Below, piece after piece: positions 1-63,800 of a DNA stretch of 63,800 bases. Made by a program: the position numbers and the translations under genes. The number at the start of each line of letters is the position of its first letter. Within the stretch, counting starts at the first letter, position 1. This stretch comes from Minisyncoccota bacterium (GTDB lineage Bacteria > Patescibacteriota > Minisyncoccia > Phycocordibacterales > Phycocordibacteraceae). Below the pieces are notes generated by a model. That model saw nothing but the letters and a program-made list of their open reading frames with translations, did not search any database and was not told where the DNA came from. The DNA is taken from the NCBI GenBank assembly GCA_039927695.1, contig JBDSUM010000020.1, positions 1-63,800 on the forward strand, written 5' to 3'.

Positions 1-23
1 GTCGGGGATAGTATTACCCCGAC
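1..23 (+). promoter_or_regulatory. Rolling-circle replication origin stem-loop of CRESS-DNA-virus type, carrying the nonanucleotide TAGTATTAC (9-17)
   Basis: Read directly: 1-7 GTCGGGG pairs with 17-23 CCCCGAC. The loop carries the circovirus/nanovirus nick-site nonamer TAGTATTAC. It lies 24 nt upstream of a Rep gene. Confidence 0.8.
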
Positions 24-39
24 TTCGGGACATTTGGAC
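20..39 (+). repeat. Iteron-like triplet CGAC/GGAC/GGAC at 20-23, 28-31 and 36-39 (8-nt period) beside the origin hairpin
   Basis: Read directly in ccccGACttcgGGACatttGGAC. The position matches where Rep-binding iterons sit in circoviruses. The repeats are short, so chance is possible. Confidence 0.3.
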
Positions 40-46
40 AAAACTT

Positions 47-946
47 ATGGATAAGCAGCTTAAAAGTCGGAGATTTTGCTTTACGATTCCGAACTACTCG
101 GAAGAAGATTTAGAGCGTTTTCACATACTTGCTCAAGAACTGAAGGATCATTGCTACATCTCGTATGGAATTGAAACTGGAGAAACTGGATTTCCTCATA
201 TCCAAGGCTACGTTGAACTCTATACAGCTCAACGATACGCATATCTACAAAAGTATTTTGACTTCAAGAAAGATGGTGAGTTATTAAAATTCCATGTCGA
301 GAAAGCAAATGGTACCGCTGAAGAAAACCGGAAATATACTCAAAAAGAAGGCAATAGCTTTGAATATGGAGAACCTTTAAAGCAAGGTTCTCGTACTGAC
401 TTAAGTGAGATTAAAGAAGCTGTAAGTATGTCCCCTAGAGATATTACAAAGATAGTTCACAACCTCATACAAAATAATCAGCAACTGAAATTTGCAGAGG
501 GTTTGCAACGTTATTATCTTCCTCATCGAGACCCTGCTATTCCTCCGAGAGTATTTTGGCTTTACGGGCAAACTGGCATTGGTAAGACCTCTCTCGTATT
601 TAGAACATTTAAGGATATCTGCGCTGTGTCCTCATATGACTGGCTTGGAACAGACTATATGCAAAACGAGTGCTTCCTTCTAGACGATTACCGAGGATTT
701 GATATTAACTTTAACGAACTACTCCGTCTCACTGATCGTTTTCCGTATACGCTCTACTTCAAAGGTGGGCAAATACCATTCAATTCTCCGTACATTGTGA
801 TTACCTCGCCCTTAAGTATTGACCAGACTTTTAGAGGAAATAATGAGAATCTCCAGCAGCTAAAACGCCGTGTTATTGAGATAGACCTTGATATGGAGCT
901 GGATATAGATTCTATTAATTTGAGGAATTATCAAGAAGGAGCATAA
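47..946 (+). CDS. rep: CRESS-type replication initiator Rep (HUH endonuclease fused to SF3 helicase)
   Basis: 299 aa. HUH motif I CFTIPNY, motif II PHIQGYVEL, motif III YTQKEG. Walker A GQTGIGKTS, Walker B FLLDDY, motif C VITSP. The block LLRLTDRFPY..KGGQIPF parallels circovirus Rep. Confidence 0.93.
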   Translation: MDKQLKSRRFCFTIPNYSEEDLERFHILAQELKDHCYISYGIETGETGFPHIQGYVELYTAQRYAYLQKYFDFKKDGELLKFHVEKANGTAEENRKYTQKEGNSFEYGEPLKQGSRTDLSEIKEAVSMSPRDITKIVHNLIQNNQQLKFAEGLQRYYLPHRDPAIPPRVFWLYGQTGIGKTSLVFRTFKDICAVSSYDWLGTDYMQNECFLLDDYRGFDINFNELLRLTDRFPYTLYFKGGQIPFNSPYIVITSPLSIDQTFRGNNENLQQLKRRVIEIDLDMELDIDSINLRNYQEGA

Positions 947-2439
947 TGCGGCTAAGTATGAAATATCTCATATACGCACGTAAGTCCTCAGAAAGTGAAG
1001 AACGCCAAGTACTCTCTATTCCTGCACAGTTAAGCGAACTGAAAGATATAGCTGAAAAAGAAGAATACGAGGTAGCTAAAATCTTTGAAGAAAGTATGTC
1101 TGCTAAGGCTTCTGGCCGTCCGTTGTTCAATCAAATGCTAGAGCTAATTCAGAAAGGTAAAGGATATTCTCTACTCGTTTGGAATGTAGACCGCCTTGCT
1201 CGAAATATGGTTGATGGTGGTATGCTCCTTGAGCTCATGGATCAAGGCAAGATTCTGGAAATTCGCACTTACGAACGTACCTATCGCAATACTCCTGACG
1301 ATAAGTTTATGATGTCGCTCTACTTCGGTATGGCTAAGAAGTATGTTGACGATCTCTCCGTAAACGTTAAGCGAGGTAACTTAGAAAAACTTAAGCGTGG
1401 TGATTGGACAAGTCGTGCTCCATTCGGTTATTCAAATAATAAAGCGACAAAGACAATAGCTGTTGATACTGTTCGCGCTCCATATGTTCATGAGATGTTT
1501 GAACTCTATTCCACTGGTCTGCATAGCTCACAAGACATTTCAAACCTCCTATACGAAAAAGGTCTGCGTTCTTCTTCTGGAAAGAAAATATATAAATCGG
1601 GCGTACAGAAGATAATTAACTCTCGTTTCTATACAGGAATCATGGAAGCTAATGGAAACGAGTATTTAGGAAATCACGAGCCACTCGTATCTACTCAACT
1701 CTTTGAAAAGTGCAAAGAAGTATCAGACAAGAAAGCACGTCGTACTCGTCCTAAAACACTAAGCTTTACACTCTCTGGCTTCATGACGTGTGCCAATTGC
1801 GGTTGCGCCATAACTGCTGAACTCAAGAAGAATAAATATATCTACTATCACTGCACTAATGGAAAAGGTATTTGTGATCAACGCTCATTTAATGCCAATG
1901 AGACTGAACTGCATAAGCAAATCACTCTCGACCTAAAGAAACTGAAGATTAGCCCGAGAATGATTGATATTGTCTACAAGGCCAAGCTCGAAGAATTGGA
2001 ACATTCAAAGGGAACAGGTGATCATGCATTAGAAGACGCTCAGAAAGCCCTTAAATTGCTCGCCACACGCAAGTCTAGACTCGTAGACACCTATACCGAG
2101 GGAGACATAGATACCGACCTCTATAGGGCTAAACTAAGAGAAATAGATAACGAGAACGTTCGCCTCACTAAGCGCATAGCTGATTTAGAGAAAGAAGTCT
2201 CTGACCCACTCGCAACTATCGAACTCATCTATTCCAAGTTTAAAGAAGGTATTTCCTTGTCGGAACGGTACAAAGCAGTTGAACCTAGCGAAAGACGCAT
2301 CATACTCTCAGAAGCACTATCGAACTCCACTCTACTAAATCGAAATATCGCAGAGATACAGTACAAAAGTCCGTATAACATATTCGCTTTAGCACCCTTA
2401 AACCCTACTTTTTCAGAAATGCTGGCGGGGTCGGTCTAG
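946..2439 (+). CDS. Large serine recombinase (resolvase/invertase catalytic domain, recombinase domain, zinc ribbon, coiled coil)
   Basis: 497 aa. N-terminal LIYARKSSESEE and VWNVDRLARN. Zinc ribbon CANCGC..YYHCTNGKGIC. The ATG overlaps the rep stop (TAATG at 944-948), with SD GAAGGAG at 935-941. Confidence 0.9.
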   Translation: MRLSMKYLIYARKSSESEERQVLSIPAQLSELKDIAEKEEYEVAKIFEESMSAKASGRPLFNQMLELIQKGKGYSLLVWNVDRLARNMVDGGMLLELMDQGKILEIRTYERTYRNTPDDKFMMSLYFGMAKKYVDDLSVNVKRGNLEKLKRGDWTSRAPFGYSNNKATKTIAVDTVRAPYVHEMFELYSTGLHSSQDISNLLYEKGLRSSSGKKIYKSGVQKIINSRFYTGIMEANGNEYLGNHEPLVSTQLFEKCKEVSDKKARRTRPKTLSFTLSGFMTCANCGCAITAELKKNKYIYYHCTNGKGICDQRSFNANETELHKQITLDLKKLKISPRMIDIVYKAKLEELEHSKGTGDHALEDAQKALKLLATRKSRLVDTYTEGDIDTDLYRAKLREIDNENVRLTKRIADLEKEVSDPLATIELIYSKFKEGISLSERYKAVEPSERRIILSEALSNSTLLNRNIAEIQYKSPYNIFALAPLNPTFSEMLAGSV

Positions 2440-2551
2440 AACTCTATTATATTAAGCCTCCGTTGCGCCTCAGAGCGAATTTGAGTGTTGATAAAACGAT
2501 GGGAGTCGGACAGTGATTTAATCCACGCACTGGACCGATTACGGTACGGCA

Positions 2552-2818
2552 TCAACCAAAGGTCGCGCCTCTTAAAGAGAAAAGTAAATACAGGAACGCG
2601 ATCGCAGCAACTAAGATACTAACATCAATGAATAGTAGAACCAGGCGAAGGATCTTATCAGAAGTTTTGGTAAATGTTCGCATCCTTGCATAAATCAGAT
2701 GCCATACCGCCAGGACAGGACCGATCACAGATGACAAGAATAGGATCGTCCAATTTGAATCTGAGAATCCTATCGTAACTAAAACGAAGAGTGCGATGTA
2801 CCCTGCGATAAATATCAT
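2552..2818 (-). CDS. Small hypothetical membrane protein (about 3 TM helices). The ORF is open up to 2914, so the start is uncertain.
   Basis: Hydrophobic segments IFIAGYIALFVLVTIGF, ILFLSSVIGPVLAVW and LVLLFIDVSILVAAIAFLYLL. No recognisable family. Confidence 0.4.
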   Translation of the reverse strand: MIFIAGYIALFVLVTIGFSDSNWTILFLSSVIGPVLAVWHLIYARMRTFTKTSDKILRLVLLFIDVSILVAAIAFLYLLFSLRGATFG

Positions 2819-2951
2819 ATCGGTAATTGTGTTACGAAGAAATAAATGAGCAGGCCAGGATTCATATACTCTATGCATACCACACATGCTGCTTCTGTAC
2901 GGGCATATCGACACAATGAGCCGCGGATGCTAAACACTAGCCTCAATCGGG

Positions 2952-3036
2952 CGGAGAGGGGGAGATTCGAACTCCCGATACCTTTCGGCATGCCGGTTTT
3001 CGAAACCGGTCGTTTCAACCACTCACGCACCTCTCC
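2952..3036 (-). tRNA. tRNA-Ser: tRNA-Ser (anticodon CGA), long variable arm, no encoded CCA
   Basis: Acceptor GGAGAGG/CCTCTCC. Anticodon arm CCGGT-TTCGAAA-ACCGG. T arm GGGAG-TTCGAAT-CTCCC. Confidence 0.9.
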
Positions 3037-3103
3037 GTGGTTTCGACATCCTAGCATTTTTGGCCTAGAAAATGTAGGATAGCAAGGTGAGAGTTCGCAG
3101 AAA

Positions 3104-3175
3104 GGTCCCATCGTCTAACGGTTAGGACGCCCGCCTTTCACGCAGGAAATCGGGGTTCGATTCCCCGTGGGATCA
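3104..3175 (+). tRNA. tRNA-Glu: tRNA-Glu (anticodon TTC)
   Basis: Acceptor GGTCCCA/TGGGATC. Anticodon loop CTTTCAC. T arm GGGGTTCGATTCCCC. Confidence 0.9.
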
Positions 3176-3181
3176 TGCAAC

Positions 3182-3220
3182 CAGAAAGCCGCCCACATGG
3201 CATATGTGAGCGGCTTTCTG
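3182..3220. terminator. Bidirectional hairpin terminator between tRNA-Glu and the pirin gene
   Basis: CAGAAAGCCGC...GCGGCTTTCTG, plus inner CACAT/ATGTG pairing. Confidence 0.7.
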
Positions 3221-3232
3221 CATTATCTACTG

Positions 3233-3940
3233 TTACTGCATCAGAACCTCAATAACAAGAAGCTCAGATGACTCGAGTGCGGAAATGTCTGCAGTAGCAG
3301 CATCTGTAACACCCATAGCGTCTCGTGCAAACAATGTTTCACCCTGCACTTCGATACTTCCGGATATAACAAATAGGTATATTCCATTCCCTTCTATGCG
3401 GGTGTTGTAAGAACTGGCGGTTCCCTTTTCCAATACAAGTTTAGAAATATACGCGTCTTGGTTAATACCCAGACCTTTCTTCGTGTCTTCAGGGCCAACT
3501 AAGAGAGTGGTGTTTTCATTCTTTTCGTTTGAAATACTTGCCTGTGCGTATCGCGGAGCAATACCAAGCTTCTTAGGAAGAATCCAGATCTGGAAAAGTT
3601 CCAATGCCTCTGTGGTCGATGCATTGTATTCAGAGTGAGCGACACCAGTTCCAGCAGACATAACCTGCACTTCTCCTGCTCGTACGGTTCCGACATTTCC
3701 CATATTATCTTTGTGCGTCAATTCACCGCTCATTACTATGGTGATTATTTCCATATCCCGGTGCTGGTGCATGCCGAAACCATTGTCTGCACTAATACGG
3801 TCATCATTTATAACAATGAGTTTTCCAAAGCCTGTGCGAGCGGGATTGTACCAATCGGCAAAGCTAAAGCTGTAACGAGTCGTAAGCCAGCCATAGTCTC
3901 CTCGTCCGCGATCCCCTGCGCGATGTACGACGTTGTTCAT
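3233..3940 (-). CDS. Pirin family protein (bicupin)
   Basis: 235 aa. N-terminal GDYGWLTTRYSFSFADWYNP and the metal-site region FGMHQHRDMEIITIVMSGELTHKD, both typical of the pirin/YhhW family. Confidence 0.85.
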   Translation of the reverse strand: MNNVVHRAGDRGRGDYGWLTTRYSFSFADWYNPARTGFGKLIVINDDRISADNGFGMHQHRDMEIITIVMSGELTHKDNMGNVGTVRAGEVQVMSAGTGVAHSEYNASTTEALELFQIWILPKKLGIAPRYAQASISNEKNENTTLLVGPEDTKKGLGINQDAYISKLVLEKGTASSYNTRIEGNGIYLFVISGSIEVQGETLFARDAMGVTDAATADISALESSELLVIEVLMQ

Positions 3941-3988
3941 CCCATAAGTATGCCTTACCGCGTGTGAAGGATACGTGGGGACAATTAA

Positions 3989-4023
3989 AATACCGCCAAT
4001 TCCTAAAAGGAATTGGCGGTATT
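3989..4023 (-). terminator. Rho-independent terminator of the 4038-4364 gene
   Basis: AATACCGCCAATTCC-TAAAA-GGAATTGGCGGTATT, followed by a T-run on the minus strand. Confidence 0.75.
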
Positions 4024-4037
4024 GAATATGCCTGATT

Positions 4038-4364
4038 TCACCATCGTATGACAGTTATCAAATATCCAACCATCGCAAGACATGCAACACCGCACAGTGC
4101 ATTACAAAGTGCACGTAAGACTCTTGGGTGACGGTACTGCAAATACGTAAGTATGGCCGCACCAATTGTAAATGGCAGTATTGTCGTCGAAAGTCTCAGT
4201 GTGTAACAAAATCTCTTGAGAGATAGGATTGATGGCACTGGCAGATTGACGTGGATAATGCACTCAGCGCTAATGCCAGTGACAAACATCAACACGCTGT
4301 ACATAACAAGGAACGAATACAATACGCGGAGCAGTGACCATGCTCGCGATATAACACGACGCAT
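4038..4364 (-). CDS. Hypothetical small membrane protein
   Basis: 108 aa with about 3 hydrophobic helices. It has its own terminator. No recognisable family. Confidence 0.5.
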   Translation of the reverse strand: MRRVISRAWSLLRVLYSFLVMYSVLMFVTGISAECIIHVNLPVPSILSLKRFCYTLRLSTTILPFTIGAAILTYLQYRHPRVLRALCNALCGVACLAMVGYLITVIRW

Positions 4365-4485
4365 GACAATTCTCCTTTCTAAAAGCGTTTGCTATACAAT
4401 ATACCACTTATTTAGCTTTAAGCAAAGCCCATAGCTCTCTTCACTATTTGAATCTGGTAGTAAATACGGTATCCTTCTGACTATT

Positions 4486-4561
4486 GCGCGGTTAGCTCAG
4501 TTGGTAGAGCGCGTCATTGACGTTGACGATGTCGGGGGTTCGAATCCCTCACCGCGCACCA
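4486..4561 (+). tRNA. tRNA-Val: tRNA-Val (anticodon GAC) with encoded CCA
   Basis: Acceptor GCGCGGT/ACCGCGC. Anticodon arm CGTCA-TTGACGT-TGACG. T arm GGGGG-TTCGAAT-CCCTC. ACCA end at 4558-4561. Confidence 0.92.
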
Positions 4562-5412
4562 TGGAAAACCCAAGAACTATCGTTCTCTATCACGGAAACT
4601 GCCCTGACGGGTTCGGTGGTGCTTACGCTGCGTGGAAGAAATTTGGTGACACTGCTGAATACATGCCGTTGCATCATAACCGGCCAGCGCCACTTGAGAT
4701 TAAAGATTCCATTTTGTACTTCATCGACTTCTGTTACCCAAAGAATGTTATGGATCAATTCGTGGCACAAAATAAAGACGTTACGGTTCTTGACCACCAC
4801 GAAGGTCTCGAAGAAGTAGTCGAGACTATGCCGCATTATGTGTACGACTCAAATCGCTCGGGTGCCACTATTGCATGGTCATACTTCCATCCAGAAATTC
4901 CCGTTCCACAAATGTTTAAGTATGTTGAAGATGGGGATCTATACCGCTTTGTACACCCAGAAGGACGCGCAATACTCGCCTATGTATATGCGCAGCCATA
5001 CACATTTCCATCATGGGAGTCCTTGATTGCAAGAGTAGAGTCTGAGGAAGGGCGAGCTGCAATAAGCAACATTGGAACAACATATCTCGAATACAAAACG
5101 ATACTGATGAAGCAGATAGCTGCTACTGCTGAACCTGTTCGCTTTGAGGGGTATGAATGTATGCTTGCTTCTGCATCACGTGTATTTGTCTCAGACGTAG
5201 GGCACGAGTTATACACCGCGCATCCTCCCATTGCACTTGTGGTTAATACTCGAGTCGATGGTCTACGCGTTTCCATGCGTGGAGACGGCACCGTTGATCT
5301 TGCGAAGATTGCTCAAAAGTATGGAGGCAATGGTCATTTCAGTGCAGCTGCGTTCTCACTCCCCTGGGGCACTCCTATTCCTTGGGAAGTGGTGAAGAAA
5401 GAAGAGGTGTAA
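4561..5412 (+). CDS. DHH-family phosphoesterase (DHH/DHHA1, NrnB-like)
   Basis: 283 aa starting MENPRTIVLYHGNCPDGFGG. Motifs VLDHHEG and GGNGHFSAAAF. The track ORF start at 4501 lies inside tRNA-Val, so the ATG at 4561 is used. Confidence 0.8.
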   Translation: MENPRTIVLYHGNCPDGFGGAYAAWKKFGDTAEYMPLHHNRPAPLEIKDSILYFIDFCYPKNVMDQFVAQNKDVTVLDHHEGLEEVVETMPHYVYDSNRSGATIAWSYFHPEIPVPQMFKYVEDGDLYRFVHPEGRAILAYVYAQPYTFPSWESLIARVESEEGRAAISNIGTTYLEYKTILMKQIAATAEPVRFEGYECMLASASRVFVSDVGHELYTAHPPIALVVNTRVDGLRVSMRGDGTVDLAKIAQKYGGNGHFSAAAFSLPWGTPIPWEVVKKEEV

Positions 5413-5422
5413 GATTTTAATA

Positions 5423-6610
5423 ATGAAGATACTCGCAATTGAAACCTCCTGCGATGAAACGGCAGTAGCTGTGCTTGAGTGCGAATCTACTGGCGAAGGG
5501 AACGCTGCGCGCTTTACGGTGCTCGGCAACGCGCTTTTATCACAAATTGAGATACACCGAGAATTTGGTGGTGTATACCCTGCTGTCGCTAAGCGAGAGC
5601 ACGCAAAGAACTTAGTTCCCCTTTTAGAAAGCGCGCTTGCTGAAGCAAACATGCTTCACGAAGATACTCAATCTATGGATTCGGGTGTGCACGATGCCAT
5701 TACGGCAACACTTGAGCGCGAACCAGGACTCACGGAAGCATTCCTTGCATCCATTGGTGAGATGGAGAAGCCCGAGATTGATGCTATAGCCGTTACGGCA
5801 GGGCCAGGGCTTGAGCCGGCTTTGTGGGTTGGCGTTAATTTCGCTAAGGCATTGTCACTTGCATGGGACAAGCCAATTGTTTCGGTAAATCATATGGAGG
5901 GTCATATTTGTACTGCACTTGCTACTTCCACTGACCAATCTCTCGATATCCCCTCAACTGAACTCCCTCTCCTTTCACTTCTTATTTCTGGTGGTCACAC
6001 CGAGCTAGTACTAGCGCGCGAATGGCTTTCATATGAACTCATAGGTGCAACGCGAGACGATGCGGTTGGTGAAGCATTTGATAAGGTGGCACGCATGCTT
6101 GGACTCCCCTATCCAGGAGGTCCTGAGATTTCAAGACTTGCTGAACTCGCACGAGCACGCGGTGGAGAGAATCCCTATACTCTCCCGCGACCAATGATTC
6201 ATGATCCCCATTGCGACTTCTCCTTCAGCGGACTTAAGACATCTGTCCTCTATTTAGTTAAAGATAAGGAACTAAGTGAGACACAAAAAGAAGACCTCGC
6301 TCTAGCCTTTGAAGACGCTGTGGCAGACGTGCTGTACGCAAAGACAAGTCGTGCGCTTATGGATACGAGCGCAAAAACACTCGCTCTTGGTGGTGGCGTG
6401 TCAGCAAACACTCATATTAAGCGCGCGTTCGCAGAGCGGATGGCAGCAGACTTCCCCGATGTGCGTCTATGCATTCCTGCTGCTTCGCTCACGTCTGACA
6501 ACGCACTTATGATCGGCATGGCTGGTTTTTATCACGCCGCAAAAGGCGACTTCGTCGTCCTCGACGAGCTTAAAGCCAATGGCAACCGTAAACTCGCTGA
6601 CGCAGCGTAA
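5423..6610 (+). CDS. tsaD: tRNA N6-adenosine threonylcarbamoyltransferase TsaD (Kae1/Gcp family)
   Basis: 395 aa. MKILAIETSCDETAVAV, VNHMEGH, SGGHTEL, and FSFSGLKTS blocks. Confidence 0.9.
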   Translation: MKILAIETSCDETAVAVLECESTGEGNAARFTVLGNALLSQIEIHREFGGVYPAVAKREHAKNLVPLLESALAEANMLHEDTQSMDSGVHDAITATLEREPGLTEAFLASIGEMEKPEIDAIAVTAGPGLEPALWVGVNFAKALSLAWDKPIVSVNHMEGHICTALATSTDQSLDIPSTELPLLSLLISGGHTELVLAREWLSYELIGATRDDAVGEAFDKVARMLGLPYPGGPEISRLAELARARGGENPYTLPRPMIHDPHCDFSFSGLKTSVLYLVKDKELSETQKEDLALAFEDAVADVLYAKTSRALMDTSAKTLALGGGVSANTHIKRAFAERMAADFPDVRLCIPAASLTSDNALMIGMAGFYHAAKGDFVVLDELKANGNRKLADAA

Positions 6611-6650
6611 CTAAGGCAAATCCGCCCTGTATTTGCTATAGTAAGAGCAA

Positions 6651-8765
6651 ATGCTTAGCGAAAACGACGAAAACGGAAAGTTTCTAAAACCGTACGATCC
6701 CGCTGCGACCGAAGGTCGTATATATAAGGTGTGGGAAGATAGTGGCTATTTCAATCCTGACAATTTGCCGAATGCCGACTCCCGCAAGCCGTTCACTATC
6801 GTCATGCCACCGCCGAACGCAAACGGTAACCTCCATGCAGGCCATGCCCTTTTCGTAACCCTCCAAGACCTCATGATTCGCTTTAAGCGAATGCAGGGAT
6901 ACAAGGCTCTCTGGATTCCCGGCGCAGACCATGCAGGGTTCGAGACTCAGGTCGTGTACGAAAAGAAACTTGAAAAAGAAGGCCGTTCTCGCTTTGGAAT
7001 GGACCCTAAAGAGCTCTACGCAGAAATCCTGGAGTTTACACTCGCGAACAAGTCGATTATGGAAGGTCAGGTTAAAGCGCTCGGAGCGTCATGTGACTGG
7101 TCACGTGAAAAATTCACCCTAGATCCAGACGTCGTTACCCGAGTTCAACAAACATTTATAAAGATGTTTGTTGACGGTCTCATATACCGTGGCAAACGTA
7201 CCGTTAACTGGTGTCCAAAACATCAAACGTCTCTTTCCGACATTGAAACTGAGAGTGTCGAAGAAAACACACCCTTCTATACCTTTAAGTATGGTCCATT
7301 CGATATTGGTACCGTGCGTCCAGAGACAAAGTTTGGTGACAAGCATGTCGTAATGCATCCAGACGATATGCGCTACGCGCAGTACAAGCATGGGGACACA
7401 TTCGATCTTGAATGGATCAATGGTCCTATTACCGCGACAGTCATAAAGGATTCATCCGTTGATCCAGAATTTGGTACGGGTGTTATGACCATTACTCCCT
7501 GGCACAGTCAGGTGGACTTCGAGATCGCAAAGCGTCACAACCTCGACATGGAACAGATTATCGACTGGCGAGGCAAACTCCTTCCAATCGCTGGGGAATT
7601 TGAGGGTATGAAGATTACTGAAGCTCGTGCAAAGATTATAGAGAAACTGGCTAGCAAGGGTCTTTTAGTATCTATCGATGAGAAATACCAAAATGTTGTG
7701 AAGCGATGCTACAAGTGTTCGACTATGATCGAGCCACAGGTTAAGGATCAGTGGTTCGTAAAGATGGCTCCGCTCGCACAAAAAGCTATCGAAGCAGTGA
7801 ATGCTGGCGAAGTGAAGTTTATTCCTGACCACGAAGAGAAAATCTTCCGACATTGGATGGAGAACACGCTCGACTGGAATATTTCTCGCCAAATAGTATG
7901 GGGCATTCCCATACCTGCCTGGTTTAAAGATGGCGACGCTATTGCAAGCCTTGAATCACCTGGTGAAGGATGGGTTCAGGATATCGATACCTTCGACACC
8001 TGGTTCTCCTCAGGACAATGGCCGCTGATGACCACAGGGTATCCGGATGGAAAAGATTTTGAAACACACTACCCTACTGACGTCATGGAAACAGGGCGCG
8101 ATATTATTTTCTTCTGGGTTGCGCGTATGATTTGTTTTGGATTGTACCTCACTGGTAAGGCTCCATTCCATACCGTATATCTGCATGGTCTTGTGAATGA
8201 CGCGCACAATAAGAAAATGTCTAAATCAAAAGGTAACGTGATTAATCCGCTTGAGCTTACAGAAAAATATGGAACCGATGCACTTCGCATGGCACTTGTT
8301 GTAGGAAATACACCGGGTACTGATCTTGCACTTCGCGAAGACAAGATTAAGGGTTATAAGAACTTCGCAAATAAGCTTTGGAATATTGCGCGTTTTATAC
8401 TTGAAAGCACTGAAGGATATGATCCATCGGCTGCTCTCTCAGAAAATGATCAAGTGATACGTTCTGAATTCGATACCATTATCGCTGACGTTACCAAAGA
8501 TATGGAGGCATATCGCATCTATCTCGCTGCCGAGAAGATATACCACTACGTGTGGGATCGTCTTGCAAGCGAATTGCTTGAAGATTCGAAGCAAATATTT
8601 GCTGCAAGTGACGAAGTTGCTAGCGCATCTCGTAAAGCACTCTTGCGTTCACTTCTTAATGACGTTCTAAAAGTTCTTCATCCTTTCATGCCATTTGTTA
8701 CTGAAGAAATATGGCAGAGTCTCTCCGATACTCAGGGATTATTAATGATTCAAGAGTGGCCGTAG
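6651..8765 (+). CDS. valS: Valine--tRNA ligase (compact form, no C-terminal coiled coil)
   Basis: 704 aa. HIGH-type NLHAGHA and KMSKSKGN motifs. ValRS blocks WIPGADHAGFETQ, TVRPETKFGD and GTGVMTITPWH. Confidence 0.88.
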   Translation: MLSENDENGKFLKPYDPAATEGRIYKVWEDSGYFNPDNLPNADSRKPFTIVMPPPNANGNLHAGHALFVTLQDLMIRFKRMQGYKALWIPGADHAGFETQVVYEKKLEKEGRSRFGMDPKELYAEILEFTLANKSIMEGQVKALGASCDWSREKFTLDPDVVTRVQQTFIKMFVDGLIYRGKRTVNWCPKHQTSLSDIETESVEENTPFYTFKYGPFDIGTVRPETKFGDKHVVMHPDDMRYAQYKHGDTFDLEWINGPITATVIKDSSVDPEFGTGVMTITPWHSQVDFEIAKRHNLDMEQIIDWRGKLLPIAGEFEGMKITEARAKIIEKLASKGLLVSIDEKYQNVVKRCYKCSTMIEPQVKDQWFVKMAPLAQKAIEAVNAGEVKFIPDHEEKIFRHWMENTLDWNISRQIVWGIPIPAWFKDGDAIASLESPGEGWVQDIDTFDTWFSSGQWPLMTTGYPDGKDFETHYPTDVMETGRDIIFFWVARMICFGLYLTGKAPFHTVYLHGLVNDAHNKKMSKSKGNVINPLELTEKYGTDALRMALVVGNTPGTDLALREDKIKGYKNFANKLWNIARFILESTEGYDPSAALSENDQVIRSEFDTIIADVTKDMEAYRIYLAAEKIYHYVWDRLASELLEDSKQIFAASDEVASASRKALLRSLLNDVLKVLHPFMPFVTEEIWQSLSDTQGLLMIQEWP

Positions 8766-8822
8766 GGTACAATTAGCGGTAACGCGCCGCCAAGCCAAGC
8801 TGCTAAGCACGTACTACAACAA

Positions 8823-9581
8823 ATGGAGTTCCTTAATTCGGTATCGTTCTCAACACTTTGTTTCGCCTTCGTAGGCGGCATGCTTCCTGCATTATTGTGG
8901 TTGTACTTCCTTCTTAAAGAAGACTATCGCCACCCAGAACCTCGCACCATTTTACTTATGGCCTTTATGGCCGGTATGGCTGCCGTGCCACTTGCTGTAC
9001 CCTTTGAAGCGTACTTCAGAGACTACGCGTATAGCATTGTCCCTGGTTGTTCTCCTTATGCTTCACTTTGTTTCCCTATTATTACCGGCTGGGCGATTAT
9101 CGAAGAAACACTTAAATATTTGCTTGCGGCAGTTGTGGTGTTGTGGCGCCGCGACGTAGACGAATCAATTGACTTGGTTATTTACATGATCACGGCGGCG
9201 CTTGGTTTCGCGGCGCTCGAGAACATGCTGTTCCTCATTGAACCTTTTGCAGCACACGACTACCTCGCAGCACTCGCCACCGACAATCTTCGTTTCGTTG
9301 GCTCAACACTACTTCATGTTATTGCTTCAAGTGCTATTGGTTTCTCTCTCGCATTTGCGCACAAACTTCCCTGCTGGTATCGCGGTTTTGCTGCATCCGC
9401 AGGACTTATCCTTGCGATCGCATTGCACACGACGTTTAATTTCCTTATAATTCCTCGAGACGACTCGCATAGCATCCTAAGTGCATTCTTGTTTGTTTGG
9501 AGCGGTGCTGTCGTATTGTTCGCACTCTTCGAATTATTAAAATACTTCCAGTATAGAGACGAACCAATAACTACTGTTTAG
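8823..9581 (+). CDS. PrsW-family intramembrane metalloprotease
   Basis: 252 aa, multi-TM. Motifs IIEETLKY, AALENMLF, LLHVIASS and LHTTFNF. Confidence 0.8.
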   Translation: MEFLNSVSFSTLCFAFVGGMLPALLWLYFLLKEDYRHPEPRTILLMAFMAGMAAVPLAVPFEAYFRDYAYSIVPGCSPYASLCFPIITGWAIIEETLKYLLAAVVVLWRRDVDESIDLVIYMITAALGFAALENMLFLIEPFAAHDYLAALATDNLRFVGSTLLHVIASSAIGFSLAFAHKLPCWYRGFAASAGLILAIALHTTFNFLIIPRDDSHSILSAFLFVWSGAVVLFALFELLKYFQYRDEPITTV

Positions 9582-9600
9582 CTTACCTACTTATTTACGT

Positions 9601-10110
9601 ATGAAAAAACGATCTTTCTTCGAACGACTTTCCGGCTCAGTTCCGGTAACAGACGACTATGACGCATTCGAAGATGACGTCGTGCCTGCACGTCGCCTTG
9701 CTCCTGCCCAAGCTCCTATGACCACAAGCTCTACGCCACAGATTCACGCTGCCTATGATGACCACGAGGATACTGAGAGCGAAGGACAACTTCCTGTAGA
9801 TGTATACCAAACAGCAAGTGAGATCGTTATCCGCACATTCATCGCAGGCGTACGCGCTGACGAAATCAACCTTTCTATAAGTCGCGACATGGTAGTCATC
9901 GAAGGAGCTCGTGCAGAACGCGAAACTATCCAGGATTCAGACTATTTCATTCGTGAACTCTTCTGGGGTACGTTCTCTCGAACAATCCTCCTCCCTCAGG
10001 AAGTAGACGTCGATAACTCAAGCGCGAATGCTAAAGACGGTCTTCTTACCCTCATCCTTCCTAAGCTCGACAAGGCAAAGCAGACAAAGCTTCGCGTTAA
10101 AGCAGGATAG
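9601..10110 (+). CDS. Hsp20/alpha-crystallin small heat-shock protein
   Basis: 169 aa. Alpha-crystallin domain LPVDVYQT..VIRTFIAGV..GTFSRTILLPQEVD..DGLLTLILPK. Confidence 0.85.
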   Translation: MKKRSFFERLSGSVPVTDDYDAFEDDVVPARRLAPAQAPMTTSSTPQIHAAYDDHEDTESEGQLPVDVYQTASEIVIRTFIAGVRADEINLSISRDMVVIEGARAERETIQDSDYFIRELFWGTFSRTILLPQEVDVDNSSANAKDGLLTLILPKLDKAKQTKLRVKAG

Positions 10111-11196
10111 TTAGCGAACTTCAGTTATTAGCGTTGGCTCGGAGCTCTCGTTCACCACAGTGAACGAGAGTTTTCCCATTACCTGGCCGTCAATTGTCTG
10201 TACTATCACACGCCACTTGCCTGCTTGAGGATCGGATTTCATTGAGTATCCTCGGTAGCCTTGCTCCCTTCCACCTGATAGCGGGAAAGCAATCGATGCC
10301 TCATCTATCCACTTCTTACTTATCGGGTTATACCACTGCCAGTGGTGCACGATGGTTGTTGTAAAGTCACCAGGCGCAAATATTGAGCTAAAGGCATAGA
10401 GCGGTGTTCCAGCTACATGATGCACAATCTGTATGCGTGGATCGAACCATGCCCGCACAGGCTCTCCAGTGAGCGCGTACATGCCCTCTGTGTGTGTAAT
10501 GGAATGGTATATACCGCCAGATTTAAGAGCAAGAGGAATTGGCGGCAATAGGTTTGTTAGATATGCAGAAACAATGAGAAAGGTCGCGATGGCAGCGGAG
10601 ATGAGAATGAGATTCAAAGCTCTGCGCAAGCGCTTCCAGCCTAAAAGACCGAGCAAGAGTAAGTACACAATAAATGCAGCAATAGTAAGCGTCGTACTTT
10701 CAAGAAATACTATCTTTCCTAACCTTCCGAGGTAGAGCGGGAGAGCAAATATTGAAAAAGCATACAAGGAGAAAAAGATGAGGAGTGATTGAAAGACTAA
10801 GTGGTCGCGATAGTTACGAAACACCTCGTTACCAAAGAAGATGAGTCCGAGAAGTATGAGGAACGGCCATGACACGGAAAGCACCGCACTCTTTGTATAA
10901 AAGATGAGAAAACCTGATAGCAAGCTACCGATCACAAACTGAGCCAGAAGTGGGCCGAGAATAGTTATGGAACGTCTTAATTTACCTCCCTGCTTACTAG
11001 CTGCTCTGTGGGAAATTAACGTCACCACAATAACAATCACCAAGTACGCAACAAACAACTTTATTACGGACGGTAAGTTTAATAATCCAAACGTAAGCAG
11101 GTCACTTACGAAGCCTCCAATAAACAGTGCCGTTGCGAGTGGACGCTCGTAGCGCTGTGCGAAAGCCAGAACGGTTTCGAAGCGTAAGTGCGTCAT
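10111..11196 (-). CDS. Multi-pass membrane protein with a C-terminal DUF2914-like domain
   Basis: 361 aa, about 8 TM helices. C-terminal IVHHWQWYNP..GYRGYSMKS..GKWRVIVQTIDGQ..SFTV resembles DUF2914, recalled from memory. Confidence 0.65.
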   Translation of the reverse strand: MTHLRFETVLAFAQRYERPLATALFIGGFVSDLLTFGLLNLPSVIKLFVAYLVIVIVVTLISHRAASKQGGKLRRSITILGPLLAQFVIGSLLSGFLIFYTKSAVLSVSWPFLILLGLIFFGNEVFRNYRDHLVFQSLLIFFSLYAFSIFALPLYLGRLGKIVFLESTTLTIAAFIVYLLLLGLLGWKRLRRALNLILISAAIATFLIVSAYLTNLLPPIPLALKSGGIYHSITHTEGMYALTGEPVRAWFDPRIQIVHHVAGTPLYAFSSIFAPGDFTTTIVHHWQWYNPISKKWIDEASIAFPLSGGREQGYRGYSMKSDPQAGKWRVIVQTIDGQVMGKLSFTVVNESSEPTLITEVR

Positions 11197-11199
11197 TTG

Positions 11200-11272
11200 T
11201 GCTTGGAGCCGGATTCGAACCGGCGACCCCTTCCTCTTCAGGGAAATGCTCTACCAACTGAGCTATCCAAGC
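11200..11272 (-). tRNA. tRNA-Phe: tRNA-Phe (anticodon GAA)
   Basis: Acceptor GCTTGGA/TCCAAGC. D arm GCTCAGTTGGTAGAGC. Anticodon loop CTGAAGA. T arm CCGGTTCGAATCCGG. Confidence 0.92.
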
Positions 11273-11353
11273 ATGTGTACTGCCCAGTCCAATGACTGAG
11301 CAATATGGCTATCCTACCATGCCTTACAAATTCTTTCAGCCCCTCCAAACAAG

Positions 11354-11665
11354 CTACTTGCTCGTGCTGCTGGCGATGGAGGCACGATATGAATTCATTA
11401 TATCCTGGATTTCTGTAGGCGATGGGAAGCCAAAAAGACTACCTCCTGCCTTGCTCGTGTCAGATGCAGGGATGAAGGTTCGCACGAATGGACCTAGGAG
11501 TATGAATGGGAGGACGAGGATAAGGAGCCACATAACTGCCTTGGTCCAGAATGCGAGTCGTCCTGTGCGAACTAAAGTTCGTAGGAGCTTATTGTTCTCT
11601 TCCGCAAGATCAATAGAATCTTGCACGAGTTGTTCCAAGCGCGAGATTGATGCTTCGTCGTTCAT
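11354..11665 (-). CDS. Hypothetical small membrane protein (N-terminal coiled segment, one TM)
   Basis: 103 aa. TM AVMWLLILVLPFILLGPFV. It sits between the 8-Cys protein gene and tRNA-Phe on the same strand. Confidence 0.5.
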   Translation of the reverse strand: MNDEASISRLEQLVQDSIDLAEENNKLLRTLVRTGRLAFWTKAVMWLLILVLPFILLGPFVRTFIPASDTSKAGGSLFGFPSPTEIQDIMNSYRASIASSTSK

Positions 11666-11686
11666 AGCTTCAAATAGTGTAGCAGG

Positions 11687-12418
11687 TTACGCGCCTGATG
11701 GTGTCTGGAGACACGTAAGCAATTCTTTGCTTTGTGTCCAGCCACACTTACCACTCGACTGACGCTCACATGCGGCTGTCTTGTAGCACGCATACTCAGA
11801 ACGATAGATACACGTAGAAACAGCGCCCGGTGTGTCTGAACATAGTTCAGACGAGCAACCACCGATGTAACAAGGTCCTGCTGATATTGGTCCTGTAGTA
11901 ACAGGATGTGGCTCTACCAGAATAGTGAACCGATATGAACTCGCAACAGGAGCTCCGTCTTTTTCATGCGGAGGTGTAACGCTCACAAACGTAATGTCAT
12001 CAGTGCCAACTGTTATAACCTTACCAAGTGCCAAATCATGGTTTGTGGTGCCAGTCTTCGTTGTTGTCTTGAGTGTTATGCGGACAGTACCAGCTTGGAT
12101 ACATTGCACGCCTACAGGACAACGACTATCTTCAAGTACCGCTGTTGGTCGCACAGAAAGCCCGTCCTTAAAGCCCGCAGATTGATTGAGTGCGAGTACA
12201 ACAGAACCGTACGGATAGTACCTGACTACTGGAGTGCCCGTAGTTGTATGAGTAGTGGTTGAGGTCGTTGTGGTAGCTATCTGCGCAGCAGGAGTCGTGG
12301 TAGACGTTGGTGGCAAAATAGCTGCGATAGGGCGAATACTGTGTACGACCAGCCAAATACCTATAGCGAGAGCAAGGACGATGACGGCACCTGGAATGAA
12401 GAAGTCTTTCTTTTGCAT
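11687..12418 (-). CDS. Membrane-anchored secreted protein with a Thr-rich linker and a C-terminal eight-cysteine domain
   Basis: 243 aa from the ATG at 12418; the longer track ORF runs into tRNA-Arg. C-terminal CYIGGCSSELC..STC..YAC..AAC..GKC..LTC has exactly 8 Cys. Confidence 0.65.
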   Translation of the reverse strand: MQKKDFFIPGAVIVLALAIGIWLVVHSIRPIAAILPPTSTTTPAAQIATTTTSTTTHTTTGTPVVRYYPYGSVVLALNQSAGFKDGLSVRPTAVLEDSRCPVGVQCIQAGTVRITLKTTTKTGTTNHDLALGKVITVGTDDITFVSVTPPHEKDGAPVASSYRFTILVEPHPVTTGPISAGPCYIGGCSSELCSDTPGAVSTCIYRSEYACYKTAACERQSSGKCGWTQSKELLTCLQTPSGA

Positions 12419-12469
12419 ATAGGTAGTATACCGCCTATTTCCTATGTCTGCAGGGTCTAGTGGATATCG

Positions 12470-12544
12470 TGGTGCCCTCGGCAAGAATCGAACTTACATC
12501 GTCTCGTTAGGAGTGAGATGCTCTATCCATTGAGCTACGAGGGC
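12470..12544 (-). tRNA. tRNA-Arg: tRNA-Arg (anticodon CCT) with encoded CCA
   Basis: Acceptor GCCCTCG/CGAGGGC. Anticodon loop CTCCTAA. T arm GTAAG-TTCGATT-CTTGC. Confidence 0.88.
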
Positions 12545-12572
12545 AATAGGGGCACATGAAGGACAGTAGCAC

Positions 12573-12601
12573 GAAAGCGCCCTCCAAAGGAGGGCGCTTT
12601 C
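12573..12601 (-). terminator. Hairpin terminator downstream of the glutaredoxin-like gene
   Basis: GAAAGCGCCCTCC-AAA-GGAGGGCGCTTTC, a perfect 13-bp stem. Confidence 0.7.
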
Positions 12602-12612
12602 TCTATAACTAC

Positions 12613-12855
12613 TTACGCTGCAATCCCTGCGAGTGAAGCCAATCTCTCCTTATCGAAGCCAACCATCATCTCGTCACCGACGAAGATAACCGGTACTCCC
12701 ATCTGACCGCTCTTCTCAATCATTTCCTGGCGCTTTGCAAGGTCTGTCTGCACGTCATAGTCCGTAAATGCTACGTTGTTTTCCTTGAGGAAATCCTTCG
12801 CCATATGGCAGAAGTGGCAAGTTGGCGTGCTGTAAATAGTGATGTTCTTATCCAT
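12613..12855 (-). CDS. Glutaredoxin-like protein (NrdH/YruB-like)
   Basis: 80 aa. Redox motif TCHFCHMAKDFL and the GVPVIFVGDEMMVGFD block. Confidence 0.85.
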   Translation of the reverse strand: MDKNITIYSTPTCHFCHMAKDFLKENNVAFTDYDVQTDLAKRQEMIEKSGQMGVPVIFVGDEMMVGFDKERLASLAGIAA

Positions 12856-12933
12856 AAAAGTTTGATTACTTCCCTGTCAGTATACCATTTTGGTTATCCC
12901 CAGGTGGCCGTCCGGAGTGATATTCGAACTCTA

Positions 12934-13893
12934 CTATTTAAATACGAACGATCCACTATCCATCTTTAGGGTCAAGACTAACTCCCCTTTTGAAGTAAAT
13001 AGATAGCTCTGCGATTCGCTAAGCATTTTATTAAATTGAGTCTCTTGTGAAGAGGGACAATACATGAGTGTCGACGTCATATCGCCAAACGTAATGTTCT
13101 TACCACTAGTACTATACGTGCCAGAAATTGAATTACAGTCCGTTGTTGCGGAAAATCTCCCATTCGCGGAAAACTTTATTACAAATGCCGACGTCTTGTT
13201 TGGCGTTACCGTTGTTCCATCGCTATAAAGCGTATGGATCCATGTCCAGTCTTTCATACCGAGAGACATGCTCGAAGGATTTGCTTCGCCTCCAAAGTTT
13301 TGAGCAACTTCTCCAAATTTCATGGTGCTAGGGTCGAGTAAAAGCCAGACACTTTTCCCAACAGAAGGTTGTACTGCAAAACTCTCTCCCGCTTTCCTGT
13401 CTGCGTAATTTATTACAACAACATTCTTTTGAGCTGGGTTACTACTCATCTGTGTTGTTTGTGGAGCAATTCGATCACCCAGTAAAAAGCCCTGTGAACC
13501 TTTGTATCCGCTAGCGGTGTTAAGAGCTGCTACAGCATAATAGAATGTTCCGCTGCCTCCGCCTGTTTGTGTAAGAAGAAAAACAGTATCAGGTCTACCA
13601 TCACCATCTAGATCGTGTGTAACTTCATTTCCAAAATACTTGGTAATTAATTTTGATGCTGAACCCGGTGCTATTTCGCTTTCCGCCACACCATTCACCA
13701 GTGTTACAGGTTTACCCTCTATGTTGTATGTCGCATTTTTAAAGCCTGAGCCGACTTCTGTTGTAGTTGGTGGTATAACTTCTGCAATGTCAGACTGCTG
13801 AATCGGGTGGAGAAGAATAAAGGTAATTATTCCTACGATAGCTATACATGCTACGGTTACCGGAATTACGTATCGTCTTTGGCTGGACGTCAT
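12934..13893 (-). CDS. Membrane-anchored protein with a C-terminal META (HslJ-like) domain
   Basis: 319 aa with an N-terminal TM. DLDGDGRPDTVFLL repeat-like motif. C-terminal FSANGRFSATTDCNSISGTY..ITFGDMTSTLMYC resembles a META domain. Confidence 0.65.
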   Translation of the reverse strand: MTSSQRRYVIPVTVACIAIVGIITFILLHPIQQSDIAEVIPPTTTEVGSGFKNATYNIEGKPVTLVNGVAESEIAPGSASKLITKYFGNEVTHDLDGDGRPDTVFLLTQTGGGSGTFYYAVAALNTASGYKGSQGFLLGDRIAPQTTQMSSNPAQKNVVVINYADRKAGESFAVQPSVGKSVWLLLDPSTMKFGEVAQNFGGEANPSSMSLGMKDWTWIHTLYSDGTTVTPNKTSAFVIKFSANGRFSATTDCNSISGTYSTSGKNITFGDMTSTLMYCPSSQETQFNKMLSESQSYLFTSKGELVLTLKMDSGSFVFK

Positions 13894-13976
13894 TGTTACT
13901 AAGTATACTGCCTGTTGTATGAATAATGGATGACAGTCTAAGATTCGAACAGTATTAGTCTATCGGAAACACAAAA

Positions 13977-14336
13977 CTAAAGCCCAAAGAAATTCCTAAT
14001 TTTCTGCCAAGTCGTAAGGGGTGGCGGAGGTACAACCTCTTTCTTCGGAACTACGATAATAACGTCCTCGCCGGGTTTAGCAACGCCAAAGGTTTCTCGT
14101 ACTGAGGCTTCCTGACCTCGTTGTGTATCCATATCCCCCACCGTTCCTGCCAGAGTCTTTGTACGCGCATCGAGTGCGGCAAGATCTGTTTGCGTCTGAT
14201 GAACAGTGCGTCGTGCAACCTCTTCTTTCTTATAAATACTGTACACAAGGAAAGAAAACCATACGATGGCTAGCAGTAATATACCGGTCTTCACCATGTC
14301 GCGCGTACTAACTTTCTTCCTCGCTCGTCGTGCCAT
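13977..14336 (-). CDS. Septum formation initiator (FtsB/DivIC-like) protein
   Basis: 119 aa. A single TM, then a coiled coil, then a RETFGVAKPGEDVIIV tail, typical of the family. Confidence 0.6.
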   Translation of the reverse strand: MARRARKKVSTRDMVKTGILLLAIVWFSFLVYSIYKKEEVARRTVHQTQTDLAALDARTKTLAGTVGDMDTQRGQEASVRETFGVAKPGEDVIIVVPKKEVVPPPPLTTWQKIRNFFGL

Positions 14337-14359
14337 TACCTATCAGTATACCAAGCTGA

Positions 14360-16165
14360 TTAGCGTTCACTATCCTGCACCATCTTCATAAACACATCCT
14401 GAGGGATATCCATCTTTGCGTGTGCGCCTCGACGCTTCTTTCCCTTCTTCTGTTTCTCCAAAAGCTTCATCTTTCGCGTAATGTCACCACCGTAGAGGTA
14501 GCCGGTAACGTCCTTACGGAGTGCAGAGATAGACTTACTCGCGAGGATGCGTCCAAGTGCGTGAGCTTGGATCTTAAGCACAAACATTTGGCGCGGAAGT
14601 ATCTTCTCAAGTTTCTCAACCATCTTCTCGCCCTCAATCTCAACACGACGACGAGCAACAACGCGTGCGAATGCCGGCACCGGTTCTTCAGCCACATATA
14701 TTTCAAGCTTTACCACGTCTGCTGGGCGCTCATCGAGGAATTCATATGAAAGCGATGCATACCCTGAAGATGCGTTCTTTACCTTATCGAAAAACCCACG
14801 CATAAGTTCACGCAGTGGCATTTCAGCACTTAATTCAATGCGTCCATCCAAATGTGTTTCCGTGTCTTTTACCTCTCCCTCATGATCGTGGAAAAGCTGA
14901 ATCATGTTTGAAAGTGATTCGTTTGGTGTAATGAGTACTACCTTTACCCACGGTTCTTCGATAGCAAGCACATCACCAAATGCTGGAAATCGCGATGGCG
15001 TATAGATAGTCTCGCGCTTGTTGTCTTTGGTCGTAACATTGTATGCAATGGTTGGAATGGTAACTATGAGCTCGAGATTGAACTCACGACGAAGTCGCTC
15101 GGTAACTATTTCCAAATGGAGCATGCCGAGGAAGCCACAGCGAAAGCCACGGCCGAGTACGCCAGACGACTCTTCTTCAAAGGAAAGTGATGAGTCGGAA
15201 AGGCGCAGACGTTCTAGTGATTGGCGGAGCACCATAAGGTCGTCCTGGCTTTCTGGATATACCGACGCCCACACAACAGGACGTGGTCGTGCAAAGCCAG
15301 CAAGAGGCTCGCGTGACCCTTTGTCAGTAAGAATAGTATCTCCCACCGCTACGATTCCTGCTTCCTTAACGCCGGTGACGATATAGCCAATCTCACCTGC
15401 TGACAGTGTTTCAGTTGGTGTTTCTTCTGGCATAGAGACACCGGTCTCAAGTGCCGTAAAACGCTCGCCAGCTGCAGAGAATCGTAATACGTCCCCTTTG
15501 CTAAAGGAGCCGTCAAAGACGCGTGCAAAGACAGCGATGCCTCGATGACTCGAGAATGAGAAGTCGAAGATAAGCGCGCGCGAGTCCGTTCCTTCGCTTG
15601 GGCGTGGTGCAGGAACACGTTCAACAACTGCTGCAAGTAGTTCTGCAACACCTTCTCCTGTGCGACCAGATACAGCCATTACCGTAGAGGGGTCAATACC
15701 GAGTAGTTCTGAAAGTTCGAGGGTAACGTCGTCAGGACGCGCCGCAGGCGCGTCTATCTTCGAGATAACCGGAATGATCACACAGCCAGCTTCCTTCGCC
15801 ATAGCAAGCGTTGTGAGTGTCTGAGCTTGAATACCTTGAGTTGAATCAACGAGCAAGATAACTCCTTCAACTGCAGAAAGCGCACGAGACACTTCATAGG
15901 CGAAATCGATGTGACCTGGTGTGTCGATGAGATTGAAGATATAGTCTTCTCCGTCAGAAGCCTTGAACGACATTCGTACTGGCTGCATCTTAATGGTGAT
16001 ACCGCGTTCACGCTCAAGATCCATGCGATCAAGAACCTGATCCTTCATGTGACGTGCCTCAATGGTGCCGGTTCTCTCGAGCATACGGTCAGCAAGCGTC
16101 GACTTTCCATGGTCGACGTGTGCAATGATGCTGAAGTTTCTTATGTTACGAATCGGAGTGGTCAT
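14360..16165 (-). CDS. lepA: Translation elongation factor 4 (LepA)
   Basis: 601 aa. NFSIIAHVDHGKSTLADR, DTPGHIDF, and the LepA C-terminal domain (GGDITRKMKLLEKQKKGKKR). Confidence 0.95.
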   Translation of the reverse strand: MTTPIRNIRNFSIIAHVDHGKSTLADRMLERTGTIEARHMKDQVLDRMDLERERGITIKMQPVRMSFKASDGEDYIFNLIDTPGHIDFAYEVSRALSAVEGVILLVDSTQGIQAQTLTTLAMAKEAGCVIIPVISKIDAPAARPDDVTLELSELLGIDPSTVMAVSGRTGEGVAELLAAVVERVPAPRPSEGTDSRALIFDFSFSSHRGIAVFARVFDGSFSKGDVLRFSAAGERFTALETGVSMPEETPTETLSAGEIGYIVTGVKEAGIVAVGDTILTDKGSREPLAGFARPRPVVWASVYPESQDDLMVLRQSLERLRLSDSSLSFEEESSGVLGRGFRCGFLGMLHLEIVTERLRREFNLELIVTIPTIAYNVTTKDNKRETIYTPSRFPAFGDVLAIEEPWVKVVLITPNESLSNMIQLFHDHEGEVKDTETHLDGRIELSAEMPLRELMRGFFDKVKNASSGYASLSYEFLDERPADVVKLEIYVAEEPVPAFARVVARRRVEIEGEKMVEKLEKILPRQMFVLKIQAHALGRILASKSISALRKDVTGYLYGGDITRKMKLLEKQKKGKKRRGAHAKMDIPQDVFMKMVQDSER

Positions 16166-17837
16166 GTATCGGGGCGTACGGCAGGAGAGCTTTCGTTGAC
16201 GTGAGTTTCCTCAAGGAAGCTCGTAGATCTCTGAATTCCTGGTTCTCCAGGAGCGCAAGCACAAAGCCTGCAACCGTTAAGCCCACGATACCAGCAATAA
16301 TGCCTTCCGTGAATACCGCGGTCAGCCTGGTGAGCGGAGCGAGCACCCCCATGAATGACAGCACGCCATAGCTTGCCGTACCTCCCAAAATCGCCGCACC
16401 GAGCCCTTCAAATAGGGGCCTTGAGAGTGATCGAGCAACACCAGGCGCAACGGTTCGCAGCGTTATGAGCGCAGCAAGACCCATAATCAACTGACCGATA
16501 GTGGCACCAAGCGCAATGAAGAGCACGCTCGAACCGCCAACATCAGTAATACGTAACAACGACTCCATGAAGTACTGGATGACTGGATGTGTGCGAGCGA
16601 GCAGCAAGAATCCGTAACTTACCAATACCGATATACCGCAGTCAGCTAACTGCACGAAGAGTGGATTCCATGACTTCCCTGCCGCATAGAATGCGCGGGC
16701 ACATAGGAGGATAAGACTCTGCGCCAAGAGACCAATCACAAGAACAGCAAGTATTGCTGCGGTAAGACGCGTATCGTTCCAATCGAACCTACCAGAACCA
16801 AGCACGATGCGCACGATGTGTGCACGCAGCACAATGGTGAGCACGGTTATGACCGATGACCAGAAGATGATGTGACGTGCGGCTGTAGTAACCGTTGTCT
16901 TAAACGCATCGAACTTTGCAAGACTTACCTGTTCAGCCATTACCGGGAATGCTGCAGTCGCGTAGGCAGCTCCAATAAGTGAGAGCGGTACTGCTTCAAG
17001 ATTTCCTGCAAGCGTATACACTGCCACACCACCTTCTCCCTGTCTGCTTGCAAGTGCTATGAGCAAGAGCGTCGTGAGTGAACCCATAGCAAGAGCCATT
17101 GAGCGTGGTACTGAGTCACGGAATATCGGCCACAAGAGCTTTGGTGAGGGCCATACAGGGCGCGGCATAAGTCCCACCCGCATCACCACCGGGATATGCA
17201 GTGCAAGGTGCAGTAATGCCCCTCCCACCACTCCTATACCAATACCAACGAGTCCATACCGTGGATACAAGAACACCGTACCCAAGATAATTCCAAGGTT
17301 GTAGAGAACCGGTGACAATGCGAACAAGAAGAACCTTCGCTCAAACTGCGTTACGCTCGAGAGAATACTCGAGAGTCCAAGCAATATTGGTTGAAGCAAT
17401 AGAATACGTGCGAGCAGAATAAACTGGTCGGCGTATTGCGGTGCTACAAATGCTGGGAATAATCGGAATAAGAAGAACGGCGCAAAGATCGCAACAATCA
17501 AACAGAACAGACCACCGAAGATAAACAGGAACGATGCAGTCTGTGAGATAAGTCTCTGCGCAGCCTCACGGTCTTCACCCTTTAGTAACTTTGAGAGTCG
17601 TGGAATCAACACATACGCTGACACTAGTGACACTACGAGCGCGAACACTAAGTCAGGAATCTTGAACGCTGCGTAGTAGAGGTCAAGCACAACGCCCGCG
17701 CCAAAGGCGTGGGCGAATATGCGGTCACGAAGCAGTGCAAGAATTTGCGAAGCAAGCGTAAGACCTGCAAGCAGGTACGCGGCCTGATGCAGGCCGCGTA
17801 CTGGTGCGCTTATTCTTGCTAGGATTGTTCGCACCAT
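16146..17837 (-). CDS. murJ: Lipid II flippase MurJ (MviN family)
   Basis: 563 aa, about 14 TM helices. N-terminal LLALLRDRIFAHAFGAG..LDLYYAAFKIPD is typical of MurJ. It overlaps the lepA start by 20 nt. Confidence 0.85.
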   Translation of the reverse strand: MVRTILARISAPVRGLHQAAYLLAGLTLASQILALLRDRIFAHAFGAGVVLDLYYAAFKIPDLVFALVVSLVSAYVLIPRLSKLLKGEDREAAQRLISQTASFLFIFGGLFCLIVAIFAPFFLFRLFPAFVAPQYADQFILLARILLLQPILLGLSSILSSVTQFERRFFLFALSPVLYNLGIILGTVFLYPRYGLVGIGIGVVGGALLHLALHIPVVMRVGLMPRPVWPSPKLLWPIFRDSVPRSMALAMGSLTTLLLIALASRQGEGGVAVYTLAGNLEAVPLSLIGAAYATAAFPVMAEQVSLAKFDAFKTTVTTAARHIIFWSSVITVLTIVLRAHIVRIVLGSGRFDWNDTRLTAAILAVLVIGLLAQSLILLCARAFYAAGKSWNPLFVQLADCGISVLVSYGFLLLARTHPVIQYFMESLLRITDVGGSSVLFIALGATIGQLIMGLAALITLRTVAPGVARSLSRPLFEGLGAAILGGTASYGVLSFMGVLAPLTRLTAVFTEGIIAGIVGLTVAGFVLALLENQEFRDLRASLRKLTSTKALLPYAPIHDHSDS

Positions 17838-17848
17838 ATGCTTGTGCT

Positions 17849-20293
17849 CTAGCGAGCAGGAGTGGTCGTTGTTGTCTTAACGCCTGTCACCGTTGTGTCC
17901 TTAACTCCTGTCTGAGGAATACCGAGTGATCCCTGGCGAGCTGGTGGGAATGGATTCTTCCCAGCAACGAGTTGTGCAATATCAGGAGCAACTGCTGCAG
18001 CGTTCTCGGCTGATAGAGCGGCAATAGCTCGAAGCTGCGTAAGAGCATCTGCATACTGACCCTTTGTTGCATACGCGACTGCAAGGAAGAAGCGAGCATT
18101 TGCATACTGCTTGTTCTGGTCAATCGCTGCAGAGAGAGCTTGGATAGCTCCATCAGTGTTCCCAGTACCAAGACGGAGGATACCGACCTGGAAGAGTACG
18201 TTCTGATCGTTCGGTGCGAAGTACATTGCGGCTTCTGCTGCCTGAAGTGCTTCTGCAGCCTTACCCTGTTGAACCTGAAGCTGTGACAAGAGCAAGATAG
18301 CTTGTGTGTAGTCACGCTTGAGGCCAATAGCAGTCGTAAGATTAGTTACTGCCGCTGCCGCATTGCCCTGTGCAATTTCTAGCTGTGCAAGTGCGTACGG
18401 AAGTGTAGGATCTGTTGGACTAAGCGTCATTGCGTGCGCGTACGCAGTCTTTGCATTCTCATACGCTCCAGCAATCTTTAGTGGCACAACAGTCTGGTAT
18501 ACATTTCCGAGAATGACCCAGTTCTGATAATTGTTTGGGGCAATCTGTGTTGCCTGCGTAGCTGCCTGAATACCATTCGAAAGCGCTGCCTGGAACTGTT
18601 GCTGTGCCTGCGCTGGCGAAAGGCTGGCATTGTTTGCAACGAGCTGCATCTGATTAATGCTTGCTGCTGCTGCAAGCTGATATGCCCTGTCGCTTGGAGC
18701 GAAGAGTACCGAGCGCTGAAGCGCAGCTTCAGCGCCACTTATATCACCCTTTGAAAGCGCTTGTGATGCCTGCGCGTATGCAACGCTACCAAGATAACGT
18801 TCAATAACGACATAGGAAGCAACAACGCTTGCAAGCAAGAGAAGCGTGAGACCGAATACGATCATGAATCCAACGCGTGGATTACGAGCGAAGATCACAC
18901 CCCATTCACGACGGCTACCACCATAGCGAAGGCTCGAGACGAAGAGGCCTGCGAGGAAGAATCCTACGAGCAAGACCACCGGGCCTGGAACTGTTGCGAT
19001 GGCAAGAATAAATACGTAGAGCGCACCGACGAAGGTTGCAATCGAAACGAATCGTGCAAATGGTTCCTCAGGTGCGCGGAACAACAGCGCACGAATACCT
19101 ATGAACAAGAAGAGTCCGAGGAATGCGAGCCACGCAAGCACGCCTACGATACCCGTCGTTATGAACGATGTTGGAATGAGACCAATACCCGCATTGAAGT
19201 TCACATTCCAGAAGATCGTGTCATTAAGAGTACGGTCACGGAATTTAAGCCACTGAGAACCAAAAGTACCAGGACCTGAACCGAAGAGTGGTGATGAAGC
19301 GTACGTATGACTTCCGACATCAAACGTCGACTGCCACGATGGACGAACATCTAGATAATTAGCACCAAAACTATTCACAAGCGCAGCGCCAATAGTGCTG
19401 CCTCCAATGAGGAAGAACAACGAGACAATGAGTACGCCAAGTGGAGCAGCGAGACCCTTTACATCACTTTCCTGTCCTACTTCTGATTCAAGAGCGACAA
19501 TTGAGACGCCTTCGAAGTCCTCGTCAGAGCCATTGCTTCCGCGACGCATGATTGCTTCGATGAAGAGGCCGAGTGCCGTAAGGGCGACGAGCGTCCAAAT
19601 AAGTGGTGAGTTAACGAGCGCAAGCACAATGAGTCCGAGCGTGCCAAGTGTCCATGTGAACTTTCGTGTACGCGATGAAAGCGTGAGAAAGCGCATTGCG
19701 AGCAATGACAGCGTGATGTACAGACCCATAAGCATACCGAGGTCAGCAAAAGAGCCGACAACGTTTGCAGTAGCCTGGAACTTTGTAGGTGCTACACGAC
19801 TAAGGATGAAGAAGATAATCTGCGCAGCGGTAACGAGACCAAGCGCAATACTACCGACCTTAAAGAAGATGCGGTATTGATTACTTCTTCGGAACGTTAG
19901 TGCTACCAGCGTTGCAAAGGCTGCAAGTATGAGCATGAATCCGAAGGTGTCGGTTTCAAGTTCAGTACCCACAAGCCCAGCGCGAATACCCGCTCCTGAA
20001 AAGAGCGTGGATAATGCGTATGCAAGTGGCACAAGCCAGAATGCTCCAAGGAGCGCGATTGGCGGTACGATAATGTTCCCTCGTGTGAGGCGAGCAAGAA
20101 TGAAGAGCGCAAGGGAGATAAGTCCACCGATTGCGATCAACGTTACCTTGCTATAGATGAACGGTATCGTTGCCGAAGGGATAAATACCAAAACAGACGC
20201 TGCCGCAGTAAGCGAAAGCATCCATATGGCGAGTGTATCGAACGTTACGCGTCGCGGGTGAGACGCAGTCGATACAGGATGTGTATCATTCAT
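17849..20293 (-). CDS. O-antigen ligase (Wzy_C-like) membrane protein fused to C-terminal TPR repeats
   Basis: 814 aa. About 12 TM helices with a large loop, then roughly 300 aa of Ala/Gln-rich TPR-like repeats (e.g. AYAHAMTLSPTDP, AIGLKRDYTQA). Confidence 0.7.
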   Translation of the reverse strand: MNDTHPVSTASHPRRVTFDTLAIWMLSLTAAASVLVFIPSATIPFIYSKVTLIAIGGLISLALFILARLTRGNIIVPPIALLGAFWLVPLAYALSTLFSGAGIRAGLVGTELETDTFGFMLILAAFATLVALTFRRSNQYRIFFKVGSIALGLVTAAQIIFFILSRVAPTKFQATANVVGSFADLGMLMGLYITLSLLAMRFLTLSSRTRKFTWTLGTLGLIVLALVNSPLIWTLVALTALGLFIEAIMRRGSNGSDEDFEGVSIVALESEVGQESDVKGLAAPLGVLIVSLFFLIGGSTIGAALVNSFGANYLDVRPSWQSTFDVGSHTYASSPLFGSGPGTFGSQWLKFRDRTLNDTIFWNVNFNAGIGLIPTSFITTGIVGVLAWLAFLGLFLFIGIRALLFRAPEEPFARFVSIATFVGALYVFILAIATVPGPVVLLVGFFLAGLFVSSLRYGGSRREWGVIFARNPRVGFMIVFGLTLLLLASVVASYVVIERYLGSVAYAQASQALSKGDISGAEAALQRSVLFAPSDRAYQLAAAASINQMQLVANNASLSPAQAQQQFQAALSNGIQAATQATQIAPNNYQNWVILGNVYQTVVPLKIAGAYENAKTAYAHAMTLSPTDPTLPYALAQLEIAQGNAAAAVTNLTTAIGLKRDYTQAILLLSQLQVQQGKAAEALQAAEAAMYFAPNDQNVLFQVGILRLGTGNTDGAIQALSAAIDQNKQYANARFFLAVAYATKGQYADALTQLRAIAALSAENAAAVAPDIAQLVAGKNPFPPARQGSLGIPQTGVKDTTVTGVKTTTTTPAR

Positions 20294-20421
20294 ATTGTTT
20301 TTTACTCCGTAATTACGGGATTAACCCCAGAACTGTTAATAACCTTATTAGTATAACCCGCACAATTATAAGGAAGTGTCTGGTTTAAGTAACCTGGGGA
20401 GAGAATTATGAAATGAAATGT

Positions 20422-20449
20422 GCAAAACCCGCCTTGCGGCGGGTTTTGC
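20422..20449 (-). terminator. Terminator of rnpB
   Basis: GCAAAACCCGCC-TTGC-GGCGGGTTTTGC, immediately 3' of the RNase P RNA. Confidence 0.75.
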
Positions 20450-20456
20450 GTGGTTT

Positions 20457-20800
20457 GGATCGACACGATAAGCCGAGTTCTGTCAGGTGCAACCTTGCGG
20501 CGCACCCGGACGATCATCTATCTAGGCCTGCCATTACTGACAAGCTCGAGCGGCGCTCCGCATGCTTCGAAAAGCTTCGGTACGGCCTTGCACAGGGGTA
20601 AGGATTTGGCCGTTTCAGTCTGGTGTCGCCACCAGCCCACTCTACGAGAGAGTATGTATCCTTTCGGAATCCATCGTTTCTGTTCGCACCTCGCGCATTA
20701 CTGCGGACGGGCGTTACCCGCTACCTTCCTGCACCTTGCGGTGCCTGTGCTCGGACTTTCCTCTCGACCTTACGGCCGAGCGATCGTCTGTATCGGTCCG
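20457..20800 (-). ncRNA. rnpB: RNase P RNA, bacterial type A
   Basis: The reverse complement contains GAGAGGAAAGTCCGAGC (P4 5' strand), GGGTAACGCCC, GCGAACAGAAAC, CCTAGATAGATGATCG and ACAGAACTCGGCTTATCG (P4 3' strand). P1 pairs GGACCGATAC with GTGTCGATCC. Ends are +/- 5 nt. Confidence 0.9.
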
Positions 20801-20805
20801 AGTAT

Positions 20806-20814
20806 ATTATACCA
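20806..20814 (-). promoter_or_regulatory. Extended -10 promoter (TGGTATAAT) of rnpB
   Basis: The reverse complement of 20806-20814 is TGGTATAAT. It lies about 7 nt upstream of the predicted RNase P RNA 5' end and 4 nt downstream of the nrdJ stop. Confidence 0.65.
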
Positions 20815-20817
20815 CTT

Positions 20818-23211
20818 CTATAGGATTTCGCACGTACCGCTGACACACGCCAACTCCTTCTTCAATTCAGTCTCATCAACGCGCTCGTAGAGCATAAGCT
20901 TTGCGTAATCGACGACCGGGAAGTTCTTGATACGGTTCTCGTACTGCTCCTTGGTGATTGTCTCGTATGGAGCAAGACGGTAGACGTGGTTATCACGGGG
21001 AAGGAATGAAAGTCCTCCAACCATATCCCAGTGTTCATATACCCAGTTAGCAACCTGGATCCATTCGTCGTCACCGACTGAGATAGTCACTGATGGGTTG
21101 TGCTCCGTGAAGTTCTTCTTTACAAGCATCCAGTGCTCAAGCTGGTCGAGCGCTGAAATATCGTCCTTGGAGATTGCACCCTCTGGAGCCTTAACTGGGA
21201 ACTCAAGTACGTACGTGTTTGCAGTCTCTGCATCCTGTCCTACTTCTGGGAAGTACGGTACGCCAGCATCACGCATGAACTTGAATAGTGAGTCGGTAGC
21301 GGAAACACGAATACGGCGGATGTAGTACGGCGCATGGCGAGCATGCATACCACTCGCAACGTCGAAGGTCTGCGAAACTGTTCCTGAAGGCTTCACACAC
21401 GTGATAGCGCTTGAGGTATTCACGCCGAACTTCTCTGCGTACTTCTTGTTCGTCTTGATAGTCTCTGCACGCATTGCCTGCAAGATGTCTGCATTACGCA
21501 CTGCTTTGCTGTCCCACTGTCCGGTGATAGATACACCGAGGAGGCGCTCGTCTTCACAGTTCTTGGTCCAATCTTTTGAAAGGTAGCCGAGCTTGGTAAG
21601 TGTTGACTGGTAGGTACCGATGATTGTAGCGAGGCGTGCCTTGCGGATGAGAGACTCCTTCGTATCGTCAGCGCGTGCAATAACCTCAGTGAGGTTACAG
21701 AACTGCTTTGACTTAAGAATGATCTCGCCACATGGGTTGGTTCCAGGAAGTCCTACGATCTTTCCGTTCTTTATATAACCAGTCTCTTCCCAGAGCTTTA
21801 GACGGCGTTCTGGAAGCTGACCCATAAGACCACCGCGGTTAAAGATTCCGCGCTCACCTGAACGACTCTTCACAAGTGCTACCCATTCATCCATGAACTC
21901 TTCGTTCGTAGGCTTCTCAAGGTATACCGCTGAGTTGTTAGCGATTGCACGGTGTGGATCGCTCATCCAGAACTGACCTTTCTTTGCATCACGAACCTGC
22001 TCATCATCGAGGTCGGAAAGGGAAATCATAGCGCTGCGACGTACGCCACCAGCAACCACGCACTCACCTATCTTGCAGATAATATCGTGTGCATCGATGT
22101 TGCGGAGACGACGTCCCTGGCGAGAAAGAATGCGATCGCGAGAGAACGCGAGGAGTGAACGAAGTGGTTCAGGACCTGATGCCTTGCCGCCCATAACCTT
22201 CAAGCGAGCGCCTGCAGGACGAACCTGTGAGAAATCAAAGTGGACTTCCTTTCCTTCAAACCAAGATGTGAGGCCAAGCGTAAGTGCATCGCACCAACCT
22301 TCCTTTGAGTCTTCAACAACGTGTAGAGGAAGTGTTTCCCCTGACTGAAGTTCAATCTGTGGAAGCGCTTGAATGTTTGCACTCTCAACTGAGTAACCAA
22401 CACCTGTACCACACATAGAGATGTACATGATCTCCGCAAAGTCGCGAAGCTTGCTTGGCGCGATGTACGAACAGTTGTACGCAGCGACGTTACAACGACG
22501 AACTGCGTCTCCAGCGAACTGCATGAGACGCATTGATGGCATAACCTGCTGACTAAGAATTGCTTCACGTAGTTCTGCATATTCTTTTTCTGAAAGCTTG
22601 TTACCGATATTCTCACGCATAAAGCTCAAGTAGCGATCTACGGTTTCGATCCATGTTTCGCGGCGACCAGCTTCTGGATTCCACTTCGCATAGCTACGAA
22701 GGTACACGAATTCACCGAGCGCGTTGTTCTTAAAATATTTCTTACTCTCATCGGCGAGTGCACGTACTTCAGCAGGGATTTCTACGTTCTCTGAACGAAG
22801 CTGATTGCGCTTATCGCGATACAGGATGTACGCCTTTGCTGCTGCGGTGAAATCGTTAAGCATGAGCTGCTTCTCGATAGCATCCTGGATGCCTTCAACG
22901 GTTGGGAGAAAATTCTTGTACTTCTTTGCAAAGCGAGCGAGCTCGCCTGCTACCTGATGCGCTACCAAAACAGCATCATCTTCACCACCTTCGTTCGCAG
23001 CGACCATCGCCTTGTGCGTGACGCTTACGATCTTCTCAAAAGAGAATGGCACTACACGTCCGTCGCGTTTCTCAATCTGTGAAATGAGTTCGCGGTACCG
23101 CTTTGTTTCCCTGCTTTCAGGAGCTTGCACTTCCTGTTTCGGCGCGACAGTTGCTTTGCTAATTTTCTTATTACGAGCAGGGGACTTAGTGGTCTTTGTG
23201 GATGCGGGCAT
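20818..23211 (-). CDS. nrdJ: Class II (adenosylcobalamin-dependent) ribonucleotide reductase with an N-terminal ATP-cone
   Basis: 797 aa. ATP-cone KRDGRVVPFSFEKIV. Active-site GTNPCGEIIL..FCNL. C-terminal Cys pair CVSGTCEIL. Confidence 0.85.
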   Translation of the reverse strand: MPASTKTTKSPARNKKISKATVAPKQEVQAPESRETKRYRELISQIEKRDGRVVPFSFEKIVSVTHKAMVAANEGGEDDAVLVAHQVAGELARFAKKYKNFLPTVEGIQDAIEKQLMLNDFTAAAKAYILYRDKRNQLRSENVEIPAEVRALADESKKYFKNNALGEFVYLRSYAKWNPEAGRRETWIETVDRYLSFMRENIGNKLSEKEYAELREAILSQQVMPSMRLMQFAGDAVRRCNVAAYNCSYIAPSKLRDFAEIMYISMCGTGVGYSVESANIQALPQIELQSGETLPLHVVEDSKEGWCDALTLGLTSWFEGKEVHFDFSQVRPAGARLKVMGGKASGPEPLRSLLAFSRDRILSRQGRRLRNIDAHDIICKIGECVVAGGVRRSAMISLSDLDDEQVRDAKKGQFWMSDPHRAIANNSAVYLEKPTNEEFMDEWVALVKSRSGERGIFNRGGLMGQLPERRLKLWEETGYIKNGKIVGLPGTNPCGEIILKSKQFCNLTEVIARADDTKESLIRKARLATIIGTYQSTLTKLGYLSKDWTKNCEDERLLGVSITGQWDSKAVRNADILQAMRAETIKTNKKYAEKFGVNTSSAITCVKPSGTVSQTFDVASGMHARHAPYYIRRIRVSATDSLFKFMRDAGVPYFPEVGQDAETANTYVLEFPVKAPEGAISKDDISALDQLEHWMLVKKNFTEHNPSVTISVGDDEWIQVANWVYEHWDMVGGLSFLPRDNHVYRLAPYETITKEQYENRIKNFPVVDYAKLMLYERVDETELKKELACVSGTCEIL

Positions 23212-23300
23212 AGTAGGTGAAGGTGATGATAATAGGCGCCGAGGAGCTGAGTACTGAATCGTATCGACGTAAGATCTATTGTATCTCTCTTCATCTAATT

Positions 23301-23321
23301 CACACTGTGCATAGCGTGCAC
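23301..23321. promoter_or_regulatory. Candidate operator palindromes in the nrdJ promoter region
   Basis: CACACTGTG (23301-23309) overlaps GTGCA-TAGCG-TGCAC (23307-23321). They lie just upstream of a TACAAT -10-like box on the minus strand. Confidence 0.3.
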
Positions 23322-23350
23322 TCTAGAATTTATTTTCCGCTTGGCAAGGG

Positions 23351-23839
23351 CTACGAGTCCAGTGGTGGAAGACGTAGTTGTGTACCAACACTCCACCCGC
23401 GACGTGCCGCTTCCCCCGCTCGCGTTTCAAGGACAAGGTGAACTGGCTGTGGTGGAAGAAATGCCTTGGGATATGTGGCAGGAGAAACTGAGGCATCAAT
23501 AGATAGAATTGTCCCATTGTCCGAGAGCCAAATTATATCGATTGAAGTAATCATATCCTTCATCCAGAACCCGTATTGTTTATCTACAGGAAACACAAAG
23601 AGCATGCCGTAGTTCTCTGGTATATCTGCCCTGCCACCGAGACCCTTTTCCTGGGCTGCTGCTGTCGTAACGATTTCATACTGCATGGGCGCAATATTTG
23701 AAACCGTGGCGGTTGTCGTTGAAGCTATATCTGGCGTAAAGGACACTGCTGCTGAGTGCGGAAAGAAGAAAAAGACAAGTGCAAAGATTAAAATAAGGGC
23801 GAGAAGTCCGTATAGGACATGATGTCTTTTAAGATTCAT
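23351..23839 (-). CDS. DUF192 domain protein (N-terminal TM anchor)
   Basis: 162 aa. MLFVFP..FWMKDMITSIDIIWL..LE blocks are typical of DUF192. Confidence 0.75.
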   Translation of the reverse strand: MNLKRHHVLYGLLALILIFALVFFFFPHSAAVSFTPDIASTTTATVSNIAPMQYEIVTTAAAQEKGLGGRADIPENYGMLFVFPVDKQYGFWMKDMITSIDIIWLSDNGTILSIDASVSPATYPKAFLPPQPVHLVLETRAGEAARRGWSVGTQLRLPPLDS

Positions 23840-23883
23840 ATACGTACATTCTACCAGGTACGGGGTAATCAGTTGAGGTATAC

Positions 23884-24216
23884 TTGGTGCATATGAAGAA
23901 CAATTTTAAGGCTAACTTTGCAAGCACTGTTTCTGCTGTTGTTGCTGGCATCCCTGCAGGCAAAGTTGCCACCTATGGTCAGGTGGCAACACTCGCTGGT
24001 AACCCAAATGCATCACGTGCCGTCGGTATGATTATGAGCAAGAATACCGACACCAAAGCAGTCCCGTGCCACCGTGTCGTTGGTTCAACTGGTGCGCTCA
24101 CTGGCTACGCATATGGCAACGGTATTAGCACCAAAAAAGAACGCCTTCAAAAAGAAGGTGTCGTATTTAAAGGTGAGAAAGTTAACCTTGTGGAGTCGAA
24201 GTGGGTGCCTAGATAA
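23884..24216 (+). CDS. MGMT-family protein (methylated-DNA-protein-cysteine methyltransferase DNA-binding/active-site domain only)
   Basis: 110 aa. GKVATYGQVA and the active-site-like VPCHRVVGSTG. The start may be TTG 23884 (GAGG 7 nt upstream) or ATG 23893. Confidence 0.8.
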   Translation: MVHMKNNFKANFASTVSAVVAGIPAGKVATYGQVATLAGNPNASRAVGMIMSKNTDTKAVPCHRVVGSTGALTGYAYGNGISTKKERLQKEGVVFKGEKVNLVESKWVPR

Positions 24217-24234
24217 AACTTTATCTAGGCACCA

Positions 24235-24843
24235 TTACGAAGTAAATTTAGATCCAAGAAGCTGCTCTAACCAAAAAGAAAGAGATTTTTCTGGTGTAAC
24301 GAGATATGAATCTCCACCGAGTTCTTTGAAAATCTCGCAAGATTGAGTGGAGTTATCTATCAATATACTTTCATCAATATTAGAACCTCCATCCAGTATG
24401 GTCTTGCGAAATGACTCTCCTTTGTTGTCATTCTTAAAGGCCTTTACCATCCAGGAATTTACTATTTTATCAAAGTGGTTATTGAGACCTAACGCTGGCA
24501 CTGTAAATCTATCAAAGGAATCCATATTGTCCGTAACCAAAACAATCCTATACAAACTCTTTAATTCTCTCAGTTGCTCAAGAGTTCCGCTCTCGATGGT
24601 CATAGTTTTACAATCGTTGACAAAGATCTCCCACAGATCTTCAAAATCTATTCCGATTTCTTCTGACAACTTTCTATTTATCTCTTCAGAGGTAAAACTG
24701 CCTTTCATCCATTGACTAACTATTTCTCTATTGGAAATGAAGAGGTGATTTTGCACCTTATCTTGCAACTCTGGTTCAAGACTGCGCCAGAACCTGTCGT
24801 GACAAAGTGTTCCGTCAAAGTCTATGAAGAGGGTTGGTTTCAT
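24235..24843 (-). CDS. HAD-superfamily hydrolase
   Basis: 202 aa. Motif I FIDFDGTLCHD. VLVTDN and a later D-rich motif. Confidence 0.7.
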   Translation of the reverse strand: MKPTLFIDFDGTLCHDRFWRSLEPELQDKVQNHLFISNREIVSQWMKGSFTSEEINRKLSEEIGIDFEDLWEIFVNDCKTMTIESGTLEQLRELKSLYRIVLVTDNMDSFDRFTVPALGLNNHFDKIVNSWMVKAFKNDNKGESFRKTILDGGSNIDESILIDNSTQSCEIFKELGGDSYLVTPEKSLSFWLEQLLGSKFTS

Positions 24844-24866
24844 AATTTACTTTGCATTGCCTAAAT

Positions 24867-24954
24867 TGGCGGAGGCGGAGAGATTCGAACTCTCGATACC
24901 TTTCGATATGCCACCTTTCCAAGGTGGTGGAATAAACCGCTATCCGACGCCTCC
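24867..24954 (-). tRNA. tRNA-Ser: tRNA-Ser (anticodon GGA) with encoded CCA
   Basis: Acceptor GGAGGCG/CGCCTCC. Anticodon arm CCACC-TTGGAAA-GGTGG. Long variable arm. T arm GAGAG-TTCGAAT-CTCTC. Confidence 0.9.
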
Positions 24955-24974
24955 GTTACTGATTGTTATAGCAT

Positions 24975-25019
24975 AAAAGGGAAGCGGGAGCTCAGTTTCT
25001 GAGCTCCCGCTTCCCTTTT
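24975..25019 (-). terminator. Terminator of htpX
   Basis: AAAAGGGAAGCGGGAGCTCAG-TTTC-TGAGCTCCCGCTTCCCTTTT, a perfect stem of about 20 bp. Confidence 0.8.
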
Positions 25020-25021
25020 AT

Positions 25022-25933
25022 TTACTTTTCTAAATCCTGCTGACGTCCTAGCAAAATCCTTACGCGTTCAGCAGTTGGTGGGTGCGTCGAGAACATACGG
25101 TTGATCCAGTCGCCAGCTTTAGGTCCATACGGGTCTCCGATAAAGAGGTGTGACGTTGCGTGACTTACCTTTAGCATCGGTCGCGTATACCCTCCTATCT
25201 TTTGCAATGCGCTCGCGAGTCCTTCTGGATAGCGAGTTAAAAGTGCCCCCGAAGCATCTGCGAGGTATTCCCGTCTGCGAGAAATGGCGAGCTGAATAAG
25301 CTGGGCTGCTATAGGAGCTAATACGAGTGCAACGATACCAAGCACGAGCAATAGCCCGCCACCCTTGCTATTGTCGTCTCTGCTTCCGCCGCCCCAGAAC
25401 GAAACACGCAAAAAGATATCAGCGATAATAGCGATGAATCCTGCAAGTACTACTGCAACGGTCATAAGGAGCATATCGCGATTACGAATGTGGGAAAGCT
25501 CGTGCGCAATCACGCCTTCAAGCTCTGGGCGCGTCATCATGGACAGAAGACCGGTCGTTGCAGCTACAACAGCGTGTTCTTCATTGCGACCCGTTGCGAA
25601 AGCATTAGGTGCTGGGTCGTCTATCACATACAACTTCGGCATCTTAATACCAGCAGTAATAGCGAGGTTTTCTGTAACGGTATAGAAATCAAAGAATTCC
25701 TCACGTGAAGCAGGGCGTGCGTTGGTCATCGAGAGCACTTGGCGATCGCTAAACCAATAGCTATACACGTTCATGAATACTGCGAATACAACCGCTACAT
25801 ATAAGATTGCGGGGCTCTGGTAGTAATACGCAACGAAATAACCGATTCCAGCGACAATAGCGAGGAACACAGTCATGAGAAGCGCCGTGCGCCAGACATT
25901 GCGAGAACGTTCTTGGTAGAGGGTAAGTGCCAT
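25022..25933 (-). CDS. htpX: M48-family zinc metalloprotease HtpX
   Basis: 303 aa from the ATG at 25933. HELSHIRNRD (HExxH), 4 TM helices, C-terminal FSTHPPTAERV. The track start at 25957 is a GTG inside the upstream terminator hairpin. Confidence 0.88.
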   Translation of the reverse strand: MALTLYQERSRNVWRTALLMTVFLAIVAGIGYFVAYYYQSPAILYVAVVFAVFMNVYSYWFSDRQVLSMTNARPASREEFFDFYTVTENLAITAGIKMPKLYVIDDPAPNAFATGRNEEHAVVAATTGLLSMMTRPELEGVIAHELSHIRNRDMLLMTVAVVLAGFIAIIADIFLRVSFWGGGSRDDNSKGGGLLLVLGIVALVLAPIAAQLIQLAISRRREYLADASGALLTRYPEGLASALQKIGGYTRPMLKVSHATSHLFIGDPYGPKAGDWINRMFSTHPPTAERVRILLGRQQDLEK

Positions 25934-25950
25934 ATACAAAGAGTATAGCA

Positions 25951-25986
25951 AAAACACGCGGAGCCCTTAAGGGCTCCGCGTGTTTT
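25951..25986 (-). terminator. Terminator of the coiled-coil protein gene
   Basis: AAAACACGCGGAGCCC-TTAA-GGGCTCCGCGTGTTTT. Confidence 0.8.
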
Positions 25987-25999
25987 ACGTAATCTTTAC

Positions 26000-26284
26000 T
26001 TATGCTGCCCTAAGTTCCAGATTCTTGATTCGTCGTGAATGGTCTTCAAGAACCGGTATGACGATAGTATCGATACGTGAGTTGGTTTCATCAAGGCGAT
26101 GATTTGTTTCTGTAACCACAAATTCCACTTTCTCCATGCGACTCTCAAGACCATCGAGTCGTCCGTCGACACCGTCAAACCGCTGGTCTATTGCGTCAAA
26201 ACGCTTATCCATATATTTCTGCATAGACGAGAAACTATCGGCAAACATTCTTGCGAGCCATTCGATCTCAGTTTCCTCTTTCAT
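26000..26284 (-). CDS. Hypothetical small coiled-coil protein
   Basis: 94 aa with a periodic repeat KRFDAIDQRFDGVDGRLDGLESRMEKVE. No recognisable family. Confidence 0.55.
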   Translation of the reverse strand: MKEETEIEWLARMFADSFSSMQKYMDKRFDAIDQRFDGVDGRLDGLESRMEKVEFVVTETNHRLDETNSRIDTIVIPVLEDHSRRIKNLELRAA

Positions 26285-26371
26285 ATGTCTATTCTACCAC
26301 CGGCACAATGACGGAAGAATTAACAAAAGATAAAGAAAAACTGAAGAATTTATCGAGTGACTGTGGAAACC

Positions 26372-26932
26372 TTAGAAACTAACCTTCACCGGCTCACGTG
26401 CTGCAGAATCAGCATCTGAAAGCTCGAAGAGATCCATCTTCGCAAAGTTGAATGAGTTCGCGATAACATTGCCAGGGAACGACTGAATAGCAGTATTAAG
26501 TGCCATAACATTGCTGTTGTAGAAGCGACGAGCTGCCTGGATCTTGTCTTCCGTGTTGCTGAGTTCAGCCTGAAGCGAGAGGAAGTTCTGATTCGCCTTA
26601 AGATCTGGGTACGCTTCAGCGACTGCAAAGAGAGTCTTGAGCGTACCCGTGAGCTGGTTCTCAGCATCAGCTTTTGCGGCTGGAGTTCCCGCCTGCATTG
26701 CCTGTGAACGAGCTTTCGTAACGTTCTCAAACGCTGCGCTTTCATGCGTTGCGTATCCCTTCACTGTTTCAACGAGGTTAGGGATGAGGTCATAGCGACG
26801 CTTGAGCTGTACGTCGATATCTGCCCAAGCTTCCTTGGTGCGATTTACTTTAGAGACGAATCCGTTGTACGCGAATATTACGTACAGCACGAGAAGCACG
26901 ACAATTGCGAGCACAATGTAAAGTGGTGTCAT
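26372..26932 (-). CDS. lemA: LemA family protein
   Basis: 186 aa from the ATG at 26932. A TM, then NGFVSKVNRTKEAWADIDVQLKRRYDLIPNLVETVKGYA. The longer ORF start overlaps the groEL terminator. Confidence 0.85.
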   Translation of the reverse strand: MTPLYIVLAIVVLLVLYVIFAYNGFVSKVNRTKEAWADIDVQLKRRYDLIPNLVETVKGYATHESAAFENVTKARSQAMQAGTPAAKADAENQLTGTLKTLFAVAEAYPDLKANQNFLSLQAELSNTEDKIQAARRFYNSNVMALNTAIQSFPGNVIANSFNFAKMDLFELSDADSAAREPVKVSF

Positions 26933-26962
26933 ATACGTATAGTGTAGGTCACTCAGGCATAA

Positions 26963-27010
26963 AAACAAGACCTCCACTTTGGCAAAGTAGCCAAAGTGGA
27001 GGTCTTGTTT
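26963..27010 (-). terminator. Terminator of groEL
   Basis: AAACAAGACCTCCACTTTGGC-AAAGTA-GCCAAAGTGGAGGTCTTGTTT, a 21-bp stem. Confidence 0.8.
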
Positions 27011-27051
27011 AGAACAGGGAAGTGAACTCTCCTTTTGTCAGCAAATTCCCT

Positions 27052-29036
<1,985 letters not shown>

Positions 29037-29126
29037 GGAAAAATGTGCTCTTAGCGAATTAATAAAGTCTGACTTCCCTGCAAAAAGTTATCCACAGGTG
29101 CAAATTATATCAGTTTTACAAGGCGA

Positions 29127-29155
29127 AGTATAAATTTGTGACTTTTTGTCGTCAA
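29127..29155 (-). promoter_or_regulatory. Sigma-70-type promoter of groES-groEL (TTGACG-17 nt-TATACT)
   Basis: Reverse complement: TTGACG at 29150-29155, a 17-nt spacer, TATACT at 29127-29132. It lies about 90 nt upstream of the groES ATG. Confidence 0.6.
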
Positions 29156-29375
29156 TATGAGCGCCGGCAAGTGCACTCTGGATCGCTCGCTGGAGTCGGG
29201 TGCGGCTTGCCTGCTTTGCAGTCTGTACTTTGTGCAAAGCTCCTAGCGCTCCAGAGCCCACTTCCCTTTGCTCAGTTCTGCTAACTTAGCAGTAATCGCT
29301 TACAAAGCTGTGTGACTTTGAAACTCTGATAGCTGTATGCAATGTAATAAGGCTTTCTAAGCAAGTAAAGAAAAA

Positions 29376-29414
29376 GAGCCCACCGCACTAAGCAATTGCT
29401 TGTGAGATGGGCTC
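29376..29414 (-). terminator. Terminator of the 29422-29859 gene
   Basis: GAGCCCA..AAGCAATTGCTT..TGGGCTC long hairpin, followed by TTTTT on the minus strand. Confidence 0.75.
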
Positions 29415-29421
29415 CATGCTT

Positions 29422-29859
29422 CTAGGCCTTTTTGGTCGCTTCCGCCACCTTGAGGTGGAGACGATACTCAGAGGTGCCGTCCCAGCCTGCTTCCTTAAGC
29501 AGGAGCTCCTTCATCTTCGAGCGCACATGGGACGCGTCGATTGCGGGGATCATCAGCACAAACATGATGCTGGCAACGAAAACGAGAGGTACAAAACCCC
29601 TGCCATCGTCGCATTCTCCGTGATAGAAGTTGGTGCATTCTGCCGACATCACTCCCAGAGGGTCGAAGTAGAAGAAAACTATTAAGAGGATAACGAGTAG
29701 CACCGGATAGAAGATGCGGTTGAGACGGGACGTTTTTCGATTCGCGTCGAGAACGTCTTTCGTTTCCTGGTCGACCGTAAGAACCATTATGTTCTTGATC
29801 ACCGCCGCTTTGGCGGGGACGGCTGCTTCGACGACGACTTCTTCAAAGGCTGCGCTCAT
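29422..29859 (-). CDS. Hypothetical two-TM membrane protein
   Basis: 145 aa from the ATG at 29859, with SD GGGAGAA at 29865-29871. The longer track ORF start lies inside the gene's own -35 box. Confidence 0.55.
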   Translation of the reverse strand: MSAAFEEVVVEAAVPAKAAVIKNIMVLTVDQETKDVLDANRKTSRLNRIFYPVLLVILLIVFFYFDPLGVMSAECTNFYHGECDDGRGFVPLVFVASIMFVLMIPAIDASHVRSKMKELLLKEAGWDGTSEYRLHLKVAEATKKA

Positions 29860-29899
29860 GTTAATTCTCCCTAAAAGGAACGGTGAGACTTTCCCTATC

Positions 29900-29928
29900 A
29901 TATTATTACATATTCTAGGATTTGTCAA
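29900..29928 (-). promoter_or_regulatory. Sigma-70-type promoter (TTGACA-17 nt-TAATAT)
   Basis: Reverse complement: TTGACA at 29923-29928, a 17-nt spacer, TAATAT at 29900-29905. Confidence 0.65.
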
Positions 29929-29978
29929 GTAATCAACAAGGGTGGCGAGCTCGTAGAGCAGGTATCGAACCAGCGATA

Positions 29979-30007
29979 TTGCCCGGGTTTGTGGGTTATG
30001 GTAAAAT
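29979..30007 (+). promoter_or_regulatory. Promoter of secG (TTGCCC-17 nt-TGGTAAAAT extended -10)
   Basis: TTGCCC at 29979-29984. TG at 29999-30000. TAAAAT at 30002-30007. The ATG is 11 nt downstream. Confidence 0.55.
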
Positions 30008-30018
30008 GGCGGGTACAG

Positions 30019-30255
30019 ATGGAGAAACTCGCGGCAGCATTGCCTTACATAGAAATAACGCTCTCCCTACTCCTTATTATAGGTATCGTGCTCCAGCAGC
30101 GCGGTGCTTCTCTCGGAGGAGCCTTCGGAGGCGACAATTTCTCTTCAACGTTCTATAAGCGCAGGGGCGCGGAGAAATTCCTTTTCAACGCGACTATCGT
30201 GATTGCGGTACTTTTCGTAATTGCTGCGATAGCAAACCTCCTTATCGTTACGTAA
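30019..30255 (+). CDS. secG: Preprotein translocase subunit SecG
   Basis: 78 aa. LSLLLIIGIVLQQRGASLGGAFGG..., then a second TM. The start is chosen at MEKLAAAL, downstream of the promoter. Confidence 0.8.
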   Translation: MEKLAAALPYIEITLSLLLIIGIVLQQRGASLGGAFGGDNFSSTFYKRRGAEKFLFNATIVIAVLFVIAAIANLLIVT

Positions 30256-30321
30256 GCGCGGCATTGTAGTGCCCGCTTCGCCATCTGCGTGCTCGCTTGG
30301 CAGAGATGATTTTTGAGCCAC

Positions 30322-32073
30322 ATGGCTAACTACCCTTCCCCTTTCATGCGTACGGAAGATACGACTCGCAGGTTTCGCCTGCCGAGCTTCCCTCCTTTTG
30401 CTCGATTGAGTAGGTTTGTGAAGTCATTGCCGCCAAGCGACAAGTTCATTGTCCTTATATTAGGAATACTGATCGGCATCGTGAGCGTCATGAGTCTCTT
30501 TGCACTTATGCGACATTTCCAAGTAGTTGTTCCTGCTCATGGCGGAACACTCAACGAAGGTGTTGTTGGAGCTCCACGTTTCGTGAATCCCCTTCTTGCG
30601 ACGTCAGATACTGACCGCGACTTGGTGGCCCTCACGTATGCAGGACTTCTCGGTCACGATGCTTCAGGCTCACTTGTGCCAGTACTCGCTGAGTCATATA
30701 CGGTTTCTGACGATGGCACGATGTATACGTTCGTACTTCGCAGCAATGCGAAGTTTAGTGACGGTACGCCGGTCACCAGCGACGATGTTGTGTATACGGT
30801 ACAGAAGGCACAGGATCCTGGTCTTAAGTCACCGCTTCTTGCGAGCTGGGCACATATCCGAGCTGAAGCGATAGACGCACGCACCGTGCGCTTCACGCTT
30901 CCGAAGGCGTATGCACCATTCCTCGAAGATACGACGCTGGGTATATTGCCAAAGCATGTGTGGTCGGGAGTCACGAACGAAGAGTTCCCTTTCTCGCCCT
31001 ACACGGCAGATCCGGTGGGAGCAGGACCGTTCACGGTGACGACTGTCGCACGTGATGGCAAGGGAGTTGTTACGAGCTACACGCTAGACAGCTTTAATGA
31101 CTTCGCGACGGGTCGTCCGTATCTTGCACACATTCGTTTGTCTTTCTTTGGCGACACCGCAAGCTTGAAGCAGGCTCTTGTGGGAGGAGCGGTGCAGAGT
31201 GCATATGGTGTTGCCGTAAAGAACGCACAAGTGGTTCCGTACGCTCGCGTCTTTGGAGTCTTCTTCAATCCGACTGCGGAACCACTACTTGCCGATGTTG
31301 GTGTGCGTAAGGCGTTATCACTTGCCATTGATCGTACTGCGCTTGTAGAAAAGGTACTCGGTGGATATGCGACGGCAACGGCAGGACCGTTGCCTGCAGG
31401 AAGCGATGTTGCTCCTGTTCCCCTTCCTGATCCTGCGACACACCTTGAGGACGCAAAAGCAGCTCTTGTGGCAGCGGGTTGGAAATTCGATACGACGAAA
31501 AGTCTTTGGACTAGCGCAAAAGGCGAAAAGGAATTAAAGCTTGTACTTAAAACTTCAAACGTACCGGAACTTAAGGCCGTAGCGACGCAGGTACAAAGCG
31601 ATTGGCAGGCGATTGGTGTTCCAACGGAACTCCAACTGCATGATCCAAACGAACTTACACAGACAGTCATTAGACCCCGCGCCTACGGTGCACTTCTCTT
31701 CGGAGAAGTCATCGGCACCAGTCCTGACCTCTTTGCCTTCTGGGACACGAGTGGAAAAACAAATCCAGGACTAAACATTGCGAACTACAGCAATACGGCC
31801 GTGGATACGCTCCTTGAAAAAGCACGTACAGAAGTGGAAGGAGTAGACAAACAAGCTACGCTTGCAGACATACAAACACGCATCGCTGCCGACTATCCTG
31901 CTGCCTTCTTGTATACACCTGACTTTGTGTACAGCGTTCCGCAAGGACTACACGGAGTTGCTCTCACCCGCGTGAGTTCTCCTTCAGACCGATTCTGGGA
32001 CGTTGCCCACTGGTACTTGTATACTGAACATGTCTGGCCGTTCCTCTTGAAGAAAACTTCACCAATATTTTAG
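30322..32073 (+). CDS. ABC-transporter family-5 substrate-binding protein (peptide/nickel type), membrane-anchored
   Basis: About 583 aa with an N-terminal TM (FIVLILGILIGIVSVMSLF). SBP_bac_5-like blocks LTYAGLLG, KFSDGTPVTSDDVVYT and GAGPF. No permease or ATPase genes are adjacent. Confidence 0.75.
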   Translation: MANYPSPFMRTEDTTRRFRLPSFPPFARLSRFVKSLPPSDKFIVLILGILIGIVSVMSLFALMRHFQVVVPAHGGTLNEGVVGAPRFVNPLLATSDTDRDLVALTYAGLLGHDASGSLVPVLAESYTVSDDGTMYTFVLRSNAKFSDGTPVTSDDVVYTVQKAQDPGLKSPLLASWAHIRAEAIDARTVRFTLPKAYAPFLEDTTLGILPKHVWSGVTNEEFPFSPYTADPVGAGPFTVTTVARDGKGVVTSYTLDSFNDFATGRPYLAHIRLSFFGDTASLKQALVGGAVQSAYGVAVKNAQVVPYARVFGVFFNPTAEPLLADVGVRKALSLAIDRTALVEKVLGGYATATAGPLPAGSDVAPVPLPDPATHLEDAKAALVAAGWKFDTTKSLWTSAKGEKELKLVLKTSNVPELKAVATQVQSDWQAIGVPTELQLHDPNELTQTVIRPRAYGALLFGEVIGTSPDLFAFWDTSGKTNPGLNIANYSNTAVDTLLEKARTEVEGVDKQATLADIQTRIAADYPAAFLYTPDFVYSVPQGLHGVALTRVSSPSDRFWDVAHWYLYTEHVWPFLLKKTSPIF

Positions 32074-32135
32074 TACGCACGAATTCGTGCATCTTAGTTA
32101 GATCTATTATCATCAATCATTAGCATTCATTATCT

Positions 32136-34178
32136 ATGTCTCCAGCACCAGCACCTGCTCCAGCACCTAATAACGGCTCTACGCAGCAGTCTAAATCAGA
32201 AACATCTACATCACGCCCACCACAGCGGGGTGAGGGCGCTCGCCCAACCTCTGCACCTATGAACGGTGAGCAAAATTCTTCACAGCCTCGTGACAATCGC
32301 GGTCCTCGTGGAAACGGTGGACCTCGTTCCGCAGGACCAGGCGGTTCTCGCCAGAACGGCGGACCATCAGCTTCTCGCGGAAGTCGCGGAGGTTCACGTG
32401 GTGGTAACGGCGGAAATCGTGGTGGCGGTGGCCGCAACATGCCTCGTCGTGGCGCACCAACAGCAACTGCAAAGCGCGGCGCTGACTACTTCCCTCTTCC
32501 CGTAACACCAAACGTCGTACGTATCGTACCGCTTGGTGGCGTTGAAGAAGTGGGACGCAACATGATTGCGCTTGAAGTCGGCAACGACATCTTCGTCTTC
32601 GACGTGGGATTCCAGTTCGTCTCCGAGGAATCAGCACCGGGTGTCGACTACATGCTCCCGAACACCGCATACCTTGAACAAAACAAGGATCGCGTTCGCG
32701 CAGCAATCATTACGCACGGTCACCTCGACCACATTGGCGGCATTCCATTCCTTATGGATCGCTTCGGTAATCCACCGATTTACACACAGGCTTTGACCGC
32801 CGTCATGATCGCAAAGCGTCAGGAAGAATATCCAGACGTGCCAAAGCTCAATATCATCACCGTTGAAGTCGGCAACAGCGTAACTATTGGTTCGACCAAA
32901 GTTAAGTTCTTCCCGGTTACTCACTCTATTCCTGATTCAATGGGTATCTCTGTTGAGACCCCGTACGGCAACGTTGTTATCACCGGCGACCTCAAGCTCG
33001 AACACGAAGACGGAGTTCCTACTGCGAAGGAGCAAAAGGTGTGGGGCGACCTCGCAAAGGACAACAACCTTATGTTCATCGCTGACTCAACCAACGCAGA
33101 AAAAGATGGCTTCTCAATTCCTGAGAGCCGCGTGAACACAACCCTCGAAGATATTGTTAAGACCGTATCTGGTCGCCTTATCATTGGTACTTTTGCTTCT
33201 CAGTTTGAGCGCATGGTTCGCATCATTCAGATTGCAGAGTCTATGGGTAAGAAGATTGTGACGGAAGGCCGTTCAATCAAGACGAACCTCGAGATCGCAC
33301 AGAAGACTGGTCTTCTCACCGTTAAAAAGGAAACTATCATTTCTGCACAGGAAATCGGTGACTACCCTCCGGATAAGATTGTAATCCTTTCAACAGGTGC
33401 ACAGGGAGAAGAGTTTGCTGCACTCATGCGTATTGCAACCAAGCAGCATAAGAACATTACGCTCACACCACGTGACACCGTCGTTCTTTCTTCTTCTGTT
33501 ATTCCTGGTAACGAAATTAGTGTTCAGAAGTTGAAGGATAATTTGTACCGCAATGGCGCTGCAATCATCAACTACCGCACCAGTGACGTGCACTCAACCG
33601 GTCATGGAAACAGTGGTGAGCTCGTCTGGATCAACCAGCAAGTGAACGCGAAGTACTTCATGCCAGGTTACGGGTACTACTCTATGACCTGGAACCACGC
33701 GAAAGCAGTGGAACAGGCAGGGCGTGCGCGCGAAAGCATCATCCTTGCAGACAACGGTACTGTTATCGACATCGTTGATGGTGAGCGTTTGAACATCCAC
33801 AAGGAGAAAGTCCCGTCTGCTCCTCTCGTCGTCGACGGCTTCGCTATCGGAGATATGCAGGAAGTGGTCATTCGTGATCGCCAAATGCTTTCGAAGGACG
33901 GTATGTTCGTGATCATTGCGACTGTGAACCTTAAGACGGGTAAGCTTCGCAAGTCACCTGACATTATCTCTCGTGGATTTATCTATCTTCGCGAAAGTCA
34001 GGATCTCTTGAACGAAGCGCGTCTTCTTATTAAGAAGACTGTTGAAGACTCGACCCAGGGCATGAACCCTGTCGACCTCGACTACGTGAAGAACAACCTC
34101 ACGGACGTTATGGCCGGCTATCTCTTCACCCGCACTAACAAGGCACCGATGGTGATTCCTGTGTTGATCGGAGTGTAA
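32136..34178 (+). CDS. rnj: Ribonuclease J with a ~125-aa N-terminal Gly/Arg/Ser/Asn/Pro-rich extension
   Basis: 680 aa. Metallo-beta-lactamase HGHLDHIGG, beta-CASP, and the HSTGHG motif. The N-terminus starts APAPAPAP, followed by SRGG/NRGGGG repeats. Confidence 0.9.
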   Translation: MSPAPAPAPAPNNGSTQQSKSETSTSRPPQRGEGARPTSAPMNGEQNSSQPRDNRGPRGNGGPRSAGPGGSRQNGGPSASRGSRGGSRGGNGGNRGGGGRNMPRRGAPTATAKRGADYFPLPVTPNVVRIVPLGGVEEVGRNMIALEVGNDIFVFDVGFQFVSEESAPGVDYMLPNTAYLEQNKDRVRAAIITHGHLDHIGGIPFLMDRFGNPPIYTQALTAVMIAKRQEEYPDVPKLNIITVEVGNSVTIGSTKVKFFPVTHSIPDSMGISVETPYGNVVITGDLKLEHEDGVPTAKEQKVWGDLAKDNNLMFIADSTNAEKDGFSIPESRVNTTLEDIVKTVSGRLIIGTFASQFERMVRIIQIAESMGKKIVTEGRSIKTNLEIAQKTGLLTVKKETIISAQEIGDYPPDKIVILSTGAQGEEFAALMRIATKQHKNITLTPRDTVVLSSSVIPGNEISVQKLKDNLYRNGAAIINYRTSDVHSTGHGNSGELVWINQQVNAKYFMPGYGYYSMTWNHAKAVEQAGRARESIILADNGTVIDIVDGERLNIHKEKVPSAPLVVDGFAIGDMQEVVIRDRQMLSKDGMFVIIATVNLKTGKLRKSPDIISRGFIYLRESQDLLNEARLLIKKTVEDSTQGMNPVDLDYVKNNLTDVMAGYLFTRTNKAPMVIPVLIGV

Positions 34179-34206
34179 CTCGCAAAAAAACATAAAGAGA
34201 AGAATT

Positions 34207-34234
34207 GAGCCCGCAGCACTAGTGCTGCGGGCTC
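34207..34234. terminator. Bidirectional terminator (perfect 28-nt palindrome)
   Basis: GAGCCCGCAGCACT|AGTGCTGCGGGCTC, then TTTGCTTTT. It overlaps the last codons of the convergent 34219-34497 ORF. Confidence 0.8.
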
Positions 34235-34497
34235 TTTGCTTTTACTTTTTGGCTCCCGAACGATACCCCCTTATGCTGGGCATGCTGTTTCCAACCTGGG
34301 TATGGAGCGCTTCTGTCGTCGCGATATTTGATGCTTTCCCACTTGCCGCAACTACAGACCCCGTAGTCAAACATGTCTTGGTGCACCCGCAAGATTAGTT
34401 CGTGGCCAGCTAATTCCCCGATTTTCATATCGCGTTCCATGTACGGGTGCTCGTCTTCCGGTAGCTGACGAGTAATACTGACAGGACTATATGCCAT
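34219..34497 (-). CDS. Hypothetical small protein
   Basis: 92 aa. No TM and no recognised motif (contains CSCGKW). Confidence 0.45.
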   Translation of the reverse strand: MAYSPVSITRQLPEDEHPYMERDMKIGELAGHELILRVHQDMFDYGVCSCGKWESIKYRDDRSAPYPGWKQHAQHKGVSFGSQKVKAKSPQH

Positions 34498-34574
34498 AAA
34501 GAACCTTCCCCTTTTCGAGTTTGCTGAAGAATTCGCAAATCACACCATACCAGGCTACAAACAAATCCACAATA

Positions 34575-35198
34575 TTACTGTGCGGGGAGCGTACGAAATG
34601 TAATCGAATACCGTAGACCCTTAGTTGGAGCTACACGGTGCTGATACTTCCATCGACTATCGTTTTGCATGACGTATAACGAACGTGGTTCAACGGTCAT
34701 GGAAATAGGTTCAATATTTTTATCACTCTCAAAGTCAGAGCCCTCCGCAAGTTTTCGCATTTCAAATTTGCACCAGCCCGATAGCGATACACCAAGTATC
34801 TTTTCGAATGATTCATTGTCACGATGCCACCCTACACCTGTACCAGGTTGATATTCAGTGACCAATGCCTCGACGATATGATCTGCCGGTAAATCAATAA
34901 AGTTACCAAGCTTTTGGGTAAGCGGTGATAGGAATTCGGGAAGTGGATCACCCGGTACGAGACTTTTCGTGCGATCGTCATATCCCCAACCAAAGCTAAT
35001 AATGCGTCTGTTCGCCATGTATTCTCGAAATGGCGCCTGCCTCAGTTCAAGCTTTTCAATAGCAGCGACGAGCGCATTCTCTTCATCGGCTGTTAGGAAT
35101 TCTGGATGATACTCAAAGCCATTCGGATACGAAGTCTCGAGATCAAAAAGTGGATATTGGTCTGGCGGCCTGCTTCGCATAGTCAGGCATTGTAGCAA
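34575..35198 (-). CDS. alkB: Alpha-ketoglutarate/Fe(II)-dependent dioxygenase AlkB
   Basis: 207 aa. GVGWHRDN (HxD), YQHRV (distal His), and RYSITFR (2OG-binding RxSxTFR). Confidence 0.8.
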   Translation of the reverse strand: MLQCLTMRSRPPDQYPLFDLETSYPNGFEYHPEFLTADEENALVAAIEKLELRQAPFREYMANRRIISFGWGYDDRTKSLVPGDPLPEFLSPLTQKLGNFIDLPADHIVEALVTEYQPGTGVGWHRDNESFEKILGVSLSGWCKFEMRKLAEGSDFESDKNIEPISMTVEPRSLYVMQNDSRWKYQHRVAPTKGLRYSITFRTLPAQ

Positions 35199-35224
35199 AT
35201 TCTAAATATGCGACGGATGAAGCG

Positions 35225-36034
35225 TTACATGGGAAGACGATAGGAGCGCCCTAGTTTTTCAATGATTCCTTCGTTTAAAAGCTTTTGTATCTGGGTGATT
35301 ATTTGTGGCTCTCGCTCCGTACCAAAAAGCTTTACTAGTTGTTGCTTCGTTGCAGGTCTAGTAGTGAGCTCTCGCACGATAGCGCCCCGTACTTCACGAC
35401 CAGAACCTGCAAAGACTGACTGCTTTGTGTAACTCTTACTCTTGGCATTAATTCGTATACCTGAGCGTTTAAGAAATGCGCCGTAGTCCATGAGCGCTGC
35501 GTACCATTCGCGGGCGCTGCCTTTAGGCAGCGCCCGCTCTATTACCTCGAATATCTCTGCGTCAGAAACAACCTCACTATCTGTAAAGAAATGATGCGTT
35601 ACTACGGTGCGAATATTTGTTTCGATAAATACAACGTCTTGGTTATGGGCAAACGCAGCTATCGCCCGTGCAGTGTAGTTACCAACACCTGGAAGTTTTT
35701 CTAGCTCCTGAACGGAGGCAGGCATTTTGCCACGGCAATCACGAACAACTACCTTAGCTGCCTCATGGAGCATTTTCGCTCTACGGTTGTATCCCATACC
35801 TTGCCAGTGTGTGAGCACATCCTTTAATGGTGCTTCTGCGAGTTTCTTTATTGTTGGATATGCCGTAAACCACGCACGATAATATGGCAGAACTCTATCA
35901 ACCTGCGTTTGTTGCAACATGACTTCGGAAACAAGAATTCTGTACGGATCTTTTGTTTTGCGCCAAGGGAGCGAGTGCCTGCCCTGCTCCTCATAGTGCT
36001 TCCAAACAATTTTTCTAAACTGCGGTATGGTCAT
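35225..36034 (-). CDS. MutY-like HhH-GPD adenine glycosylase lacking the Fe-S cluster loop and NUDIX domain, with a C-terminal wHTH-like tail
   Basis: 269 aa. LPWRKTKDPYRILVSEVMLQQTQVDRV, GMGYNRRAKML and LPGVGNYTARAI. It has only one Cys in total. Confidence 0.8.
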   Translation of the reverse strand: MTIPQFRKIVWKHYEEQGRHSLPWRKTKDPYRILVSEVMLQQTQVDRVLPYYRAWFTAYPTIKKLAEAPLKDVLTHWQGMGYNRRAKMLHEAAKVVVRDCRGKMPASVQELEKLPGVGNYTARAIAAFAHNQDVVFIETNIRTVVTHHFFTDSEVVSDAEIFEVIERALPKGSAREWYAALMDYGAFLKRSGIRINAKSKSYTKQSVFAGSGREVRGAIVRELTTRPATKQQLVKLFGTEREPQIITQIQKLLNEGIIEKLGRSYRLPM

Positions 36035-36048
36035 CGCAATACACTTAT

Positions 36049-36771
36049 CTAAATTTCATAAATAACGTCCTTTCGCTCAACGATTGTTTTCCAACCATGC
36101 TGCTGCGCATGACGATACAGCGCGCGATTCGGATTAAAGGCAATTGGTTCTTCTACAAGATCGAGCATTGAGATGTCGCTTTCTGTATCTCCAACCCCAA
36201 TCGAACCAGTGAGTGTTAGATTCTCTTTCTCGATAGCCCGCATAAGTGTTGCCGACTTATTCATGATGATGTGTTCGTCTTCAATCTCTCCGGTAAAACG
36301 TCCCGATGCACCAGTGGAATAGAACGTTCCATATGACTTATGAAACCCAAGTTCATACGCGAAACCATCGACAATGAATTTCGGTGAGCGAGAAACAGCA
36401 AGAAGGAAGTACCCTTTCTGTCGTAATTCTTTAATAAGATCGCGAGTGTACCGATACGTGCGATTATGTTTCTCTTCAATTATCTCACCAGCTATGTCTG
36501 CAACTTCCCCGTACGGCAATCCCTTTATATATTTTGCAAATGAAGCGACTACCTTTTGAATATACGGCTCGTAGTCACCGTTCCTATCCATCCAGTCTTG
36601 CTGCGCTTTCTCATATGCCGTGCGTGCTTCTTCAGGGATAACACCTCGCAGAATCATGCGGTCCACAAGCTCAATAAGGAGCGACGAACGAAAGACCGTT
36701 CCATCAATATCAAAGACTGCAACGGGTCGCTTTCCATCCATATGCGTATATCGTACCGCAATGCCAACCAT
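36049..36771 (-). CDS. HAD-IB family hydrolase (phosphoserine-phosphatase-like)
   Basis: 240 aa. VAVFDIDGTVFRSS, SRSPKF and GVGDTESD motifs. The start may be the internal MDGKRP at 36741. Confidence 0.75.
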   Translation of the reverse strand: MVGIAVRYTHMDGKRPVAVFDIDGTVFRSSLLIELVDRMILRGVIPEEARTAYEKAQQDWMDRNGDYEPYIQKVVASFAKYIKGLPYGEVADIAGEIIEEKHNRTYRYTRDLIKELRQKGYFLLAVSRSPKFIVDGFAYELGFHKSYGTFYSTGASGRFTGEIEDEHIIMNKSATLMRAIEKENLTLTGSIGVGDTESDISMLDLVEEPIAFNPNRALYRHAQQHGWKTIVERKDVIYEI

Positions 36772-36849
36772 ATTGATAAATTCTCAATTTGTTGTAATGT
36801 CTGTTGGTGGGTGTATTCACGCCTATAAGATAAAACTTGGGAGAAGATT

Positions 36850-37641
36850 GTGACAATAATAGCTGATCCTTGTGGATTCACGGCGATGGTAGACATCGCA
36901 ACCGACGACGCAGAAGGACTGTCGCGCATTAGCGACCTTCCGCTACTGAAAGTGGTAGTCATGCGAATCGCGCGCAGAATCTCCGTTGCAGGCGTTCTCG
37001 AGCGTATTGCCAATTCTCAGTACCAGACAGAACTCTTACTCTATTTGCCACACGTCTATGGCTCCAGCAGCCAAGAATTGTGGCCTATAGCAGACTGGCT
37101 GATCAACGATGAAGGCAATTCATTCGACGACGACCAATACCGGTTGTTCGCCAACCTCTATTGGACGACGTGTATTTGGGAGCACATAACGCACAAGGCA
37201 TATCGCACGGCATATAAGGCCATCCATAAGGCTTTTTGCGGGATTTCTTCGGGAGAAGATTTCTTGGACATTCTCTGGACACCACCAACGCCAGGTACGG
37301 TATTGGAGCTTCCTGCGACGGCAGAATGTTTGCGCACGATAGTGCACGAATTGCATGTCGCCATGTTCGGAGATCGGCTGGGCCACATCCATACTCTCGC
37401 GGCCGCGGGATCGGAATTGAGGTTTGGTTTTGGATCACACGAACCAAACGGCCTCCCTCTCGCATTTGCGTTAGGGTGGTATCGGGAACTTTCAGTTGAT
37501 CCCACAGATCCCGCCAAGGGATTACAATCAGAATGGGGATTTCCTGCGCTCGAGTTGATATCAATCGCGAAGTCCCTGGCACCGACCAAAAAGACTTGTG
37601 GAGGGAAAGGTCATCCGGCCGACTTGGCCTTCACTCACTGA
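36850..37641 (+). CDS. Orphan hypothetical protein (soluble, Trp/His-rich)
   Basis: 263-aa ORF with a GTG start preceded by SD GGGAG, and its own strong terminator. No family recognised. Confidence 0.55.
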   Translation: MTIIADPCGFTAMVDIATDDAEGLSRISDLPLLKVVVMRIARRISVAGVLERIANSQYQTELLLYLPHVYGSSSQELWPIADWLINDEGNSFDDDQYRLFANLYWTTCIWEHITHKAYRTAYKAIHKAFCGISSGEDFLDILWTPPTPGTVLELPATAECLRTIVHELHVAMFGDRLGHIHTLAAAGSELRFGFGSHEPNGLPLAFALGWYRELSVDPTDPAKGLQSEWGFPALELISIAKSLAPTKKTCGGKGHPADLAFTH

Positions 37642-37658
37642 GCTACTAGCTAGCTCTC

Positions 37659-37679
37659 CCGGACGTCTTAGACGTCCGG
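37659..37679 (+). terminator. Terminator of the orphan gene
   Basis: CCGGACGTC-TTA-GACGTCCGG, followed by TTTTATTTT. Confidence 0.8.
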
Positions 37680-37681
37680 TT

Positions 37682-38371
37682 TTATTTTGCTTTTGGCCAA
37701 CGAAATGCCGCTGGAGGCCATATCTTGGTTAGTGGATGCTCACTGCAATCATGTGGGCGCGCTGGGCAGACATAGCGTCCATACAGCACCAGACCGTTGT
37801 TTACATACTTCCAATCTGCTTTCAGGATAAGATTCTCAAGGTCTTTGGAAATCTTCGTGAGTACTGTCTTTTCAGTGAGATCAAAGCGAAGTGCAAAACG
37901 CCTCACATGAGTGTCAGTTGGGATTCCTTCCCATGTACTAAAAAGCTCACCCATAATTACGTGCGCTGACTTATACGCAATGCCTGGCAGACGCACAAGT
38001 TCTTCCTCTGTTTGCGGTACCTTTCCGCCAAATTCGTCGCGTATCATTTTCGCAGTTGCGATCATATGCTTAGACTTTGTTCGGTAATACGTAATACCCT
38101 TTGTTTCTTCTGAGAGAGTTTCCCAATCCGCTTCGGCAAAGTCGTCAACCGTTTGGTATTTCTTATAGAGTGTTTCGGTCAATTGATTAACCTTTTTGTC
38201 GGTGCACTGAGCAGACATCATGACTGCAGCCAAAAGTTGGAACTGTGTTTTGTATTTCAACTCAGTTTTTGGAACAGAGTATTCCTTTTTCAAATACGCA
38301 ACTATTTTGCGCGCCCGAGCTTTTCTCTCTTCGTGTGAACTTAGTACTGGGAGTGCGCCCGTTACGGTCAT
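37682..38371 (-). CDS. nth: Endonuclease III (Nth)-like HhH-GPD glycosylase with an incomplete Fe-S ligand set
   Basis: 229 aa. MSAQCTDKKVN, LPGIAYKSAHVIMGE (catalytic Lys) and DTHVRRF. The C-terminus CPARPHDCSEH has only 2 of the 4 cluster Cys. Confidence 0.8.
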   Translation of the reverse strand: MTVTGALPVLSSHEERKARARKIVAYLKKEYSVPKTELKYKTQFQLLAAVMMSAQCTDKKVNQLTETLYKKYQTVDDFAEADWETLSEETKGITYYRTKSKHMIATAKMIRDEFGGKVPQTEEELVRLPGIAYKSAHVIMGELFSTWEGIPTDTHVRRFALRFDLTEKTVLTKISKDLENLILKADWKYVNNGLVLYGRYVCPARPHDCSEHPLTKIWPPAAFRWPKAK

Positions 38372-38853
38372 GCCAATTCTTTCAAGTCAGCGAGGACCTC
38401 TGCTGCATGCACTTCAGGCTTCACACCTTCATATACTTTCGCAATAGTGCCATCCGGAGCTATCAAGAACGACGTACGGGATACACCATCGTATTCGCGA
38501 CCCATAAACTTCTTCTTTCCCCATACGCCATATACTGAAGCAACCTTATGACCTTCGTCTGCTAACAGTGTAAATGGGAGATTGTATTTCTGTACAAACT
38601 TTGCGTGACTCTTTACCGTGTCTGGCGAAATACCAAGAACGACAGCGCTCGCACCCGTGAAGTCAGGAAATGCATCGCGAATGGCACACGCTTCTTTAGT
38701 GCAACCAGGAGTGTCGTCTTTTGGATAGAAATACATGAGAACGTACTTGCCGCGATATTTTTCAAGCGCATGCATGATTCCCTCTTGATCTTGTAATTCA
38801 AAAGAAGGTGCTAGCGATCCGACTGAAGGTAGTTTTGTTGGTGTAGATTCCAT
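38368..38853 (-). CDS. bcp: Thioredoxin-dependent peroxiredoxin Bcp
   Basis: 161 aa. FYPKDDTPGCTKEAC motif. Its stop overlaps the nth start by 4 nt (38368-38371). Confidence 0.9.
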   Translation of the reverse strand: MESTPTKLPSVGSLAPSFELQDQEGIMHALEKYRGKYVLMYFYPKDDTPGCTKEACAIRDAFPDFTGASAVVLGISPDTVKSHAKFVQKYNLPFTLLADEGHKVASVYGVWGKKKFMGREYDGVSRTSFLIAPDGTIAKVYEGVKPEVHAAEVLADLKELA

Positions 38854-38864
38854 AAGTGTATGAA

Positions 38865-40061
38865 TTATGAGTACCTGTCTATATCAAACCGGTGAGTCTG
38901 GAAAGCAAACATATACGCAAGAGCAGCGATACTTCCAGCGGCAATAGCGGTTAGTAGTAATGAAATAATAAGACCAATCATCGGTATGAGGCTTATCGCA
39001 TAGAGCACAAGCGTACCTATAACGGCGTCACGCCAGGTAAAGACATGAATGCCTCGCAGTCGGTAGAGCACAAACACACGTAGTACTGCCCCTACAAGTA
39101 TGCCCGCAAATACATATCCGAGTAGTGCCAAGAGCGCGTAGAGAGCGCTCAGTAAGAGTGCGAGACCACTACCAACGAATGATATAAAGAGAAGCAATAT
39201 GAATATCGGTGTTGCAACGAAGAGTCCGAAGCCGAGCAACCCAGTGAGAACAAGTTTACGTGGTTCTATGGGAAGCACGAAATCAATTACAGCATCTGCA
39301 AATAGTGGGAAAAGACCAACGAGAAGTCCTGCCACAATGATGGTTGCGAGCACGCGAACAATAAAGAAGATACCTGCGCCGGCAAGCGCATAGCGCTGTG
39401 CCTCTTCATTTGTTGGCACATACGCATATGAGCCGGTATACATGATGGTACCAGTAATTGTGCTATCTGCGGGTATAGTCACCTGCTGTGGTGCGTTGTA
39501 ATGAAGATTCCCTATAATGTGCGTGTCACTTCCTAAAATGAATCTATTAGACGCAACAACAGTAACGTTTCCCCCATACGTACCAGAAAGAGTTACGTTT
39601 GCGCCATAGATAGTTACGTCACCGGTAGAGCCGCCTGAAGCCTCAACCGTTCCAGCGAGCGCAAAAAGGTTTGCTGAGTGACCAGAGACAATAACTGACC
39701 CACCTGCAACAGCGATATCTCCTCCAGCATCTCCACTCACTGTTACGCGTCCACCAAATGCACGAACATTACTACCAACAGGCTTCTCCACGAGCACCGT
39801 TCCACCTGTTGAAAGCACGTCACCAGCTATAGGTGCGTATATATCGATTACTCCGCCAAATGCAGTGAGGTCTCCTGTTACGGGAGCGGTAATAGTTACC
39901 TGCGTATCAGCAACGTATGTATTAGGTGATGATTTATGCGTAGTAGTGGCAACATCAGTAGTTGCTGTGTCTAGAGATTTTTCTTGAGCGAGAACACTAA
40001 CGGGAACTACCCCGCTCATGAGCAGAAGTGCTAGGGGGAGAAAGAAAGTAATGCGCTTCAT
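38865..40061 (-). CDS. Secreted beta-helix-repeat protein with a C-terminal multi-TM anchor (bactofilin-like repeats)
   Basis: 398 aa with a signal peptide. Repeats of G(G/D)xVxVxG type (GDLTAFGGVIDIYAPIAGDV..., GGRVTVSGDAGGDIAVAGGSVIVSG), then about 5 TM helices. Confidence 0.55.
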   Translation of the reverse strand: MKRITFFLPLALLLMSGVVPVSVLAQEKSLDTATTDVATTTHKSSPNTYVADTQVTITAPVTGDLTAFGGVIDIYAPIAGDVLSTGGTVLVEKPVGSNVRAFGGRVTVSGDAGGDIAVAGGSVIVSGHSANLFALAGTVEASGGSTGDVTIYGANVTLSGTYGGNVTVVASNRFILGSDTHIIGNLHYNAPQQVTIPADSTITGTIMYTGSYAYVPTNEEAQRYALAGAGIFFIVRVLATIIVAGLLVGLFPLFADAVIDFVLPIEPRKLVLTGLLGFGLFVATPIFILLLFISFVGSGLALLLSALYALLALLGYVFAGILVGAVLRVFVLYRLRGIHVFTWRDAVIGTLVLYAISLIPMIGLIISLLLTAIAAGSIAALAYMFAFQTHRFDIDRYS

Positions 40062-40064
40062 AGC

Positions 40065-40517
40065 TTATGCGACTACTGCAATGCGATGTGGCATATACCG
40101 ACGATAGAGTATGAGCGCACATACAAAAATAAGGAGTGAGATCACAAATGAACCGAGACAATAAATGCACAAAGCTTTAATCACAAAGATCTGCAATCCA
40201 ATGAAGTAGACCGAGGAGAGAAAACCGAGAATGGCAACGACAAAAAGTGCATGATAAAAGTGTCGCTTTGAAATGATCAGCAAAAGTCCTGAGAGCATGA
40301 ATAAGAATGCATAGAACACTACGCCATACACGGCAAGAGGAATACCAAGAACACGCGAATGAGCACTTTGCGCTACAACATTGCAGCCATCGAGCACTGA
40401 GTCGATACCGCACGAGAGCGCTGATCCAGTGAGCGCGCTGTGAGCCAGATAGGTGGCATCAGCGAGTCCGAGGAACGCTAGCACGAGAATAAGAGTTAGT
40501 AAGGCCGTTCGGCTCAT
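40065..40517 (-). CDS. Vitamin K epoxide reductase (VKOR) family protein
   Basis: 150 aa with 4 TM helices. Loop Cys pair SCGIDSVLDGC and the CIYC (CxxC) motif in the last TM. Confidence 0.75.
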   Translation of the reverse strand: MSRTALLTLILVLAFLGLADATYLAHSALTGSALSCGIDSVLDGCNVVAQSAHSRVLGIPLAVYGVVFYAFLFMLSGLLLIISKRHFYHALFVVAILGFLSSVYFIGLQIFVIKALCIYCLGSFVISLLIFVCALILYRRYMPHRIAVVA

Positions 40518-40604
40518 ATACCAGTATTCTACCCCTTCATGAACGCCTGTCTATAACACAATTTCGCTGTGCGAAAGTACGTGATAGGAATATACTTATC
40601 CTAT

Positions 40605-41006
40605 ATGGAAATAAACGAAGAAGAACTCAAGTCGACCCTTACCCCAGAGGAATATCAGGTTCTGCGTGAAGGAGGCACAGAAGCTCCCTTCAAGGGCGAA
40701 TACGTCAATAACCATGACGATGGCATGTACCACTGCAAAGTATGCGGCGTGGCGCTCTTTAGTTCAGACGCTAAGTTCGACTCGAAGAGTGGTTGGCCGT
40801 CATTTACTGATCCTGCTGTTGCAGAGAACGTAGGACTTCGTAGCGACGACGCTCATGGCATGCACCGTACCGAAGTCTTCTGCAAGAACTGTGGCAGCCA
40901 CCTCGGCCATGTTTTTGACGATGGCCCTGCAGACAAAGGTGGAAAACGATACTGCATCAACTCCATTTGTCTTGATTTTGAGAAGGACGAGAAGCCAGCT
41001 ACGTAG
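40605..41006 (+). CDS. msrB: Peptide-methionine (R)-S-oxide reductase MsrB
   Basis: 133 aa from MEINEEELK. CKVCGVALF..GWPSF, CKNCGSHLGHVF and RYCINS. Confidence 0.9.
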   Translation: MEINEEELKSTLTPEEYQVLREGGTEAPFKGEYVNNHDDGMYHCKVCGVALFSSDAKFDSKSGWPSFTDPAVAENVGLRSDDAHGMHRTEVFCKNCGSHLGHVFDDGPADKGGKRYCINSICLDFEKDEKPAT

Positions 41007-41133
41007 TGAAACCTTTTTGAGACTGGTGCAGTTGTAATGGGTGGAGGAAGTAGCGCAGCACTTTAGAGACCAAGGAATTGTCTCGTCGTCGTGAGCAAGT
41101 TCACACGACTTATTATTCTTAATCTCTAACCGT

Positions 41134-41373
41134 ATGCCTATCTTTCGCGCGATCGGGTTTGGAGTATTACTTATAATCCTCCGCATCATGATCCCCTCCG
41201 TCCTTTCCGAAGGTGAGCAAACTGCTATATCGTTTCTGCATGGCGCTCGCGTCTCCGCAGATACTATGTCGCAAATTGCTGGTACTGCTGGAAGCGCATC
41301 TGCACTTTCATCACTACCACCACTCATCTATCCTCAAGCGCCGACAACTCTTCCCTTGTCAGCCCTTCCCTAA
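41134..41373 (+). CDS. Hypothetical small membrane/secreted protein
   Basis: 79 aa with an N-terminal TM (AIGFGVLLIILRIMIPSVL). It is followed by its own terminator. Confidence 0.45.
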   Translation: MPIFRAIGFGVLLIILRIMIPSVLSEGEQTAISFLHGARVSADTMSQIAGTAGSASALSSLPPLIYPQAPTTLPLSALP

Positions 41374-41385
41374 ACCTTCTCTTAC

Positions 41386-41407
41386 AACCGGATGCTTGCG
41401 TCCGGTT
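41386..41407 (+). terminator. Terminator of the 41134-41373 gene
   Basis: AACCGGATGC..GCGTCCGGTT hairpin, followed by TTTTTCTTTT. Confidence 0.65.
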
Positions 41408-41430
41408 TTTCTTTTCTATACGTATAAAGC

Positions 41431-41458
41431 AAAAGGCGCAGCTTTCGCTGCGCCTTTT
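41431..41458 (-). terminator. Terminator of the DUF4383 gene
   Basis: AAAAGGCGCAGC-TTTC-GCTGCGCCTTTT. Confidence 0.8.
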
Positions 41459-41477
41459 GCAAACGTGAGAACCGTAC

Positions 41478-41870
41478 TTACATCGGCATTCCAGAAGCAG
41501 TCGTCATAGAAGGCTTGCTGGAAATAATTCCACCGATAAGGAGAACGACACCGAGCACAACATGGAGCCAGTGGTCAGCTGTGTTCATCATAACGAGGCT
41601 AAGCAATGCGCCGCCTGAAGGAACCAAGATGAATCCGAGCACCGCAAGGAGCAAGTAGATAACACCAAAGACTTTGAGCCAAAGCGCAGACTTCTCTGGT
41701 GCTGACATTGCTACGATGAGAAGAACGACACCAATGAGCAAGTGCACAATATTATGGAGCGTATCCGTAACAAAGAGTGCTGTCGAACCGACAAGCGGGT
41801 TCGGAATGAAGCCGAGAACACCGACGAGAACAAAAACGATACCGAACAGAACTGCAAGCTTTTTAGCCAT
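41478..41870 (-). CDS. DUF4383-like small membrane protein
   Basis: 130 aa from MAKKLAVLFGIVFVLVGVLGFIP. 4 TM helices with conserved His (NIVHLLIG, HWLHVVLG). Confidence 0.65.
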   Translation of the reverse strand: MAKKLAVLFGIVFVLVGVLGFIPNPLVGSTALFVTDTLHNIVHLLIGVVLLIVAMSAPEKSALWLKVFGVIYLLLAVLGFILVPSGGALLSLVMMNTADHWLHVVLGVVLLIGGIISSKPSMTTASGMPM

Positions 41871-41983
41871 AGTAAGTAGTTGTGATAAGTAGCTGATAAA
41901 GGCTGGTGCCCTATCAGATGTAAGTATACTCCTCGCTTCATGAAGGTTTAGAGAATGTAGTACCCCTGTGGATATCACCTATA

Positions 41984-43087
41984 TTGATGCCGTGGACAGT
42001 AGTCCCAGACGTAAGCAATACGCGGTATGCTAGGCATATGAATCACTCATCTGTCAGGCCGTATTTTCTTACCGCCATTATCTTACTCGTGCTCGTTGTT
42101 ACCTACTGGATTTTCAAGCCGTTCCTTATCGCCCTATCATTGGCTGCCGTTTTTGCTGTCATATTGCGACCAGTCTATAGACGCATCTTACGAATGATGC
42201 CGAAGTGGCGTGGGAGCGCTGCCATACTTGCTCTCGTTGTTGGTGTTATCTGCATACTCGTACCCCTCAGCTTTATTGGCTTCGAACTCTTTTCACAAAC
42301 GAAGAGTGTCTATTCTTCGGTTTCTGGGCCTGGAGCATTGGTACACCTTCAACACTTGGCAGATTCTGCTGCGCAACATCTCGACCCTATTGCTCCCAGC
42401 GCAGCCGCCCGCGCACGTGCTCTTCCCGAAGATATTCGAGGGTATTCAAGCCAAATCTTTAGTCTCGTGCTTGCAAATGCAGCAGGAGCGTTCACTCAGG
42501 TTCTCGACGTACTATTGAAGTTCTTCATATTCTTCCTAGCGCTCTTCTTCTTCCTTAAGGAGAATGTGAAAACCCACGAAGCGGTTCTACGTCTTTCACC
42601 TCTTACCGATGAAGAAACAGACGCTATCCTTTCCAAGCTTGCTCTCACCGTTAACTCAGTTGTTAAAGGTAGTCTCTTCGTTGGGGTTATTCAAGGTATT
42701 CTTGCGTGTATCGGCTTTACGGTCTTCGGTCTTCCTAACAGCATTCTGTGGGGCACCATAACAGGCTTTGCTGCATTCGTTCCTGGAATCGGCACGTCAC
42801 TCGTACTTATTCCGAGTATTGCGTACCTCTTTATCGTCGGGCACACATTGCCGGCAATTGGATTGTTGCTTTGGAGTATGTTCGCTATTGGCCTCGTAGA
42901 CAACTTCCTCAATCCAAAGATAATTGGGAATCGTATGAGCATTCACCCGCTTATCATTCTTCTCTCCGTACTTGGTGGTCTCGTCTTCTATGGCCCCGCA
43001 GGAGTCTTCCTTGGCCCCCTTACTGTGAGCTTGCTCGTAAGTCTTCTCTCAATATACGCTCCTGATGATACAAAGAAGGTGTCGTAA
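41984..43087 (+). CDS. AI-2E family transporter (PerM/UPF0118)
   Basis: Multi-TM protein of 350-367 aa. The C-terminal half has VVKGSLFVGVIQGILACIGF..VPGIGT..GLVDNFLNPKIIG. The start is uncertain (41984 TTG, 41987 ATG or 42038 ATG). Confidence 0.8.
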   Translation: MMPWTVVPDVSNTRYARHMNHSSVRPYFLTAIILLVLVVTYWIFKPFLIALSLAAVFAVILRPVYRRILRMMPKWRGSAAILALVVGVICILVPLSFIGFELFSQTKSVYSSVSGPGALVHLQHLADSAAQHLDPIAPSAAARARALPEDIRGYSSQIFSLVLANAAGAFTQVLDVLLKFFIFFLALFFFLKENVKTHEAVLRLSPLTDEETDAILSKLALTVNSVVKGSLFVGVIQGILACIGFTVFGLPNSILWGTITGFAAFVPGIGTSLVLIPSIAYLFIVGHTLPAIGLLLWSMFAIGLVDNFLNPKIIGNRMSIHPLIILLSVLGGLVFYGPAGVFLGPLTVSLLVSLLSIYAPDDTKKVS

Positions 43088-43094
43088 GGAACGT

Positions 43095-43736
43095 CTATTT
43101 CCCAAAATTAATAACTGAACGTGGGAGCATGAATACCACCGACAGCCAGAAGAGGCCAAGCAGGAATCCTGCTATAACGTCGGTGAAGTAGTGGTAGTTC
43201 AATACCATGCGGCTAAAGCCGATCATAAATATTAGAAGACCAGGTATAAGAACTGAAAGCGTCTTTGCAAGCGTTGAGTTTGCTCGACGATACAGAGAAA
43301 CTGCTATGAACCCATAGAATGCCATTGAGAGTGTTGAGTGACCGCTGGGAAATGAGAAAGAAGACTCCGGGGTGAGCCAGGTGAGTACTTCAGGGCGTGC
43401 CCGTGCCACAAAGAGTTTGGCAGCGTCGACCGAGAGTCCTGCACCTGCGAGAAGTACTACGAGCCGGACAATGCTTGCACGGCTGGTACGTAAAAAGAAT
43501 GCCGCGCCAAGTGCTAGGATAGCGACACCAAGCACGCTTCCTAACGTCGTAATTGCCAAGAAGATTTCAGTTGTACCAAAAGACTGCAACCAGATTATGT
43601 GAGGACTAACAATGCTATCAACGTCTTCGAGAATATCGGGAGAATATCGTGCGAATATAAGCATCTTCGCAAAGACGAAGCCGGAAAGAATTGAGACAGC
43701 GAGCCATGGCGATTTGGAATGTAGTACTTTAGACAT
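43095..43736 (-). CDS. PAP2-family phosphatase
   Basis: 213 aa from MSKVLHSK. Motifs KLFVARARP, SFPSGHS and SRMVLNYHYFTDV. The longer track ORF contains the DsbA-gene terminator hairpin. Confidence 0.8.
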   Translation of the reverse strand: MSKVLHSKSPWLAVSILSGFVFAKMLIFARYSPDILEDVDSIVSPHIIWLQSFGTTEIFLAITTLGSVLGVAILALGAAFFLRTSRASIVRLVVLLAGAGLSVDAAKLFVARARPEVLTWLTPESSFSFPSGHSTLSMAFYGFIAVSLYRRANSTLAKTLSVLIPGLLIFMIGFSRMVLNYHYFTDVIAGFLLGLFWLSVVFMLPRSVINFGK

Positions 43737-43755
43737 TTGCCTATCATACCAAGCC

Positions 43756-43787
43756 AAAAGGCCTGTTCCCTTGGGAACAGGCCTTTT
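43756..43787 (-). terminator. Terminator of the DsbA-like gene
   Basis: AAAAGGCCTGTTCCC..GGGAACAGGCCTTTT. Confidence 0.8.
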
Positions 43788-43807
43788 GTTGCGAACAAGC
43801 ATTCTCA

Positions 43808-44527
43808 CTACTTAAGTTCTTTGTTTATCTCTCCAGAGATTCCTGCGTAGAACTGATCAGGAGACATACCGGTGAAGAGCGACTTTCCAACAATGATACT
43901 TGGCGTACCATTGATACCCTGCGCCGCACCTTCGGCGCGGCTTGCGTCAATGAGCTTAATATAGTCACTGCCCTTACTCTTTACGAGTGCATCAACTTTT
44001 GCAACATCGAGTCCAGGAATAGTCTTTGCAAGCGCATCGATAGTCGACATCTTACCAAAGCCCTTATCCCCTTCCTCATCCTGTGCATTAAACATAGCTA
44101 CGTACCATTCGTAGAACTTGTCTGGCTGTGACTCCCAAAGTGCGCGTCCAAAGACCGCAGCATCAAGTGAGTCATTGCCCAAGAACTGGAAGTCCTTGAT
44201 AACAATCTTCAACTTTCCAGTTTTAACGTAATTAGTGAATAGTTGTGGCGATACTACCTGCTCAAACTGCTTACAGAATGGGCACTGGTAGTCATAGAAG
44301 AGCGCCATCGTGACAGGCGCATGTGCGTCTCCAATGAATGGCTCTCCTTCAGTCGTTATCTTAGAGATATCAGCAGCAGGAGCTTTGGTTGTGTCGGTAG
44401 GTGCAGTTGCGCCTCCCATACCGCGTCCATAAATAAAGGCGAAGGCGATGATAACCGCTGCCACAATCAACGCGATGGGCGTGAGGTAGCGATCGAGAAA
44501 AGCCTTGGTGTCGTTTGTTGTTTCCAT
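43808..44527 (-). CDS. DsbA-family thiol:disulfide oxidoreductase, membrane-anchored
   Basis: 239 aa with an N-terminal TM. FYDYQCPFCKQF (CPFC) and GINGTPSIIVG. Confidence 0.85.
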   Translation of the reverse strand: METTNDTKAFLDRYLTPIALIVAAVIIAFAFIYGRGMGGATAPTDTTKAPAADISKITTEGEPFIGDAHAPVTMALFYDYQCPFCKQFEQVVSPQLFTNYVKTGKLKIVIKDFQFLGNDSLDAAVFGRALWESQPDKFYEWYVAMFNAQDEEGDKGFGKMSTIDALAKTIPGLDVAKVDALVKSKGSDYIKLIDASRAEGAAQGINGTPSIIVGKSLFTGMSPDQFYAGISGEINKELK

Positions 44528-44550
44528 GAGTACGTTCCTATCTTAATTAC

Positions 44551-45042
44551 TTATTTCTTGCCTTTCTTTGTAGATTTCTTACCAGCTTTTTTAACAGCCT
44601 TTTTTGGTGCAGCCTTCTTCACCACCTTCTTTACGCTTTTCTTTGCAGAAGCAACAGTCTTCTTTACGCTCTTTGTTGCTGACTTGCCAGCTGAAGCAAT
44701 TTCACGTTGTACTTCCTTCCAGTTCTTCTTAAGCTCAGTTGCTGCAGAAGCAAGATTCTTCTTATCAATAGAGCGAACGGTACTGTACGCAGCAGAAGCA
44801 CGATCAACGATGGTAGCAATAGCCTTCTGATCAAGCTTCTTAACTTTCTTTGCTTCCTTTACTACATCGTTCTTCATATCCTTTGCCCACTTGCTTGCTG
44901 AAGCGCGATGCTTCTTTGCGTTCTTATCGCCATAGAAGTAGTAACCAGCACCTGCTGCAGCTGCTGCAGCGAGAACTCCAGCACCCACTTCCATTACGGT
45001 TGTCGCAGTACTCTGACCTTTCTTTCCTTTTGATGATGCCAT
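44551..45042 (-). CDS. Lys/Ala-rich protein (YtxH-like N-terminus, histone-H1-like basic C-terminal tail)
   Basis: 163 aa. GAGVLAAAAAAGAGYYFYG, then KK-rich helices ending KKVVKKAAPKKAVKKAGKKSTKKGKK. Confidence 0.6.
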   Translation of the reverse strand: MASSKGKKGQSTATTVMEVGAGVLAAAAAAGAGYYFYGDKNAKKHRASASKWAKDMKNDVVKEAKKVKKLDQKAIATIVDRASAAYSTVRSIDKKNLASAATELKKNWKEVQREIASAGKSATKSVKKTVASAKKSVKKVVKKAAPKKAVKKAGKKSTKKGKK

Positions 45043-45059
45043 AAAAATGTAATGAGTTA

Positions 45060-45347
45060 TTAAGATTTAGATTTACTCTTTTTCTTCGTTGAGGAGAGGC
45101 GCTTGGCCGTCTTTTTGAAGAACGTGAACAAAGGTACAAACCGGAGCCCTCGCTTGATATCATCGCGCATGTCACCAAGGTCCGCACGTATTGCGCCGGT
45201 TTCCTCTTCCACTTCAATCGCAATACGATTGGCAGTGTTGAGGAAACGAGCAACGTAGACCAAGACAACACACACAAGTATCCCGACGATCACTACAATG
45301 ATCGTCGTTACTGCGAAGAAGATATCCATTTTTAGGAATTCGTTCAT
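45060..45347 (-). CDS. Small membrane protein (DUF948-like)
   Basis: 95 aa. An N-terminal TM, then a charged coiled region and a basic tail. Confidence 0.5.
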   Translation of the reverse strand: MNEFLKMDIFFAVTTIIVVIVGILVCVVLVYVARFLNTANRIAIEVEEETGAIRADLGDMRDDIKRGLRFVPLFTFFKKTAKRLSSTKKKSKSKS

Positions 45348-45515
45348 GGCTCGGGACTTAGTAAGTATAGCGTGTTCAGGGTGAACGGGAGGTTAATCCA
45401 CAGCACTTCGCATCGGCATGAGCACCTGACACGCAGCCCCTGCTACATGGCGCCAGGGACTCACGCCTCGCCAGGTCATCTAGATATAACAGTCTCGGGC
45501 GATATTCGAACAAAT

Positions 45516-45956
45516 CTATCTAGTTACATTGCCATCAACATGTAGCTCAAAGGTCTCATTCTCTGCTACACTCTTACCGCATTCTTCAGGTACAAATACA
45601 GTTATTTTTTTGCTATCAGGTGACCATTCTTTAAAGTAGCCACAGTACGTCGCACTAACATCAGTACCGCTGCTGGTAGTAAGGTATACCCCAGAATCAC
45701 CTTGTTCATTATCAAAGGTATGAGAGATGAACTTACCATCTGGAGATCGATTCTCGGTAAATGTACCGCTAAGAAGTTTTGATCGATCAATAGGAGCTGG
45801 AATATATGACGTTGATGAACTTGAAGAACTGACAGAATCTTTGGTCTCATTTGTATGAGGCGTAGTTATTGTATTATTCCTATTCATTGCAATTACCAGA
45901 CCAACTATAATGATCAGTAGGAGTAATATAGGTAGCAATATTTTTTTCTTATTCAT
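45516..45956 (-). CDS. Membrane-anchored hypothetical protein (partial propeller-blade-like WSPD motifs)
   Basis: 146 aa with an N-terminal TM and a Ser-rich linker. Contains SPDGKFISH and WSPDSKKITVF. In an AT-rich segment. Confidence 0.55.
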   Translation of the reverse strand: MNKKKILLPILLLLIIIVGLVIAMNRNNTITTPHTNETKDSVSSSSSSTSYIPAPIDRSKLLSGTFTENRSPDGKFISHTFDNEQGDSGVYLTTSSGTDVSATYCGYFKEWSPDSKKITVFVPEECGKSVAENETFELHVDGNVTR

Positions 45957-45964
45957 AAGAATGA

Positions 45965-46984
45965 TTATAAGTTGATAAGCTGATCTTCAGTAACTGAACT
46001 TGCTGTCGTTGCTGAGTTAGTAACTTTATTTTCTGAAGTTGAACTTGCTATTTCATTACCAGAGTTGTTTAGGTCGGAAGCTGAATCTTTAATAGCATTT
46101 GAGTTAGAACTCTCGAGACTTAATATATTCTCAGTATATCTAGATTTTGCTATATAAGTAATAGTCTCTCCATCAAGTGAATACTCAGGGTGCATAGCTA
46201 ATTGATAGCCATCTTGATTAGTAAGGCGTTTAAGAGTCTTATCTTGAATACTATATTCCCAGATATCGCCAGCGTTTGCGAAAGCTATACTCATACCATC
46301 TGGCGACCATGCAGCAGGGTAATCCCAATCAATTGGCGTAATCTTTTCCTTATTACTTCCGTCAGAATCCATTATCCAGAGATATTGATTGCCTGGCCTA
46401 AGTAGTAAATCAGATTGCATAAACAGTATCTTATCTCCATGAGGTGACCATCTTAACCAAGTCAATATATTTTGACCTCCTTCCATGATTAACGAGTCTT
46501 CTCCTTCTGGACTTCTAACATATATGTCTGAATTATCAGTTCCTTTCCTGGTTAGTGAATAGACTATATCTGAATTAGAACTGGAATAATAAGCGCTTAT
46601 TGTACCAACGGGTAAGCCAGAATTTTTATAAGAGCCGTCAGTATCCAGAATGTATAATTCTCTGCCTTTTGGGCTTTGAGTTTCTGATAGGAATAATATT
46701 ACTTTAGAACTATCTGGCGACCATGACACGAAACTACCCGTGTGAGGTTTTATAATAGTTCGTCCATTCTCATCGAGAATATACGTCTGAACAACTTCTT
46801 CATTCTTTTGAATTGTAATTGCCTGATATCTTCCATCTGGAGAAGTATAGATATCCTTGCTATCAAAAGGGCTGAGGCCAATTTTCTGCTCAGCAAAAGC
46901 AATTCCTGAGATTATGAAGAAAAGACTCAAAACACTGAATACCGTGCCGAGATTAATCTTTTTATTTATAGTTAAAGTTTTCAT
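45965..46984 (-). CDS. TolB-like/DPP-IV-type beta-propeller repeat protein, anchored or secreted
   Basis: About 339 aa. Repeated WSPDSSKVILF, WSPHGDKILF, WSPDGMSIAF and DGETITY blades. The ATG at 46984 overlaps the M23 gene stop (ATGA). Confidence 0.7.
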   Translation of the reverse strand: MKTLTINKKINLGTVFSVLSLFFIISGIAFAEQKIGLSPFDSKDIYTSPDGRYQAITIQKNEEVVQTYILDENGRTIIKPHTGSFVSWSPDSSKVILFLSETQSPKGRELYILDTDGSYKNSGLPVGTISAYYSSSNSDIVYSLTRKGTDNSDIYVRSPEGEDSLIMEGGQNILTWLRWSPHGDKILFMQSDLLLRPGNQYLWIMDSDGSNKEKITPIDWDYPAAWSPDGMSIAFANAGDIWEYSIQDKTLKRLTNQDGYQLAMHPEYSLDGETITYIAKSRYTENILSLESSNSNAIKDSASDLNNSGNEIASSTSENKVTNSATTASSVTEDQLINL

Positions 46985-48036
46985 AAGGAAGGTGGGTTGG
47001 TTCTCCATAAATATCCCTTATTATTAGTTCTAGGATCTGTAGTTGTAGCACTCCATCCAAATGGATCAATTGATTGACTTGCGTCACCTGTATCGCCCAG
47101 AGTCACTCCAAAGTGTAGGTGCTGGCCAGTAGGCCCGCTTACGCTACCTGTTGCTCCGCTTAAGAGAATAGTGTCTCCTCTATTAACGGTGTCATTCACA
47201 GAAAAGAATGATGATGTGGTGGTAGCATGTGCATAGATGGTAGATTGATCAAATTGAGGGTGATAAATACGCATACGGTATCCATAACCTTGATTGTGAT
47301 TGCTAGGATTTTCCCATCCTAAAGTTTCTACAGTACCGCTTGCAGCTGCCAGTATATTCTTACCCTCAGCATTTGTTCCGAAATCAATTCCATGGTGTCC
47401 GTCGTAACATCCTTGTGCATCCACACAATGACCTGCGCCTATATCTGCATCATTGCCGTAGAAAACTGTTCCATCATATCTGGTCATTTGTGAAGAAGTA
47501 GCGTCATGGTCAAATAAAGAAGTCGTAGTGCTAAAATCGGATAGATCTATCGGTAGGCTGTAATCTGCTAGGAGAAGAGAACTAGCTACGCCAGAGGTTA
47601 CCTTATATGCAATCTGTACTGCTGATCCCGCAGGAGTACTGTGTGTATTGTCAGTCCAAAACCAAGTATAAATTCCATCTCCATGAGAGGTATCAACACC
47701 CTCATACATAAAAGCATGACCTTTCGGATAACTTACAGAATAATCGCAGATATCATGAATATTTAAAAAAGTAGCCCAAGCATCGTCAGCAATCATATGA
47801 TTTGAGGCGTCAGGCCATTGAAGATTCTCCCGCAAAGAACTTTTAATAGGGTTTATGTCGGTATAACACTGACCACTACTAAAGTAAAAATCAATAGGAG
47901 CAATAATCGGCGCAGAACTATATGCGTTATATGGTGGAAGTATTTCAGAATCAACTAATCCACTAGCATAAACTAGAGAAAGAGGAGCAAAGCAGGTAGT
48001 GCTTAAAAGAAAAAATATATAAAATATTCTCTTCAT
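46981..48036 (-). CDS. Secreted M23-family metallopeptidase (peptidoglycan endopeptidase type)
   Basis: 351 aa with a signal peptide. HHGIDFG (HxxxD), the GYRMRIYHPQ..YAH block, and GQHLHFGV (HxH). Confidence 0.85.
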   Translation of the reverse strand: MKRIFYIFFLLSTTCFAPLSLVYASGLVDSEILPPYNAYSSAPIIAPIDFYFSSGQCYTDINPIKSSLRENLQWPDASNHMIADDAWATFLNIHDICDYSVSYPKGHAFMYEGVDTSHGDGIYTWFWTDNTHSTPAGSAVQIAYKVTSGVASSLLLADYSLPIDLSDFSTTTSLFDHDATSSQMTRYDGTVFYGNDADIGAGHCVDAQGCYDGHHGIDFGTNAEGKNILAAASGTVETLGWENPSNHNQGYGYRMRIYHPQFDQSTIYAHATTTSSFFSVNDTVNRGDTILLSGATGSVSGPTGQHLHFGVTLGDTGDASQSIDPFGWSATTTDPRTNNKGYLWRTNPPSL

Positions 48037-48249
48037 AAGAATAGTGGTAGGTTCGAAAGACTAACAAGGATAAGACTAAAAGTGCGTAGTAGAAAGATCT
48101 CTAGCCACCTTTCCAACTACCCTGCCCATTCAAATCATCAGCACTATTTATAGTTGATAATGATTGTTGAATTTGGTCAACGCAATAGTGTTGATAACAT
48201 TACGTAATCAAAGCGAAAATCTAATTGATAGGAGGATATTAGAAAACAA

Positions 48250-48284
48250 GCAAAACACCCAGGACTACGTCCTGGGTGTTTTGC
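48250..48284 (-). terminator. Terminator of the DEAD-box helicase gene
   Basis: GCAAAACACCCAGGA..TCCTGGGTGTTTTGC. Confidence 0.8.
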
Positions 48285-48302
48285 TTACTCACGTACCTTG
48301 GA

Positions 48303-49634
48303 TTACTCCGCGATAAACGTAAGTGCCTTACCTGTCTTACCAGCGCGGCCAGTACGACCGATGCGGTGCGTGTAGTCTTCGTAGGTTGCAGGCAAGTCAA
48401 AGTTGATGACGTGCGATACACCTGAGATATCAAGTCCGCGTGCAGCAACGTCAGTCGCTACGAGTACGCGAACATGATTCTGCTTGAAGAGACCGAGAGC
48501 CTTCTGGCGGCGTCCCTGAGTCTTGTCTCCGTGAATACTCTCAGAAGGAATGCCCGCGCGATTAAGATCGTTCGTAAGACGCTCAACACCATGCTTGGTG
48601 CGACCGAATACGAGAACCTTATCGAACTCTTTAGCGTCCGAAAGCAAATCTAGGAGCTTCGCAAGCTTATCCTGTGAACGCACACGAACCACGTCCTGGT
48701 CGATAGTCTGCGCCGTGTCGCGAGTCTTCACTGATACACGTGCAGGGTTGTGCAAGAATCCTCCAATGAGTGCTTCGATATCGCGTGAAAGCGTAGCGGT
48801 GAAGAAGAGCGTATGGCGAGGGGTCGGCATAGTGCTCATGATCTCGCGCATGTCATTAATGAATCCCATGTCGAGCATGCGATCAGCCTCGTCGAGAACA
48901 ACCGTGTTGAAGCCTCCGAGTGAGAGAGTACGACGCTCCATAAGATCCTTAAGACGTCCTGGGGTACCAATGACGAAGTTAGGGTTACGTCGAAGTCCGC
49001 GCATCTGGGGTTCGATTCCCGCGCCACCTACACAGGTAACGGCGTTAATCTGGAGACGCTTAGCGAATCCGTAGAACTCTTCCTCGATCTGAATAGCAAG
49101 CTCACGGGTCGGAACCATAATGAGCACACGTTCAGCACGGTTCTTGAGAACCTTGTCGATAAGGGGAATAAGGAATGCAGCAGTCTTGCCGGTTCCGGTG
49201 TTCGCCATACCAACGATATCCTCGCCGTTAAGGACGAAAGGAATTGCCTTGTCCTGAATTGGTGTTGGATGTAGGTATCCCTTTGAGATGATGTTCTGCT
49301 TGAGCTGGTCGTCGATTGGGAAATCAGCGAATGCTACGTCGGGCACGTATGCCACGACATCTTCTTGAGGCTTTGCCTTGTTAATAAGCTTTGAGAGGTC
49401 GACATCCATTTCCTGGTGTCCACGCTTCCCTCCTCCAGAGCGAGAACCGCCTCCGTTTCCACGAGAGCGTCCGCCACCGAAGCTGCTGCCTCCGCGACTG
49501 TTGTTGTCATATGAGCGTCCGCGGTCTCCGCCTCCGCGAGAACCACCTCCGTTACTTGAAGAACCACCGAAATTGCTGCGCGATCCTTGCGGTGCGCGGC
49601 GGCCGTCGGTACGGCGAATATATGTTGTAGCCAT
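48303..49634 (-). CDS. DEAD-box ATP-dependent RNA helicase with a ~80-aa N-terminal RGG-rich extension
   Basis: 443 aa from MATTYIRR. Q-motif region PTPIQ, Walker A ANTGTGKTAAF, VLDEADRML (DEAD), FTAT (SAT-position motif III) and HRIGRTGRAG. The upstream 157 codons of the track ORF are judged non-coding. Confidence 0.9.
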   Translation of the reverse strand: MATTYIRRTDGRRAPQGSRSNFGGSSSNGGGSRGGGDRGRSYDNNSRGGSSFGGGRSRGNGGGSRSGGGKRGHQEMDVDLSKLINKAKPQEDVVAYVPDVAFADFPIDDQLKQNIISKGYLHPTPIQDKAIPFVLNGEDIVGMANTGTGKTAAFLIPLIDKVLKNRAERVLIMVPTRELAIQIEEEFYGFAKRLQINAVTCVGGAGIEPQMRGLRRNPNFVIGTPGRLKDLMERRTLSLGGFNTVVLDEADRMLDMGFINDMREIMSTMPTPRHTLFFTATLSRDIEALIGGFLHNPARVSVKTRDTAQTIDQDVVRVRSQDKLAKLLDLLSDAKEFDKVLVFGRTKHGVERLTNDLNRAGIPSESIHGDKTQGRRQKALGLFKQNHVRVLVATDVAARGLDISGVSHVINFDLPATYEDYTHRIGRTGRAGKTGKALTFIAE

Positions 49635-49929
49635 TTGTTGTTTGTGAAATCCAGCACAAGAGCGCCATAGCAAAGAAAGCGTATGTGTGCGCCAATACCG
49701 GACAGAATAAATTCTGGCGTTAAATCCAGACCCAAGCGGTCTCATGAGTTTCTTGGGTGGACCTTGTAAGGTCTGTGGTCCCGGTAGAGCGCTGTGCGCA
49801 ATAAAAACTTGGAGAACGGTTGTAGGGATAGTATGACAGATTTCTCTATAAAATGCAAATGGGTGCCGGTCAAATGCGAACGACCCCCGTATTGCTACGG
49901 AGGCCGTGTTGGCGGGCGATTGCCGCGCT

Positions 49930-50085
49930 TCAGCTGAGGTGAAAGAACTTGGCGACCGGTGCCGGCAAGCCCCAGATATTGGCCGCGACGGCGACGGCGA
50001 CCAAGGCGACGGCGACCATGACAATAAGAAAGATCGTATTTGTCCGTGCTTTTGCAACGGCCGTTTCGCGCTGATCATAACCCAT
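49930..50085 (-). CDS. Possible 51-aa single-TM protein
   Basis: ATG at 50085, preceded by GGAAGAAGGAAG. TM IFLIVMVAVALVAVAVAANIW. Short and unsupported by homology. Confidence 0.35.
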   Translation of the reverse strand: MGYDQRETAVAKARTNTIFLIVMVAVALVAVAVAANIWGLPAPVAKFFHLS

Positions 50086-50164
50086 CGTTGACTTCCTTCT
50101 TCCATTGCCGTCCTCTTTAACGGCTGCCGTTAGAATACTCCTTCCTACACCTTCGTCAATTGCC

Positions 50165-50530
50165 CTACCCCACCTTAAAGTTAGGGTTGTAAATAAGGCC
50201 CAGCAGGTTATCAAATGGATCCTTGAGGGTTGCGACCATGATCTCATCGCCAACACTCATAGGTGGTTCGACGGCAACTGCACCGCAGGCGAGGAAATGT
50301 TCATATTGCGCCTGGATATCTTCGACACCCCAGAACGTCGCTACGTTCTCACCTTTCAGAGTTTCTTCAGCTTGCAGACCAAGTTCGTATCCACCGATAT
50401 TGAAACCCACATAATACGGTTCATCGAAATACGGTGTTGCTTGGAATACTTTTGAGTACCATTCTTTGGCTTTATCCAAATCAGAAACTTTATAGATTGT
50501 TGTGCGAAGGCCGAGTATAGGTGAAGTCAT
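50165..50530 (-). CDS. VOC (glyoxalase/bleomycin-resistance) family protein
   Basis: 121 aa. Single beta-alpha-beta-beta-beta paired module (VSDLDKAKEWYSKVF.., DPFDNLLGLI). Confidence 0.75.
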   Translation of the reverse strand: MTSPILGLRTTIYKVSDLDKAKEWYSKVFQATPYFDEPYYVGFNIGGYELGLQAEETLKGENVATFWGVEDIQAQYEHFLACGAVAVEPPMSVGDEIMVATLKDPFDNLLGLIYNPNFKVG

Positions 50531-50546
50531 AGAAAGTACATTAGAT

Positions 50547-50897
50547 TTAAACTGCTCCGCTCAATACGAGCACTAAGCATATGAAACCAAACACTGCAGC
50601 CCATACCACCGCACCCGCTGCCATGTCCTTGCTGCGACCAATTGCCGCATGATGTTCTGGGTGTACTTGGTCGAGTGCAATTTCAATAGAAGAGTTTTGT
50701 AGTTCGGTAACAACAACGAAGAACCAACAGAACACGAGTAGTAACAGTTCTTGATTTGTGAGTGGTCCACATAAGAAGTACACCAATGGTATTCCGATTA
50801 CGCCAAGGGCAGTATCAATCTGTATAGCGGAGTCATGTCTTAGGGCATACACCAGGCCGTGAAGTGGGTGCGAAAGTCGCATAATCCAATATTTCAT
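50547..50897 (-). CDS. dgkA: Diacylglycerol/undecaprenol kinase (DgkA family)
   Basis: 116 aa with 3 TM helices. ELQNSSIEIALD and SKDMAAGAV motifs. Confidence 0.8.
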   Translation of the reverse strand: MKYWIMRLSHPLHGLVYALRHDSAIQIDTALGVIGIPLVYFLCGPLTNQELLLLVFCWFFVVVTELQNSSIEIALDQVHPEHHAAIGRSKDMAAGAVVWAAVFGFICLVLVLSGAV

Positions 50898-50911
50898 ACT
50901 GGCAGTATACC

Positions 50912-50947
50912 AAGACTAAAGCCCCGCCATGGCGGGGCTTTAGTCTT
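50912..50947 (-). terminator. Terminator (17-bp perfect palindrome arms) after the lmo0937-family gene
   Basis: AAGACTAAAGCCCCGCC-AT-GGCGGGGCTTTAGTCTT. Confidence 0.75.
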
Positions 50948-50963
50948 GCAACAGATACAGCAC

Positions 50964-51113
50964 CTAAATAACTTTCTTACCTTGAACTAAACGAACGATA
51001 ATAAGAACGATGGCAATAACAAGGAGAAGGTGCACGAGCCCTCCCAGGGTGTAGGAAGTAACGAGACCTATAGCCCAAAGCACGAGCAAGACAATAGCAA
51101 TAGTCGTAAGCAT
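50964..51113 (-). CDS. lmo0937-family small membrane protein (49 aa, below the ORF-track cutoff)
   Basis: Hand translation: MLTTIAIVLLVLWAIGLVTSYTLGGLVHLLLVIAIVLIIVRLVQGKKVI. It matches the conserved pattern of this small-protein family as I remember it. Confidence 0.65.
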   Translation of the reverse strand: MLTTIAIVLLVLWAIGLVTSYTLGGLVHLLLVIAIVLIIVRLVQGKKVI

Positions 51114-51200
51114 AGGTGAAAAATTAAAGTAGTGATGCCTAAGACATTCGTCTTAAGTTACTCTTAGAATATATAAAACAGGCTGAAGCAAGTATGAACG

Positions 51201-51290
51201 GTAAAAAGCTATTACTTGTAGAGGCGGTTGAAATCGCCAAGTGCATCATTCCTATGCGGAACGGCGACTCTACAAGTAATAGCTTTTTAC
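51201..51290. repeat. Perfect 23-bp inverted repeat enclosing a 44-nt spacer
   Basis: 51201-51223 GTAAAAAGCTATTACTTGTAGAG is the exact reverse complement of 51268-51290. It begins 6 nt downstream of the typA stop. Confidence 0.9.
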
Positions 51291-51296
51291 GTCTAC

Positions 51297-53084
51297 TTAT
51301 CCGCGCTTCCCACGAGAGCGATCACTCTCCGTAAGGCCTTGCTTACGCAAACGAACGTTCGTTGGAGTGATCTCGAGGTACTCGTCGTCAGTCATGACTT
51401 CAAGACCGCGCTCGATGGTGAGTGTGTATGCAGGCACAAGGTTGATAGCCTCATCCATACCTGAAGAACGGACGTTACTCTGGTTCTTACCCTTCGTAGG
51501 GTTCACCACCATTTCTTCACCCTTACTTGTGTTACCGACAACCATACCCTCATACACTTCCGTAGCTGGAGTGATATAGAGCACACCGCGCTCCTGCATG
51601 CTCCAAAGAGCGTAGCCGAGAGCCTTTCCAGTTGCCATTGAGATCATCGAACCAACCTGACGCTTCTTGATTTCACCAGCATATGGCTTGAAGCCGATAA
51701 CACGTGACGAGAGGATTCCCTCACCCTTGGTGTCCACAACGAACTGGTTGCGATAGCCGAGGAGACCACGTGTAGGTCCTTCGAGCGTAAGACGCACTGA
51801 GTTGTCGTGCTGTACCAAGTTCTGAAGAACGAATGCACGAGTACCGAGGCGTTCGATAATTGAACCCTGGTATTCCGAAGGAGTATCGATAGTAACTTCC
51901 TCGTAAGGTTCGAGCTTCTGACCTTCTTCCTCACGGATAATTACCTGAGGCTGGCTCACCTGCATTTCGTATCCTTCACGACGCATGTTCTCAAGGAGAA
52001 TTGCAATGTGGAGTTCACCACGTCCTGAAACCTTGAACGCGTCTGGTGAAACAAAGTCCACTTTGAGTCCAACGTTCACTTCAAGTTCCTTCTCGAGGTA
52101 TTCACGGAGCTGACGGCTCGTTACGTACTTACCTTCGCGACCAGCGAATGGTGAGTTGTTCACGAGGAAGTTCACGGTGATTGTTGGCTCATCGATTGCG
52201 ATAGCGGTCATCGGCTCAACTGAAGCATCAGTAGTAACGGTCTCACCGATGTATGCGTCGCTGATACCTGCGATGATGACGATGTCACCTGCGCCAGCTT
52301 CTGGAACATCGGTTCGCTCGATACCTTTGAAGGTAAAGACCTTGGTGATCTTTGCATTGCGAGATTCGCCGTTTGGCTTCTTTACGATGACTGCTTGACC
52401 AGCCTTTACGACACCTTCGTATACGCGACCAATAGCAAGACGTCCGAGGAAGTTATCGTACGCAAGGTTAAACGTCTGAAGCTTAAGCGGCATTGCTGAA
52501 CTTTCATCGCTTGAGGTTGGCTGAACGTTCTCAAGGATGACGTCGAGAAGTGGGGTGAGATCTTTGCGCTCGTCATCAAGCTTACGCATTGCTACACCTT
52601 CGCGACCGATAGCGTATACCGTTACGAAGTCAGACTGTTCATCTGAAGCACCGAGTTCAAGGAAGAGTTCAAGAACCTGTTCTTCAGCGCGATCAGGATC
52701 AGCTGCTGGCTTATCAATCTTATTCAAAACAACGATAGGCTTGAGTCCAAGCTCAAGTGACTTCTTAAGCACGAAGCGTGTCTGTGGCATTGGACCTTCC
52801 TGTGCGTCGACAATGAGGAGAACAGAGTCGATTGAACGAAGCACGCGCTCAACTTCAGAACCGAAGTCGGAGTGGCCTGGAGTGTCAACGATGTTGATCT
52901 TTGTTCCCTTGTACTCAATAGAGGTGTTCTTTGAGTAAATGGTAATACCGCGCTCGTGTTCGAGAGCGTTTGAGTCCATGGATGCACCTTCAGCAGCAGC
53001 GCCGGTCTGCTTCATGATGGCGTCGGTCAGCGTGGTCTTGCCGTGGTCCACGTGGGCGATGATGGCGATGTTACGAATTTCCAT
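51297..53084 (-). CDS. typA: Translational GTPase TypA/BipA
   Basis: 595 aa. NIAIIAHVDHGKTTLTD, DTPGHSDF, NKIDK, and the TypA-specific C-terminal domain. Confidence 0.95.
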   Translation of the reverse strand: MEIRNIAIIAHVDHGKTTLTDAIMKQTGAAAEGASMDSNALEHERGITIYSKNTSIEYKGTKINIVDTPGHSDFGSEVERVLRSIDSVLLIVDAQEGPMPQTRFVLKKSLELGLKPIVVLNKIDKPAADPDRAEEQVLELFLELGASDEQSDFVTVYAIGREGVAMRKLDDERKDLTPLLDVILENVQPTSSDESSAMPLKLQTFNLAYDNFLGRLAIGRVYEGVVKAGQAVIVKKPNGESRNAKITKVFTFKGIERTDVPEAGAGDIVIIAGISDAYIGETVTTDASVEPMTAIAIDEPTITVNFLVNNSPFAGREGKYVTSRQLREYLEKELEVNVGLKVDFVSPDAFKVSGRGELHIAILLENMRREGYEMQVSQPQVIIREEEGQKLEPYEEVTIDTPSEYQGSIIERLGTRAFVLQNLVQHDNSVRLTLEGPTRGLLGYRNQFVVDTKGEGILSSRVIGFKPYAGEIKKRQVGSMISMATGKALGYALWSMQERGVLYITPATEVYEGMVVGNTSKGEEMVVNPTKGKNQSNVRSSGMDEAINLVPAYTLTIERGLEVMTDDEYLEITPTNVRLRKQGLTESDRSRGKRG

Positions 53085-53188
53085 GACGAAAAGTGTTTAA
53101 GAGTGTGTAAATAAAGCTTGAAATAAGGCCGGGAAGCTTGCTAAAAGCAAATCCGCCCGCAGGCGGAGCCCCAAAAGGCATTGCTCAT

Positions 53189-53217
53189 ATTGTACTATTT
53201 GCTCTCGGTTAGGTCAA
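53189..53217 (-). promoter_or_regulatory. Sigma-70-type promoter of typA (TTGACC-17 nt-TACAAT)
   Basis: Reverse complement: TTGACC at 53212-53217, a 17-nt spacer, TACAAT at 53189-53194. It starts 2 nt after the DUF72 stop codon. Confidence 0.6.
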
Positions 53218-53218
53218 T

Positions 53219-53971
53219 CTACAGAAACTCCTTTAACTCTTTCGCATTCTCAATGGCATAGCCGTGGAAATCATTATTGAAATATACGTAAACCCTTTTG
53301 GTCTTCGAGGAGATAGACTTTATATAGCTGCTCCAATCTTTCATTTGTTCTTCTGTATATTTCGAAGCAAATAGCTTTTCTGGTCCGTGAAGGCGAATGT
53401 ATGCGATATCAGCTGTTACCTCACGTACTCCTGGGTATCGGGAAGACTGGGCAGCGACCAAGGCTACATTATATTTCTTTAGCACTGTATATACTTCTTC
53501 GGTAAACCAATATGCATTTCTGAATTCAATCGCAACATCAAACTTATATTCAAGCTTCGCTATTTGCGAAGTGAAATATTTAAGAAAGCGGTCGAGTACT
53601 TTGAGCTCGACCCGAAAACTCGGTGGTAACTGAATTACCATCGCTCCCATCTTTTCTTTGAGAACTTGGGTGGTCGTAAGTATGTGGAGGACTTTTTCTT
53701 TTACTTCGTCATTCAGTTCTAGTTTGTGAACGTGAGTGATGACCTTATTGAGTTTCATTGAAAACTTGTATCCCTCTGGAGTCATTCGTGACCACGTCTT
53801 GTATGTTCCCTCTCCTGCGATGCGGTAGAAGGAGGAATTATTTTCCACGGTATCAAAGAACTTAGAATGGTATTCAAGTTCTCGGTACCCTGTTATTTCT
53901 TTAGGATAAAAGGTGCCCACCCAATGAGGATAGTGCCAGCCCGAAGTTCCTATATATACGTGCGCTTTCAT
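53219..53971 (-). CDS. DUF72 domain protein
   Basis: 250 aa. YIGTSGWHYPHWVGTFYP and later NNSSFY and QLPPSF blocks, typical of DUF72. Confidence 0.8.
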   Translation of the reverse strand: MKAHVYIGTSGWHYPHWVGTFYPKEITGYRELEYHSKFFDTVENNSSFYRIAGEGTYKTWSRMTPEGYKFSMKLNKVITHVHKLELNDEVKEKVLHILTTTQVLKEKMGAMVIQLPPSFRVELKVLDRFLKYFTSQIAKLEYKFDVAIEFRNAYWFTEEVYTVLKKYNVALVAAQSSRYPGVREVTADIAYIRLHGPEKLFASKYTEEQMKDWSSYIKSISSKTKRVYVYFNNDFHGYAIENAKELKEFL

Positions 53972-54198
53972 ACTGATTCACTATGAATAATACTCAGCGC
54001 TAACTATAATTTAGATGAAAGAGACTGTGCCTGAAAGACACTTACTCTATATATGCGCCTACTCAGGTCAATTAATGCGAGCAGTCGTGGGTGTGCGGCG
54101 GATTAAAATAACTTTGAGCGAATATGAACGAATAGAGACAGGCGGCCTATATAAAATGAGTAGTACTTAGAGTCGGTAAAATATTATAAATTACCCCT

Positions 54199-54645
54199 TT
54201 AGTTAGGCTGTTGTATATGGAAATATAGTATTTTCCATATACCACCTTCTTTAAGTAGTCTTATATCAATATCAGCTGAACCTTTCTCGAAATCAGCTTT
54301 GGCCACATATTCGGCAGATATCGTTTGTTTTCCATTATTTATATGAATACCTGACTCACCAGTGGAGCCATTATATTTCTTCATTGAACCAAGACCATCG
54401 CGTGCAGAAGCTATGAAAGCATTTGCTTGATCTTTGTTCATTATTACCAATAACTCAGGACTACTGTGATCAATAAGCTCATTTGAGTTCCAGTTTGAAA
54501 CAATCTTAGGCACTTCGTTATCTACCCACGCTTTACTTTCTTTATCATAAGCAGTTCCTTTAATGCTGGCATAGATGAAAAATGAAATGATAGCCAAAAT
54601 TAGAACTATACACGCTATTCCTAATCCTATTAAAATCCTCTTCAT
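54199..54645 (-). CDS. Membrane-anchored hypothetical protein
   Basis: 148 aa. An N-terminal TM, then a soluble domain of about 115 aa. AT-rich; third gene downstream of the giant toxin gene. Confidence 0.5.
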   Translation of the reverse strand: MKRILIGLGIACIVLILAIISFFIYASIKGTAYDKESKAWVDNEVPKIVSNWNSNELIDHSSPELLVIMNKDQANAFIASARDGLGSMKKYNGSTGESGIHINNGKQTISAEYVAKADFEKGSADIDIRLLKEGGIWKILYFHIQQPN

Positions 54646-54673
54646 AAATTAATAGACATTGTTTAAGGTTGCT

Positions 54674-54892
54674 CTAAAAATAAAAGAGAAACGCTCCAAG
54701 AATAAAGACTAGACTAAATATAAGAATAAACCCCTCGAATGTAGAGAAGGCTCTTTCTGCGGCAATCGAACTGAGACCGAACTTTGAGAAATATCCAACC
54801 CCTCTTTTGTTAAAGTCTTTGTTTTTATCGACAGATAATAACCATCCTATTAGGACTAGCGCTAGTAGAGCAAAGATGGCTGGTATATACAT
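54674..54892 (-). CDS. Hypothetical two-TM protein (candidate immunity paralogue)
   Basis: 72 aa with TM-loop-TM topology. Second gene downstream of the giant toxin gene. Confidence 0.5.
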   Translation of the reverse strand: MYIPAIFALLALVLIGWLLSVDKNKDFNKRGVGYFSKFGLSSIAAERAFSTFEGFILIFSLVFILGAFLFYF

Positions 54893-54984
54893 AGTTTTAT
54901 TATTTATAATTCTTATCTTTTTTCTGTTGTTGAGTAAGTTGCGTTAGGTTAGAGACAACAGGTCATGAGGGTGAAATAGATAAT

Positions 54985-55236
54985 CTAGCGAAAAAGCCAA
55001 TTATAGCCAAGAAATATAAAGATGATGCCTACGCAAAGAAAATAAGGTGTTATTTGAGCTAATAAATTCTTTGCAGATTCACTAGGATTGGAAGATTTTT
55101 TAAAGAAACGAGCTGCTGACCAAACTATGAAATTATAATTGCCTATCCAGTTTGTATAAATTACAAATATTAACAGAAGTATCCCTAAGAGAAATACCGG
55201 AACAGAAACTATATATTCGTTAATTAATGTATTCAT
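54985..55236 (-). CDS. Hypothetical two/three-TM protein (candidate cognate immunity)
   Basis: 83 aa. It starts 4 nt after the stop of the giant RHS-type gene. Confidence 0.55.
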   Translation of the reverse strand: MNTLINEYIVSVPVFLLGILLLIFVIYTNWIGNYNFIVWSAARFFKKSSNPSESAKNLLAQITPYFLCVGIIFIFLGYNWLFR

Positions 55237-55240
55237 GAGT

Positions 55241-58200
55241 CTATTTAGAATTAGTTTTCTTGAAGTCTTTACTATTAGAAGTCTGAGTTCTATTTGCTAC
55301 ATTTTTTATAAGGTTAACCTCTGCAGTAAATAAACTGACAACATCAGTCATTCCTCCTACTTTCTCACCAGCGAGTGCAGGAATTGTATTATATGCAGCT
55401 GTAACAGCAGCTTTTGCCCTGACATATGGATCTTTTGACTTCAGCCCTGAAGAGACTATGTCAATAGTGTTAGGGATATTCCTAAGAGCTTCATAAGTCA
55501 AGTATGAATAACCTGCTGTTTGCAGAGCTCTTCCTGCAAGGAATGATGTGCCTGCACTTAGATTAGTCGTTGTTACTGCTGCAACAGAACTCATACCGGC
55601 CTCAGCGACTGGTACTGACAATACACCCACTCCCATTCCCGCGACAATTGGATGACTTAATGCCGTTCCCCATGTTGAATTTACTTGTGGTAAATAAGTT
55701 GCGGCGCTATTAATTTCATTCCCAAAACTTGAGAACGACTGCTGGCCACTGAGTAATTCTCCATACCAGAGCCCTGTAGGATCTGATTTTGTGATTGGAT
55801 TGTCTCGAGCGTATGAATATGAGTTTAGACTCTGAGGATCTGAGAGGACTGTAGCCTGATCTATACCGGCAAGACTCTTCAATTTCTGTGGATCGCCAAT
55901 TGCGAGGAATGTAGGGTCCTCTGACAAGAACTGCCCTCTCGCAGGATCCTGATACCGTGCATTCAAATAATTGAGTCCCGTACTTCCGTCATACTGCTGC
56001 CCTATGTATTTACGCTGCTCAAGTGGCGAACCAGTATCAATTCGTAACGCTCCATACGGATAGTAGTCTGTGGTTTCGTTTAGGTGCCCGAGTGAATTGC
56101 TGGTGACATTCGTTGAGCCCAGATTGTCTGCATGGAGGTACGTGTAGGTCTGTGTAGATGAAGAGAGTTGGTACGTAGCAACAGGGTTACCTTGCGTATC
56201 GTAGATATGGTCTGTAGTGGTTGTTCCGCTGATGTTGTACAGATTGTTTGGGTTGCTGGTGGTGACTCCTCCAATCACCGTCTTTATTCGTTGTGAGAGG
56301 TAGTCATAGAAATTAGTGGTCGTAGTGCTACCCGTTACACTACCTGTCATTCGATTCTTATAGTCCCACTGATAGGTTGTAGTGCCGTAGTTAGTTAGGT
56401 TTCCATTGTTGTCGTACGTTAACGCTGTGGCACCAATAGTGGTAGGTGCGTGTGGGTTCGCATACCCTGTTCCAGCGTAGGTGTAGTTACCTACGTCAGA
56501 CTTATTTGTGAAGTTACCCAGAAGGTCATATGTGTACGATTGCGAGAATGGTAAGGTGCTGGCCGCAGTGGTGGATGCGTTTAGGAGTCTGTTGAGACTG
56601 TCGTATGTAAATCGTTCAACCTTTCCGGCAGTGGTACCAGAAAGATCATTTATCTGAAGAATGTTTCCATTATTGTCATATGTGTAGAAAATATCTTGCA
56701 GGTCTGCTGTCGCAAGCCCTGAAGCAATTCCAAAAGTAGCAGTGGTTGTACTCCATGCTCCTACGGAATCTTCGCTATTCCAAAAACGGATACGCCAGTC
56801 GTAGGCACTTCCCGAAATCAACGTTTGACCACTATAGGTAACGGGCTGTATTTGTATCCCACTCGGAGTGCTACTCGCCAACGTCTGCTTTAAAGAATCC
56901 CACGTGGGGGCAATCCATCCTGCTCCAGAATTTGTTACTTGGATTTCATAACTCGACGCAGTATCTGTAGCAATGGTGTTGTTATAGGTTGCAGTGAAAG
57001 TTGGTGTCGTACTTGATAGCGACATTGGACTCGTGGTTCCATTTACTAAGAGATTTGTTGGCGCGCTTGGGTTGTACCAAGGCGCAATACTGAATGATGC
57101 TGTTTCTGTACTCCAAACGCTTGGGCTATTGAATGAATCCCAAAACCGTATTCGCCAGTAGTACGGTGTAGACGCGCTCATGGGAGAACCGCCGTATATA
57201 ATATCTGGCGAACGTGCACCATTCGTAGTAGATGCTGTTATTGCATGCTGTGAACTGTCCCAGAAAGGATTTGTCCAAATTGTAGAGGATGTAGAAATTT
57301 GAAGCTGGTAATTTGTTGCGTAGTCTCCTACGTCTGCATCACTAAACAGAGCAGAAAATGATGGGGTGTGATTTCCCAGAGTTGTTGGATTTGCCTGACC
57401 CTCTGTAAGAAGGGTGTTTGGCGTACCCGGAGCTAACGAATAGGTAATTACAAGTTGTGGCGCGGTACTTACACCTGATTCTGCAGAAGCCCAGTTTGTG
57501 TCGTAGGTAGTTGAAGCTGTGGGAGCGATATTATACATATCGTTATACGTCTTTACACCAAAATGAGATATTCCCGCATTTGTAATTTGAGCTATTCCTG
57601 CAGGAGTTAAGTTAATTTGGTTATATGCATTTGTGATATACGTACCAGACGACGAGCCCACAGCAATATTTCCTAGGGTCGCGTAATCATTTAGATATAC
57701 ACGATCGTCGTGATAAGGAGCTGCCGTAGTTATAAATACTCTATTCTCCGAACCTGATTGAGTATGAATCGTGATATAGAGGTTGATACTTGCACTTGAA
57801 ATGACGGCTCTGCTATCTAGTGATGTTGCATTAAAGCCTATAAGTGCTCGGGTAATCCCGTAAAAGTCTGGTCCGTACCCTGTACCATATTTAGCGTTAA
57901 CTCCTTCATGAGTACTTAAGTAATCATAATTATTTGAAGCCGGATAATCCCATTCAGAAAACCAGTCAGTAAAATTATCTAGGTACATATTTCCATCAGC
58001 ACCATACGCTCCCTCGCCCGCGCCTGGATAAAATGTTGCTCCCGTTGCCAAGGCTCTCTGTGGTACAAAGAAACTAATCAATGCATCGATAAAACTCTTT
58101 GGGGCGGGCTTCATTTGCGCATCAAATGCTGTTGGGGTTGTGACCGCATATGATGCAAGCCACCAACTGCCATCAGTATCTTTGTAGTAGCTTGGTTCAC

Positions 58201-61200
58201 CCGAATTTATCTCTGCAACAAATACTTGTGGATTATTGGTTGCGAATGTTCTGGTCGTAGCAGTTCGCTTTCCCACAACTTCACTGCCTAGAATAACTCC
58301 ATCTTTACGAGCTTCTTTGAGGGTTCCATCACTCGCTGGAAGATTATCGACCGATATGTTTGTTCGGTACGCGTATTTGATTAATCCTTCTTTAAGTAAA
58401 ATTTCGCCTAGAATACTTACCCGCGGAGCTTTCAACGCTAGCTCGGGAGAATTATCTGGAAGCATCTTAAGTTCATCGGCAAAAGTGCGTTGAAACTTTT
58501 GTGTAGTACTCGCTGTGAATCCTGACTGAGTAGTAGTGGCAAGCAAAATGGTACTTGCATCAGGCAGATTAAGTGTTGGAATAATCTTTGGGAGACTTTG
58601 TTCTGCGCTTGAAGTTGTTGCAGTAGTAGTTGACGCTATCGAACCGTCAGTGGTAGAAGCTGAGACATCAGGCACATCTTTTTTGTCTTTACTACTTTGC
58701 ATGGAAGTAGATGCGTCGACTTTAGGTACGTCAGGCTGAGTTGCTGGTGTGGTTGAGTCTGCTGAGGCCGCTGGGTAAAAAGTAGGCTGATATGTTGGAT
58801 CATCGTTGAATGCCAAGATTATCTTTTTGTTTATATCTTTGAAGCTTAGTAGTGACGATGTTGCAGTCTGTGTAGTTGCTGGTGATCGGCTTTCAGTAGT
58901 TGTTGCAGACATTGCAGGAGTAACCATTAACGTACCGAAACCTGAAGAAGAGACTGTCTGTATGCGAGATAGCCGGTAAAGATGTGCTGCATCGTAGGTA
59001 TTTGTAGTTGTAACTCCGTTTCCAAATTGCTTGTAGGCTATTTGACTAGTGGGAGAATAATTAAAATTGGTAACAATACCTGTATATGTATTTGCACCAG
59101 ATGGCTTTTGACTTATGGATTCAAGTAATCCTGCGTTGTTATAGGTATAAAGCACCTGAGAATTATCAGGATACGTAATACTTGTGGTATTTCCGAGACG
59201 ATCAAATGCCCTGAAAGTAGAATAATTTACTCCTCCTATAGCCTCCTTCTCTTGAACGGTGTTTCCCGAAATATCATAAGCGTATGATGTTGTGGCGGTA
59301 GAAGTTGCTACAGTTGCAGAGCAAAGGTGACCGATACCAAATGCACATGAATCATAGACATAGGTCGTCTCAATTCCCGTGAGTCCAGAATAATCTTCAG
59401 TAAGGGGACGATTTAATAGATCATATGTGTAATTTATTACTTGATTCTTAGGATCAGTCTGCTGTGTCAGATTACCCGTATCATCGTACACAGAATTCCA
59501 AGCACCATAGGATGAATCCGCGGTGGGATGTAAATCCTCAGCTCGTAAGCGTCTACCTAAGAGATCGTAGTTAAAGTTACGTACGTTTCCAGCCGCATCA
59601 ATGATTTTAGTTAGATAATTATTACCGTTATAGACGTATTGAGTTGTCCCAGAGAGAGAACCTGGATGCTCTATAATGCTCGATAGATTTCCGTATGCAT
59701 CTTTGTAAGCATCTTTAACATTATTATTTGGATCAATTGTTGTTACATGCCACGGACTATATGAATTTATTGTTGAACCTACGGAATTAGTAATTCGAAG
59801 AGGACGTTGTAACGGGTCATAAGCATATGTTGTTAAGAGAGACGTTGAGGGCGGTAACGTGACTCCTGTATACGAGGTCCCAGATCCAAAATAAGGAAGA
59901 GATTGCGAGGAAAGTAATCCGACACCGTTATAGTACGAATCCTTTACAGCATAGGTACTTGTTCCTTCAGCTTGCGCTCGTGACTCTACTTCCCTGCCAT
60001 AACCGTCCTTATAAAGATATGTATGTACACTAGAAGTTGCATTGAGATAATCTATTTGATGTGTAAGTCGAGGCATTCCTGTGTCTGTATATATAAATTC
60101 CGTGCTCGTAGACAGGGTAGAGGTCGCAATAGGATCTGGCTTTAATACTCCAATTAAACGATTGAGGAGGTCGTACGTATTCTTTTTTACAAATCCATTT
60201 GGATCAGTCGTTCTAGTAGGCTGGCCGTTGTAATAGTTATATAGAAAGGCCGTGCTTTGTGAAAAAGAGTTAGTTACTTTTGCTGGATACAGATTGTATG
60301 TATCATATACATATGTAGTTGTTGCGGAACGAGGATTTATTTCTTGCGTAACAAGACCGAACGAATTATAGACTTTTCGTATTGATTGAATAAACGTACT
60401 TGATGCTGTCTTTAAGTCATCTTGTTCCGTCATGTTTCCTTTCGCGATTGAACCAAGACCGAGTCCGTCATAGAGGTATCGAGTATCACCAAGTAAGGCA
60501 TTATTCTGATCAAGTGTTATTTTTTCAGATACCTTACTAAAAGGTAGAGTCGTGCTCGCAGCGTAGCTAAGATTTGTAATGCGCTCGTCGGTGCCTATAT
60601 CTGTAAAAGAACCATCGTCTCCTAAAGCTGAAACTTCACCCCATGATATTTTCTGTAACAGATCTCCCGTAGTGGTACTGTATGAGGATTCTTCTGCTAC
60701 TACTTTAGGGGTCGAGCCTCCGTCGTAATCATAGGACGTGGTGCGTATCGGCCATATAAAATTAGCTAAGCCACGAATCACATTATCCCATTTTGTTATA
60801 AGTACTTTAAAAAGTGTTGTTGCAGAATTATAGTTTTCTACACGATATACCTTTCCGATTTTTGATTGAGTATCAAGATATTCACCAGTACTCGTAGCAC
60901 TACCATTTCCAGTGTGGAAATACGAAGTACTCTTATTTCCTACTGCATCAGTCTTTGTAATGCTTCCGAAGCCGCCGGAACGTCTGTCTGTAGAGCTTCC
61001 AAAGTAAAGGGTTCCATCTTTGTATTGATACGACTCTGTTGAAGTAGCAGCTACGCCATCATATGTCTGAATTTTTTGTACTGCGGGAAAGAATGATGCG
61101 AGTTTTGGATTCAGGAGATTATTGTTACTATCTCGAAATTTACTCGTAGATTGATATGTTGGGGTAATTTGTTTGCCACCTGATTCTGTCACGTGATTGA

Positions 61201-63391
61201 GGAGATCGGCCGCGTCGCCCAATGCAAATTGAATTCCTCCGTAATTATAAATACTTATAAAACTACTAACCATTAAATCACTCAGTCCATTGCCACTTAT
61301 ATTTCCCGTTCGTGGACCAACATCCCCATAGCTATCCGGATTGGATATAAAGTATGGAAGAGGTATGAATCTTGAGGGGTCATATTTCCAACCGGAACCT
61401 GTATTAAGATATGAGAAATTAGTAGTCCAGGAGAAACTTGCCGGATTATTGGTGTACGGTAAATATCCTACGGCTGAAGAAACATCAGGCAAGCCATCGC
61501 CATTGAGATCTGAAATTATCATTCCCGGCTGTTGGGCTTGAAGTGAGCCAGGGAGAATCCATGTTGGATCATTGGTCCATCCATGTCCATTGTTTATATA
61601 AGCCTGATTCTGAACACCATAATTTCCATCCATCCCTTGCAAGATATCAGCAAGACCATCGCCATTTATATCCGCCAAAACTCCGCCGCCCGCTCTTCCT
61701 GTATCATTGGTAAATATAACCGGCAGTCCATTTGGATCAATTGGGATGTTCCATGAGTAATTACGAGCCCATCCGGAACCAGTATTTAAATACACTTGCT
61801 GGGTATATAAAAAGGAGGAATTTGATGGAACGAACTTTCTGTCTGAATACACCAAATCCACTAACCCATCCCCGTTTATGTCACCAAACCTAACTCCCAT
61901 ATCTGTATATTTACCTAAGGCAGAATCAAGGTAATTCATACTAACAGGTGTATCCCAAGTGGAGCTTGCCATCCAATTCGTACCAGTATTTATAAATACA
62001 CTATTAGTACATATAAAATCTGGGAGTCCATCTCCATTAACGTCCACCAATCTTCCTCCTCCGTCATCTGTATAGTGCGGTTCGACAATGAAATTACAAG
62101 GCGGGTTAAATGTTGGTGAATAACTTGTTGACCATCCGGAACCAGTATTTAAATACACTCCCCTTGAGACTGAATATCCTAGATTTTCATACGATTGGAC
62201 CAGGTCTGCAAGACCATCTCCATTAACATCTGCCATGGATATACCTCTATCTGTACCATTTTCTACAAAATTACCGGCAGGATTACTCCACGTACTCGTA
62301 GCCATGGCTGACGTAGAAGTTGAGTAGTTGAAGGTAGTTGGTGGAAGCGCAAGAGTAGTAGAAGCATTCTTTCCTATCTCAGTTATATTCTTTAGTAGTG
62401 TTCTAACAGAGTTATCACCGGCACCATATCCAAGCGTGTAACTTTTCGTTGTTGAGCCATTTATTTGTATGTCGATTTGATTCACCTGATATCTGGTCTT
62501 TACAGGAAAGCCTGCGGCCGAAGATGTAGCCGTGGACGTTGCCAGCAAGCCAAGAGTAAAATTTATTGCAAACGGGGGTGTCGACGTTGAAGTATTATTA
62601 GCACTATAGGTGATTGATGAGGGGTATATTTGACCCAAATCTTTTGAGTAAGTATAGGTAATACTGTTACCGTTTGTATCTATCTGCTTCTGGAGATACC
62701 ACCTGAATATTTTCGTACTTGTCGTGTCATCTTGCCGACTTTGAGGGGCGAGACCAAATCTATAAATCGTACCCGCCTTATCGACGGCAGTCCAAGCATT
62801 ATTGCCAAAACTGTATTGCATATTGGATCCATCATCATTTCTTGCAACAAACATTGCACTTGTACTTGTGGCAGTAAGCTCTCCTGACACTGATGAATAA
62901 AAAAATGTTGAAAGAGTCGTGGTTGAATATAAGTCATCAAGACCAGTTTTGTTATATCTCTGAATATACGGAATCGAGAGTCCCCATCCATATCCAAATC
63001 CGGTATCAGAATGATCGTTTGAAGAATATGACAGCATAAGATCAGGAGTCATTCCTGATCTTCCTGGAGGTATTGAAAATGTAAACTGGTATGCAAATGT
63101 ACCAGGCTGACTGCCCCTGCTAGGATCAATGACGTTTCCCGTACTTACAGCTTCTTTACTGCTTATAGGTATTGGTTGAGTACCGCCGCCGCCAGCTGAC
63201 ATAGGACTCAGGGTGGAAGCTTTTGATGCGGTTACAGAAGGGCTCTTAGCTGTAGCCACTTTTGTAGGCGCAGGAGCAATTGAGGCTGCGAAGCTGAAAA
63301 GTGGTGCGCTTAAAAGAAAAAAGAGGGCTAGAAAGACCACCTCTTTTTTAAAAGTGGAGAGAGCGCACACCATCCGGTGAGTGTTCCTCAT
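55241..63391 (-). CDS. Giant secreted RHS/YD-repeat polymorphic toxin with a Tc-toxin TcB/TcC-like fused architecture
   Basis: 2716 aa. Signal peptide; SpvB-type N-domain (FTFSIPPGRSGMTPDLMLSYSS); six DxNGDGxxD FG-GAP/VCBS blades; YD repeats; RHS core ending DPTGL; a 175-aa C-terminal domain. Confidence 0.9.
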   Translation of the reverse strand: MRNTHRMVCALSTFKKEVVFLALFFLLSAPLFSFAASIAPAPTKVATAKSPSVTASKASTLSPMSAGGGGTQPIPISSKEAVSTGNVIDPSRGSQPGTFAYQFTFSIPPGRSGMTPDLMLSYSSNDHSDTGFGYGWGLSIPYIQRYNKTGLDDLYSTTTLSTFFYSSVSGELTATSTSAMFVARNDDGSNMQYSFGNNAWTAVDKAGTIYRFGLAPQSRQDDTTSTKIFRWYLQKQIDTNGNSITYTYSKDLGQIYPSSITYSANNTSTSTPPFAINFTLGLLATSTATSSAAGFPVKTRYQVNQIDIQINGSTTKSYTLGYGAGDNSVRTLLKNITEIGKNASTTLALPPTTFNYSTSTSAMATSTWSNPAGNFVENGTDRGISMADVNGDGLADLVQSYENLGYSVSRGVYLNTGSGWSTSYSPTFNPPCNFIVEPHYTDDGGGRLVDVNGDGLPDFICTNSVFINTGTNWMASSTWDTPVSMNYLDSALGKYTDMGVRFGDINGDGLVDLVYSDRKFVPSNSSFLYTQQVYLNTGSGWARNYSWNIPIDPNGLPVIFTNDTGRAGGGVLADINGDGLADILQGMDGNYGVQNQAYINNGHGWTNDPTWILPGSLQAQQPGMIISDLNGDGLPDVSSAVGYLPYTNNPASFSWTTNFSYLNTGSGWKYDPSRFIPLPYFISNPDSYGDVGPRTGNISGNGLSDLMVSSFISIYNYGGIQFALGDAADLLNHVTESGGKQITPTYQSTSKFRDSNNNLLNPKLASFFPAVQKIQTYDGVAATSTESYQYKDGTLYFGSSTDRRSGGFGSITKTDAVGNKSTSYFHTGNGSATSTGEYLDTQSKIGKVYRVENYNSATTLFKVLITKWDNVIRGLANFIWPIRTTSYDYDGGSTPKVVAEESSYSTTTGDLLQKISWGEVSALGDDGSFTDIGTDERITNLSYAASTTLPFSKVSEKITLDQNNALLGDTRYLYDGLGLGSIAKGNMTEQDDLKTASSTFIQSIRKVYNSFGLVTQEINPRSATTTYVYDTYNLYPAKVTNSFSQSTAFLYNYYNGQPTRTTDPNGFVKKNTYDLLNRLIGVLKPDPIATSTLSTSTEFIYTDTGMPRLTHQIDYLNATSSVHTYLYKDGYGREVESRAQAEGTSTYAVKDSYYNGVGLLSSQSLPYFGSGTSYTGVTLPPSTSLLTTYAYDPLQRPLRITNSVGSTINSYSPWHVTTIDPNNNVKDAYKDAYGNLSSIIEHPGSLSGTTQYVYNGNNYLTKIIDAAGNVRNFNYDLLGRRLRAEDLHPTADSSYGAWNSVYDDTGNLTQQTDPKNQVINYTYDLLNRPLTEDYSGLTGIETTYVYDSCAFGIGHLCSATVATSTATTSYAYDISGNTVQEKEAIGGVNYSTFRAFDRLGNTTSITYPDNSQVLYTYNNAGLLESISQKPSGANTYTGIVTNFNYSPTSQIAYKQFGNGVTTTNTYDAAHLYRLSRIQTVSSSGFGTLMVTPAMSATTTESRSPATTQTATSSLLSFKDINKKIILAFNDDPTYQPTFYPAASADSTTPATQPDVPKVDASTSMQSSKDKKDVPDVSASTTDGSIASTTTATTSSAEQSLPKIIPTLNLPDASTILLATTTQSGFTASTTQKFQRTFADELKMLPDNSPELALKAPRVSILGEILLKEGLIKYAYRTNISVDNLPASDGTLKEARKDGVILGSEVVGKRTATTRTFATNNPQVFVAEINSGEPSYYKDTDGSWWLASYAVTTPTAFDAQMKPAPKSFIDALISFFVPQRALATGATFYPGAGEGAYGADGNMYLDNFTDWFSEWDYPASNNYDYLSTHEGVNAKYGTGYGPDFYGITRALIGFNATSLDSRAVISSASINLYITIHTQSGSENRVFITTAAPYHDDRVYLNDYATLGNIAVGSSSGTYITNAYNQINLTPAGIAQITNAGISHFGVKTYNDMYNIAPTASTTYDTNWASAESGVSTAPQLVITYSLAPGTPNTLLTEGQANPTTLGNHTPSFSALFSDADVGDYATNYQLQISTSSTIWTNPFWDSSQHAITASTTNGARSPDIIYGGSPMSASTPYYWRIRFWDSFNSPSVWSTETASFSIAPWYNPSAPTNLLVNGTTSPMSLSSTTPTFTATYNNTIATDTASSYEIQVTNSGAGWIAPTWDSLKQTLASSTPSGIQIQPVTYSGQTLISGSAYDWRIRFWNSEDSVGAWSTTTATFGIASGLATADLQDIFYTYDNNGNILQINDLSGTTAGKVERFTYDSLNRLLNASTTAASTLPFSQSYTYDLLGNFTNKSDVGNYTYAGTGYANPHAPTTIGATALTYDNNGNLTNYGTTTYQWDYKNRMTGSVTGSTTTTNFYDYLSQRIKTVIGGVTTSNPNNLYNISGTTTTDHIYDTQGNPVATYQLSSSTQTYTYLHADNLGSTNVTSNSLGHLNETTDYYPYGALRIDTGSPLEQRKYIGQQYDGSTGLNYLNARYQDPARGQFLSEDPTFLAIGDPQKLKSLAGIDQATVLSDPQSLNSYSYARDNPITKSDPTGLWYGELLSGQQSFSSFGNEINSAATYLPQVNSTWGTALSHPIVAGMGVGVLSVPVAEAGMSSVAAVTTTNLSAGTSFLAGRALQTAGYSYLTYEALRNIPNTIDIVSSGLKSKDPYVRAKAAVTAAYNTIPALAGEKVGGMTDVVSLFTAEVNLIKNVANRTQTSNSKDFKKTNSK
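55244..55768 (-). other. C-terminal cargo (toxin) domain, 175 aa, of unrecognised family
   Basis: It lies after DPTGL. Gly/Ala-rich hydrophobic stretches (HPIVAGMGVGVLSVPVAEAGMSSVAAV). No nuclease, deaminase or ART motif was recognised. Confidence 0.6.
55769..56699 (-). other. RHS/YD-repeat block 2 with the RHS core, ending at the DPTGL motif (aa ~2231-2541)
   Basis: DIFYTYDNNGNIL, FTYDSLNRLL, YTYDLLGNF, LTYDNNGNL, YYPYGALR, RKYIGQQYDGSTGLNYLNARYQDPARGQFLSEDP, and DPTGL at 55769-55783. Confidence 0.85.
56700..58949 (-). other. Non-RHS module of about 750 aa inserted between the RHS blocks
   Basis: An S/T-rich linker, an unknown domain, a DNRLRE-like beta-sandwich (TRALIGFNATSLDSRAVISSASINLYI), and two tandem ~119-aa FN3-like repeats ending YWRIRFWDS..WS and DWRIRFWNS..WS. 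Confidence 0.65.
58950..61204 (-). other. RHS/YD-repeat block 1 (aa ~730-1481)
   Basis: Many YxYDxxGNL/RL-type repeats (YVYDTYNLYP, NTYDLLNRLIG, FNYDLLGRRL, YTYDLLNRPL, YAYDISGN, YTYNNAGLL). Confidence 0.85.
61232..62254 (-). other. FG-GAP/VCBS beta-propeller region (aa ~380-720)
   Basis: DVNGDGLADL, DVNGDGLPDF, DINGDGLVDL, DINGDGLADI, DLNGDGLPDV and NISGNGLSDL. Most are followed about 20 aa later by YLNTGSGW-type motifs, with a 60-65 aa period. Confidence 0.8.
62342..63139 (-). other. SpvB/TcB N-terminal-like domain of the giant protein (aa ~85-350)
   Basis: PPGRSGMTPDLMLSYSS, GFGYGWGLSIP and WYLQKQIDTNGNSITYTY blocks. Confidence 0.7.
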
Positions 63392-63498
63392 AATACGTTG
63401 TTACCTATACAGTAGCCCGAACTATTCAATAACCTGATTTAAAGCTGTGGACATCTTTATTTTGAGGACTTCTGCGAATCTTAACTCTCTCCTTTTTG

Positions 63499-63519
63499 CC
63501 GCATCCATTCTGGATGCGG
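63499..63519. terminator. Hairpin between mltG and the giant toxin gene
   Basis: CCGCATCCA-TTC-TGGATGCGG. The T-run lies on the plus-strand side and an A-run on the other, so its orientation and efficiency are uncertain. Confidence 0.5.
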
Positions 63520-63524
63520 TATTT

Positions 63525-63800
63525 TTATTTCAAATACTTATTAACATTACTCTTCTGTCCTCCATACGTAACAGAACAATGAATATCGTGGCTCGCGTCA
63601 TGGAGGTAGAAAAGGCAATTCGTACTTTCAGGATTGAGTACTGCAGCGATAGACTCAAGGCTCGGGTTATTGATAGGGTGCGGCGGAAGACCAGTGTGTT
63701 GGTACGTATTAAAAGGAGACTTTAGATATTTGTCGGCACTTAAGGGCGTGGGCCACCAATTCCCTTCTGTTCCCTTTATATATTGCAGCGTTGCATCTGC
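63525..63800 (-). CDS. mltG: Endolytic transglycosylase MltG (YceG-like), C-terminal 91 codons only; the gene continues beyond the window
   Basis: Hand translation of the minus strand: ..SPFNTYQHTGLPPHPINNPSLESIAAVLNP..CLFYLHD..H..SVTYGGQKSNVNKYLK, stop at 63525-63527. It is absent from the ORF track because no start codon lies in the window. Confidence 0.75.
   Translation of the reverse strand, partial: ADATLQYIKGTEGNWWPTPLSADKYLKSPFNTYQHTGLPPHPINNPSLESIAAVLNPESTNCLFYLHDASHDIHCSVTYGGQKSNVNKYLK

Follow-up and report, generated by a model that had tools for sequence, protein, structure and literature searches.

A circovirus-type Rep paired with a large serine recombinase in a probable integrated rolling-circle plasmid of Patescibacteria

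The closest described kind of element is that of the pCRESS integrated plasmids, especially pCRESS3 and the p4M-like elements. Viral-type Reps in site-specifically integrated bacterial elements were described as pCRESS1-9 (Kazlauskas, Varsani, Koonin and Krupovic 2019, PMC6668415), and bacterial plasmids with Reps of this type are held to be ancestral to the CRESS-DNA viruses (PMC6668415). In common with the element described here, pCRESS elements have a viral-type two-domain Rep (HUH endonuclease plus SF3 helicase), a bacterial host, no capsid gene and variable cargo, and like its family they integrate site-specifically in the chromosome, mostly at tRNA genes. They differ in the integrase, which in pCRESS is a tyrosine recombinase accompanied by att direct repeats of 13-88 bp (PMC6668415) and here is a large serine recombinase (SR) with a core of 4-6 nt, and in the hosts, which for pCRESS fall in four other phyla (PMC6668415) and here in the Patescibacteria. 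Since pCRESS use tyrosine integrases, what is new lies in the pairing with a serine recombinase and in the host phylum. The present element measures 3.5 kb; among the integrated pCRESS1-6 elements considered, the smallest is ~3.3 kb and most are larger, at 5-28 kb (PMC6668415). pCRESS3 has the HUQ form of motif II, as do circoviruses, nanoviruses, smacoviruses and our Rep, whose motif III (YTQK) is without the YLxH signature of pCRESS4-8. The p4M RepA (pCRESS3), the sole pCRESS Rep compared directly, is 27.5% identical to our Rep over 65% of its length, as against 36% for environmental CRESS viruses, and p4M was the most distant sequence in a neighbour-joining analysis.

Large serine integrases are carried by phages and elements such as A118, phiC31 and Bxb1. 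As in SPbeta-type elements and phages, the recombinase studied here has catalytic, recombinase and zinc ribbon domains, and as in serine-integrase elements the crossover core is very short, long direct repeats are missing and the att sites are of the unidirectional type with weak dyad symmetry. Known serine-integrase systems differ in their partner replicon, a phage or conjugative element rather than a 3.5 kb rolling-circle plasmid; in their target, for which the present family uses the very 3' terminus of tRNA genes, with the integrase ORF running through it in the antisense direction; and in the placing of attP, which here lies inside the integrase gene, whose C-terminal tail would be exchanged on integration. 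Actinomycete elements of the pSAM2 type are small, encode both a rolling-circle Rep and an integrase specific for sites in tRNA genes, and replicate after excision. The present element likewise joins a rolling-circle Rep to a tRNA-targeting integrase, but the pSAM2-type Rep (RepSA type) has no SF3 helicase domain and is not CRESS-like, the pSAM2 integrase is a tyrosine recombinase, and elements of that type carry an FtsK-like transfer protein, whereas ours has no transfer gene. In archaeal fuselloviruses of the SSV1 type, attP lies inside a tyrosine integrase gene that integration splits into two large parts; the integrase gene is partitioned here as well, with only the last ~13 codons of the serine recombinase exchanged. 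The Rep itself shares its architecture and motifs with those of Cressdnaviricota (e.g. Circoviridae, Nanoviridae), with the Rep of porcine circovirus 2 (PCV2) as its best solved match, and the hairpin-loop nonanucleotide upstream of rep in these viruses (NANTATTAC type) is present as TAGTATTAC; unlike them, the element lacks a capsid gene, resides in a bacterial chromosome and has an integrase.

The stretch of DNA analysed, referred to as the window, is 63,800 nt long. Its positions 1-2426 very probably represent an integrative rolling-circle plasmid of ~3.5 kb, of which they cover the right-hand two thirds, and the chromosome that carries it belongs to a member of Candidatus Paceibacterota (Patescibacteria/CPR), the name also borne by the flanking host protein P0143. 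The features are collected in Table 1.

Table 1. Features at the left end of the window and in the adjoining host DNA
Feature	Position	Strand	Description	Basis
Rolling-circle origin hairpin	1..27	+	Left arm GTCGGGG (1-7; 7 of 11 nt), loop ATAGTATTA (8-16), right arm CCCCGACTTCG (17-27)	Sequence, conservation, DNA fold
Small candidate ORF, 3' end	1..54	+	Reads through hairpin (…EVGDSITPTSGHLDKTYG, then stop); stop overlaps Rep start	Composite of L066 and window
Rep	47..946	+	299 aa, intact; HUH (HUQ variant) nicking endonuclease fused to SF3 helicase	Pfam, PCV2 Rep match
Large serine recombinase (SR, integrase)	946..2439	+	497 aa; conserved protein stops at …FSEML; codons from 2421 on are host DNA	Pfam, PHROG, PDB, junction comparison
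attR	2395..2447 (outer limits approximate)	+	P arm, core GCTGGC (2421-2426), B' arm	Window/L062/L066 comparison
Host right flank	2421..3940	.	attB half-site, membrane-protein ORF, two tRNAs, pirin	100% identity to L062; Pfam
Membrane-protein ORF, 120 aa	2552-2914	-	Host right flank	
tRNA-Ser(cga)	2949-3037	-	Host right flank	
tRNA-Glu(ttc)	3104-3175	+	Host right flank	
Pirin	3233-3940	-	Host right flank	Pfam

A first-pass annotation had described HUH and SF3 motifs in canonical order in a Rep colinear with that of porcine circovirus, with a stem-loop origin before it and a 497-aa serine recombinase directly after it. The motifs (CFTIPN, PHIQGY, YTQKEG, GQTGIGKTS, FLLDDY and VITSP) lie where it had placed them, and the Pfam profile search that it had proposed agrees, matching Viral_Rep (E 6.3e-11, aa 8-101) and RNA_helicase (E 4e-6, aa 171-254), both beyond the family cut-offs. 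The PCV2 Rep structure 7lar, the best solved match, aligns over aa 8-255 (E 6.4e-21). Motif C was correctly located but is not canonical, as its final residue is Pro (ITSP) instead of the sensor Asn of PCV2 Rep (ITSN); Pro is found in 34 of the 36 family Reps examined and the canonical Asn in none of the 36, so that SF3 helicase activity of this Rep is not to be assumed. The recombinase matches three Pfam families above their cut-offs (Resolvase, 3.7e-22; Recombinase, 4.7e-14; Zn_ribbon_recom, 1.5e-8), PHROG 95 integrase (6e-81) and, in the PDB, 3guv and the SPbeta recombinase 9dxh, and its predicted catalytic Ser14 lies in the motif YARKSS, which aligns with the catalytic region of 3guv. Its start codon overlaps the Rep stop by one base, as had been claimed (TAATG, 944-948), making co-transcription of the two genes as an operon plausible. 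Exact-sequence look-ups returned no record for either the window Rep or the window recombinase.

The origin described before Rep is present, but it is not complete, because the contig start truncates its left arm; the 4 nt missing from that arm form the end of contig L066, discussed below. The nonanucleotide occupies window positions 9-17 within the hairpin, which we take to be nicked by Rep between T15 and A16, by analogy with circovirus and nanovirus origins. In relatives the full stem has 11 bp (CGAAGTCGGGG/CCCCGACTTCG), and the full-stem hairpin folded as DNA gives a dG of -13.6 kcal/mol (z -6.4). Among related loci, 36 sequence variants have the hairpin ~40 nt 5' of Rep, and compensatory substitutions produce six stem variants across the family. 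Extra AGTATTAC 8-mers occur in the window in a number near chance expectation. The small candidate ORF that runs through the hairpin comprises 47 aa in the composite of L066 and the window. At the corresponding position 14 related loci have an ORF of 52-77 aa, ORF-B, with the conserved N-terminal motif FSxxLIxEYQxEM…AQIQLxSLV; the 47-aa ORF is without this motif and is uncertain as a real coding sequence.

The chromosomal setting of the element was established by comparison with contigs from other assemblies. Contig L062, from another sample, is 100% identical to window 2421-13940 (11,520 nt) but lacks the element; to the left of the equivalent of window position 2421 it continues into the host genes DUF1761, PAP2 and EndoV … FtsZ/FtsA. 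Contig L065 likewise spans the empty site, so that the search for an empty site advised in the first-pass annotation succeeded twice. Its suggestion to extend the sequence to the left of position 1 was answered by L066, a contig of an independent assembly in which the host left flank of the empty site is followed by GCTGGC and then by element DNA, and which stops exactly at the window start. The two contigs come from different assemblies and are joined by a 1-nt overlap and by the 11-bp origin stem that their ends together restore. A chimeric assembly or contamination, in which the contig of a eukaryotic CRESS virus had been misjoined to bacterial DNA, might be suspected from the position of the feature at the extremity of a contig that breaks within the hairpin. 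However, the junction at 2420/2421 lies within the recombinase ORF, at a type of site common to dozens of independent assemblies; relatives occur mid-contig, on contigs of up to ~1 Mb; and the matching left junction is found in L066. Because the right flank matches the empty-site allele at 100% identity and the left junction stands on an independent contig, this explanation is excluded, its probability being negligible. The element, proposed to lie physically within a bacterial chromosome, is truly chromosomal and has been mobile recently, and the remainder of the window is the housekeeping DNA for which it had been taken (tRNAs, pirin, TsaD, BipA, DEAD helicase). The further proposal of a rolling-circle element integrating through a large serine recombinase accords with the occupied and empty alleles and with the att pair that they define.

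Comparison of the window with L062 and L066 yields attB, attL and attR with a 6-nt common core, GCTGGC, which falls within the SR reading frame. The right edge of the element is therefore at 2420/2426 and not at 2439, the final 6 codons of the SR ORF being host DNA. The P arm of attR consists of the last conserved SR codons (…CCTACTTTTTCAGAAAT), and its B' arm, GGGGTCGGTCTAGAAC, looks like a tRNA gene 3' end in antisense orientation; in relatives the B' arms are genuine tRNA 3' ends. The reconstructed attP, with the junction sequence TTTTTCAGAAATGCTGGCCTTGTGGGACGACG, differs from attB in both arms, and attB, attL and attR have nothing but GCTGGC in common. Among other loci the first four bases of the core covary between attR and attL (GCTG, GCGG, GCTA, GCTC). 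These features point to recombination at a very short core between non-identical attP and attB, as is the case for serine integrases. The left end is marked by a 27-nt site, GCTGGCnGTCTGGGACGAnGTTAGAAC, which is the P' half of attP and also codes for the SR C-terminal tail LAVWDDVRTF. Of the codon differences from its consensus, 66 are synonymous and 53 non-synonymous when read in the SR frame, versus 21/106 and 20/100 in the other frames, and entropy is 0.85 at the third codon position versus 0.40 and 0.42 elsewhere (permutation p 0.015). There are 39 copies of the left-end motif in family loci and none in the window or in 183 kb of controls, which rules out a general host repeat; further copies of the att arms were not found in the window. 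A left boundary at the start codon of ORF-A, an ORF of the relatives considered below, was rejected, as 2.3-6.5 kb separate Rep from the conserved left-end site upstream of it in relatives. Rolling-circle transposition of the IS91 or Helitron type was rejected too, since the element is bounded by an att pair of serine-recombinase type for which the corresponding empty site is in hand.

The reconstructed element of ~3.5 kb contains a TrmB-like regulator (Pfam 1.2e-15), the 47-aa ORF, the origin, Rep and SR; the regulator is transcribed divergently and is the only cargo beside the core in the window strain. No capsid gene was found between attL and attR, and the element has no relaxase, transfer ATPase, coupling protein, pilus or transfer gene. 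No capsid gene had been visible in the window, and none is present in the left side recovered from L066, which makes the element plasmid-like rather than a provirus. An integrated ssDNA virus, i.e., a bacterial provirus of CRESS type with its capsid gene outside the window or too divergent for recognition, would explain the virus-like Rep and nonanucleotide. It would also fit the nearest relatives outside the family, which are circular environmental CRESS genomes of ~2 kb with arginine-rich capsid ORFs, and a rough neighbour-joining tree in which the family is sister to six environmental CRESS genomes; moreover, ORF-A (289 aa), present in some relatives, has no known function. Against this, there is no space for a capsid gene between attL and attR, ORF-A is missing from the window element and from many relatives, and the cargo of relatives consists of defence and toxin-antitoxin genes. 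The ORF-A model is confident (pLDDT 86.7), helical and winged-helix-like, not a jelly roll; the protein belongs to no Pfam or PHROG family and has no PDB or BFVD fold match at E below 0.001, and it was ruled out as a capsid. No family member is present in IMG/VR, where the best match to Rep (36% identity) is an ordinary two-gene CRESS virus, and a clear gap separates the Rep identity within the family (44-72%) from that to the closest environmental CRESS genomes (31-36%). We regard a provirus as highly improbable and retain the integrative plasmid.

The family to which this plasmid belongs is represented by 43 distinct loci. In a scan of a genome collection a single Rep query retrieved none and an alignment query 11. 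Rep homologues form 153 protein clusters, many from contigs of 0.1-1 Mb bearing Patescibacteria names, and all named hosts of the family but one are Patescibacteria. Where a locus has room for SR after Rep, SR is present there in 38 of 39 cases. The first-pass annotation would have given up its reading for a Rep without bacterial relatives whose linkage to the recombinase did not recur, and neither applies. The SR gene usually terminates antisense within the 3' end of a tRNA gene, 18 of 31 complete SR genes ending at one on the minus strand (12 Gln, 4 Ser, 1 Pro, 1 Asn). In the literature searched, whose coverage leaves out most subscription journals, no earlier account was found of Patescibacteria with CRESS-type Reps or of such Reps accompanied by serine recombinases.

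An inactive relic, in which Rep and recombinase are decaying or domesticated and the element is immobile, might be read from the lack of a circular form among the 43 loci, from the degraded relatives (a truncated SR in L073, partial SRs in L078 and L081, an SR 3'-end relic in L006) and from motif C without its canonical Asn. However, populations that are nearly identical, with flanks of 100% identity, include both occupied and empty alleles, and the element adjoins different tRNA genes in different genomes. Both ORFs in the window are intact with every catalytic motif complete, and there is no loss-of-function substitution at the HUQ motif or Tyr97 of Rep or at Ser14 of SR. Between relatives, non-synonymous divergence is 0.12-0.22 with synonymous sites saturated (for Rep, pN 0.13-0.22 versus pS 0.71-0.86) and dN/dS is 0.09 or less (for SR, 0.07-0.09), values that indicate strong purifying selection on Rep and SR. 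A relic is thus most improbable.

The data presented above have led us to propose a life cycle for the integrative plasmid. SR would join attP to a chromosomal site formed by the 3' end of a tRNA gene or a mimic of it, the step for which occupied and empty alleles are in hand, with crossover within the short core, here GCTGGC, where positions 2423-2424 (TG) are the likeliest point of exchange. Because the SR reading frame crosses attP, integration would replace the C-terminal codons of SR; judging from the reconstructed attP and the conserved codon phase of the left-end site, the last ~13 codons (…LALWDDVRTILSF and stop in the circle) would be swapped for host sequence (…AGSV and stop here). 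The same SR would carry out excision together with a directionality factor; no such factor was recognisable, TrmB, ORF-A and ORF-B matching no known one in a class highly diverse in sequence. Homology and conservation suggest that Rep would then nick the excised circle in the TAGTATTAC hairpin loop and that copying, like that of circoviruses and pCRESS plasmids, would proceed by the rolling-circle route via a single-stranded intermediate. In all DNA examined there was no P|core|P' (attP-type) junction and no excised circle or single-stranded form, and among the 43 family loci there was no circular contig and none with terminal repeats; small contigs of 3.4-3.8 kb considered as excised circles proved to be linear pieces of integrated copies ending in tRNA genes. 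As the element has no capsid, relaxase or transfer gene, its spread must rely on another route, perhaps most plausibly natural transformation. Natural competence has been reported in Patescibacteria, and Saccharibacteria have been established experimentally to be naturally transformable (PMC10633639).

Only integrated copies were observed, and Rep could serve mainly as a stabiliser or transfer relaxase, replicating the excised form transiently or supplying single-stranded DNA for export without a long-lived free state. HUH nucleases act as relaxases in other systems, and in ICEBs1 the relaxase reportedly replicates the excised form transiently. The cargo of one relative includes an FtsK/SpoIIIE gene, as do p4M and pCRESS1-3 elements (PMC6668415). 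On the other side, the window element is without a transfer ATPase, coupling protein or pilus gene, and its Rep, which includes an SF3 helicase, belongs to the replication-initiator type. We consider such a role for Rep unlikely; it is a refinement of the rolling-circle plasmid and not an exclusive alternative to it.

The members of this family extend the plasmids with viral-type Reps to a fifth host phylum and to another class of integrase. In Rep and origin the family stands much nearer to circovirus-like viruses than does p4M, the one pCRESS Rep compared. It is a candidate for a nearer plasmid relative of those viruses or, alternatively, for bacterial capture of a viral Rep. In metagenomics, pipelines take a CRESS-type Rep to indicate a eukaryotic virus, and any bacterial host predicted for it is discarded (PMC12796364). 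The CRESS-type Reps of this family are bacterial and common in Patescibacteria. We know of no plasmid or integration vector for Patescibacteria, and a 3.5 kb unit with a replication initiator, an origin, an integrase and defined attP and attB offers a starting point for one, since Saccharibacteria are naturally transformable (PMC10633639).

Larger relatives reach ~9 kb and carry anti-phage defence genes (Pycsar, Shedu, restriction-modification) and toxin-antitoxin genes at the position of the TrmB regulator, such genes being abundant between the left-end site and the conserved genes; the family may therefore provide a route for defence-gene exchange in ultra-small bacteria. In several relatives the left-end sites form same-orientation arrays with a spacing of 0.3-1.2 kb. 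It is possible, but doubtful, that the family is a serine-recombinase counterpart of the integron on a rolling-circle replicon, in which case SR would capture single-gene cassettes at attP and each cassette would supply a fresh site completing the integrase gene. The arrays could also be the decayed debris of successive elements piled at one tRNA site. Each interval of the L006 array holds one small gene, and those of the other arrays hold one or two.

A frame near the start of the window encodes a complete circovirus-type Rep (see table), whose top solved-structure match is full-length PCV2 Rep (7lar; E 6.4e-21, residues 8-255 aligned). The first-pass annotation had listed HUH motifs I-III followed by Walker A, Walker B and motif C of an SF3 helicase. 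All were recovered in that order; the single differing detail lies in motif C (VITSP), in which a proline takes the position of the sensor asparagine of PCV2 Rep. Proline occupies this position in 34 of the 36 family Reps examined and asparagine in none of the 36. The Rep stop codon shares one base with the start codon of a large serine recombinase that matches PHROG 95 "integrase" (6e-81) and, weakly, solved serine recombinases including that of SPbeta. This overlap, together with the Pfam domains of both proteins, bears out the annotated arrangement of an intact Rep with an overlapping downstream recombinase.

A homology search with Rep returned 153 protein clusters, the best 120 of the 153 at 46-72% identity, many of them on 0.1-1 Mb contigs labelled, for example, Candidatus Paceibacterota, Minisyncoccia or "PAT2". 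With further loci from scans of one-genome-per-species and JGI metagenome collections, 43 family loci were obtained once duplicates were removed, in named MAGs of Paceibacterota, Kaiserbacteria, Nomurabacteria, Minisyncoccia and Saccharibacteria and in one labelled Crocinitomicaceae. The recombinase is the next gene after Rep in 38 of the 39 loci having at least 150 nt downstream, reproducing the linkage first noted at a single locus; on this gene order, the pair is a family trait of Patescibacteria. The host genes around the element vary between loci. Between relatives, non-synonymous divergence is 0.12-0.22 and synonymous sites are saturated, with dN/dS at most 0.09 where estimable. The locus in the Crocinitomicaceae (Bacteroidota) MAG (L018, contig JBLIKX010000007.1) has a divergent, covarying hairpin and a tRNA-Asn target, and reflects either a binning error or spread outside Patescibacteria.

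The window starts with a hairpin, GTCGGGG-ATAGTATTA-CCCCGAC, presenting the nonanucleotide TAGTATTAC 30 nt upstream of the Rep start. Related loci have an 11-bp stem (CGAAGTCGGGG/CCCCGACTTCG), and single-stranded DNA folding gives -13.6 kcal/mol (z -6.4) for the full hairpin and -7.8 for the truncated one. The nonanucleotide is unchanged over 36 sequence variants of the origin hairpin, across which the stem carries compensatory substitutions (e.g. GTTGCCATAG/CTATGGCAAC, GGGTCGAGG/CCTCGACCC and ATGTCGTG/CACGACAT); this constancy and these paired changes provide good evidence for a functional structure. The stem-loop origin annotated upstream of Rep is therefore real, but its copy in the window is incomplete, starting only at the fifth base of the left arm. 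The window is the entire contig and begins inside the hairpin (the contig on record for its Rep measures exactly 63,800 nt), so the left side of the element is absent from this assembly.

Direct evidence for integration came from other runs (SRR26386594, SRR26386597 and SRR26386601) besides the window's own sample. The pirin adjoining the element is encoded as an identical protein on a 43-kb contig (L062) from SRR26386597, which matches window positions 2421-13940 at 100% identity across 11,520 nt. Leftward of the match, this contig continues into host genes (DUF1761, PAP2, endonuclease V … FtsZ, FtsA), and neither Rep nor recombinase was found on it; the empty site is covered by a second contig, L065, as well. 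P0143, the host protein on the far side of this site ("Candidatus Paceibacterota bacterium" in NCBI naming), is present as well on a 2.9-kb contig (L066) from a third run, where the host sequence remains 100% identical until six bases beyond the breakpoint and then gives way to new DNA. The empty site attB reads CTGAGATGATTG-GCTGGC-GGGGTCGGTCTAGAAC, attR in the window TTTTTCAGAAAT-GCTGGC-GGGGTCGGTCTAGAAC and attL on L066 CTGAGATGATTG-GCTGGC-CTTGTGGGACGACGTTAGAAC, from which attP of the circle was reconstructed as …TTTTTCAGAAATGCTGGCCTTGTGGGACGACGTTAGAAC…. The empty site that the first-pass annotation had proposed seeking in related genomes thus exists, the 100% identical right flank and the left junction place the element physically in a bacterial chromosome, and comparison of attB, attL and attR supports the suggested integration through the serine recombinase. 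The element has evidently been mobile recently in this population.

The right junction lies inside the recombinase frame: the conserved protein stops at …FSEML, and host DNA supplies the final codons, AGSV*. A complete recombinase gene is present in 31 relatives; in 18 of these, its frame enters the 3' end of a tRNA gene in antisense (12 Gln, 4 Ser, 1 Pro and 1 Asn). For 16 of the 18, the tRNA ends 0-3 nt from the point at which the conserved recombinase alignment stops. Because the core spans the last acceptor-stem bases and is common to both partners, integration leaves the tRNA gene intact. The target in the window and a few relatives is only a ~22-nt sequence resembling a tRNA 3' end. At one locus (L069), the target is a tRNA gene split by a group I intron; ARAGORN recovers this tRNA only from an in silico spliced sequence, with an anticodon call that varies with the splice point.

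The left-end sequence of the window strain belongs to a conserved 27-nt motif, GCTGGCnGTCTGGGACGAnGTTAGAAC. Family loci (316 kb) contain 39 copies, 37 running in the Rep-recombinase orientation; the window, the empty-site contig and contigs of CRESS viruses (183 kb) contain none. The first four bases of the motif covary with the right-junction core of the same locus: GCTG in most loci, GCTA in two, GCTC in one, and GCGG in the two tRNA-Ser-targeting loci having a motif copy (L002 and L013). This covariation identifies such copies as attL partners, and from it follow a predicted crossover at about core positions 3-4 (TG, window 2423-2424) and element sizes, by attL/attR pairing, of 3.5 to 8.9 kb. 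Translated in frame with the recombinase, the arrangement expected in an excised circle, the motif reads LAVWDDVRTF… and then a stop. Its variation falls mostly at third codon positions (mean entropy 0.85 versus 0.40 and 0.42; permutation p 0.015), and in this frame codons depart from the consensus by 66 synonymous and 53 non-synonymous differences, versus 21/106 and 20/100 in the others. From this third-position variation and synonymous excess, we infer that the integrase gene extends across attP and has its last ~13 codons swapped upon integration, the circle-encoded tail ending …LALWDDVRTILSF and the integrated one …AGSV.

L066 ends in …CTCGAAG and the window starts with GTCGGGG…. Because a one-base overlap between them rebuilds the conserved 11-bp stem, the two were treated as halves of what would be one element of ~3.5 kb. 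No capsid gene was found in this reconstruction; the first-pass annotation saw none in the window, and the left side recovered through L066 has none either. The provirus reading was rejected: the element is an integrative, capsid-less rolling-circle plasmid, with excision and replication predicted from its sequence. Two independent assemblies stop at one nucleotide in the left arm of the origin hairpin, L066 with its final base (reverse complement) and the window with position 1. Probably the ~37-nt origin is identical between co-occurring elements and thereby branches an assembly graph built with k=31; a true DNA end or a shift in coverage could also account for the shared break.

No family member was found in IMG/VR, where the top matches (31-36% identical) are ordinary circular CRESS genomes of ~2 kb with an arginine-rich capsid ORF; most IMG/VR CRESS genomes examined carry a matching nonanucleotide, NAGTATTAC. 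The metagenome scan revealed a gap in identity between the family (at least 47%) and viruses (at most 32%). In a rough neighbor-joining tree, rooted on p4M and lacking support values, the 36 Patescibacteria Reps form a single clade whose sister group is six environmental CRESS genomes, a position that offers only a lead. Kazlauskas et al. (PMC6668415) sorted bacterial "pCRESS" Reps into nine groups in four phyla, with 97.5% of Reps outside groups 7 and 9 in site-specifically integrated elements, chiefly at tRNA genes; as described there, these lack capsid genes, encode tyrosine integrases and have 13-88 bp att repeats. The same authors attribute to pCRESS3 (Actinobacteria, including p4M) an HUQ motif II in common with circoviruses, nanoviruses and smacoviruses. 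RepA of p4M was the sole match among 72,556 plasmids, at 27.5% identity to the window Rep. The present element is in kind a pCRESS-type integrated plasmid, widespread in Patescibacteria; the family works alike in outline but is set apart by its integrase class, att architecture, host phylum and Rep lineage. Our literature search turned up no earlier account of a CRESS-type Rep from Patescibacteria, nor of one paired with a serine recombinase.

Location of features (L numbers denote contigs carrying relatives' loci)
Feature	Location	Strand	Details
Rep	window 47..946	+	299 aa; Viral_Rep E 6.3e-11, SF3 RNA_helicase E 4e-6, both over curated Pfam cut-offs
Large serine recombinase	window 946..2439	+	497 aa; Resolvase 3.7e-22, Recombinase 4.7e-14, Zn_ribbon_recom 1.5e-8
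Left-end site	reconstructed element, first part		
TrmB-family winged-helix regulator	second part, after left-end site	opposite	244 aa; Pfam 1.2e-15
Divergent intergenic region	third part, between TrmB and 47-aa ORF		~200 nt
47-aa ORF	fourth part, before Rep		reads through hairpin
Rep, then recombinase	last two parts		
att-motif array	L012 1356-3686		
att-motif arrays	L006 4968-6598; 18113-18737	(-) for the second	
att-motif array	L070 909-2643		
att-motif array	L002 5436-7003		
att-motif array	L001 13164-14216		
Recombinase 3'-end copy	L006 17226-17322	-	~95 nt
Split tRNA gene	L069 7418-7775		group I intron, 7454-7737, Rfam 78.6 bits
Cargo	L003 3592-5655; L002 7382-7966; further regions		
LOOT RNA	L006 8665-8780; L002 8761-8877; L061 702-817; L077 269-382; L069 4299-4414; L019 4543-4664; L087 1773-1887	-	
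LOOT RNA	L010 4309-4425	+	
Giant ORF	window 55241-63391	-	2,716 aa
Low-GC stretches	window 45000-48000; 53000-56000		0.35-0.42 vs about 0.48

Upstream of the origin, ten relatives encode a conserved 289-aa ORF-A and fourteen a 52-77-aa ORF-B. ORF-A matches no Pfam or PHROG family; its confident AlphaFold model (pLDDT 86.7) is helical with winged-helix-like parts and has no fold match at E <0.001 in PDB or BFVD. On this model ORF-A is not recognisable as a capsid protein, and the element in the window has no copy of it. In relatives, the stretch from attL to ORF-A/ORF-B holds variable cargo rich in defence and addiction genes, including Pycsar (two PycC cyclases and a PycTM effector), Shedu SduA, type II restriction-modification, GmrSD and AbiJ, along with PIN_8, YafQ/RelB, ParE and an Imm5-like immunity protein. 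The candidate small RNA LOOT (RF03000) was detected inside or just left of eight elements (51-82 bits; gathering score 46.4). In five of the eight it sits directly 5' of a same-strand DUF559 (Vsr-like endonuclease) gene, a neighbourhood that may supply genomic context for this orphan motif.

Several relatives carry same-orientation arrays of the 27-nt motif with copies 0.3-1.2 kb apart, the intervals holding one small ORF each in L006 and one or two, in either orientation, in other arrays. Some copies are located right of the element or next to a recombinase 3'-end relic. The arrays could represent integron-like cassette capture or stacked, decayed elements. The recombinase 3'-end copy in L006, 71-76% identical to several elements, is inverted, lies 4.8 kb right of the element and adjoins two motif copies; an earlier element probably left it behind.

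Elsewhere in the window, the giant ORF, in a lower-GC stretch, combines SpvB, FG-GAP, RHS-repeat and Ig-like domains and looks like a toxin-complex or polymorphic-toxin-like surface protein. Across the two low-GC stretches lie the start of the giant ORF, genes for an M23 peptidase and a beta-propeller protein, and small ORFs lacking annotation.

Follow-up and report, generated by a model that had tools for sequence, protein, structure and literature searches.

A putative rolling-circle origin with a circovirus-type nick site in a small integrative element of Parcubacteria

Results

The window analysed in this study, the whole stretch of 63,800 nucleotides, apparently represents one entire contig (63,800 b). 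At its left edge lie an incomplete hairpin, a rep gene that is recorded as a 314-aa product open to the edge, and a gene for a large serine recombinase, whose start codon shares one base with the rep stop (TAATG). The features are listed in Table 1. The valyl-tRNA synthetase (ValRS) of the contig was 74-92% identical to its best 120 matches, and all of those with a source name were Parcubacteria, Patescibacteria or Paceibacterota. Judged by these matches, the host is a member of the Parcubacteria/Paceibacterota, in agreement with the bacterial context assumed in the first-pass annotation of this DNA. Closure of the contig as a circle was also considered and was rejected, as the far end stops inside yceG; moreover, the empty site of a sister strain, described below, implies a true left flank of DUF1761, PAP2 and EndoV genes, which is not in the window.

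Table 1. Features at the left end of the window.
Feature	Position	Strand	Description
Origin hairpin	1..26	+	5' arm 1-7, loop 8-16, 3' arm 17-26; 5' end cut by the contig edge
Nonamer TAGTATTAC	9..17	+	Nick predicted at T15/A16 (TAGTATT/AC) from the sites of circovirus and nanovirus Reps
Putative Rep-binding repeats	27..40	+	GGGACA (27-32) and GGACA (36-40) with 8-nt spacing, starting right after the full stem
rep	47..946	+	299-aa HUH endonuclease with SF3 helicase; Pfam Viral_Rep 6e-11, RNA_helicase 4e-6
Large serine recombinase (integrase)	946..2439	+	497 aa; Resolvase, Recombinase and Zn_ribbon_recom; PHROG integrase 6e-81
Right junction (attR core and host arm)	2421..2445	+	GCTGGCGGGGTCGGTCTAGAACTC...; matches the empty site of the sister strain from 2421 onwards

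GTCGGGG (1-7) is complementary to CCCCGAC (17-23), and the loop between them (8-16) reads ATAGTATTA. The 7-bp stem and the nonamer at 9-17, as first annotated, were confirmed by the sequence and by folding. The minimum-energy fold as DNA was this hairpin, at -7.8 kcal/mol (z = -2.67), and 2 of 200 shuffled sequences were equally stable. A stem-loop with the nonanucleotide NAGTATTAC in or at its loop was accordingly found in the window, with TAGTATTAC at a 9-nt loop. The nonamer had been described as presented by the loop; this is correct for bases 9-16, but base 17, the final C of TAGTATTAC, already pairs as the first base of the 3' arm. The first-pass annotation noted that the hairpin starts at base 1. 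The stem is in fact truncated by the window edge: the stems of relatives have 10-12 bp (10-bp arms GAAGTCGGGG/CCCCGACTTC) compared to 7 bp in the window. The 3' arm is complete here and the GAA of the 5' arm is missing. Within the window pairing is possible for 17-23 only, and TTC (24-26) has its partner in a GAA that relatives carry beyond the position of base 1. Everything 5' of the stem is absent from the window copy.

Exact copies of TAGTATTAC in the window numbered 1 observed vs 0.40 expected, and at least one copy was present in 35 of 100 shuffles; the nonamer by itself is not significant. It goes beyond chance because of its position in a hairpin loop 30 nt 5' of the Rep ATG (counted from the nonamer end, through a non-coding stretch on the rep-sense strand) and because the same arrangement was present in 40 of 43 homologous loci.

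Directly beside the stem, CGAC (20-23), GGAC (28-31) and GGAC (36-39) recur with an exact 8-nt period, and Rep-binding iterons had been proposed at this place. Two copies of GGACA at 8-nt spacing (28-32 and 36-40) support the proposal in part, but the CGAC at 20 belongs to the 3' arm of the stem and does not count as an independent repeat. In the main clade of relatives, GGGACA right after the stem was near-universal. A second (G/A)GACA 8 nt further 3' was found in approximately half of the origins, about ten origins had a single unit, and the iteron model may not hold generally because the second unit was absent from about one third. Distant clades carried other tandem repeats in the same place (GGGAC-T-GGGAC, ATGGGAA-ATGGGAA, and GGACA-GGACA), and across clades the repeat sequence changed jointly in both copies.

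The protein encoded 3' of the hairpin has the HUH motifs I-III of a CRESS-type Rep fused to an SF3 helicase. Motif I is CFTIPNY, motif II is HIQ (HUQ type), motif III is Y97xxK100, Walker A is GQTGIGKT, and Walker B is LLDD. The exception is motif C, ITSP, which has Pro in place of the CRESS-virus Asn, a residue conserved in all CRESS viruses (Kazlauskas 2019 Supplementary Note, PMC6668415). The missing Asn could mean an altered ATPase chemistry. The catalytic motifs were invariant in the family, and the dN/dS of rep was 0.016-0.13, indicating strong purifying selection. The best solved relative was the PCV2 Rep (7LAR, E 1.9e-31). In an AlphaFold2 model (pLDDT 82.5), the ATPase domain matched that of PCV2 with a TM of 0.73, and the modelled nuclease domain matched circovirus Rep bound to its cleavage-site 10-mer ssDNA (7KII, 7KIJ, and 6WDZ) with a TM of 0.82-0.85 and an rmsd of 2.4-2.7 A. 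At the sequence level, identity to viral Reps is only about 28-36%. No family member was found among the 2.9 million contigs of IMG/VR, where the best viral match was 36% identical. The only PLSDB plasmid match was p4M of Bifidobacterium (27.5% identical). Against a pCRESS3 Rep, the identity was 26% with 53 bits, and a circovirus Rep scored higher. By its motifs and its model, this protein looks like a working initiator of the circovirus type.

Exact-protein look-ups of the window Rep and recombinase found no other contig, and the context upstream of the origin was therefore drawn from relatives. In these, a long G+C-rich second hairpin lies 1-5 nt 5' of the origin hairpin, adjoining the origin in the main clade, and further 5' there are two co-directional genes of approximately 74 aa and 289 aa. 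The divergent gene and the second iteron set that had been guessed to lie upstream were not present in relatives. The full layout in relatives is attL, variable cargo, the 289-aa protein, the 74-aa protein, the G+C-rich hairpin, the origin hairpin, rep, the recombinase, and attR. The window contig holds this element from the origin hairpin rightwards only.

The first-pass annotation regarded loss of the hairpin or the nonamer in homologues as evidence against its reading. We found both conserved. A hairpin with exact AGTATTAC lay 5' of rep in 40 of 43 related loci, the Reps of which were 44-72% identical, and in these 40 relatives the distance from the first A of the octamer to the tblastn start of rep was 32-56 nt. 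An identical 35-nt origin was common to elements with Reps just 55-60% identical, approximately. For comparison, AGTATTAC was found once in most distant CRESS viral contigs. The arms occurred in 14 different sequences with complementarity kept, for example GTTGCCATAG/CTATGGCAAC, AGGGTCGAGG/CCTCGACCCT, and ATGTCGTG/CACGACAT. Arm cells were paired in 95% of cases vs 59% in shuffles, with 0 of 500 shuffles as high and slid controls at 39-46%; this count is biased towards structure because the arms were extracted by best pairing, the MAFFT alignment of the origins having misaligned divergent stems. Two-sided changes were seen at all 10 of 10 stem pairs, and some of these double changes are register shifts.

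Conservation of this kind bears on another reading of the hairpin, as a relic that has lost its function or as a signal serving transcription alone, namely a terminator or attenuator located between rep and the 74-aa gene, in which the nonamer would be accidental. Such a reading can draw on the 0.4 exact nonamers expected per window, on the place of the hairpin between two co-directional genes, and on octamer point changes in two copies, L056 and L059. A terminator, however, would constrain the stem and not the loop, and here the loop octamer was kept while the stem co-varied. Neither a T-run 3' of the stem in the window nor an Rfam match was found, Rep is under strong purifying selection, and insertion of the element is recently polymorphic. 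We consider a relic or terminator highly improbable, the loop conservation having already largely refuted it. The earlier view of the origin as functional rather than relic is favoured by the invariant Rep motifs, the low dN/dS, and the empty site of a strain with 100% identity across 16.3 kb. It is also in keeping with copy L059/L061, the sole copy with a frameshifted recombinase, in which the nonamer is mutated to AGTGTTAC.

We then compared the right side of the element with its empty site. The sister strain locus was 100% identical to window positions 2421-18765 (16,345 b) with the site empty, which places the junction at 2420/2421; left of the junction, it has host genes not related to the left side of the window. 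The last six codons of the recombinase are host-side attachment-site DNA, and the junction lies 19 nt 5' of the stop codon. The protein has the catalytic and recombinase domains and the zinc ribbon of large serine recombinases, and its gene at the element edge overlaps the attachment site, as in elements of this class. In every family locus with downstream DNA, a large serine recombinase directly followed rep. A tRNA abutted the 3' end of the recombinase gene in approximately 20 loci, the usual insertion being at the tRNA 3' end, and in five relative loci 16-19 nt repeats of the tRNA 3' end bounded elements of 5.9-7.8 kb. Serine recombinases do not normally leave direct repeats of 16-19 nt, and the attachment sites as described here are tentative for this reason. 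At the right junction of the window the sequence is tRNA-3'-end-like, but a tRNA was rejected there, as none was found by ARAGORN or Rfam. Nine contigs ended within 110 nt past the recombinase gene. Among 19 small contigs of the family, no terminal overlaps indicative of circular episomes were found.

The cargo of the element is variable, with DUF2726, an XRE-type HTH protein and a HEPN-like protein, and its character suggests defence or regulation. Several genes of the element belong to no known family. The 289-aa core protein was modelled by AlphaFold2 with a pLDDT of 84 as a helical, alpha/beta protein that has local winged-helix matches only, at its N-terminus, and Foldseek against PDB and BFVD returned nothing better than E 0.7. 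No capsid was found among the cargo and core proteins with Pfam and PHROGs, or with AlphaFold2 and Foldseek for the 289-aa protein.

These data were used to weigh whether the element is an integrated ssDNA virus, that is, a provirus of a CRESS-like virus infecting CPR bacteria, in which the origin would serve virion genomes and a capsid would be hidden among the unannotated genes. Its Rep and origin are of the circovirus/nanovirus type, and the genes without known family as well as the lack of a fold relative for the 289-aa protein leave room for such a capsid. On the other side, no capsid or virion family was recognised in Pfam or PHROGs, the 289-aa protein is no jelly roll but helical, its N-terminus resembling a winged helix, the cargo resembles defence or regulation, and IMG/VR holds no family member. 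A CRESS-DNA virus genome is a small circular ssDNA with a capsid gene, whereas the element was found integrated, without a capsid family or fold, and at 6-8 kb it exceeds typical CRESS genomes. A provirus is therefore an unlikely explanation.

Comparison of related loci also revealed breakpoints at the origin. Loci L058 and L007 were 90.5% identical from 13 nt before the A of the nonamer through the attachment arm and unrelated further 5', and the part of L058 that is 5' of the breakpoint resembled locus L107. In this comparison the origin is a module boundary, and the ori-rep-recombinase block is swapped between elements as a unit with its breakpoint at the hairpin. In locus L062, foreign sequence ending in ...CTAAT is joined to ACCCCGAC..., and the join coincides with the predicted nick to within a few bases. 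Four of 43 contigs started at most 60 nt from the nonamer vs approximately 0.3 expected.

The same observations (the breakpoint exactly at the hairpin, the excess of contig starts, and the L062 junction) would be expected if Rep were a transposase or relaxase acting at the hairpin, which would then be the end or the transfer origin of a Rep-mobilised ori-rep-recombinase unit, like those of IS91, Helitrons, Replitrons or plasmid mobilisation. However, the borders in relatives are tRNA-end repeats 3.5-5.3 kb 5' of the origin, beside a dedicated integrase. No second nick site was found within the element part in the window, including its far end, and a fused SF3 helicase is a typical trait of replication initiators. 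Rolling-circle replication is known to cause recombination at the nick site as a by-product, and the origin breakpoints therefore need no separate mechanism. An equally possible source of the contig breaks near the origin is the strong G+C-rich double hairpin, or an origin sequence shared by co-occurring elements. Taken together, we think that mobilisation by Rep is improbable.

Discussion

In this study, we examined the left end of a Parcubacteria contig. Bases 1-46 are probably the double-strand origin, with the nick site, of a rolling-circle replicon, and this replicon would be a small integrative plasmid-like element of Parcubacteria (CPR). In the best reading, the element adds a further phylum and another class of integrase to the pCRESS kind.

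For such a replicon, we propose the following cycle. The serine recombinase would excise the element as a double-stranded circle; the data behind this step are the presence/absence polymorphism and the direct repeats of the tRNA 3' end in relatives. Rep may then bind the GGACA repeats and the right arm of the stem, with extrusion of the hairpin. The later steps are modelled on circovirus and nanovirus biochemistry. Tyr97 of the HUH domain would cut TAGTATT/AC between T15 and A16 and stay on the 5' end, and the free 3'-OH would prime the host polymerase for rightward synthesis through rep while the SF3 helicase domain unwinds the duplex. Once the origin is regenerated, Rep would cut and join again to release a single-stranded circle, which the host would make duplex again.

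Origins of the Circoviridae and Nanoviridae have a stem-loop with (T/N)AGTATTAC, which Rep nicks between positions 7 and 8, and short direct repeats beside the stem. The element is similar in having the octamer AGTATTAC on the rep-sense strand, in the loop of a hairpin just 5' of rep, in part of the family short direct repeats 3' of the stem, and a Rep of HUH(Q) and SF3 architecture whose closest solved relatives are circovirus Reps. In contrast to these viruses, the element is 6-8 kb, is integrated in a bacterial chromosome, has an integrase and lacks a capsid gene. Its upstream genes are co-directional in relatives and not divergent, a second long G+C-rich hairpin abuts its origin in the main clade, and its Rep differs from viral Reps both in identity (approximately 28-36%) and in the Pro that replaces the conserved Asn of motif C.

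The pCRESS1-9 plasmids of bacteria are capsid-less, integrated or extrachromosomal, and encode a CRESS-related nuclease-helicase Rep (Kazlauskas, Varsani, Koonin & Krupovic 2019, PMC6668415). They are mostly integrated site-specifically, often in tRNA genes, with variable cargo, and were reported from four bacterial phyla with no mention of CPR; nonanucleotide origins are not described in the main text of that report (PMC6668415). Like pCRESS, the element is bacterial, encodes a CRESS-related nuclease-helicase Rep and has no viral structural genes. Its integration is likewise site-specific with attachment repeats, commonly at a tRNA, the window copy being at a tRNA-end-like site that is not a tRNA. 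Motif II of its Rep is HUQ as in pCRESS3, and the p4M-like cluster and pCRESS3 are the nearest comparison. The differences are that every locus has a large serine recombinase as its integrase and not a tyrosine recombinase, that the host belongs to the Patescibacteria/Parcubacteria, and that motif C lacks the Asn which pCRESS2 and pCRESS3 retain. From its sequence, the element Rep looks like a group separate from the clades pCRESS1-9. A full-text search of papers outside subscription journals yielded none that connects CRESS-type Reps to serine recombinases or to Patescibacteria/Parcubacteria.

Eukaryotic CRESS-DNA viruses have been proposed to descend from integrated bacterial plasmids that encode CRESS-like Reps. 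The element extends such plasmids to the Candidate Phyla Radiation and pairs them with a different integrase class. Circoviruses and nanoviruses share with it not only the protein but also the cis-acting origin, down to the octamer. We tentatively suggest, as a rather doubtful possibility, that no prokaryotic system seen so far is closer to the circovirus/nanovirus replication module than this family, with its HUQ Rep and AGTATTAC hairpin. The family might then be a surviving plasmid lineage ancestral to that CRESS branch or a eukaryotic-virus module captured by CPR bacteria, and its origin might be a second site of recombination, driven by Rep and shuffling the ori-rep-integrase block between elements. 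Whether these Reps cut the circoviral site, and in which direction the module travelled, are questions that can now be tested. Circovirus-like Rep matches in metagenomes may stem from CPR bacteria and not from eukaryotic viruses. A small element that replicates itself and integrates site-specifically could also serve to develop genetic tools for CPR bacteria, whose manipulation is difficult.

The second hairpin of relatives recalls another plasmid type. Plasmids of the pMV158/pE194 type combine a double-strand origin nicked by an HUH Rep with a separate single-strand origin hairpin. The element resembles them in having a hairpin nick site beside rep and a larger imperfect palindrome nearby, for which a single-strand origin role is a guess. 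Unlike the element Rep, their Reps have no helicase domain and use other nick sequences, and the plasmids are not integrative. In the proposed cycle, the adjacent G+C-rich hairpin may prime the conversion of single strand to duplex.

The origin hairpin in the window

The first-pass annotation had proposed a functional origin of the circovirus type, with iterons, at the first 46 bases of the window. In this study, we found the claimed stem, GTCGGGG with CCCCGAC, the loop ATAGTATTA and the nonamer TAGTATTAC in place (Table). The hairpin was the minimum-energy fold as single-stranded DNA (-7.8 kcal/mol, z -2.67), and 2 of 200 shuffles folded equally well. The exact nonamer occurred once in the window against 0.40 expected, and at least one copy was present in 35 of 100 shuffles; by itself, it is not improbable by chance. 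The case for an origin comes from the position and conservation of the nonamer, not from its occurrence alone. The ATG of rep is located 30 nt downstream of the nonamer, and the 299-aa ORF gave matches to Pfam Viral_Rep as well as the SF3 'RNA_helicase' family. In the database record, this Rep is a product of 314 aa that runs open into the edge of a 63,800 b contig, and the window seems to be the complete contig.

Of the relatives on long contigs, L001 and L002 are the closest (Rep ~70% identical); their stem is GAAGTCGGGG/CCCCGACTTC and folds as 10-12 bp. The window keeps the whole 3' arm and lacks GAA of the 5' arm. Compared with these relatives, its hairpin is truncated by the contig end.

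Coordinates of the features in the window and in related loci
Feature	Contig	Position	Strand
Stem, left arm	window	1-7	
Stem, right arm as first described	window	17-23	
Stem, full 3' arm	window	17-26	
Nonamer	window	9-17	
8-nt-spaced CGAC, GGAC, GGAC (starts)	window	20, 28, 36	
Region corresponding to the 3' end of the ~74-aa ORF	window	1-42	
~74-aa ORF	L001	9775-9999	
rep	window	47-946	+
Helicase motif C	window	806-817	
Large serine recombinase gene	window	946-2439	+
Right junction	window	2420/2421	
DNA identical to L114	window	2421-18765	
Junction compared	window	2421-2445	
Junction compared	L114	5771-5795	
Flanks syntenic with L002	window	20.5-23.7 kb, 24.9-34.1 kb	
tRNA-Ser(gga)	window	24867-24954	
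2,716-aa ORF	window	55241-63391	-
yceG (mltG), partial	window	63526-63800	
Second hairpin	L001	9908-9950	
Second hairpin	L002	10001-10043	
Second hairpin	L003	7878-7939	
Second hairpin	L007	7887-7931	
Second hairpin	L008	7904-7943	
Second hairpin	L053	3842-3876	
Block shared with L007	L058	1597-4133	
Block shared with L058	L007	7936-10465	
Region with frameshifted recombinase gene and mutated nonamer	L059	1-2500	
Contig start with joined unrelated sequence	L062	1-30	

Conservation of the origin in related loci

Loci were collected by scanning genomes, metagenomes and viral contigs with protein guidance and by exact-protein look-ups. The set comprised 45 loci, their Reps sharing 44-72% identity with that of the window, and 43 (window included) retained DNA upstream of rep. 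Hairpin and nonamer were conserved among these homologues, with the exact AGTATTAC in a hairpin at 40 of the 43 loci, stems of 8-12 bp and loops of 8-12 nt. Octamer variants were found in L056 (AGTATTGC) and L059 (AGTGTTAC), and the L062 origin was without its 5' arm. The octamer was also present as a single copy in most distant 2-3 kb CRESS viral contigs retrieved. A frameshift in the recombinase gene and a mutated nonamer (CAGTGTTAC) occurred together in L059, consistent with an inactive copy in which both decayed jointly. The same frameshift was seen in L061, whose contig begins inside rep with the origin outside it.

The arms occurred in 14 versions with complementarity kept, such as GTTGCCATAG/CTATGGCAAC, AGGGTCGAGG/CCTCGACCCT, ATGTCGTG/CACGACAT and AAAGTCGGGG/CCCCGACTTT. 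Arm cells were paired in 95% of cases compared to 59% after shuffling (0 of 500 shuffles reached the observed value) and 39-46% with partners slid by 1-3 columns, the arms having been chosen by best pairing, which biases the count towards structure. Both-sided changes were seen at all ten stem pairs, part of them being one-base register shifts. Separately from the pair count, ~35 nt of origin DNA was identical between elements whose Reps were only ~55-60% identical. This identity points to selection acting on the origin DNA itself.

Both copies of an iteron change together. Directly after the stem, GGGACA was almost invariant in the main clade, and a second (G/A)GACA followed 8 nt downstream in the window and eight relatives (L001, L003, L005, L008, L057, L063, L109 and L113). 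Distant clades carried other tandem repeats at the same spot: GGGAC-T-GGGAC (L068, L078), ATGGGAA-ATGGGAA (L069, L012) and GGACA-GGACA (L067, L010). The paired units altered jointly between clades, as the iteron claim would have it; against it, about ten origins had the first unit only. The 8-nt spacing of the window's units was found as described, but CGAC is not the first repeat, since the full 3' arm of the relatives' stem covers it. The putative iterons therefore do not appear to be universal within the family. These results confirm the first-pass observation and support its reading as a functional origin, and its iterons in part.

The Rep protein

Motif I (CFTIPNY), motif II (HIQ, the 'HUQ' form), motif III (Y97xxK100) and both Walker A and Walker B showed little or no variation among 30 diverse members. 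By family profile, the best solved relative was PCV2 Rep (E 1.9e-31, both domains covered). An AlphaFold2 model of the window's Rep (pLDDT 82.5) placed its nuclease domain on circovirus Rep domains with the cleavage-site 10-mer (7KII, 7KIJ, 6WDZ) at TM 0.82-0.85 and rmsd 2.4-2.7 A, and its ATPase domain on that of PCV2 at TM 0.73. Rep dN/dS was 0.016-0.13 in close pairs. Helicase motif C was (I/F)TSP across the family (TSPL at residues 254-257 in the window), compared to TSN in CRESS viruses. A near-invariant Asn was observed seven residues upstream (LNSPY).

The element carrying the origin

A large serine recombinase gene followed rep by 0-90 nt in all loci with downstream DNA; in the window, stop and start overlap as TAATG. 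Its product has Resolvase, Recombinase and zinc-ribbon domains and a PHROG integrase match (6e-81). In ~20 loci, the 3' end of this gene abutted the 3' end of an opposite-strand tRNA gene, chiefly Gln, also Ser and Asn, and nine small contigs broke within 110 nt of this boundary. In five long loci, the tRNA 3' end was repeated as a copy of 16-19 nt located 3.5-5.3 kb upstream of the origin, bounding elements of 5.9-7.8 kb. The order is variable cargo (DUF2726, XRE-type HTH, HEPN-like protein, coiled-coil membrane protein), a conserved protein of 275-305 aa, a conserved ~74-aa protein whose gene overlaps the origin with its 3' end, and then origin, rep and recombinase. Genes from the 275-305-aa protein onward lie on a single strand, and the cargo genes of L007 and L067 lie mostly on the opposite one.

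No capsid families were found among the element proteins in Pfam and PHROGs, and no family members in IMG/VR, where the best viral match was 36% identical. The modelled 289-aa protein (pLDDT 84) was helical, alpha/beta, with local winged-helix matches only. In PDB and BFVD, none of its matches had an E value below 0.7. The ~74-aa ORF (MQFS..EYQQEM..) ended within or just past the origin hairpin in most members. Its product matched no known family and may act in copy control or as a recombination directionality factor.

Main-clade members had a second hairpin, long and G+C-rich (stem 12-20 bp, sequence variable), within the 3' end of the 74-aa gene and 1-5 nt upstream of the origin hairpin; the two-hairpin regions gave folding z values of -4 to -7.5. 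It was absent from the distant clades (L010, L067, L069). In the window, it would be expected just outside base 1. This hairpin may be a single-strand origin, or a source of contig breaks.

Insertion polymorphism and host

A sister-strain contig, L114 (Logan SRR26386597, another run), was 100% identical to the window over 16.3 kb. Left of this identity, the element was absent and L114 had unrelated genes of the host (DUF1761, PAP2, endonuclease V ... FtsZ). Since identity with L114 starts there, the right junction falls within the six codons that end the recombinase gene, and these codons are host-side DNA. The window's copy is a recent insertion with presence/absence polymorphism, and occupied and empty alleles coexist between strains that are otherwise identical. 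The target (GCTGGCGGGGTCGGTCTAGAAC...) is similar to the 3' end of a tRNA. ARAGORN and Rfam found no tRNA at the right junction, the closest, Ser(cga), being ~500 nt off.

The contig's ValRS was 74-92% identical to its best 120 matches, and all of those with a named source were Parcubacteria/Paceibacterota MAGs; the host is such a bacterium. Genome-collection matches of the Rep family came from Paceibacterota, Kaiserbacteria, Nomurabacteria, Minisyncoccia and Saccharibacteria bins, two unclassified bacterial MAGs and one Crocinitomicaceae bin.

The window's tRNA-Ser(gga) was 100% identical to the tRNA abutting the recombinase gene of the L002 element. With the syntenic flanks, the L002-type integration site appears to be empty in this genome. 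The far end of the contig lies inside yceG, whose product was 84-86% identical to that of L001, 3.6 kb left of the L001 element. Circular adjacency through this gene was rejected, as the empty site of L114 shows a different left flank, and the resemblance is probably a coincidence. The last 8 kb of the contig are occupied by one ORF whose start resembles a signal peptide.

Comparison with known systems and proposed mechanism

The element is integrated, capsid-less and 6-8 kb long, and identity as a CRESS-DNA virus was rejected on these grounds. Among described kinds, the pCRESS integrated plasmids (Kazlauskas et al. 2019, PMC6668415) come closest; they are likewise capsid-less, tRNA-targeting and Rep-bearing, and pCRESS3 shares the HUQ motif. 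However, pCRESS integrases are tyrosine recombinases and the present one is a serine recombinase; pCRESS hosts belong to four phyla without CPR (Kazlauskas et al. 2019, PMC6668415), whereas the host here belongs to the CPR. The Asn of motif C, conserved throughout the CRESS-DNA viruses and also in pCRESS2 and pCRESS3 (Kazlauskas et al. 2019 Supplementary Note, PMC6668415), is missing in this family, unlike in those two groups. The window's Rep was 26% identical to a pCRESS3 Rep (53 bits) and 28% to a circovirus Rep (86 bits) taken from the trimmed alignment of Kazlauskas et al. 2019 (PMC6668415). Its sole match in PLSDB was p4M (27.5%). A full-text literature search, with subscription literature outside its scope, found no publication linking such Reps with Patescibacteria. 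The element extends the circoviral type of origin and Rep into CPR bacteria, together with a serine recombinase.

The origin is predicted to work like those of circoviruses and nanoviruses. The proposed mechanism builds on the anatomy and conservation observed, an intact Rep and integrase, and the insertion polymorphism, and takes its steps from circovirus/nanovirus biochemistry and rolling-circle plasmids. The serine recombinase would excise the element, and Rep would then bind the GGACA repeats and the right arm of the stem. Tyr97 would cut TAGTATT/AC between T15 and A16, and the 3'-OH would prime rightward synthesis through rep while the SF3 domain unwinds. A second cutting and joining at the regenerated origin would release a single-stranded circle, which the host would convert to double strand, possibly priming at the adjacent G+C-rich hairpin.

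Recombination at the origin

L058 and L007 shared 90.5% identity over 2,538 nt, from 13 nt before the nonamer's A through the attachment arm, comprising origin, rep and recombinase. Upstream of this block, L058 was unrelated to L007 and resembled L107; L058 is a mosaic element. Similarity also differed across the two sides of the origin in L001/L052, L053/L054 and L004/L113. Judging from these alignments, the origin is likely a module boundary.

Rolling-circle replication is well known to give rise to recombination at the nick site, and the origin-side breakpoints therefore lend indirect support to nicking in vivo. Contigs started within 60 nt of the nonamer in 4 of the 43 loci (window, L059, L062, L065), compared to ~0.3 expected if evenly spread. 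In L062, unrelated sequence ...GTGACTAAT, ending ...CTAAT, was joined to ACCCCGACTTCGAGACA (ACCCCGAC...), no more than a few bases from the predicted nick, with the hairpin 5' arm missing. This junction stems either from illegitimate joining by Rep or from a chimeric assembly. The break of the window's contig may be due to origin-side variation, an origin shared by co-occurring elements, a coverage step or the double hairpin. An inverted copy of the attachment arm (GGCTTCGAGTCCCTGTC) was observed ~70 nt past that arm in L058.

Follow-up and report, generated by a model that had tools for sequence, protein, structure and literature searches.

What is a protein of 2716 residues, built like the fused TcB and TcC subunits of a Tc toxin and apparently exported, doing in a small-genome bacterium with no TcA partner in sight? 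The question was raised by an earlier note on this locus, which lies in a window of 63.8 kb from the genome of a member of the Patescibacteria (CPR). The reading we favour, with a probability of about 0.72, is that the gene belongs to a toxin–immunity island encoding a Sec-exported, single-chain Rhs/YD antibacterial toxin of the “TcdB/TcaC-type” in a Parcubacteria/Paceibacterota-like member of the Patescibacteria.

Such a reading presupposes a sound gene, and the earlier note had raised the possibility of a frame that was interrupted or collapsed in assembly. The reading frame is unbroken over its full length. The only DNA repeats in the gene are short (31–43 nt) and diverged, stem from the propeller blades, and thus do not hint at a collapsed repeat; independent assemblies from NCBI, JGI, ENA and Logan contain homologues that share the architecture, insert included. 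Collapse of repeats during assembly was ruled out on these two grounds, the lack of long DNA repeats and the shared architecture. An exact-sequence look-up of the 2716-aa protein gave no match; the database version (P0001) has 2653 aa and begins at M64. The order of domains read earlier from the letters (SpvB, propeller, RHS, insert, RHS, core, tail) was borne out by Pfam and NCBIfam, in which the SpvB, FG-GAP, RHS_repeat and RHS core profiles all matched, and the lengths proposed for the later segments (about 750, 750, 310 and 175 aa) are right to within 10 aa. The coordinates of all features are collected in Table 1.

Table 1. Features of the toxin gene and its surroundings, in positions of the window; residue numbers refer to the 2716-aa protein.
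Feature	Position	Strand	Basis or remark
Whole gene: 2716-aa exported Rhs/YD polymorphic toxin with TcB-like N-terminal half (candidate)	55241..63391	(-)	
Signal-peptide-like N-terminus, aa 1-36	63284..63391	(-)	Hydropathy; lost in database gene call starting at M64
SpvB/TcaC-type N-terminal domain, aa 96-375	62267..63106	(-)	Pfam SpvB; profile against structures
Six-bladed FG-GAP (integrin-like) beta-propeller, aa 376-725	61217..62266	(-)	FG-GAP_3, DxNGDG motifs
RHS/YD shell, first part, aa 726-1485	58937..61216	(-)	RHS_repeat; PDB matches to Tse15 and other Rhs proteins
Insert, aa 1486-2225, 740 aa, at family-wide hot-spot	56717..58936	(-)	Insert mapping in 119 relatives
Insert: S/T-rich linker	58478-58936	(-)	
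Insert: beta-rich D1	58049-58477	(-)	
Insert: beta-sandwich D2	57434-58048	(-)	
Insert: two FN3/Ig domains	56717-57433	(-)	Pfam Ig_Rha78A_N x2, E=5.8e-23
RHS/YD shell, second part, aa 2226-2441	56069..56716	(-)	PDB Rhs matches over 2220-2499
RHS-associated core with predicted aspartyl autoproteolysis site (…LSDPQSLNSYSYARDNPITKSDPTG|L)	55769..56068	(-)	TIGR03696
Polymorphic C-terminal toxin tail, 175 aa (candidate)	55244..55768	(-)	After DPTG|L
imm83: 83-aa two-TM ORF, cognate immunity candidate	54985..55236	(-)	4 nt past toxin stop; GC 0.30
imm72: 72-aa two-TM ORF, second (orphan or extra) immunity candidate	54674..54892	(-)	HMM match
148-aa ORF with N-terminal TM helix, inside island	54199..54645	(-)	GC 0.35
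Strain-specific island between mltG and typA	53220..63525	(.)	Sibling genome comparison

At the N-terminus, residues 18–30 form a hydrophobic 13-mer (Kyte-Doolittle 2.55) followed by SFAAS|IAP; the signal peptide claimed earlier stands, by hydropathy, as a signal-peptide-like segment, and a similar hydrophobic N-terminus is present in 94 of 120 relatives. The SpvB domain is recognized by Pfam from residue 96 onwards (E=1.3e-14, 54.6 bits), and a profile of the family matches the SpvB N-domain structure 6p0x (6e-9) together with TcdB1 and YenB. The FG-GAP and FG-GAP_3 profiles match six stretches between residues 368 and 719 (62.9 bits for FG-GAP_3), in keeping with the six blades counted before. 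Five DxNGDGxxD motifs are canonical, at 388, 450, 504, 574 and 628, and a degenerate one, GNISGNGLSD, lies at about 696. Over the propeller region the family profile matches both YenB and TcdB1 (profile positions 343–833 against residues 342–797 of the latter), and it also aligns with integrin alpha propellers. PF12256, which was used to look for the TcdB_toxin_midN/midC domains, reaches 32 bits (cut-off 24.8) in a match that spans only 23 residues and overlaps with the first FG-GAP blade; the same profile is matched in several relatives. These profile matches establish homology to TcB for the N-terminal half of the protein, made up of the SpvB domain and the propeller with its six FG-GAP blades.

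The shell that follows is matched by the Pfam RHS_repeat profile in seven stretches within residues 720–1484, at about 73.3–77.9 bits (cut-off 22), and its two parts are contiguous in 40 relatives that lack the insert. The Rhs_assc_core model (TIGR03696) covers residues 2443–2541 with 50.4 bits (cut-off 32.5) and ends in NPITKSDPTG|L, where the bar marks the predicted cut. This end fits the motif given for TcC by Song 2021, PxxxxDxxG, and the cleavage motif is conserved across 116 relatives. The same kind of evidence makes the C-terminal half, RHS repeats and RHS core together, homologous to TcC and other Rhs proteins.

The family to which the protein belongs numbers 618 homologues at E<=1e-10, and those with a name are almost all from Patescibacteria. 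Among solved structures, the family profile matches TcdB2-TccC3 best (E=1.9e-58), followed by T6SS Rhs proteins (1e-37), TcdB1 (3.9e-30) and YenB (1e-22); the three Tc matches support the earlier description of a single-chain, BC-like cocoon. “TcdB/TcaC-type” polymorphic toxins were defined by Zhang, de Souza, Anantharaman, Iyer and Aravind (2012, Biol Direct 7:18, Table 1). In the passages on this class, it is characterized by a signal peptide, SpvB, an integrin-like beta-propeller, RHS repeats, a variable toxin and a linked immunity gene (Imm-Barstar), all of which are found in the present protein or in its sister proteins. Patescibacteria are absent from the phyla listed in those passages of 2012, and the tail and both two-TM immunity families of the present locus have no Pfam entry. 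In a scan of genome contigs, which samples the taxonomic range without covering it in full, the architecture class occurs in many phyla among the matches listed. The gene adds a member to a class already described and is not a new kind of system; the idea of an orphan insecticidal toxin was set aside in favour of this class of antibacterial polymorphic toxins, known since 2012 and widespread. Since the class stands alone without TcA and is present in many phyla, the TcA partner that the earlier note had framed as missing is probably not missing.

What, then, would such a toxin carry? The tails of 116 relatives, whose core motif is conserved, fall into 36 clusters (“36 tail clusters and 19 singletons”, as separately counted), so that the C-terminus is as polymorphic as had been surmised; the family has many other tails in place of the 175-aa one that follows DPTG|L. 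Neither Pfam nor NCBIfam gave a significant match to the tail, SLATT_1 being rejected as sub-threshold (E=0.078), and the tail on its own drew no match at E<=1e-3 in a word-indexed search. An exhaustive profile search did recover a tail family of 142 representative clusters, in every case C-terminal to an RHS core. Two subdomains can be told apart in it: a modular N-subdomain of ~80 aa (WYxE..G.QS..F..E.G.A…W..A..HP..G..VG plus a Gly/Ala-rich hydrophobic stretch) and a helical C-subdomain specific to the tail family. The N-subdomain alone also precedes the nuclease domain Tox-REase-7 in another protein, and for this reason it may be a translocation module; the locus of that protein (L087) is short, and its downstream ORF resembles SecG. 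The AF2 model of the tail is all-alpha and weak (pLDDT 62); at this pLDDT it gave no fold match in Foldseek and contains no recognizable catalytic or pore-forming fold.

Members of the tail family co-occur with small predicted two-TM ORFs directly downstream: in all four loci with readable downstream DNA, a tail homologue is paired with an ORF from one of two such families, and it is this co-occurrence in other genomes that makes the two-TM ORFs of the window immunity candidates. With an HMM made from the ORFs behind the tail homologues of three loci (L001, L002 and L003), imm72 comes out at the top of 756 ORFs of the window (E=3.4e-12), and in reciprocal blast imm72 matches only the ORFs following the tail homologues of those loci. 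The same HMM misses imm83 (E=1.6), which is linked to the tail family only via the locus L005, where a full-length gene is followed by an orphan cassette of tail plus immunity ORF. There, a 91-aa ORF directly after the closest tail homologue (P0125) is 34% identical to imm83 over 82 aa (E=3e-8); it is the sole match of imm83 among 9596 ORFs of 87 loci, in which search E is only 5.6e-4, and similarity between small TM proteins such as these can be inflated by composition. Neither imm83 nor imm72 has a significant match in Pfam or NCBIfam, and the 148-aa ORF has none there and no homologue in the related loci. Comparative evidence of this kind points to a putative cognate immunity gene immediately downstream of the toxin gene. 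Sister proteins offer a more familiar version of the arrangement, with a barnase tail that is followed by a Barstar gene in one of them, and with Ntox44, Ntox21, Tox-REase-7 and ART-HYD1 as further known toxin domains. The two-TM immunity candidates, in turn, point to bacterial targets.

The surroundings of the gene fit an accessory element. TypA of the host is 87–98% identical to Parcubacteria/Paceibacterota proteins, which places the host in the CPR and agrees with the small-genome bacterium supposed before; the mltG gene reported upstream is there as well, in the form of the C-terminal end of MltG/YceG. Two sibling genomes whose TypA is 98% identical (L085 and L086) match the window at 63526–63800 and again from 53219/53220 downwards, and between those points they have MarR-MFP-MFS genes instead. 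The locus is a strain-specific island, consisting of the RHS gene, the two immunity candidates, the 148-aa ORF and DUF72, with low GC in the immunity ORFs. Given its absence from the two siblings, what the earlier note called a very large investment for a compact genome is a putative accessory weapon and not a core investment.

The insert occupies a shell loop that is an insertion hot-spot throughout the family. When the same shell loop was mapped in 119 relatives, 40 had no insert and 79 had one of 200–1820 aa, and the modules found at this hot-spot vary, with Ig/FN3, ConA-like lectin, BNR propeller and Gly-rich types among them. The AF2 model of the present insert (pLDDT 79) has Foldseek matches to the lambda gpJ tail tip, FN3 arrays, and phage minor tail and host-specificity proteins. 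Its D1 and D2 domains have no significant match in Pfam or NCBIfam, and an assignment of D2 as a DNRLRE/CBM96 domain was dropped for lack of HMM support. The position of the insert in a short inter-repeat loop suggests that it faces outward. Large modules at one fixed shell loop do not appear in the passages of Zhang 2012 on the SpvB/TcdB class, nor in the consulted text of the other papers cited here.

These elements can be put together in a working model. After Sec export, the YD shell would fold round the tail while the SpvB/propeller end shuts the cocoon, and the RHS core would act as an aspartyl protease whose cut at DPTG|L leaves the toxin free within the cocoon. At a loop in the wall of the shell, the insert would form a protruding adhesin- or tail-fibre-like array of two beta-sandwich and two FN3 domains and bind the surface of the target cell. 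Once released, the tail would be a membrane-acting (pore-forming or depolarizing) antibacterial toxin, its hydrophobic N-subdomain mediating membrane insertion, and the producer would be shielded by membrane-embedded immunity proteins, imm83 and, as an extra one, imm72. TcA would not be required.

Several known systems resemble parts of this scheme. The C-terminal fragment of Tse5 from Pseudomonas aeruginosa forms pores that depolarize membranes and is neutralized by a small membrane immunity protein. Its mode of action is the one proposed here, and the core region of this T6SS Rhs effector (PDB 8CP6) aligns with ours; Tse5 is, however, delivered by the T6SS via PAAR/VgrG, and the two tails have no sequence similarity. 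WapA has cell-wall-binding repeats and is not known to have an SpvB/propeller module; the toxins known from it are nucleases, and the matching immunity proteins are cytosolic. WapA of Bacillus subtilis and Streptococcus suis (compare PMC12704120) is, like the present protein, an Rhs protein of a monoderm with a signal peptide for export, a polymorphic toxin and adjacent immunity (WapI); it is Sec-dependent, wall-associated and used in contact-dependent competition. The family profile also matches the structures of bacterial teneurin-like proteins (TLPs) at 2e-25, with 9pt5 aligned over profile positions 1182–1814, the YD shell only. Teneurins have an NHL-type propeller, and of the teneurin superfold (TTR, FN-plug, NHL propeller, YD shell) the YD shell alone is shared. 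The TLPs (Raoelijaona et al. 2026, Nat Commun 17:2753; PDB 9PT5/9IFO) are Sec-exported YD shells that encapsulate a polymorphic CTD of about 15 kDa and bear variable adhesion domains; their immunity gene lies immediately downstream, and one CTD permeabilizes membranes from outside the cytoplasm. They differ from our protein in using a TTR/FN-plug and a TIP domain where it has a TcB-type SpvB and FG-GAP module, and in having the adhesin modules at the N-terminus instead of inside the shell sequence.

How does this reading fare against its rivals? The likeness to TcdB2-TccC3 of Photorhabdus (PDB 4O9X/6H6E), the best structural match, and to YenB-YenC extends over the SpvB-type N-domain, the FG-GAP propeller (aligned with TcdB1 and YenB), the RHS cocoon and the RHS core with its PxxxxDxxG motif, and it could mean that this is a genuine BC subunit of a Tc (ABC) toxin aimed at eukaryotic cells, with TcA elsewhere in the genome or coming from another cell. 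Natural B-C fusions and orphan TcCs far from TcA are on record (Song 2021), and our view takes in 63.8 kb of the genome. We nevertheless consider a Tc toxin very improbable. The remark that no TcA, T6SS or T7SS genes lie nearby holds over the entire window, in which there are no genes for TcA, VgrG, PAAR or ESX, and no TcA-type protein was found within ±10 kb of five related loci (L001–L005). Here a single chain bears a putative Sec-type signal, whereas Tc toxins leave by lysis, according to a passage of PMC10847048. The tail has 175 aa and immunity-type ORFs stand downstream, the barstar behind a sister protein being another case, as against TcC HVRs of 201–400 aa and no dedicated immunity gene (Song 2021). 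The 740-aa insert, too, is a point of difference, placed in the TcC-equivalent part of the shell, and so is the monoderm CPR host, known TcC proteins being 96.4% from Proteobacteria and 3.2% from Firmicutes (Song 2021).

It is also conceivable that the protein is mainly a teneurin-like surface adhesin or scaffold, with the tail as a membrane anchor or structural plug and the TM ORFs as its partners. CPR bacteria live attached to hosts, the insert is adhesin-like, and the tail is Gly/Ala-rich and hydrophobic, with no enzymatic motif. A mere anchor fits poorly, however, with a tail that follows a conserved autoproteolysis motif, is swapped among close relatives and also turns up in an orphan cassette together with a small ORF, or with the bona fide toxin domains of the sister proteins, and the siblings do without the locus; we regard an adhesin as improbable. 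The remaining rival keeps the toxin and changes the victim: it would be directed at the episymbiont's host cell, in predation or manipulation, and not at competing kin, the immunity genes only preventing self-intoxication. That the genome is of the Patescibacteria, that the binding modules of the hot-spot are variable and tail-fibre-like, which suggests a fit to diverse foreign surfaces, and that some tail-family loci have Bacteroidota-looking neighbours (Por_Secre_tail, TonB/SusR) all speak for it, but arrays of orphan toxin and immunity genes, like a surplus immunity gene, are hallmarks of conflict with kin or competitors, and a host-cell target seems to us unlikely.

With an antibacterial toxin–immunity island as the preferred reading, the locus has consequences beyond the single gene. 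Patescibacteria have tiny genomes and no T6SS- or TcA-type machinery in the regions seen, yet they carry large mobile Rhs toxin–immunity islands; SpvB/propeller-type islands of this kind in CPR can therefore be regarded as candidate weapons, whether in competition or in interactions with a host. Two leads follow. One is a helical, hydrophobic putative toxin family with two-TM immunity candidates. The other is the conserved insertion hot-spot in the cocoon wall with its diverse binding modules, which could explain targeting by cocoons without TcA and may be useful to those who engineer Rhs/Tc cocoons into protein carriers. More speculatively, and with the odds clearly against it, the fixed Rhs-shell loop may be a plug-in site for interchangeable receptor-binding modules which, together with the hydrophobic entry subdomain, turns these proteins into autonomous toxin-delivery particles, perhaps against host or prey. 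If this were true, targeting and membrane translocation, the part played by TcA in Tc toxins, would be built into one polypeptide, and ultra-small CPR episymbionts may use such particles on their host or prey cells.

The RHS gene is a single uninterrupted reading frame, and profile searches of its product bore out every domain element listed in the earlier note, which had been made from the sequence alone. The N-terminus carries a strongly hydrophobic h-region (residues 18-30) followed by SFAAS/IAP. It is lost in P0001, the database call of this protein (2653 aa), which begins at M64; since a similarly hydrophobic N-terminus is present in 94 of 120 relatives, M1 is the better start. Collapse of repeats in the assembly, which the earlier note had raised against its own reading, is an unlikely artefact, because the blade repeats are short and diverged at the DNA level and homologues of the same architecture are found in independent assemblies. 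The gap separating the mltG stop from the start of the RHS gene has a GC-rich hairpin with a T-run, which may be a terminator dividing the two transcription units.

Features of the RHS locus, its relatives and the rest of the window
Feature	Position	Size	Detail
RHS gene	55241..63391 (-)	2716 aa	
SpvB	RHS protein		E=1.3e-14
FG-GAP/FG-GAP_3	residues 368-719		six stretches
RHS_repeat	RHS protein		73 bits
Ig_Rha78A_N x2	residues ~1990-2222		
RHS-associated core TIGR03696	residues 2443-2541		ends NPITKSDPTG/L
Candidate cognate immunity ORF	54985..55236	83 aa	begins 4 nt past toxin stop
Putative extra or orphan immunity ORF	54674..54892	72 aa	
Two-TM ORF, L001		87 aa	
Two-TM ORF, L002		71 aa	absent from the source's gene calls
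Two-TM ORF, L003		74 aa	
Two-TM ORF, L005		91 aa	
Orphan array, L005	3319..10552		behind full-length family gene P0101
Hairpin and T-run	63495..63525 (+)		GCCGCATCCattctGGATGCGGt
M23 and PD40/Tricorn-like propeller pair	45937..47566		~5 kb beyond typA
Same pair, sibling L085	7484..9097		between mltG and typA
Large serine recombinase	946..2439 (+)		Resolvase, Recombinase, Zn_ribbon_recom
DEAD-box helicase ORF	48303..50105 (-)	600 aa	helicase domains from ~residue 281
Lys/Ala-rich protein	44551..45042 (-)	163 aa	one N-terminal hydrophobic segment
Highly hydrophobic ORF	50964..51113 (-)	49 aa	between typA and DAGK gene

With the single RHS protein sequence as query, the PDB returned matches to T6SS Rhs structures only. 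A family profile, built from the protein and 24 relatives without the insert, matched the TcdB2-TccC3 fusion best, in three stretches (E=1.9e-58), and also T6SS Rhs effectors (E ~1e-37), TcdB1 (3.9e-30; profile 343-833 against residues 342-797), teneurin-like proteins (2e-25), YenB (1e-22), the SpvB N-domain (6e-9) and integrin alpha propellers (~1e-5). On these matches the N-terminal half is of TcB type and the C-terminal half of TcC/Rhs type, at the level of homology, and the BC-like single chain proposed earlier was a correct structural reading.

This architecture is that of an existing class: the 'TcdB/TcaC' polymorphic toxins, as Zhang et al. define them (2012, Table 1), have a signal peptide, then SpvB and an integrin-like beta-propeller, together with RHS repeats and toxin tips of many alternative kinds, which are paired with immunity proteins, Imm-Barstar among them. 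Searching with the full-length protein gave 618 relatives at E<=1e-10, the closest other than the protein itself only 40-50% identical. The top 120 (1830-3900 aa) have SpvB, FG-GAP and RHS in nearly all cases, and their named members are Patescibacteria almost without exception. Among species-representative genomes, full-length matches (query ~90-2540) occur in at least Saccharibacteria, several Proteobacteria classes and Firmicutes, with Myxococcota, Bacteroidota, Verrucomicrobiota and Leptospirales also among the matches listed. A 2487-aa RHS/YD toxin with an immunity gene alongside has been noted in a Saccharibacteria genome.

The C-terminal polymorphism that the earlier note had wanted checked is plain to see. 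The core end NSYSYARxNPIxxxDPxG is kept in 116 relatives, and the tails behind it (125-233 aa) form 36 clusters, 19 of them singletons. Toxin domains in sister proteins include barnase, Ntox44, Ntox21, Tox-REase-7 and ART-HYD1; at L004 a Barstar gene lies 4 nt after a barnase-tailed family gene. The window tail has no match in Pfam, and its predicted all-helical model (pLDDT 62, low confidence, lowest in a Gly/Ala-rich hydrophobic middle) gave no fold match in a structure search. An exhaustive search with a tail profile found 142 representative clusters, 88 of them at E<=1e-10, always C-terminal and, in 16 of 16 clusters read through, directly after the RHS core end. Because many of these matches cover profile positions 1-80 only, and P0199 joins the same N-subdomain to a Tox-REase-7 nuclease domain, the tail looks bipartite, with a modular hydrophobic N-subdomain, possibly for membrane entry, and a family-specific C-subdomain.

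Each of the loci with tail homologues (L001, L002, L003, L005) has a small two-TM ORF directly downstream. An HMM of those from L001-L003 ranked the 72-aa ORF first of 756 window ORFs (E=3.4e-12; runner-up 0.025). The 83-aa ORF shares 34% identity (E=3e-8) with the ORF after P0125, whose tail is the closest to that of the window (47% identity). No other matches to either ORF were found among 9596 ORFs of all 87 loci compared. Since every immunity candidate for tails of the full-length type is a membrane protein, we infer that the tail would act on membranes, in the manner of Tse5 and of a bacterial teneurin-like protein with a membrane-permeabilising CTD (Raoelijaona 2026).

P0125 is itself an orphan cassette of RHS core fragment, tail and small ORF. 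It stands in L005 among several small ORFs and an HTH gene, and farther along is a second orphan YD-shell fragment (544 aa), accompanied by further small ORFs. Together they form a classic multi-cassette Rhs orphan array in a CPR genome. L002 and L003 hold full-length homologues of the window tail, with matching two-TM ORFs, among neighbours resembling Bacteroidota mobile elements (Por_Secre_tail, TonB-dependent receptor, SusR, integrases, TraG), which suggests that the toxin-immunity module has crossed phyla. Recombinase or integrase genes adjoin family members in L001-L004; those immediately upstream in L001 and L002 are like the window's serine recombinase, which is itself distant from the RHS island.

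The flanks of the insert (residues 1486-2225) were traced in 119 relatives. The shell is contiguous in 40, where ~7-12 residues join two YD repeats; inserts measure 200-500 aa in 16, 500-900 aa in 48 and at least 900 aa in 15, and none falls at 20-200 aa. The mapped inserts all occupy one position, bounded by query residues 1480 and 2226, and differ in their modules (Ig_Rha78A_N pairs, ConA-like lectin with DUF2341, Sortilin/BNR propeller, Gly-rich domains). In some relatives (P0019, P0020, P0030, P0040, P0078) modules stand elsewhere: an additional one of D2 or lectin-like type follows a few YD repeats further on, or an Ig/D2 module lies near the N-terminus (residues 610-873 in P0078), so this loop is the main site rather than the sole one. 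A model of the window insert that used 12 homologues (pLDDT 79.4) shows an S/T-rich disordered linker, beta-rich D1, beta-sandwich D2 and two FN3/Ig domains. Its Foldseek matches in the PDB include gpJ, the tail-tip protein of lambda (9e-10), N-terminal Ig domains of rhamnosidases and FN3 arrays; those in BFVD, with E down to 1e-21, include FN3, minor tail and host-specificity proteins of phages. The fold matches and the shared site thus make it a clean domain insertion into a shell loop, by its model an adhesin-like or tail-fibre-like array, which would point outward and serve binding.

By sequence comparison the RHS locus is accessory, an island missing from two sibling genomes whose TypA is 98% identical. 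These agree with the window at the mltG end (63526-63800) and again from typA down (53219/53220 and below), and have MarR, MFP, MFS and other genes where the window has the RHS cassette. The GC content is 0.425 in the RHS gene, 0.30-0.37 in the small ORFs and 0.465 in the window. The differing place of the M23/PD40 pair indicates that the interval has also been rearranged.

Upstream of the RHS gene is encoded the MltG/YceG C-terminus, and the remaining sizeable ORFs are housekeeping genes, including class I aaRS, LepA, MurJ, RNR, GroEL, RNase J, TsaD, TypA, DAGK, a DEAD helicase, M23 peptidase, DsbA-like and PAP2 proteins. TypA is 87-98% identical to Parcubacteria, Paceibacterota or Patescibacteria proteins, which places the host among the CPR bacteria, in line with the small-genome host proposed earlier. 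The DEAD-box ORF probably has an internal start; ahead of the helicase domains it has a Gly/Arg/Ser-rich stretch and an odd Pro/Ser-rich extension, and sibling calls are 444-446 aa. The Lys/Ala-rich protein has no real Pfam match, and the 49-aa ORF is probably the DUF5670 small membrane protein called at the same position in siblings.

Is the protein, then, a Tc toxin that has lost its partner? The TcB/TcC likeness speaks for it, and Proteobacteria are known to have natural B-C fusions as well as orphan TcCs (Song 2021). No TcA, VgrG, PAAR or ESX-like protein is found among the sizeable ORFs of the 63.8-kb window, and the earlier note had likewise seen no TcA nearby. We set the orphaned Tc toxin aside, given the immunity-candidate genes, the orphan arrays and the prior description of the class, all of which that note overlooked while its observation and structural reading stood. 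These three lines argue instead for an antibacterial polymorphic Rhs toxin with no need of TcA, to which we give a probability of roughly 0.7. The tail and immunity families are uncharacterised and deserve follow-up, as does the insertion hot-spot in the shell wall.
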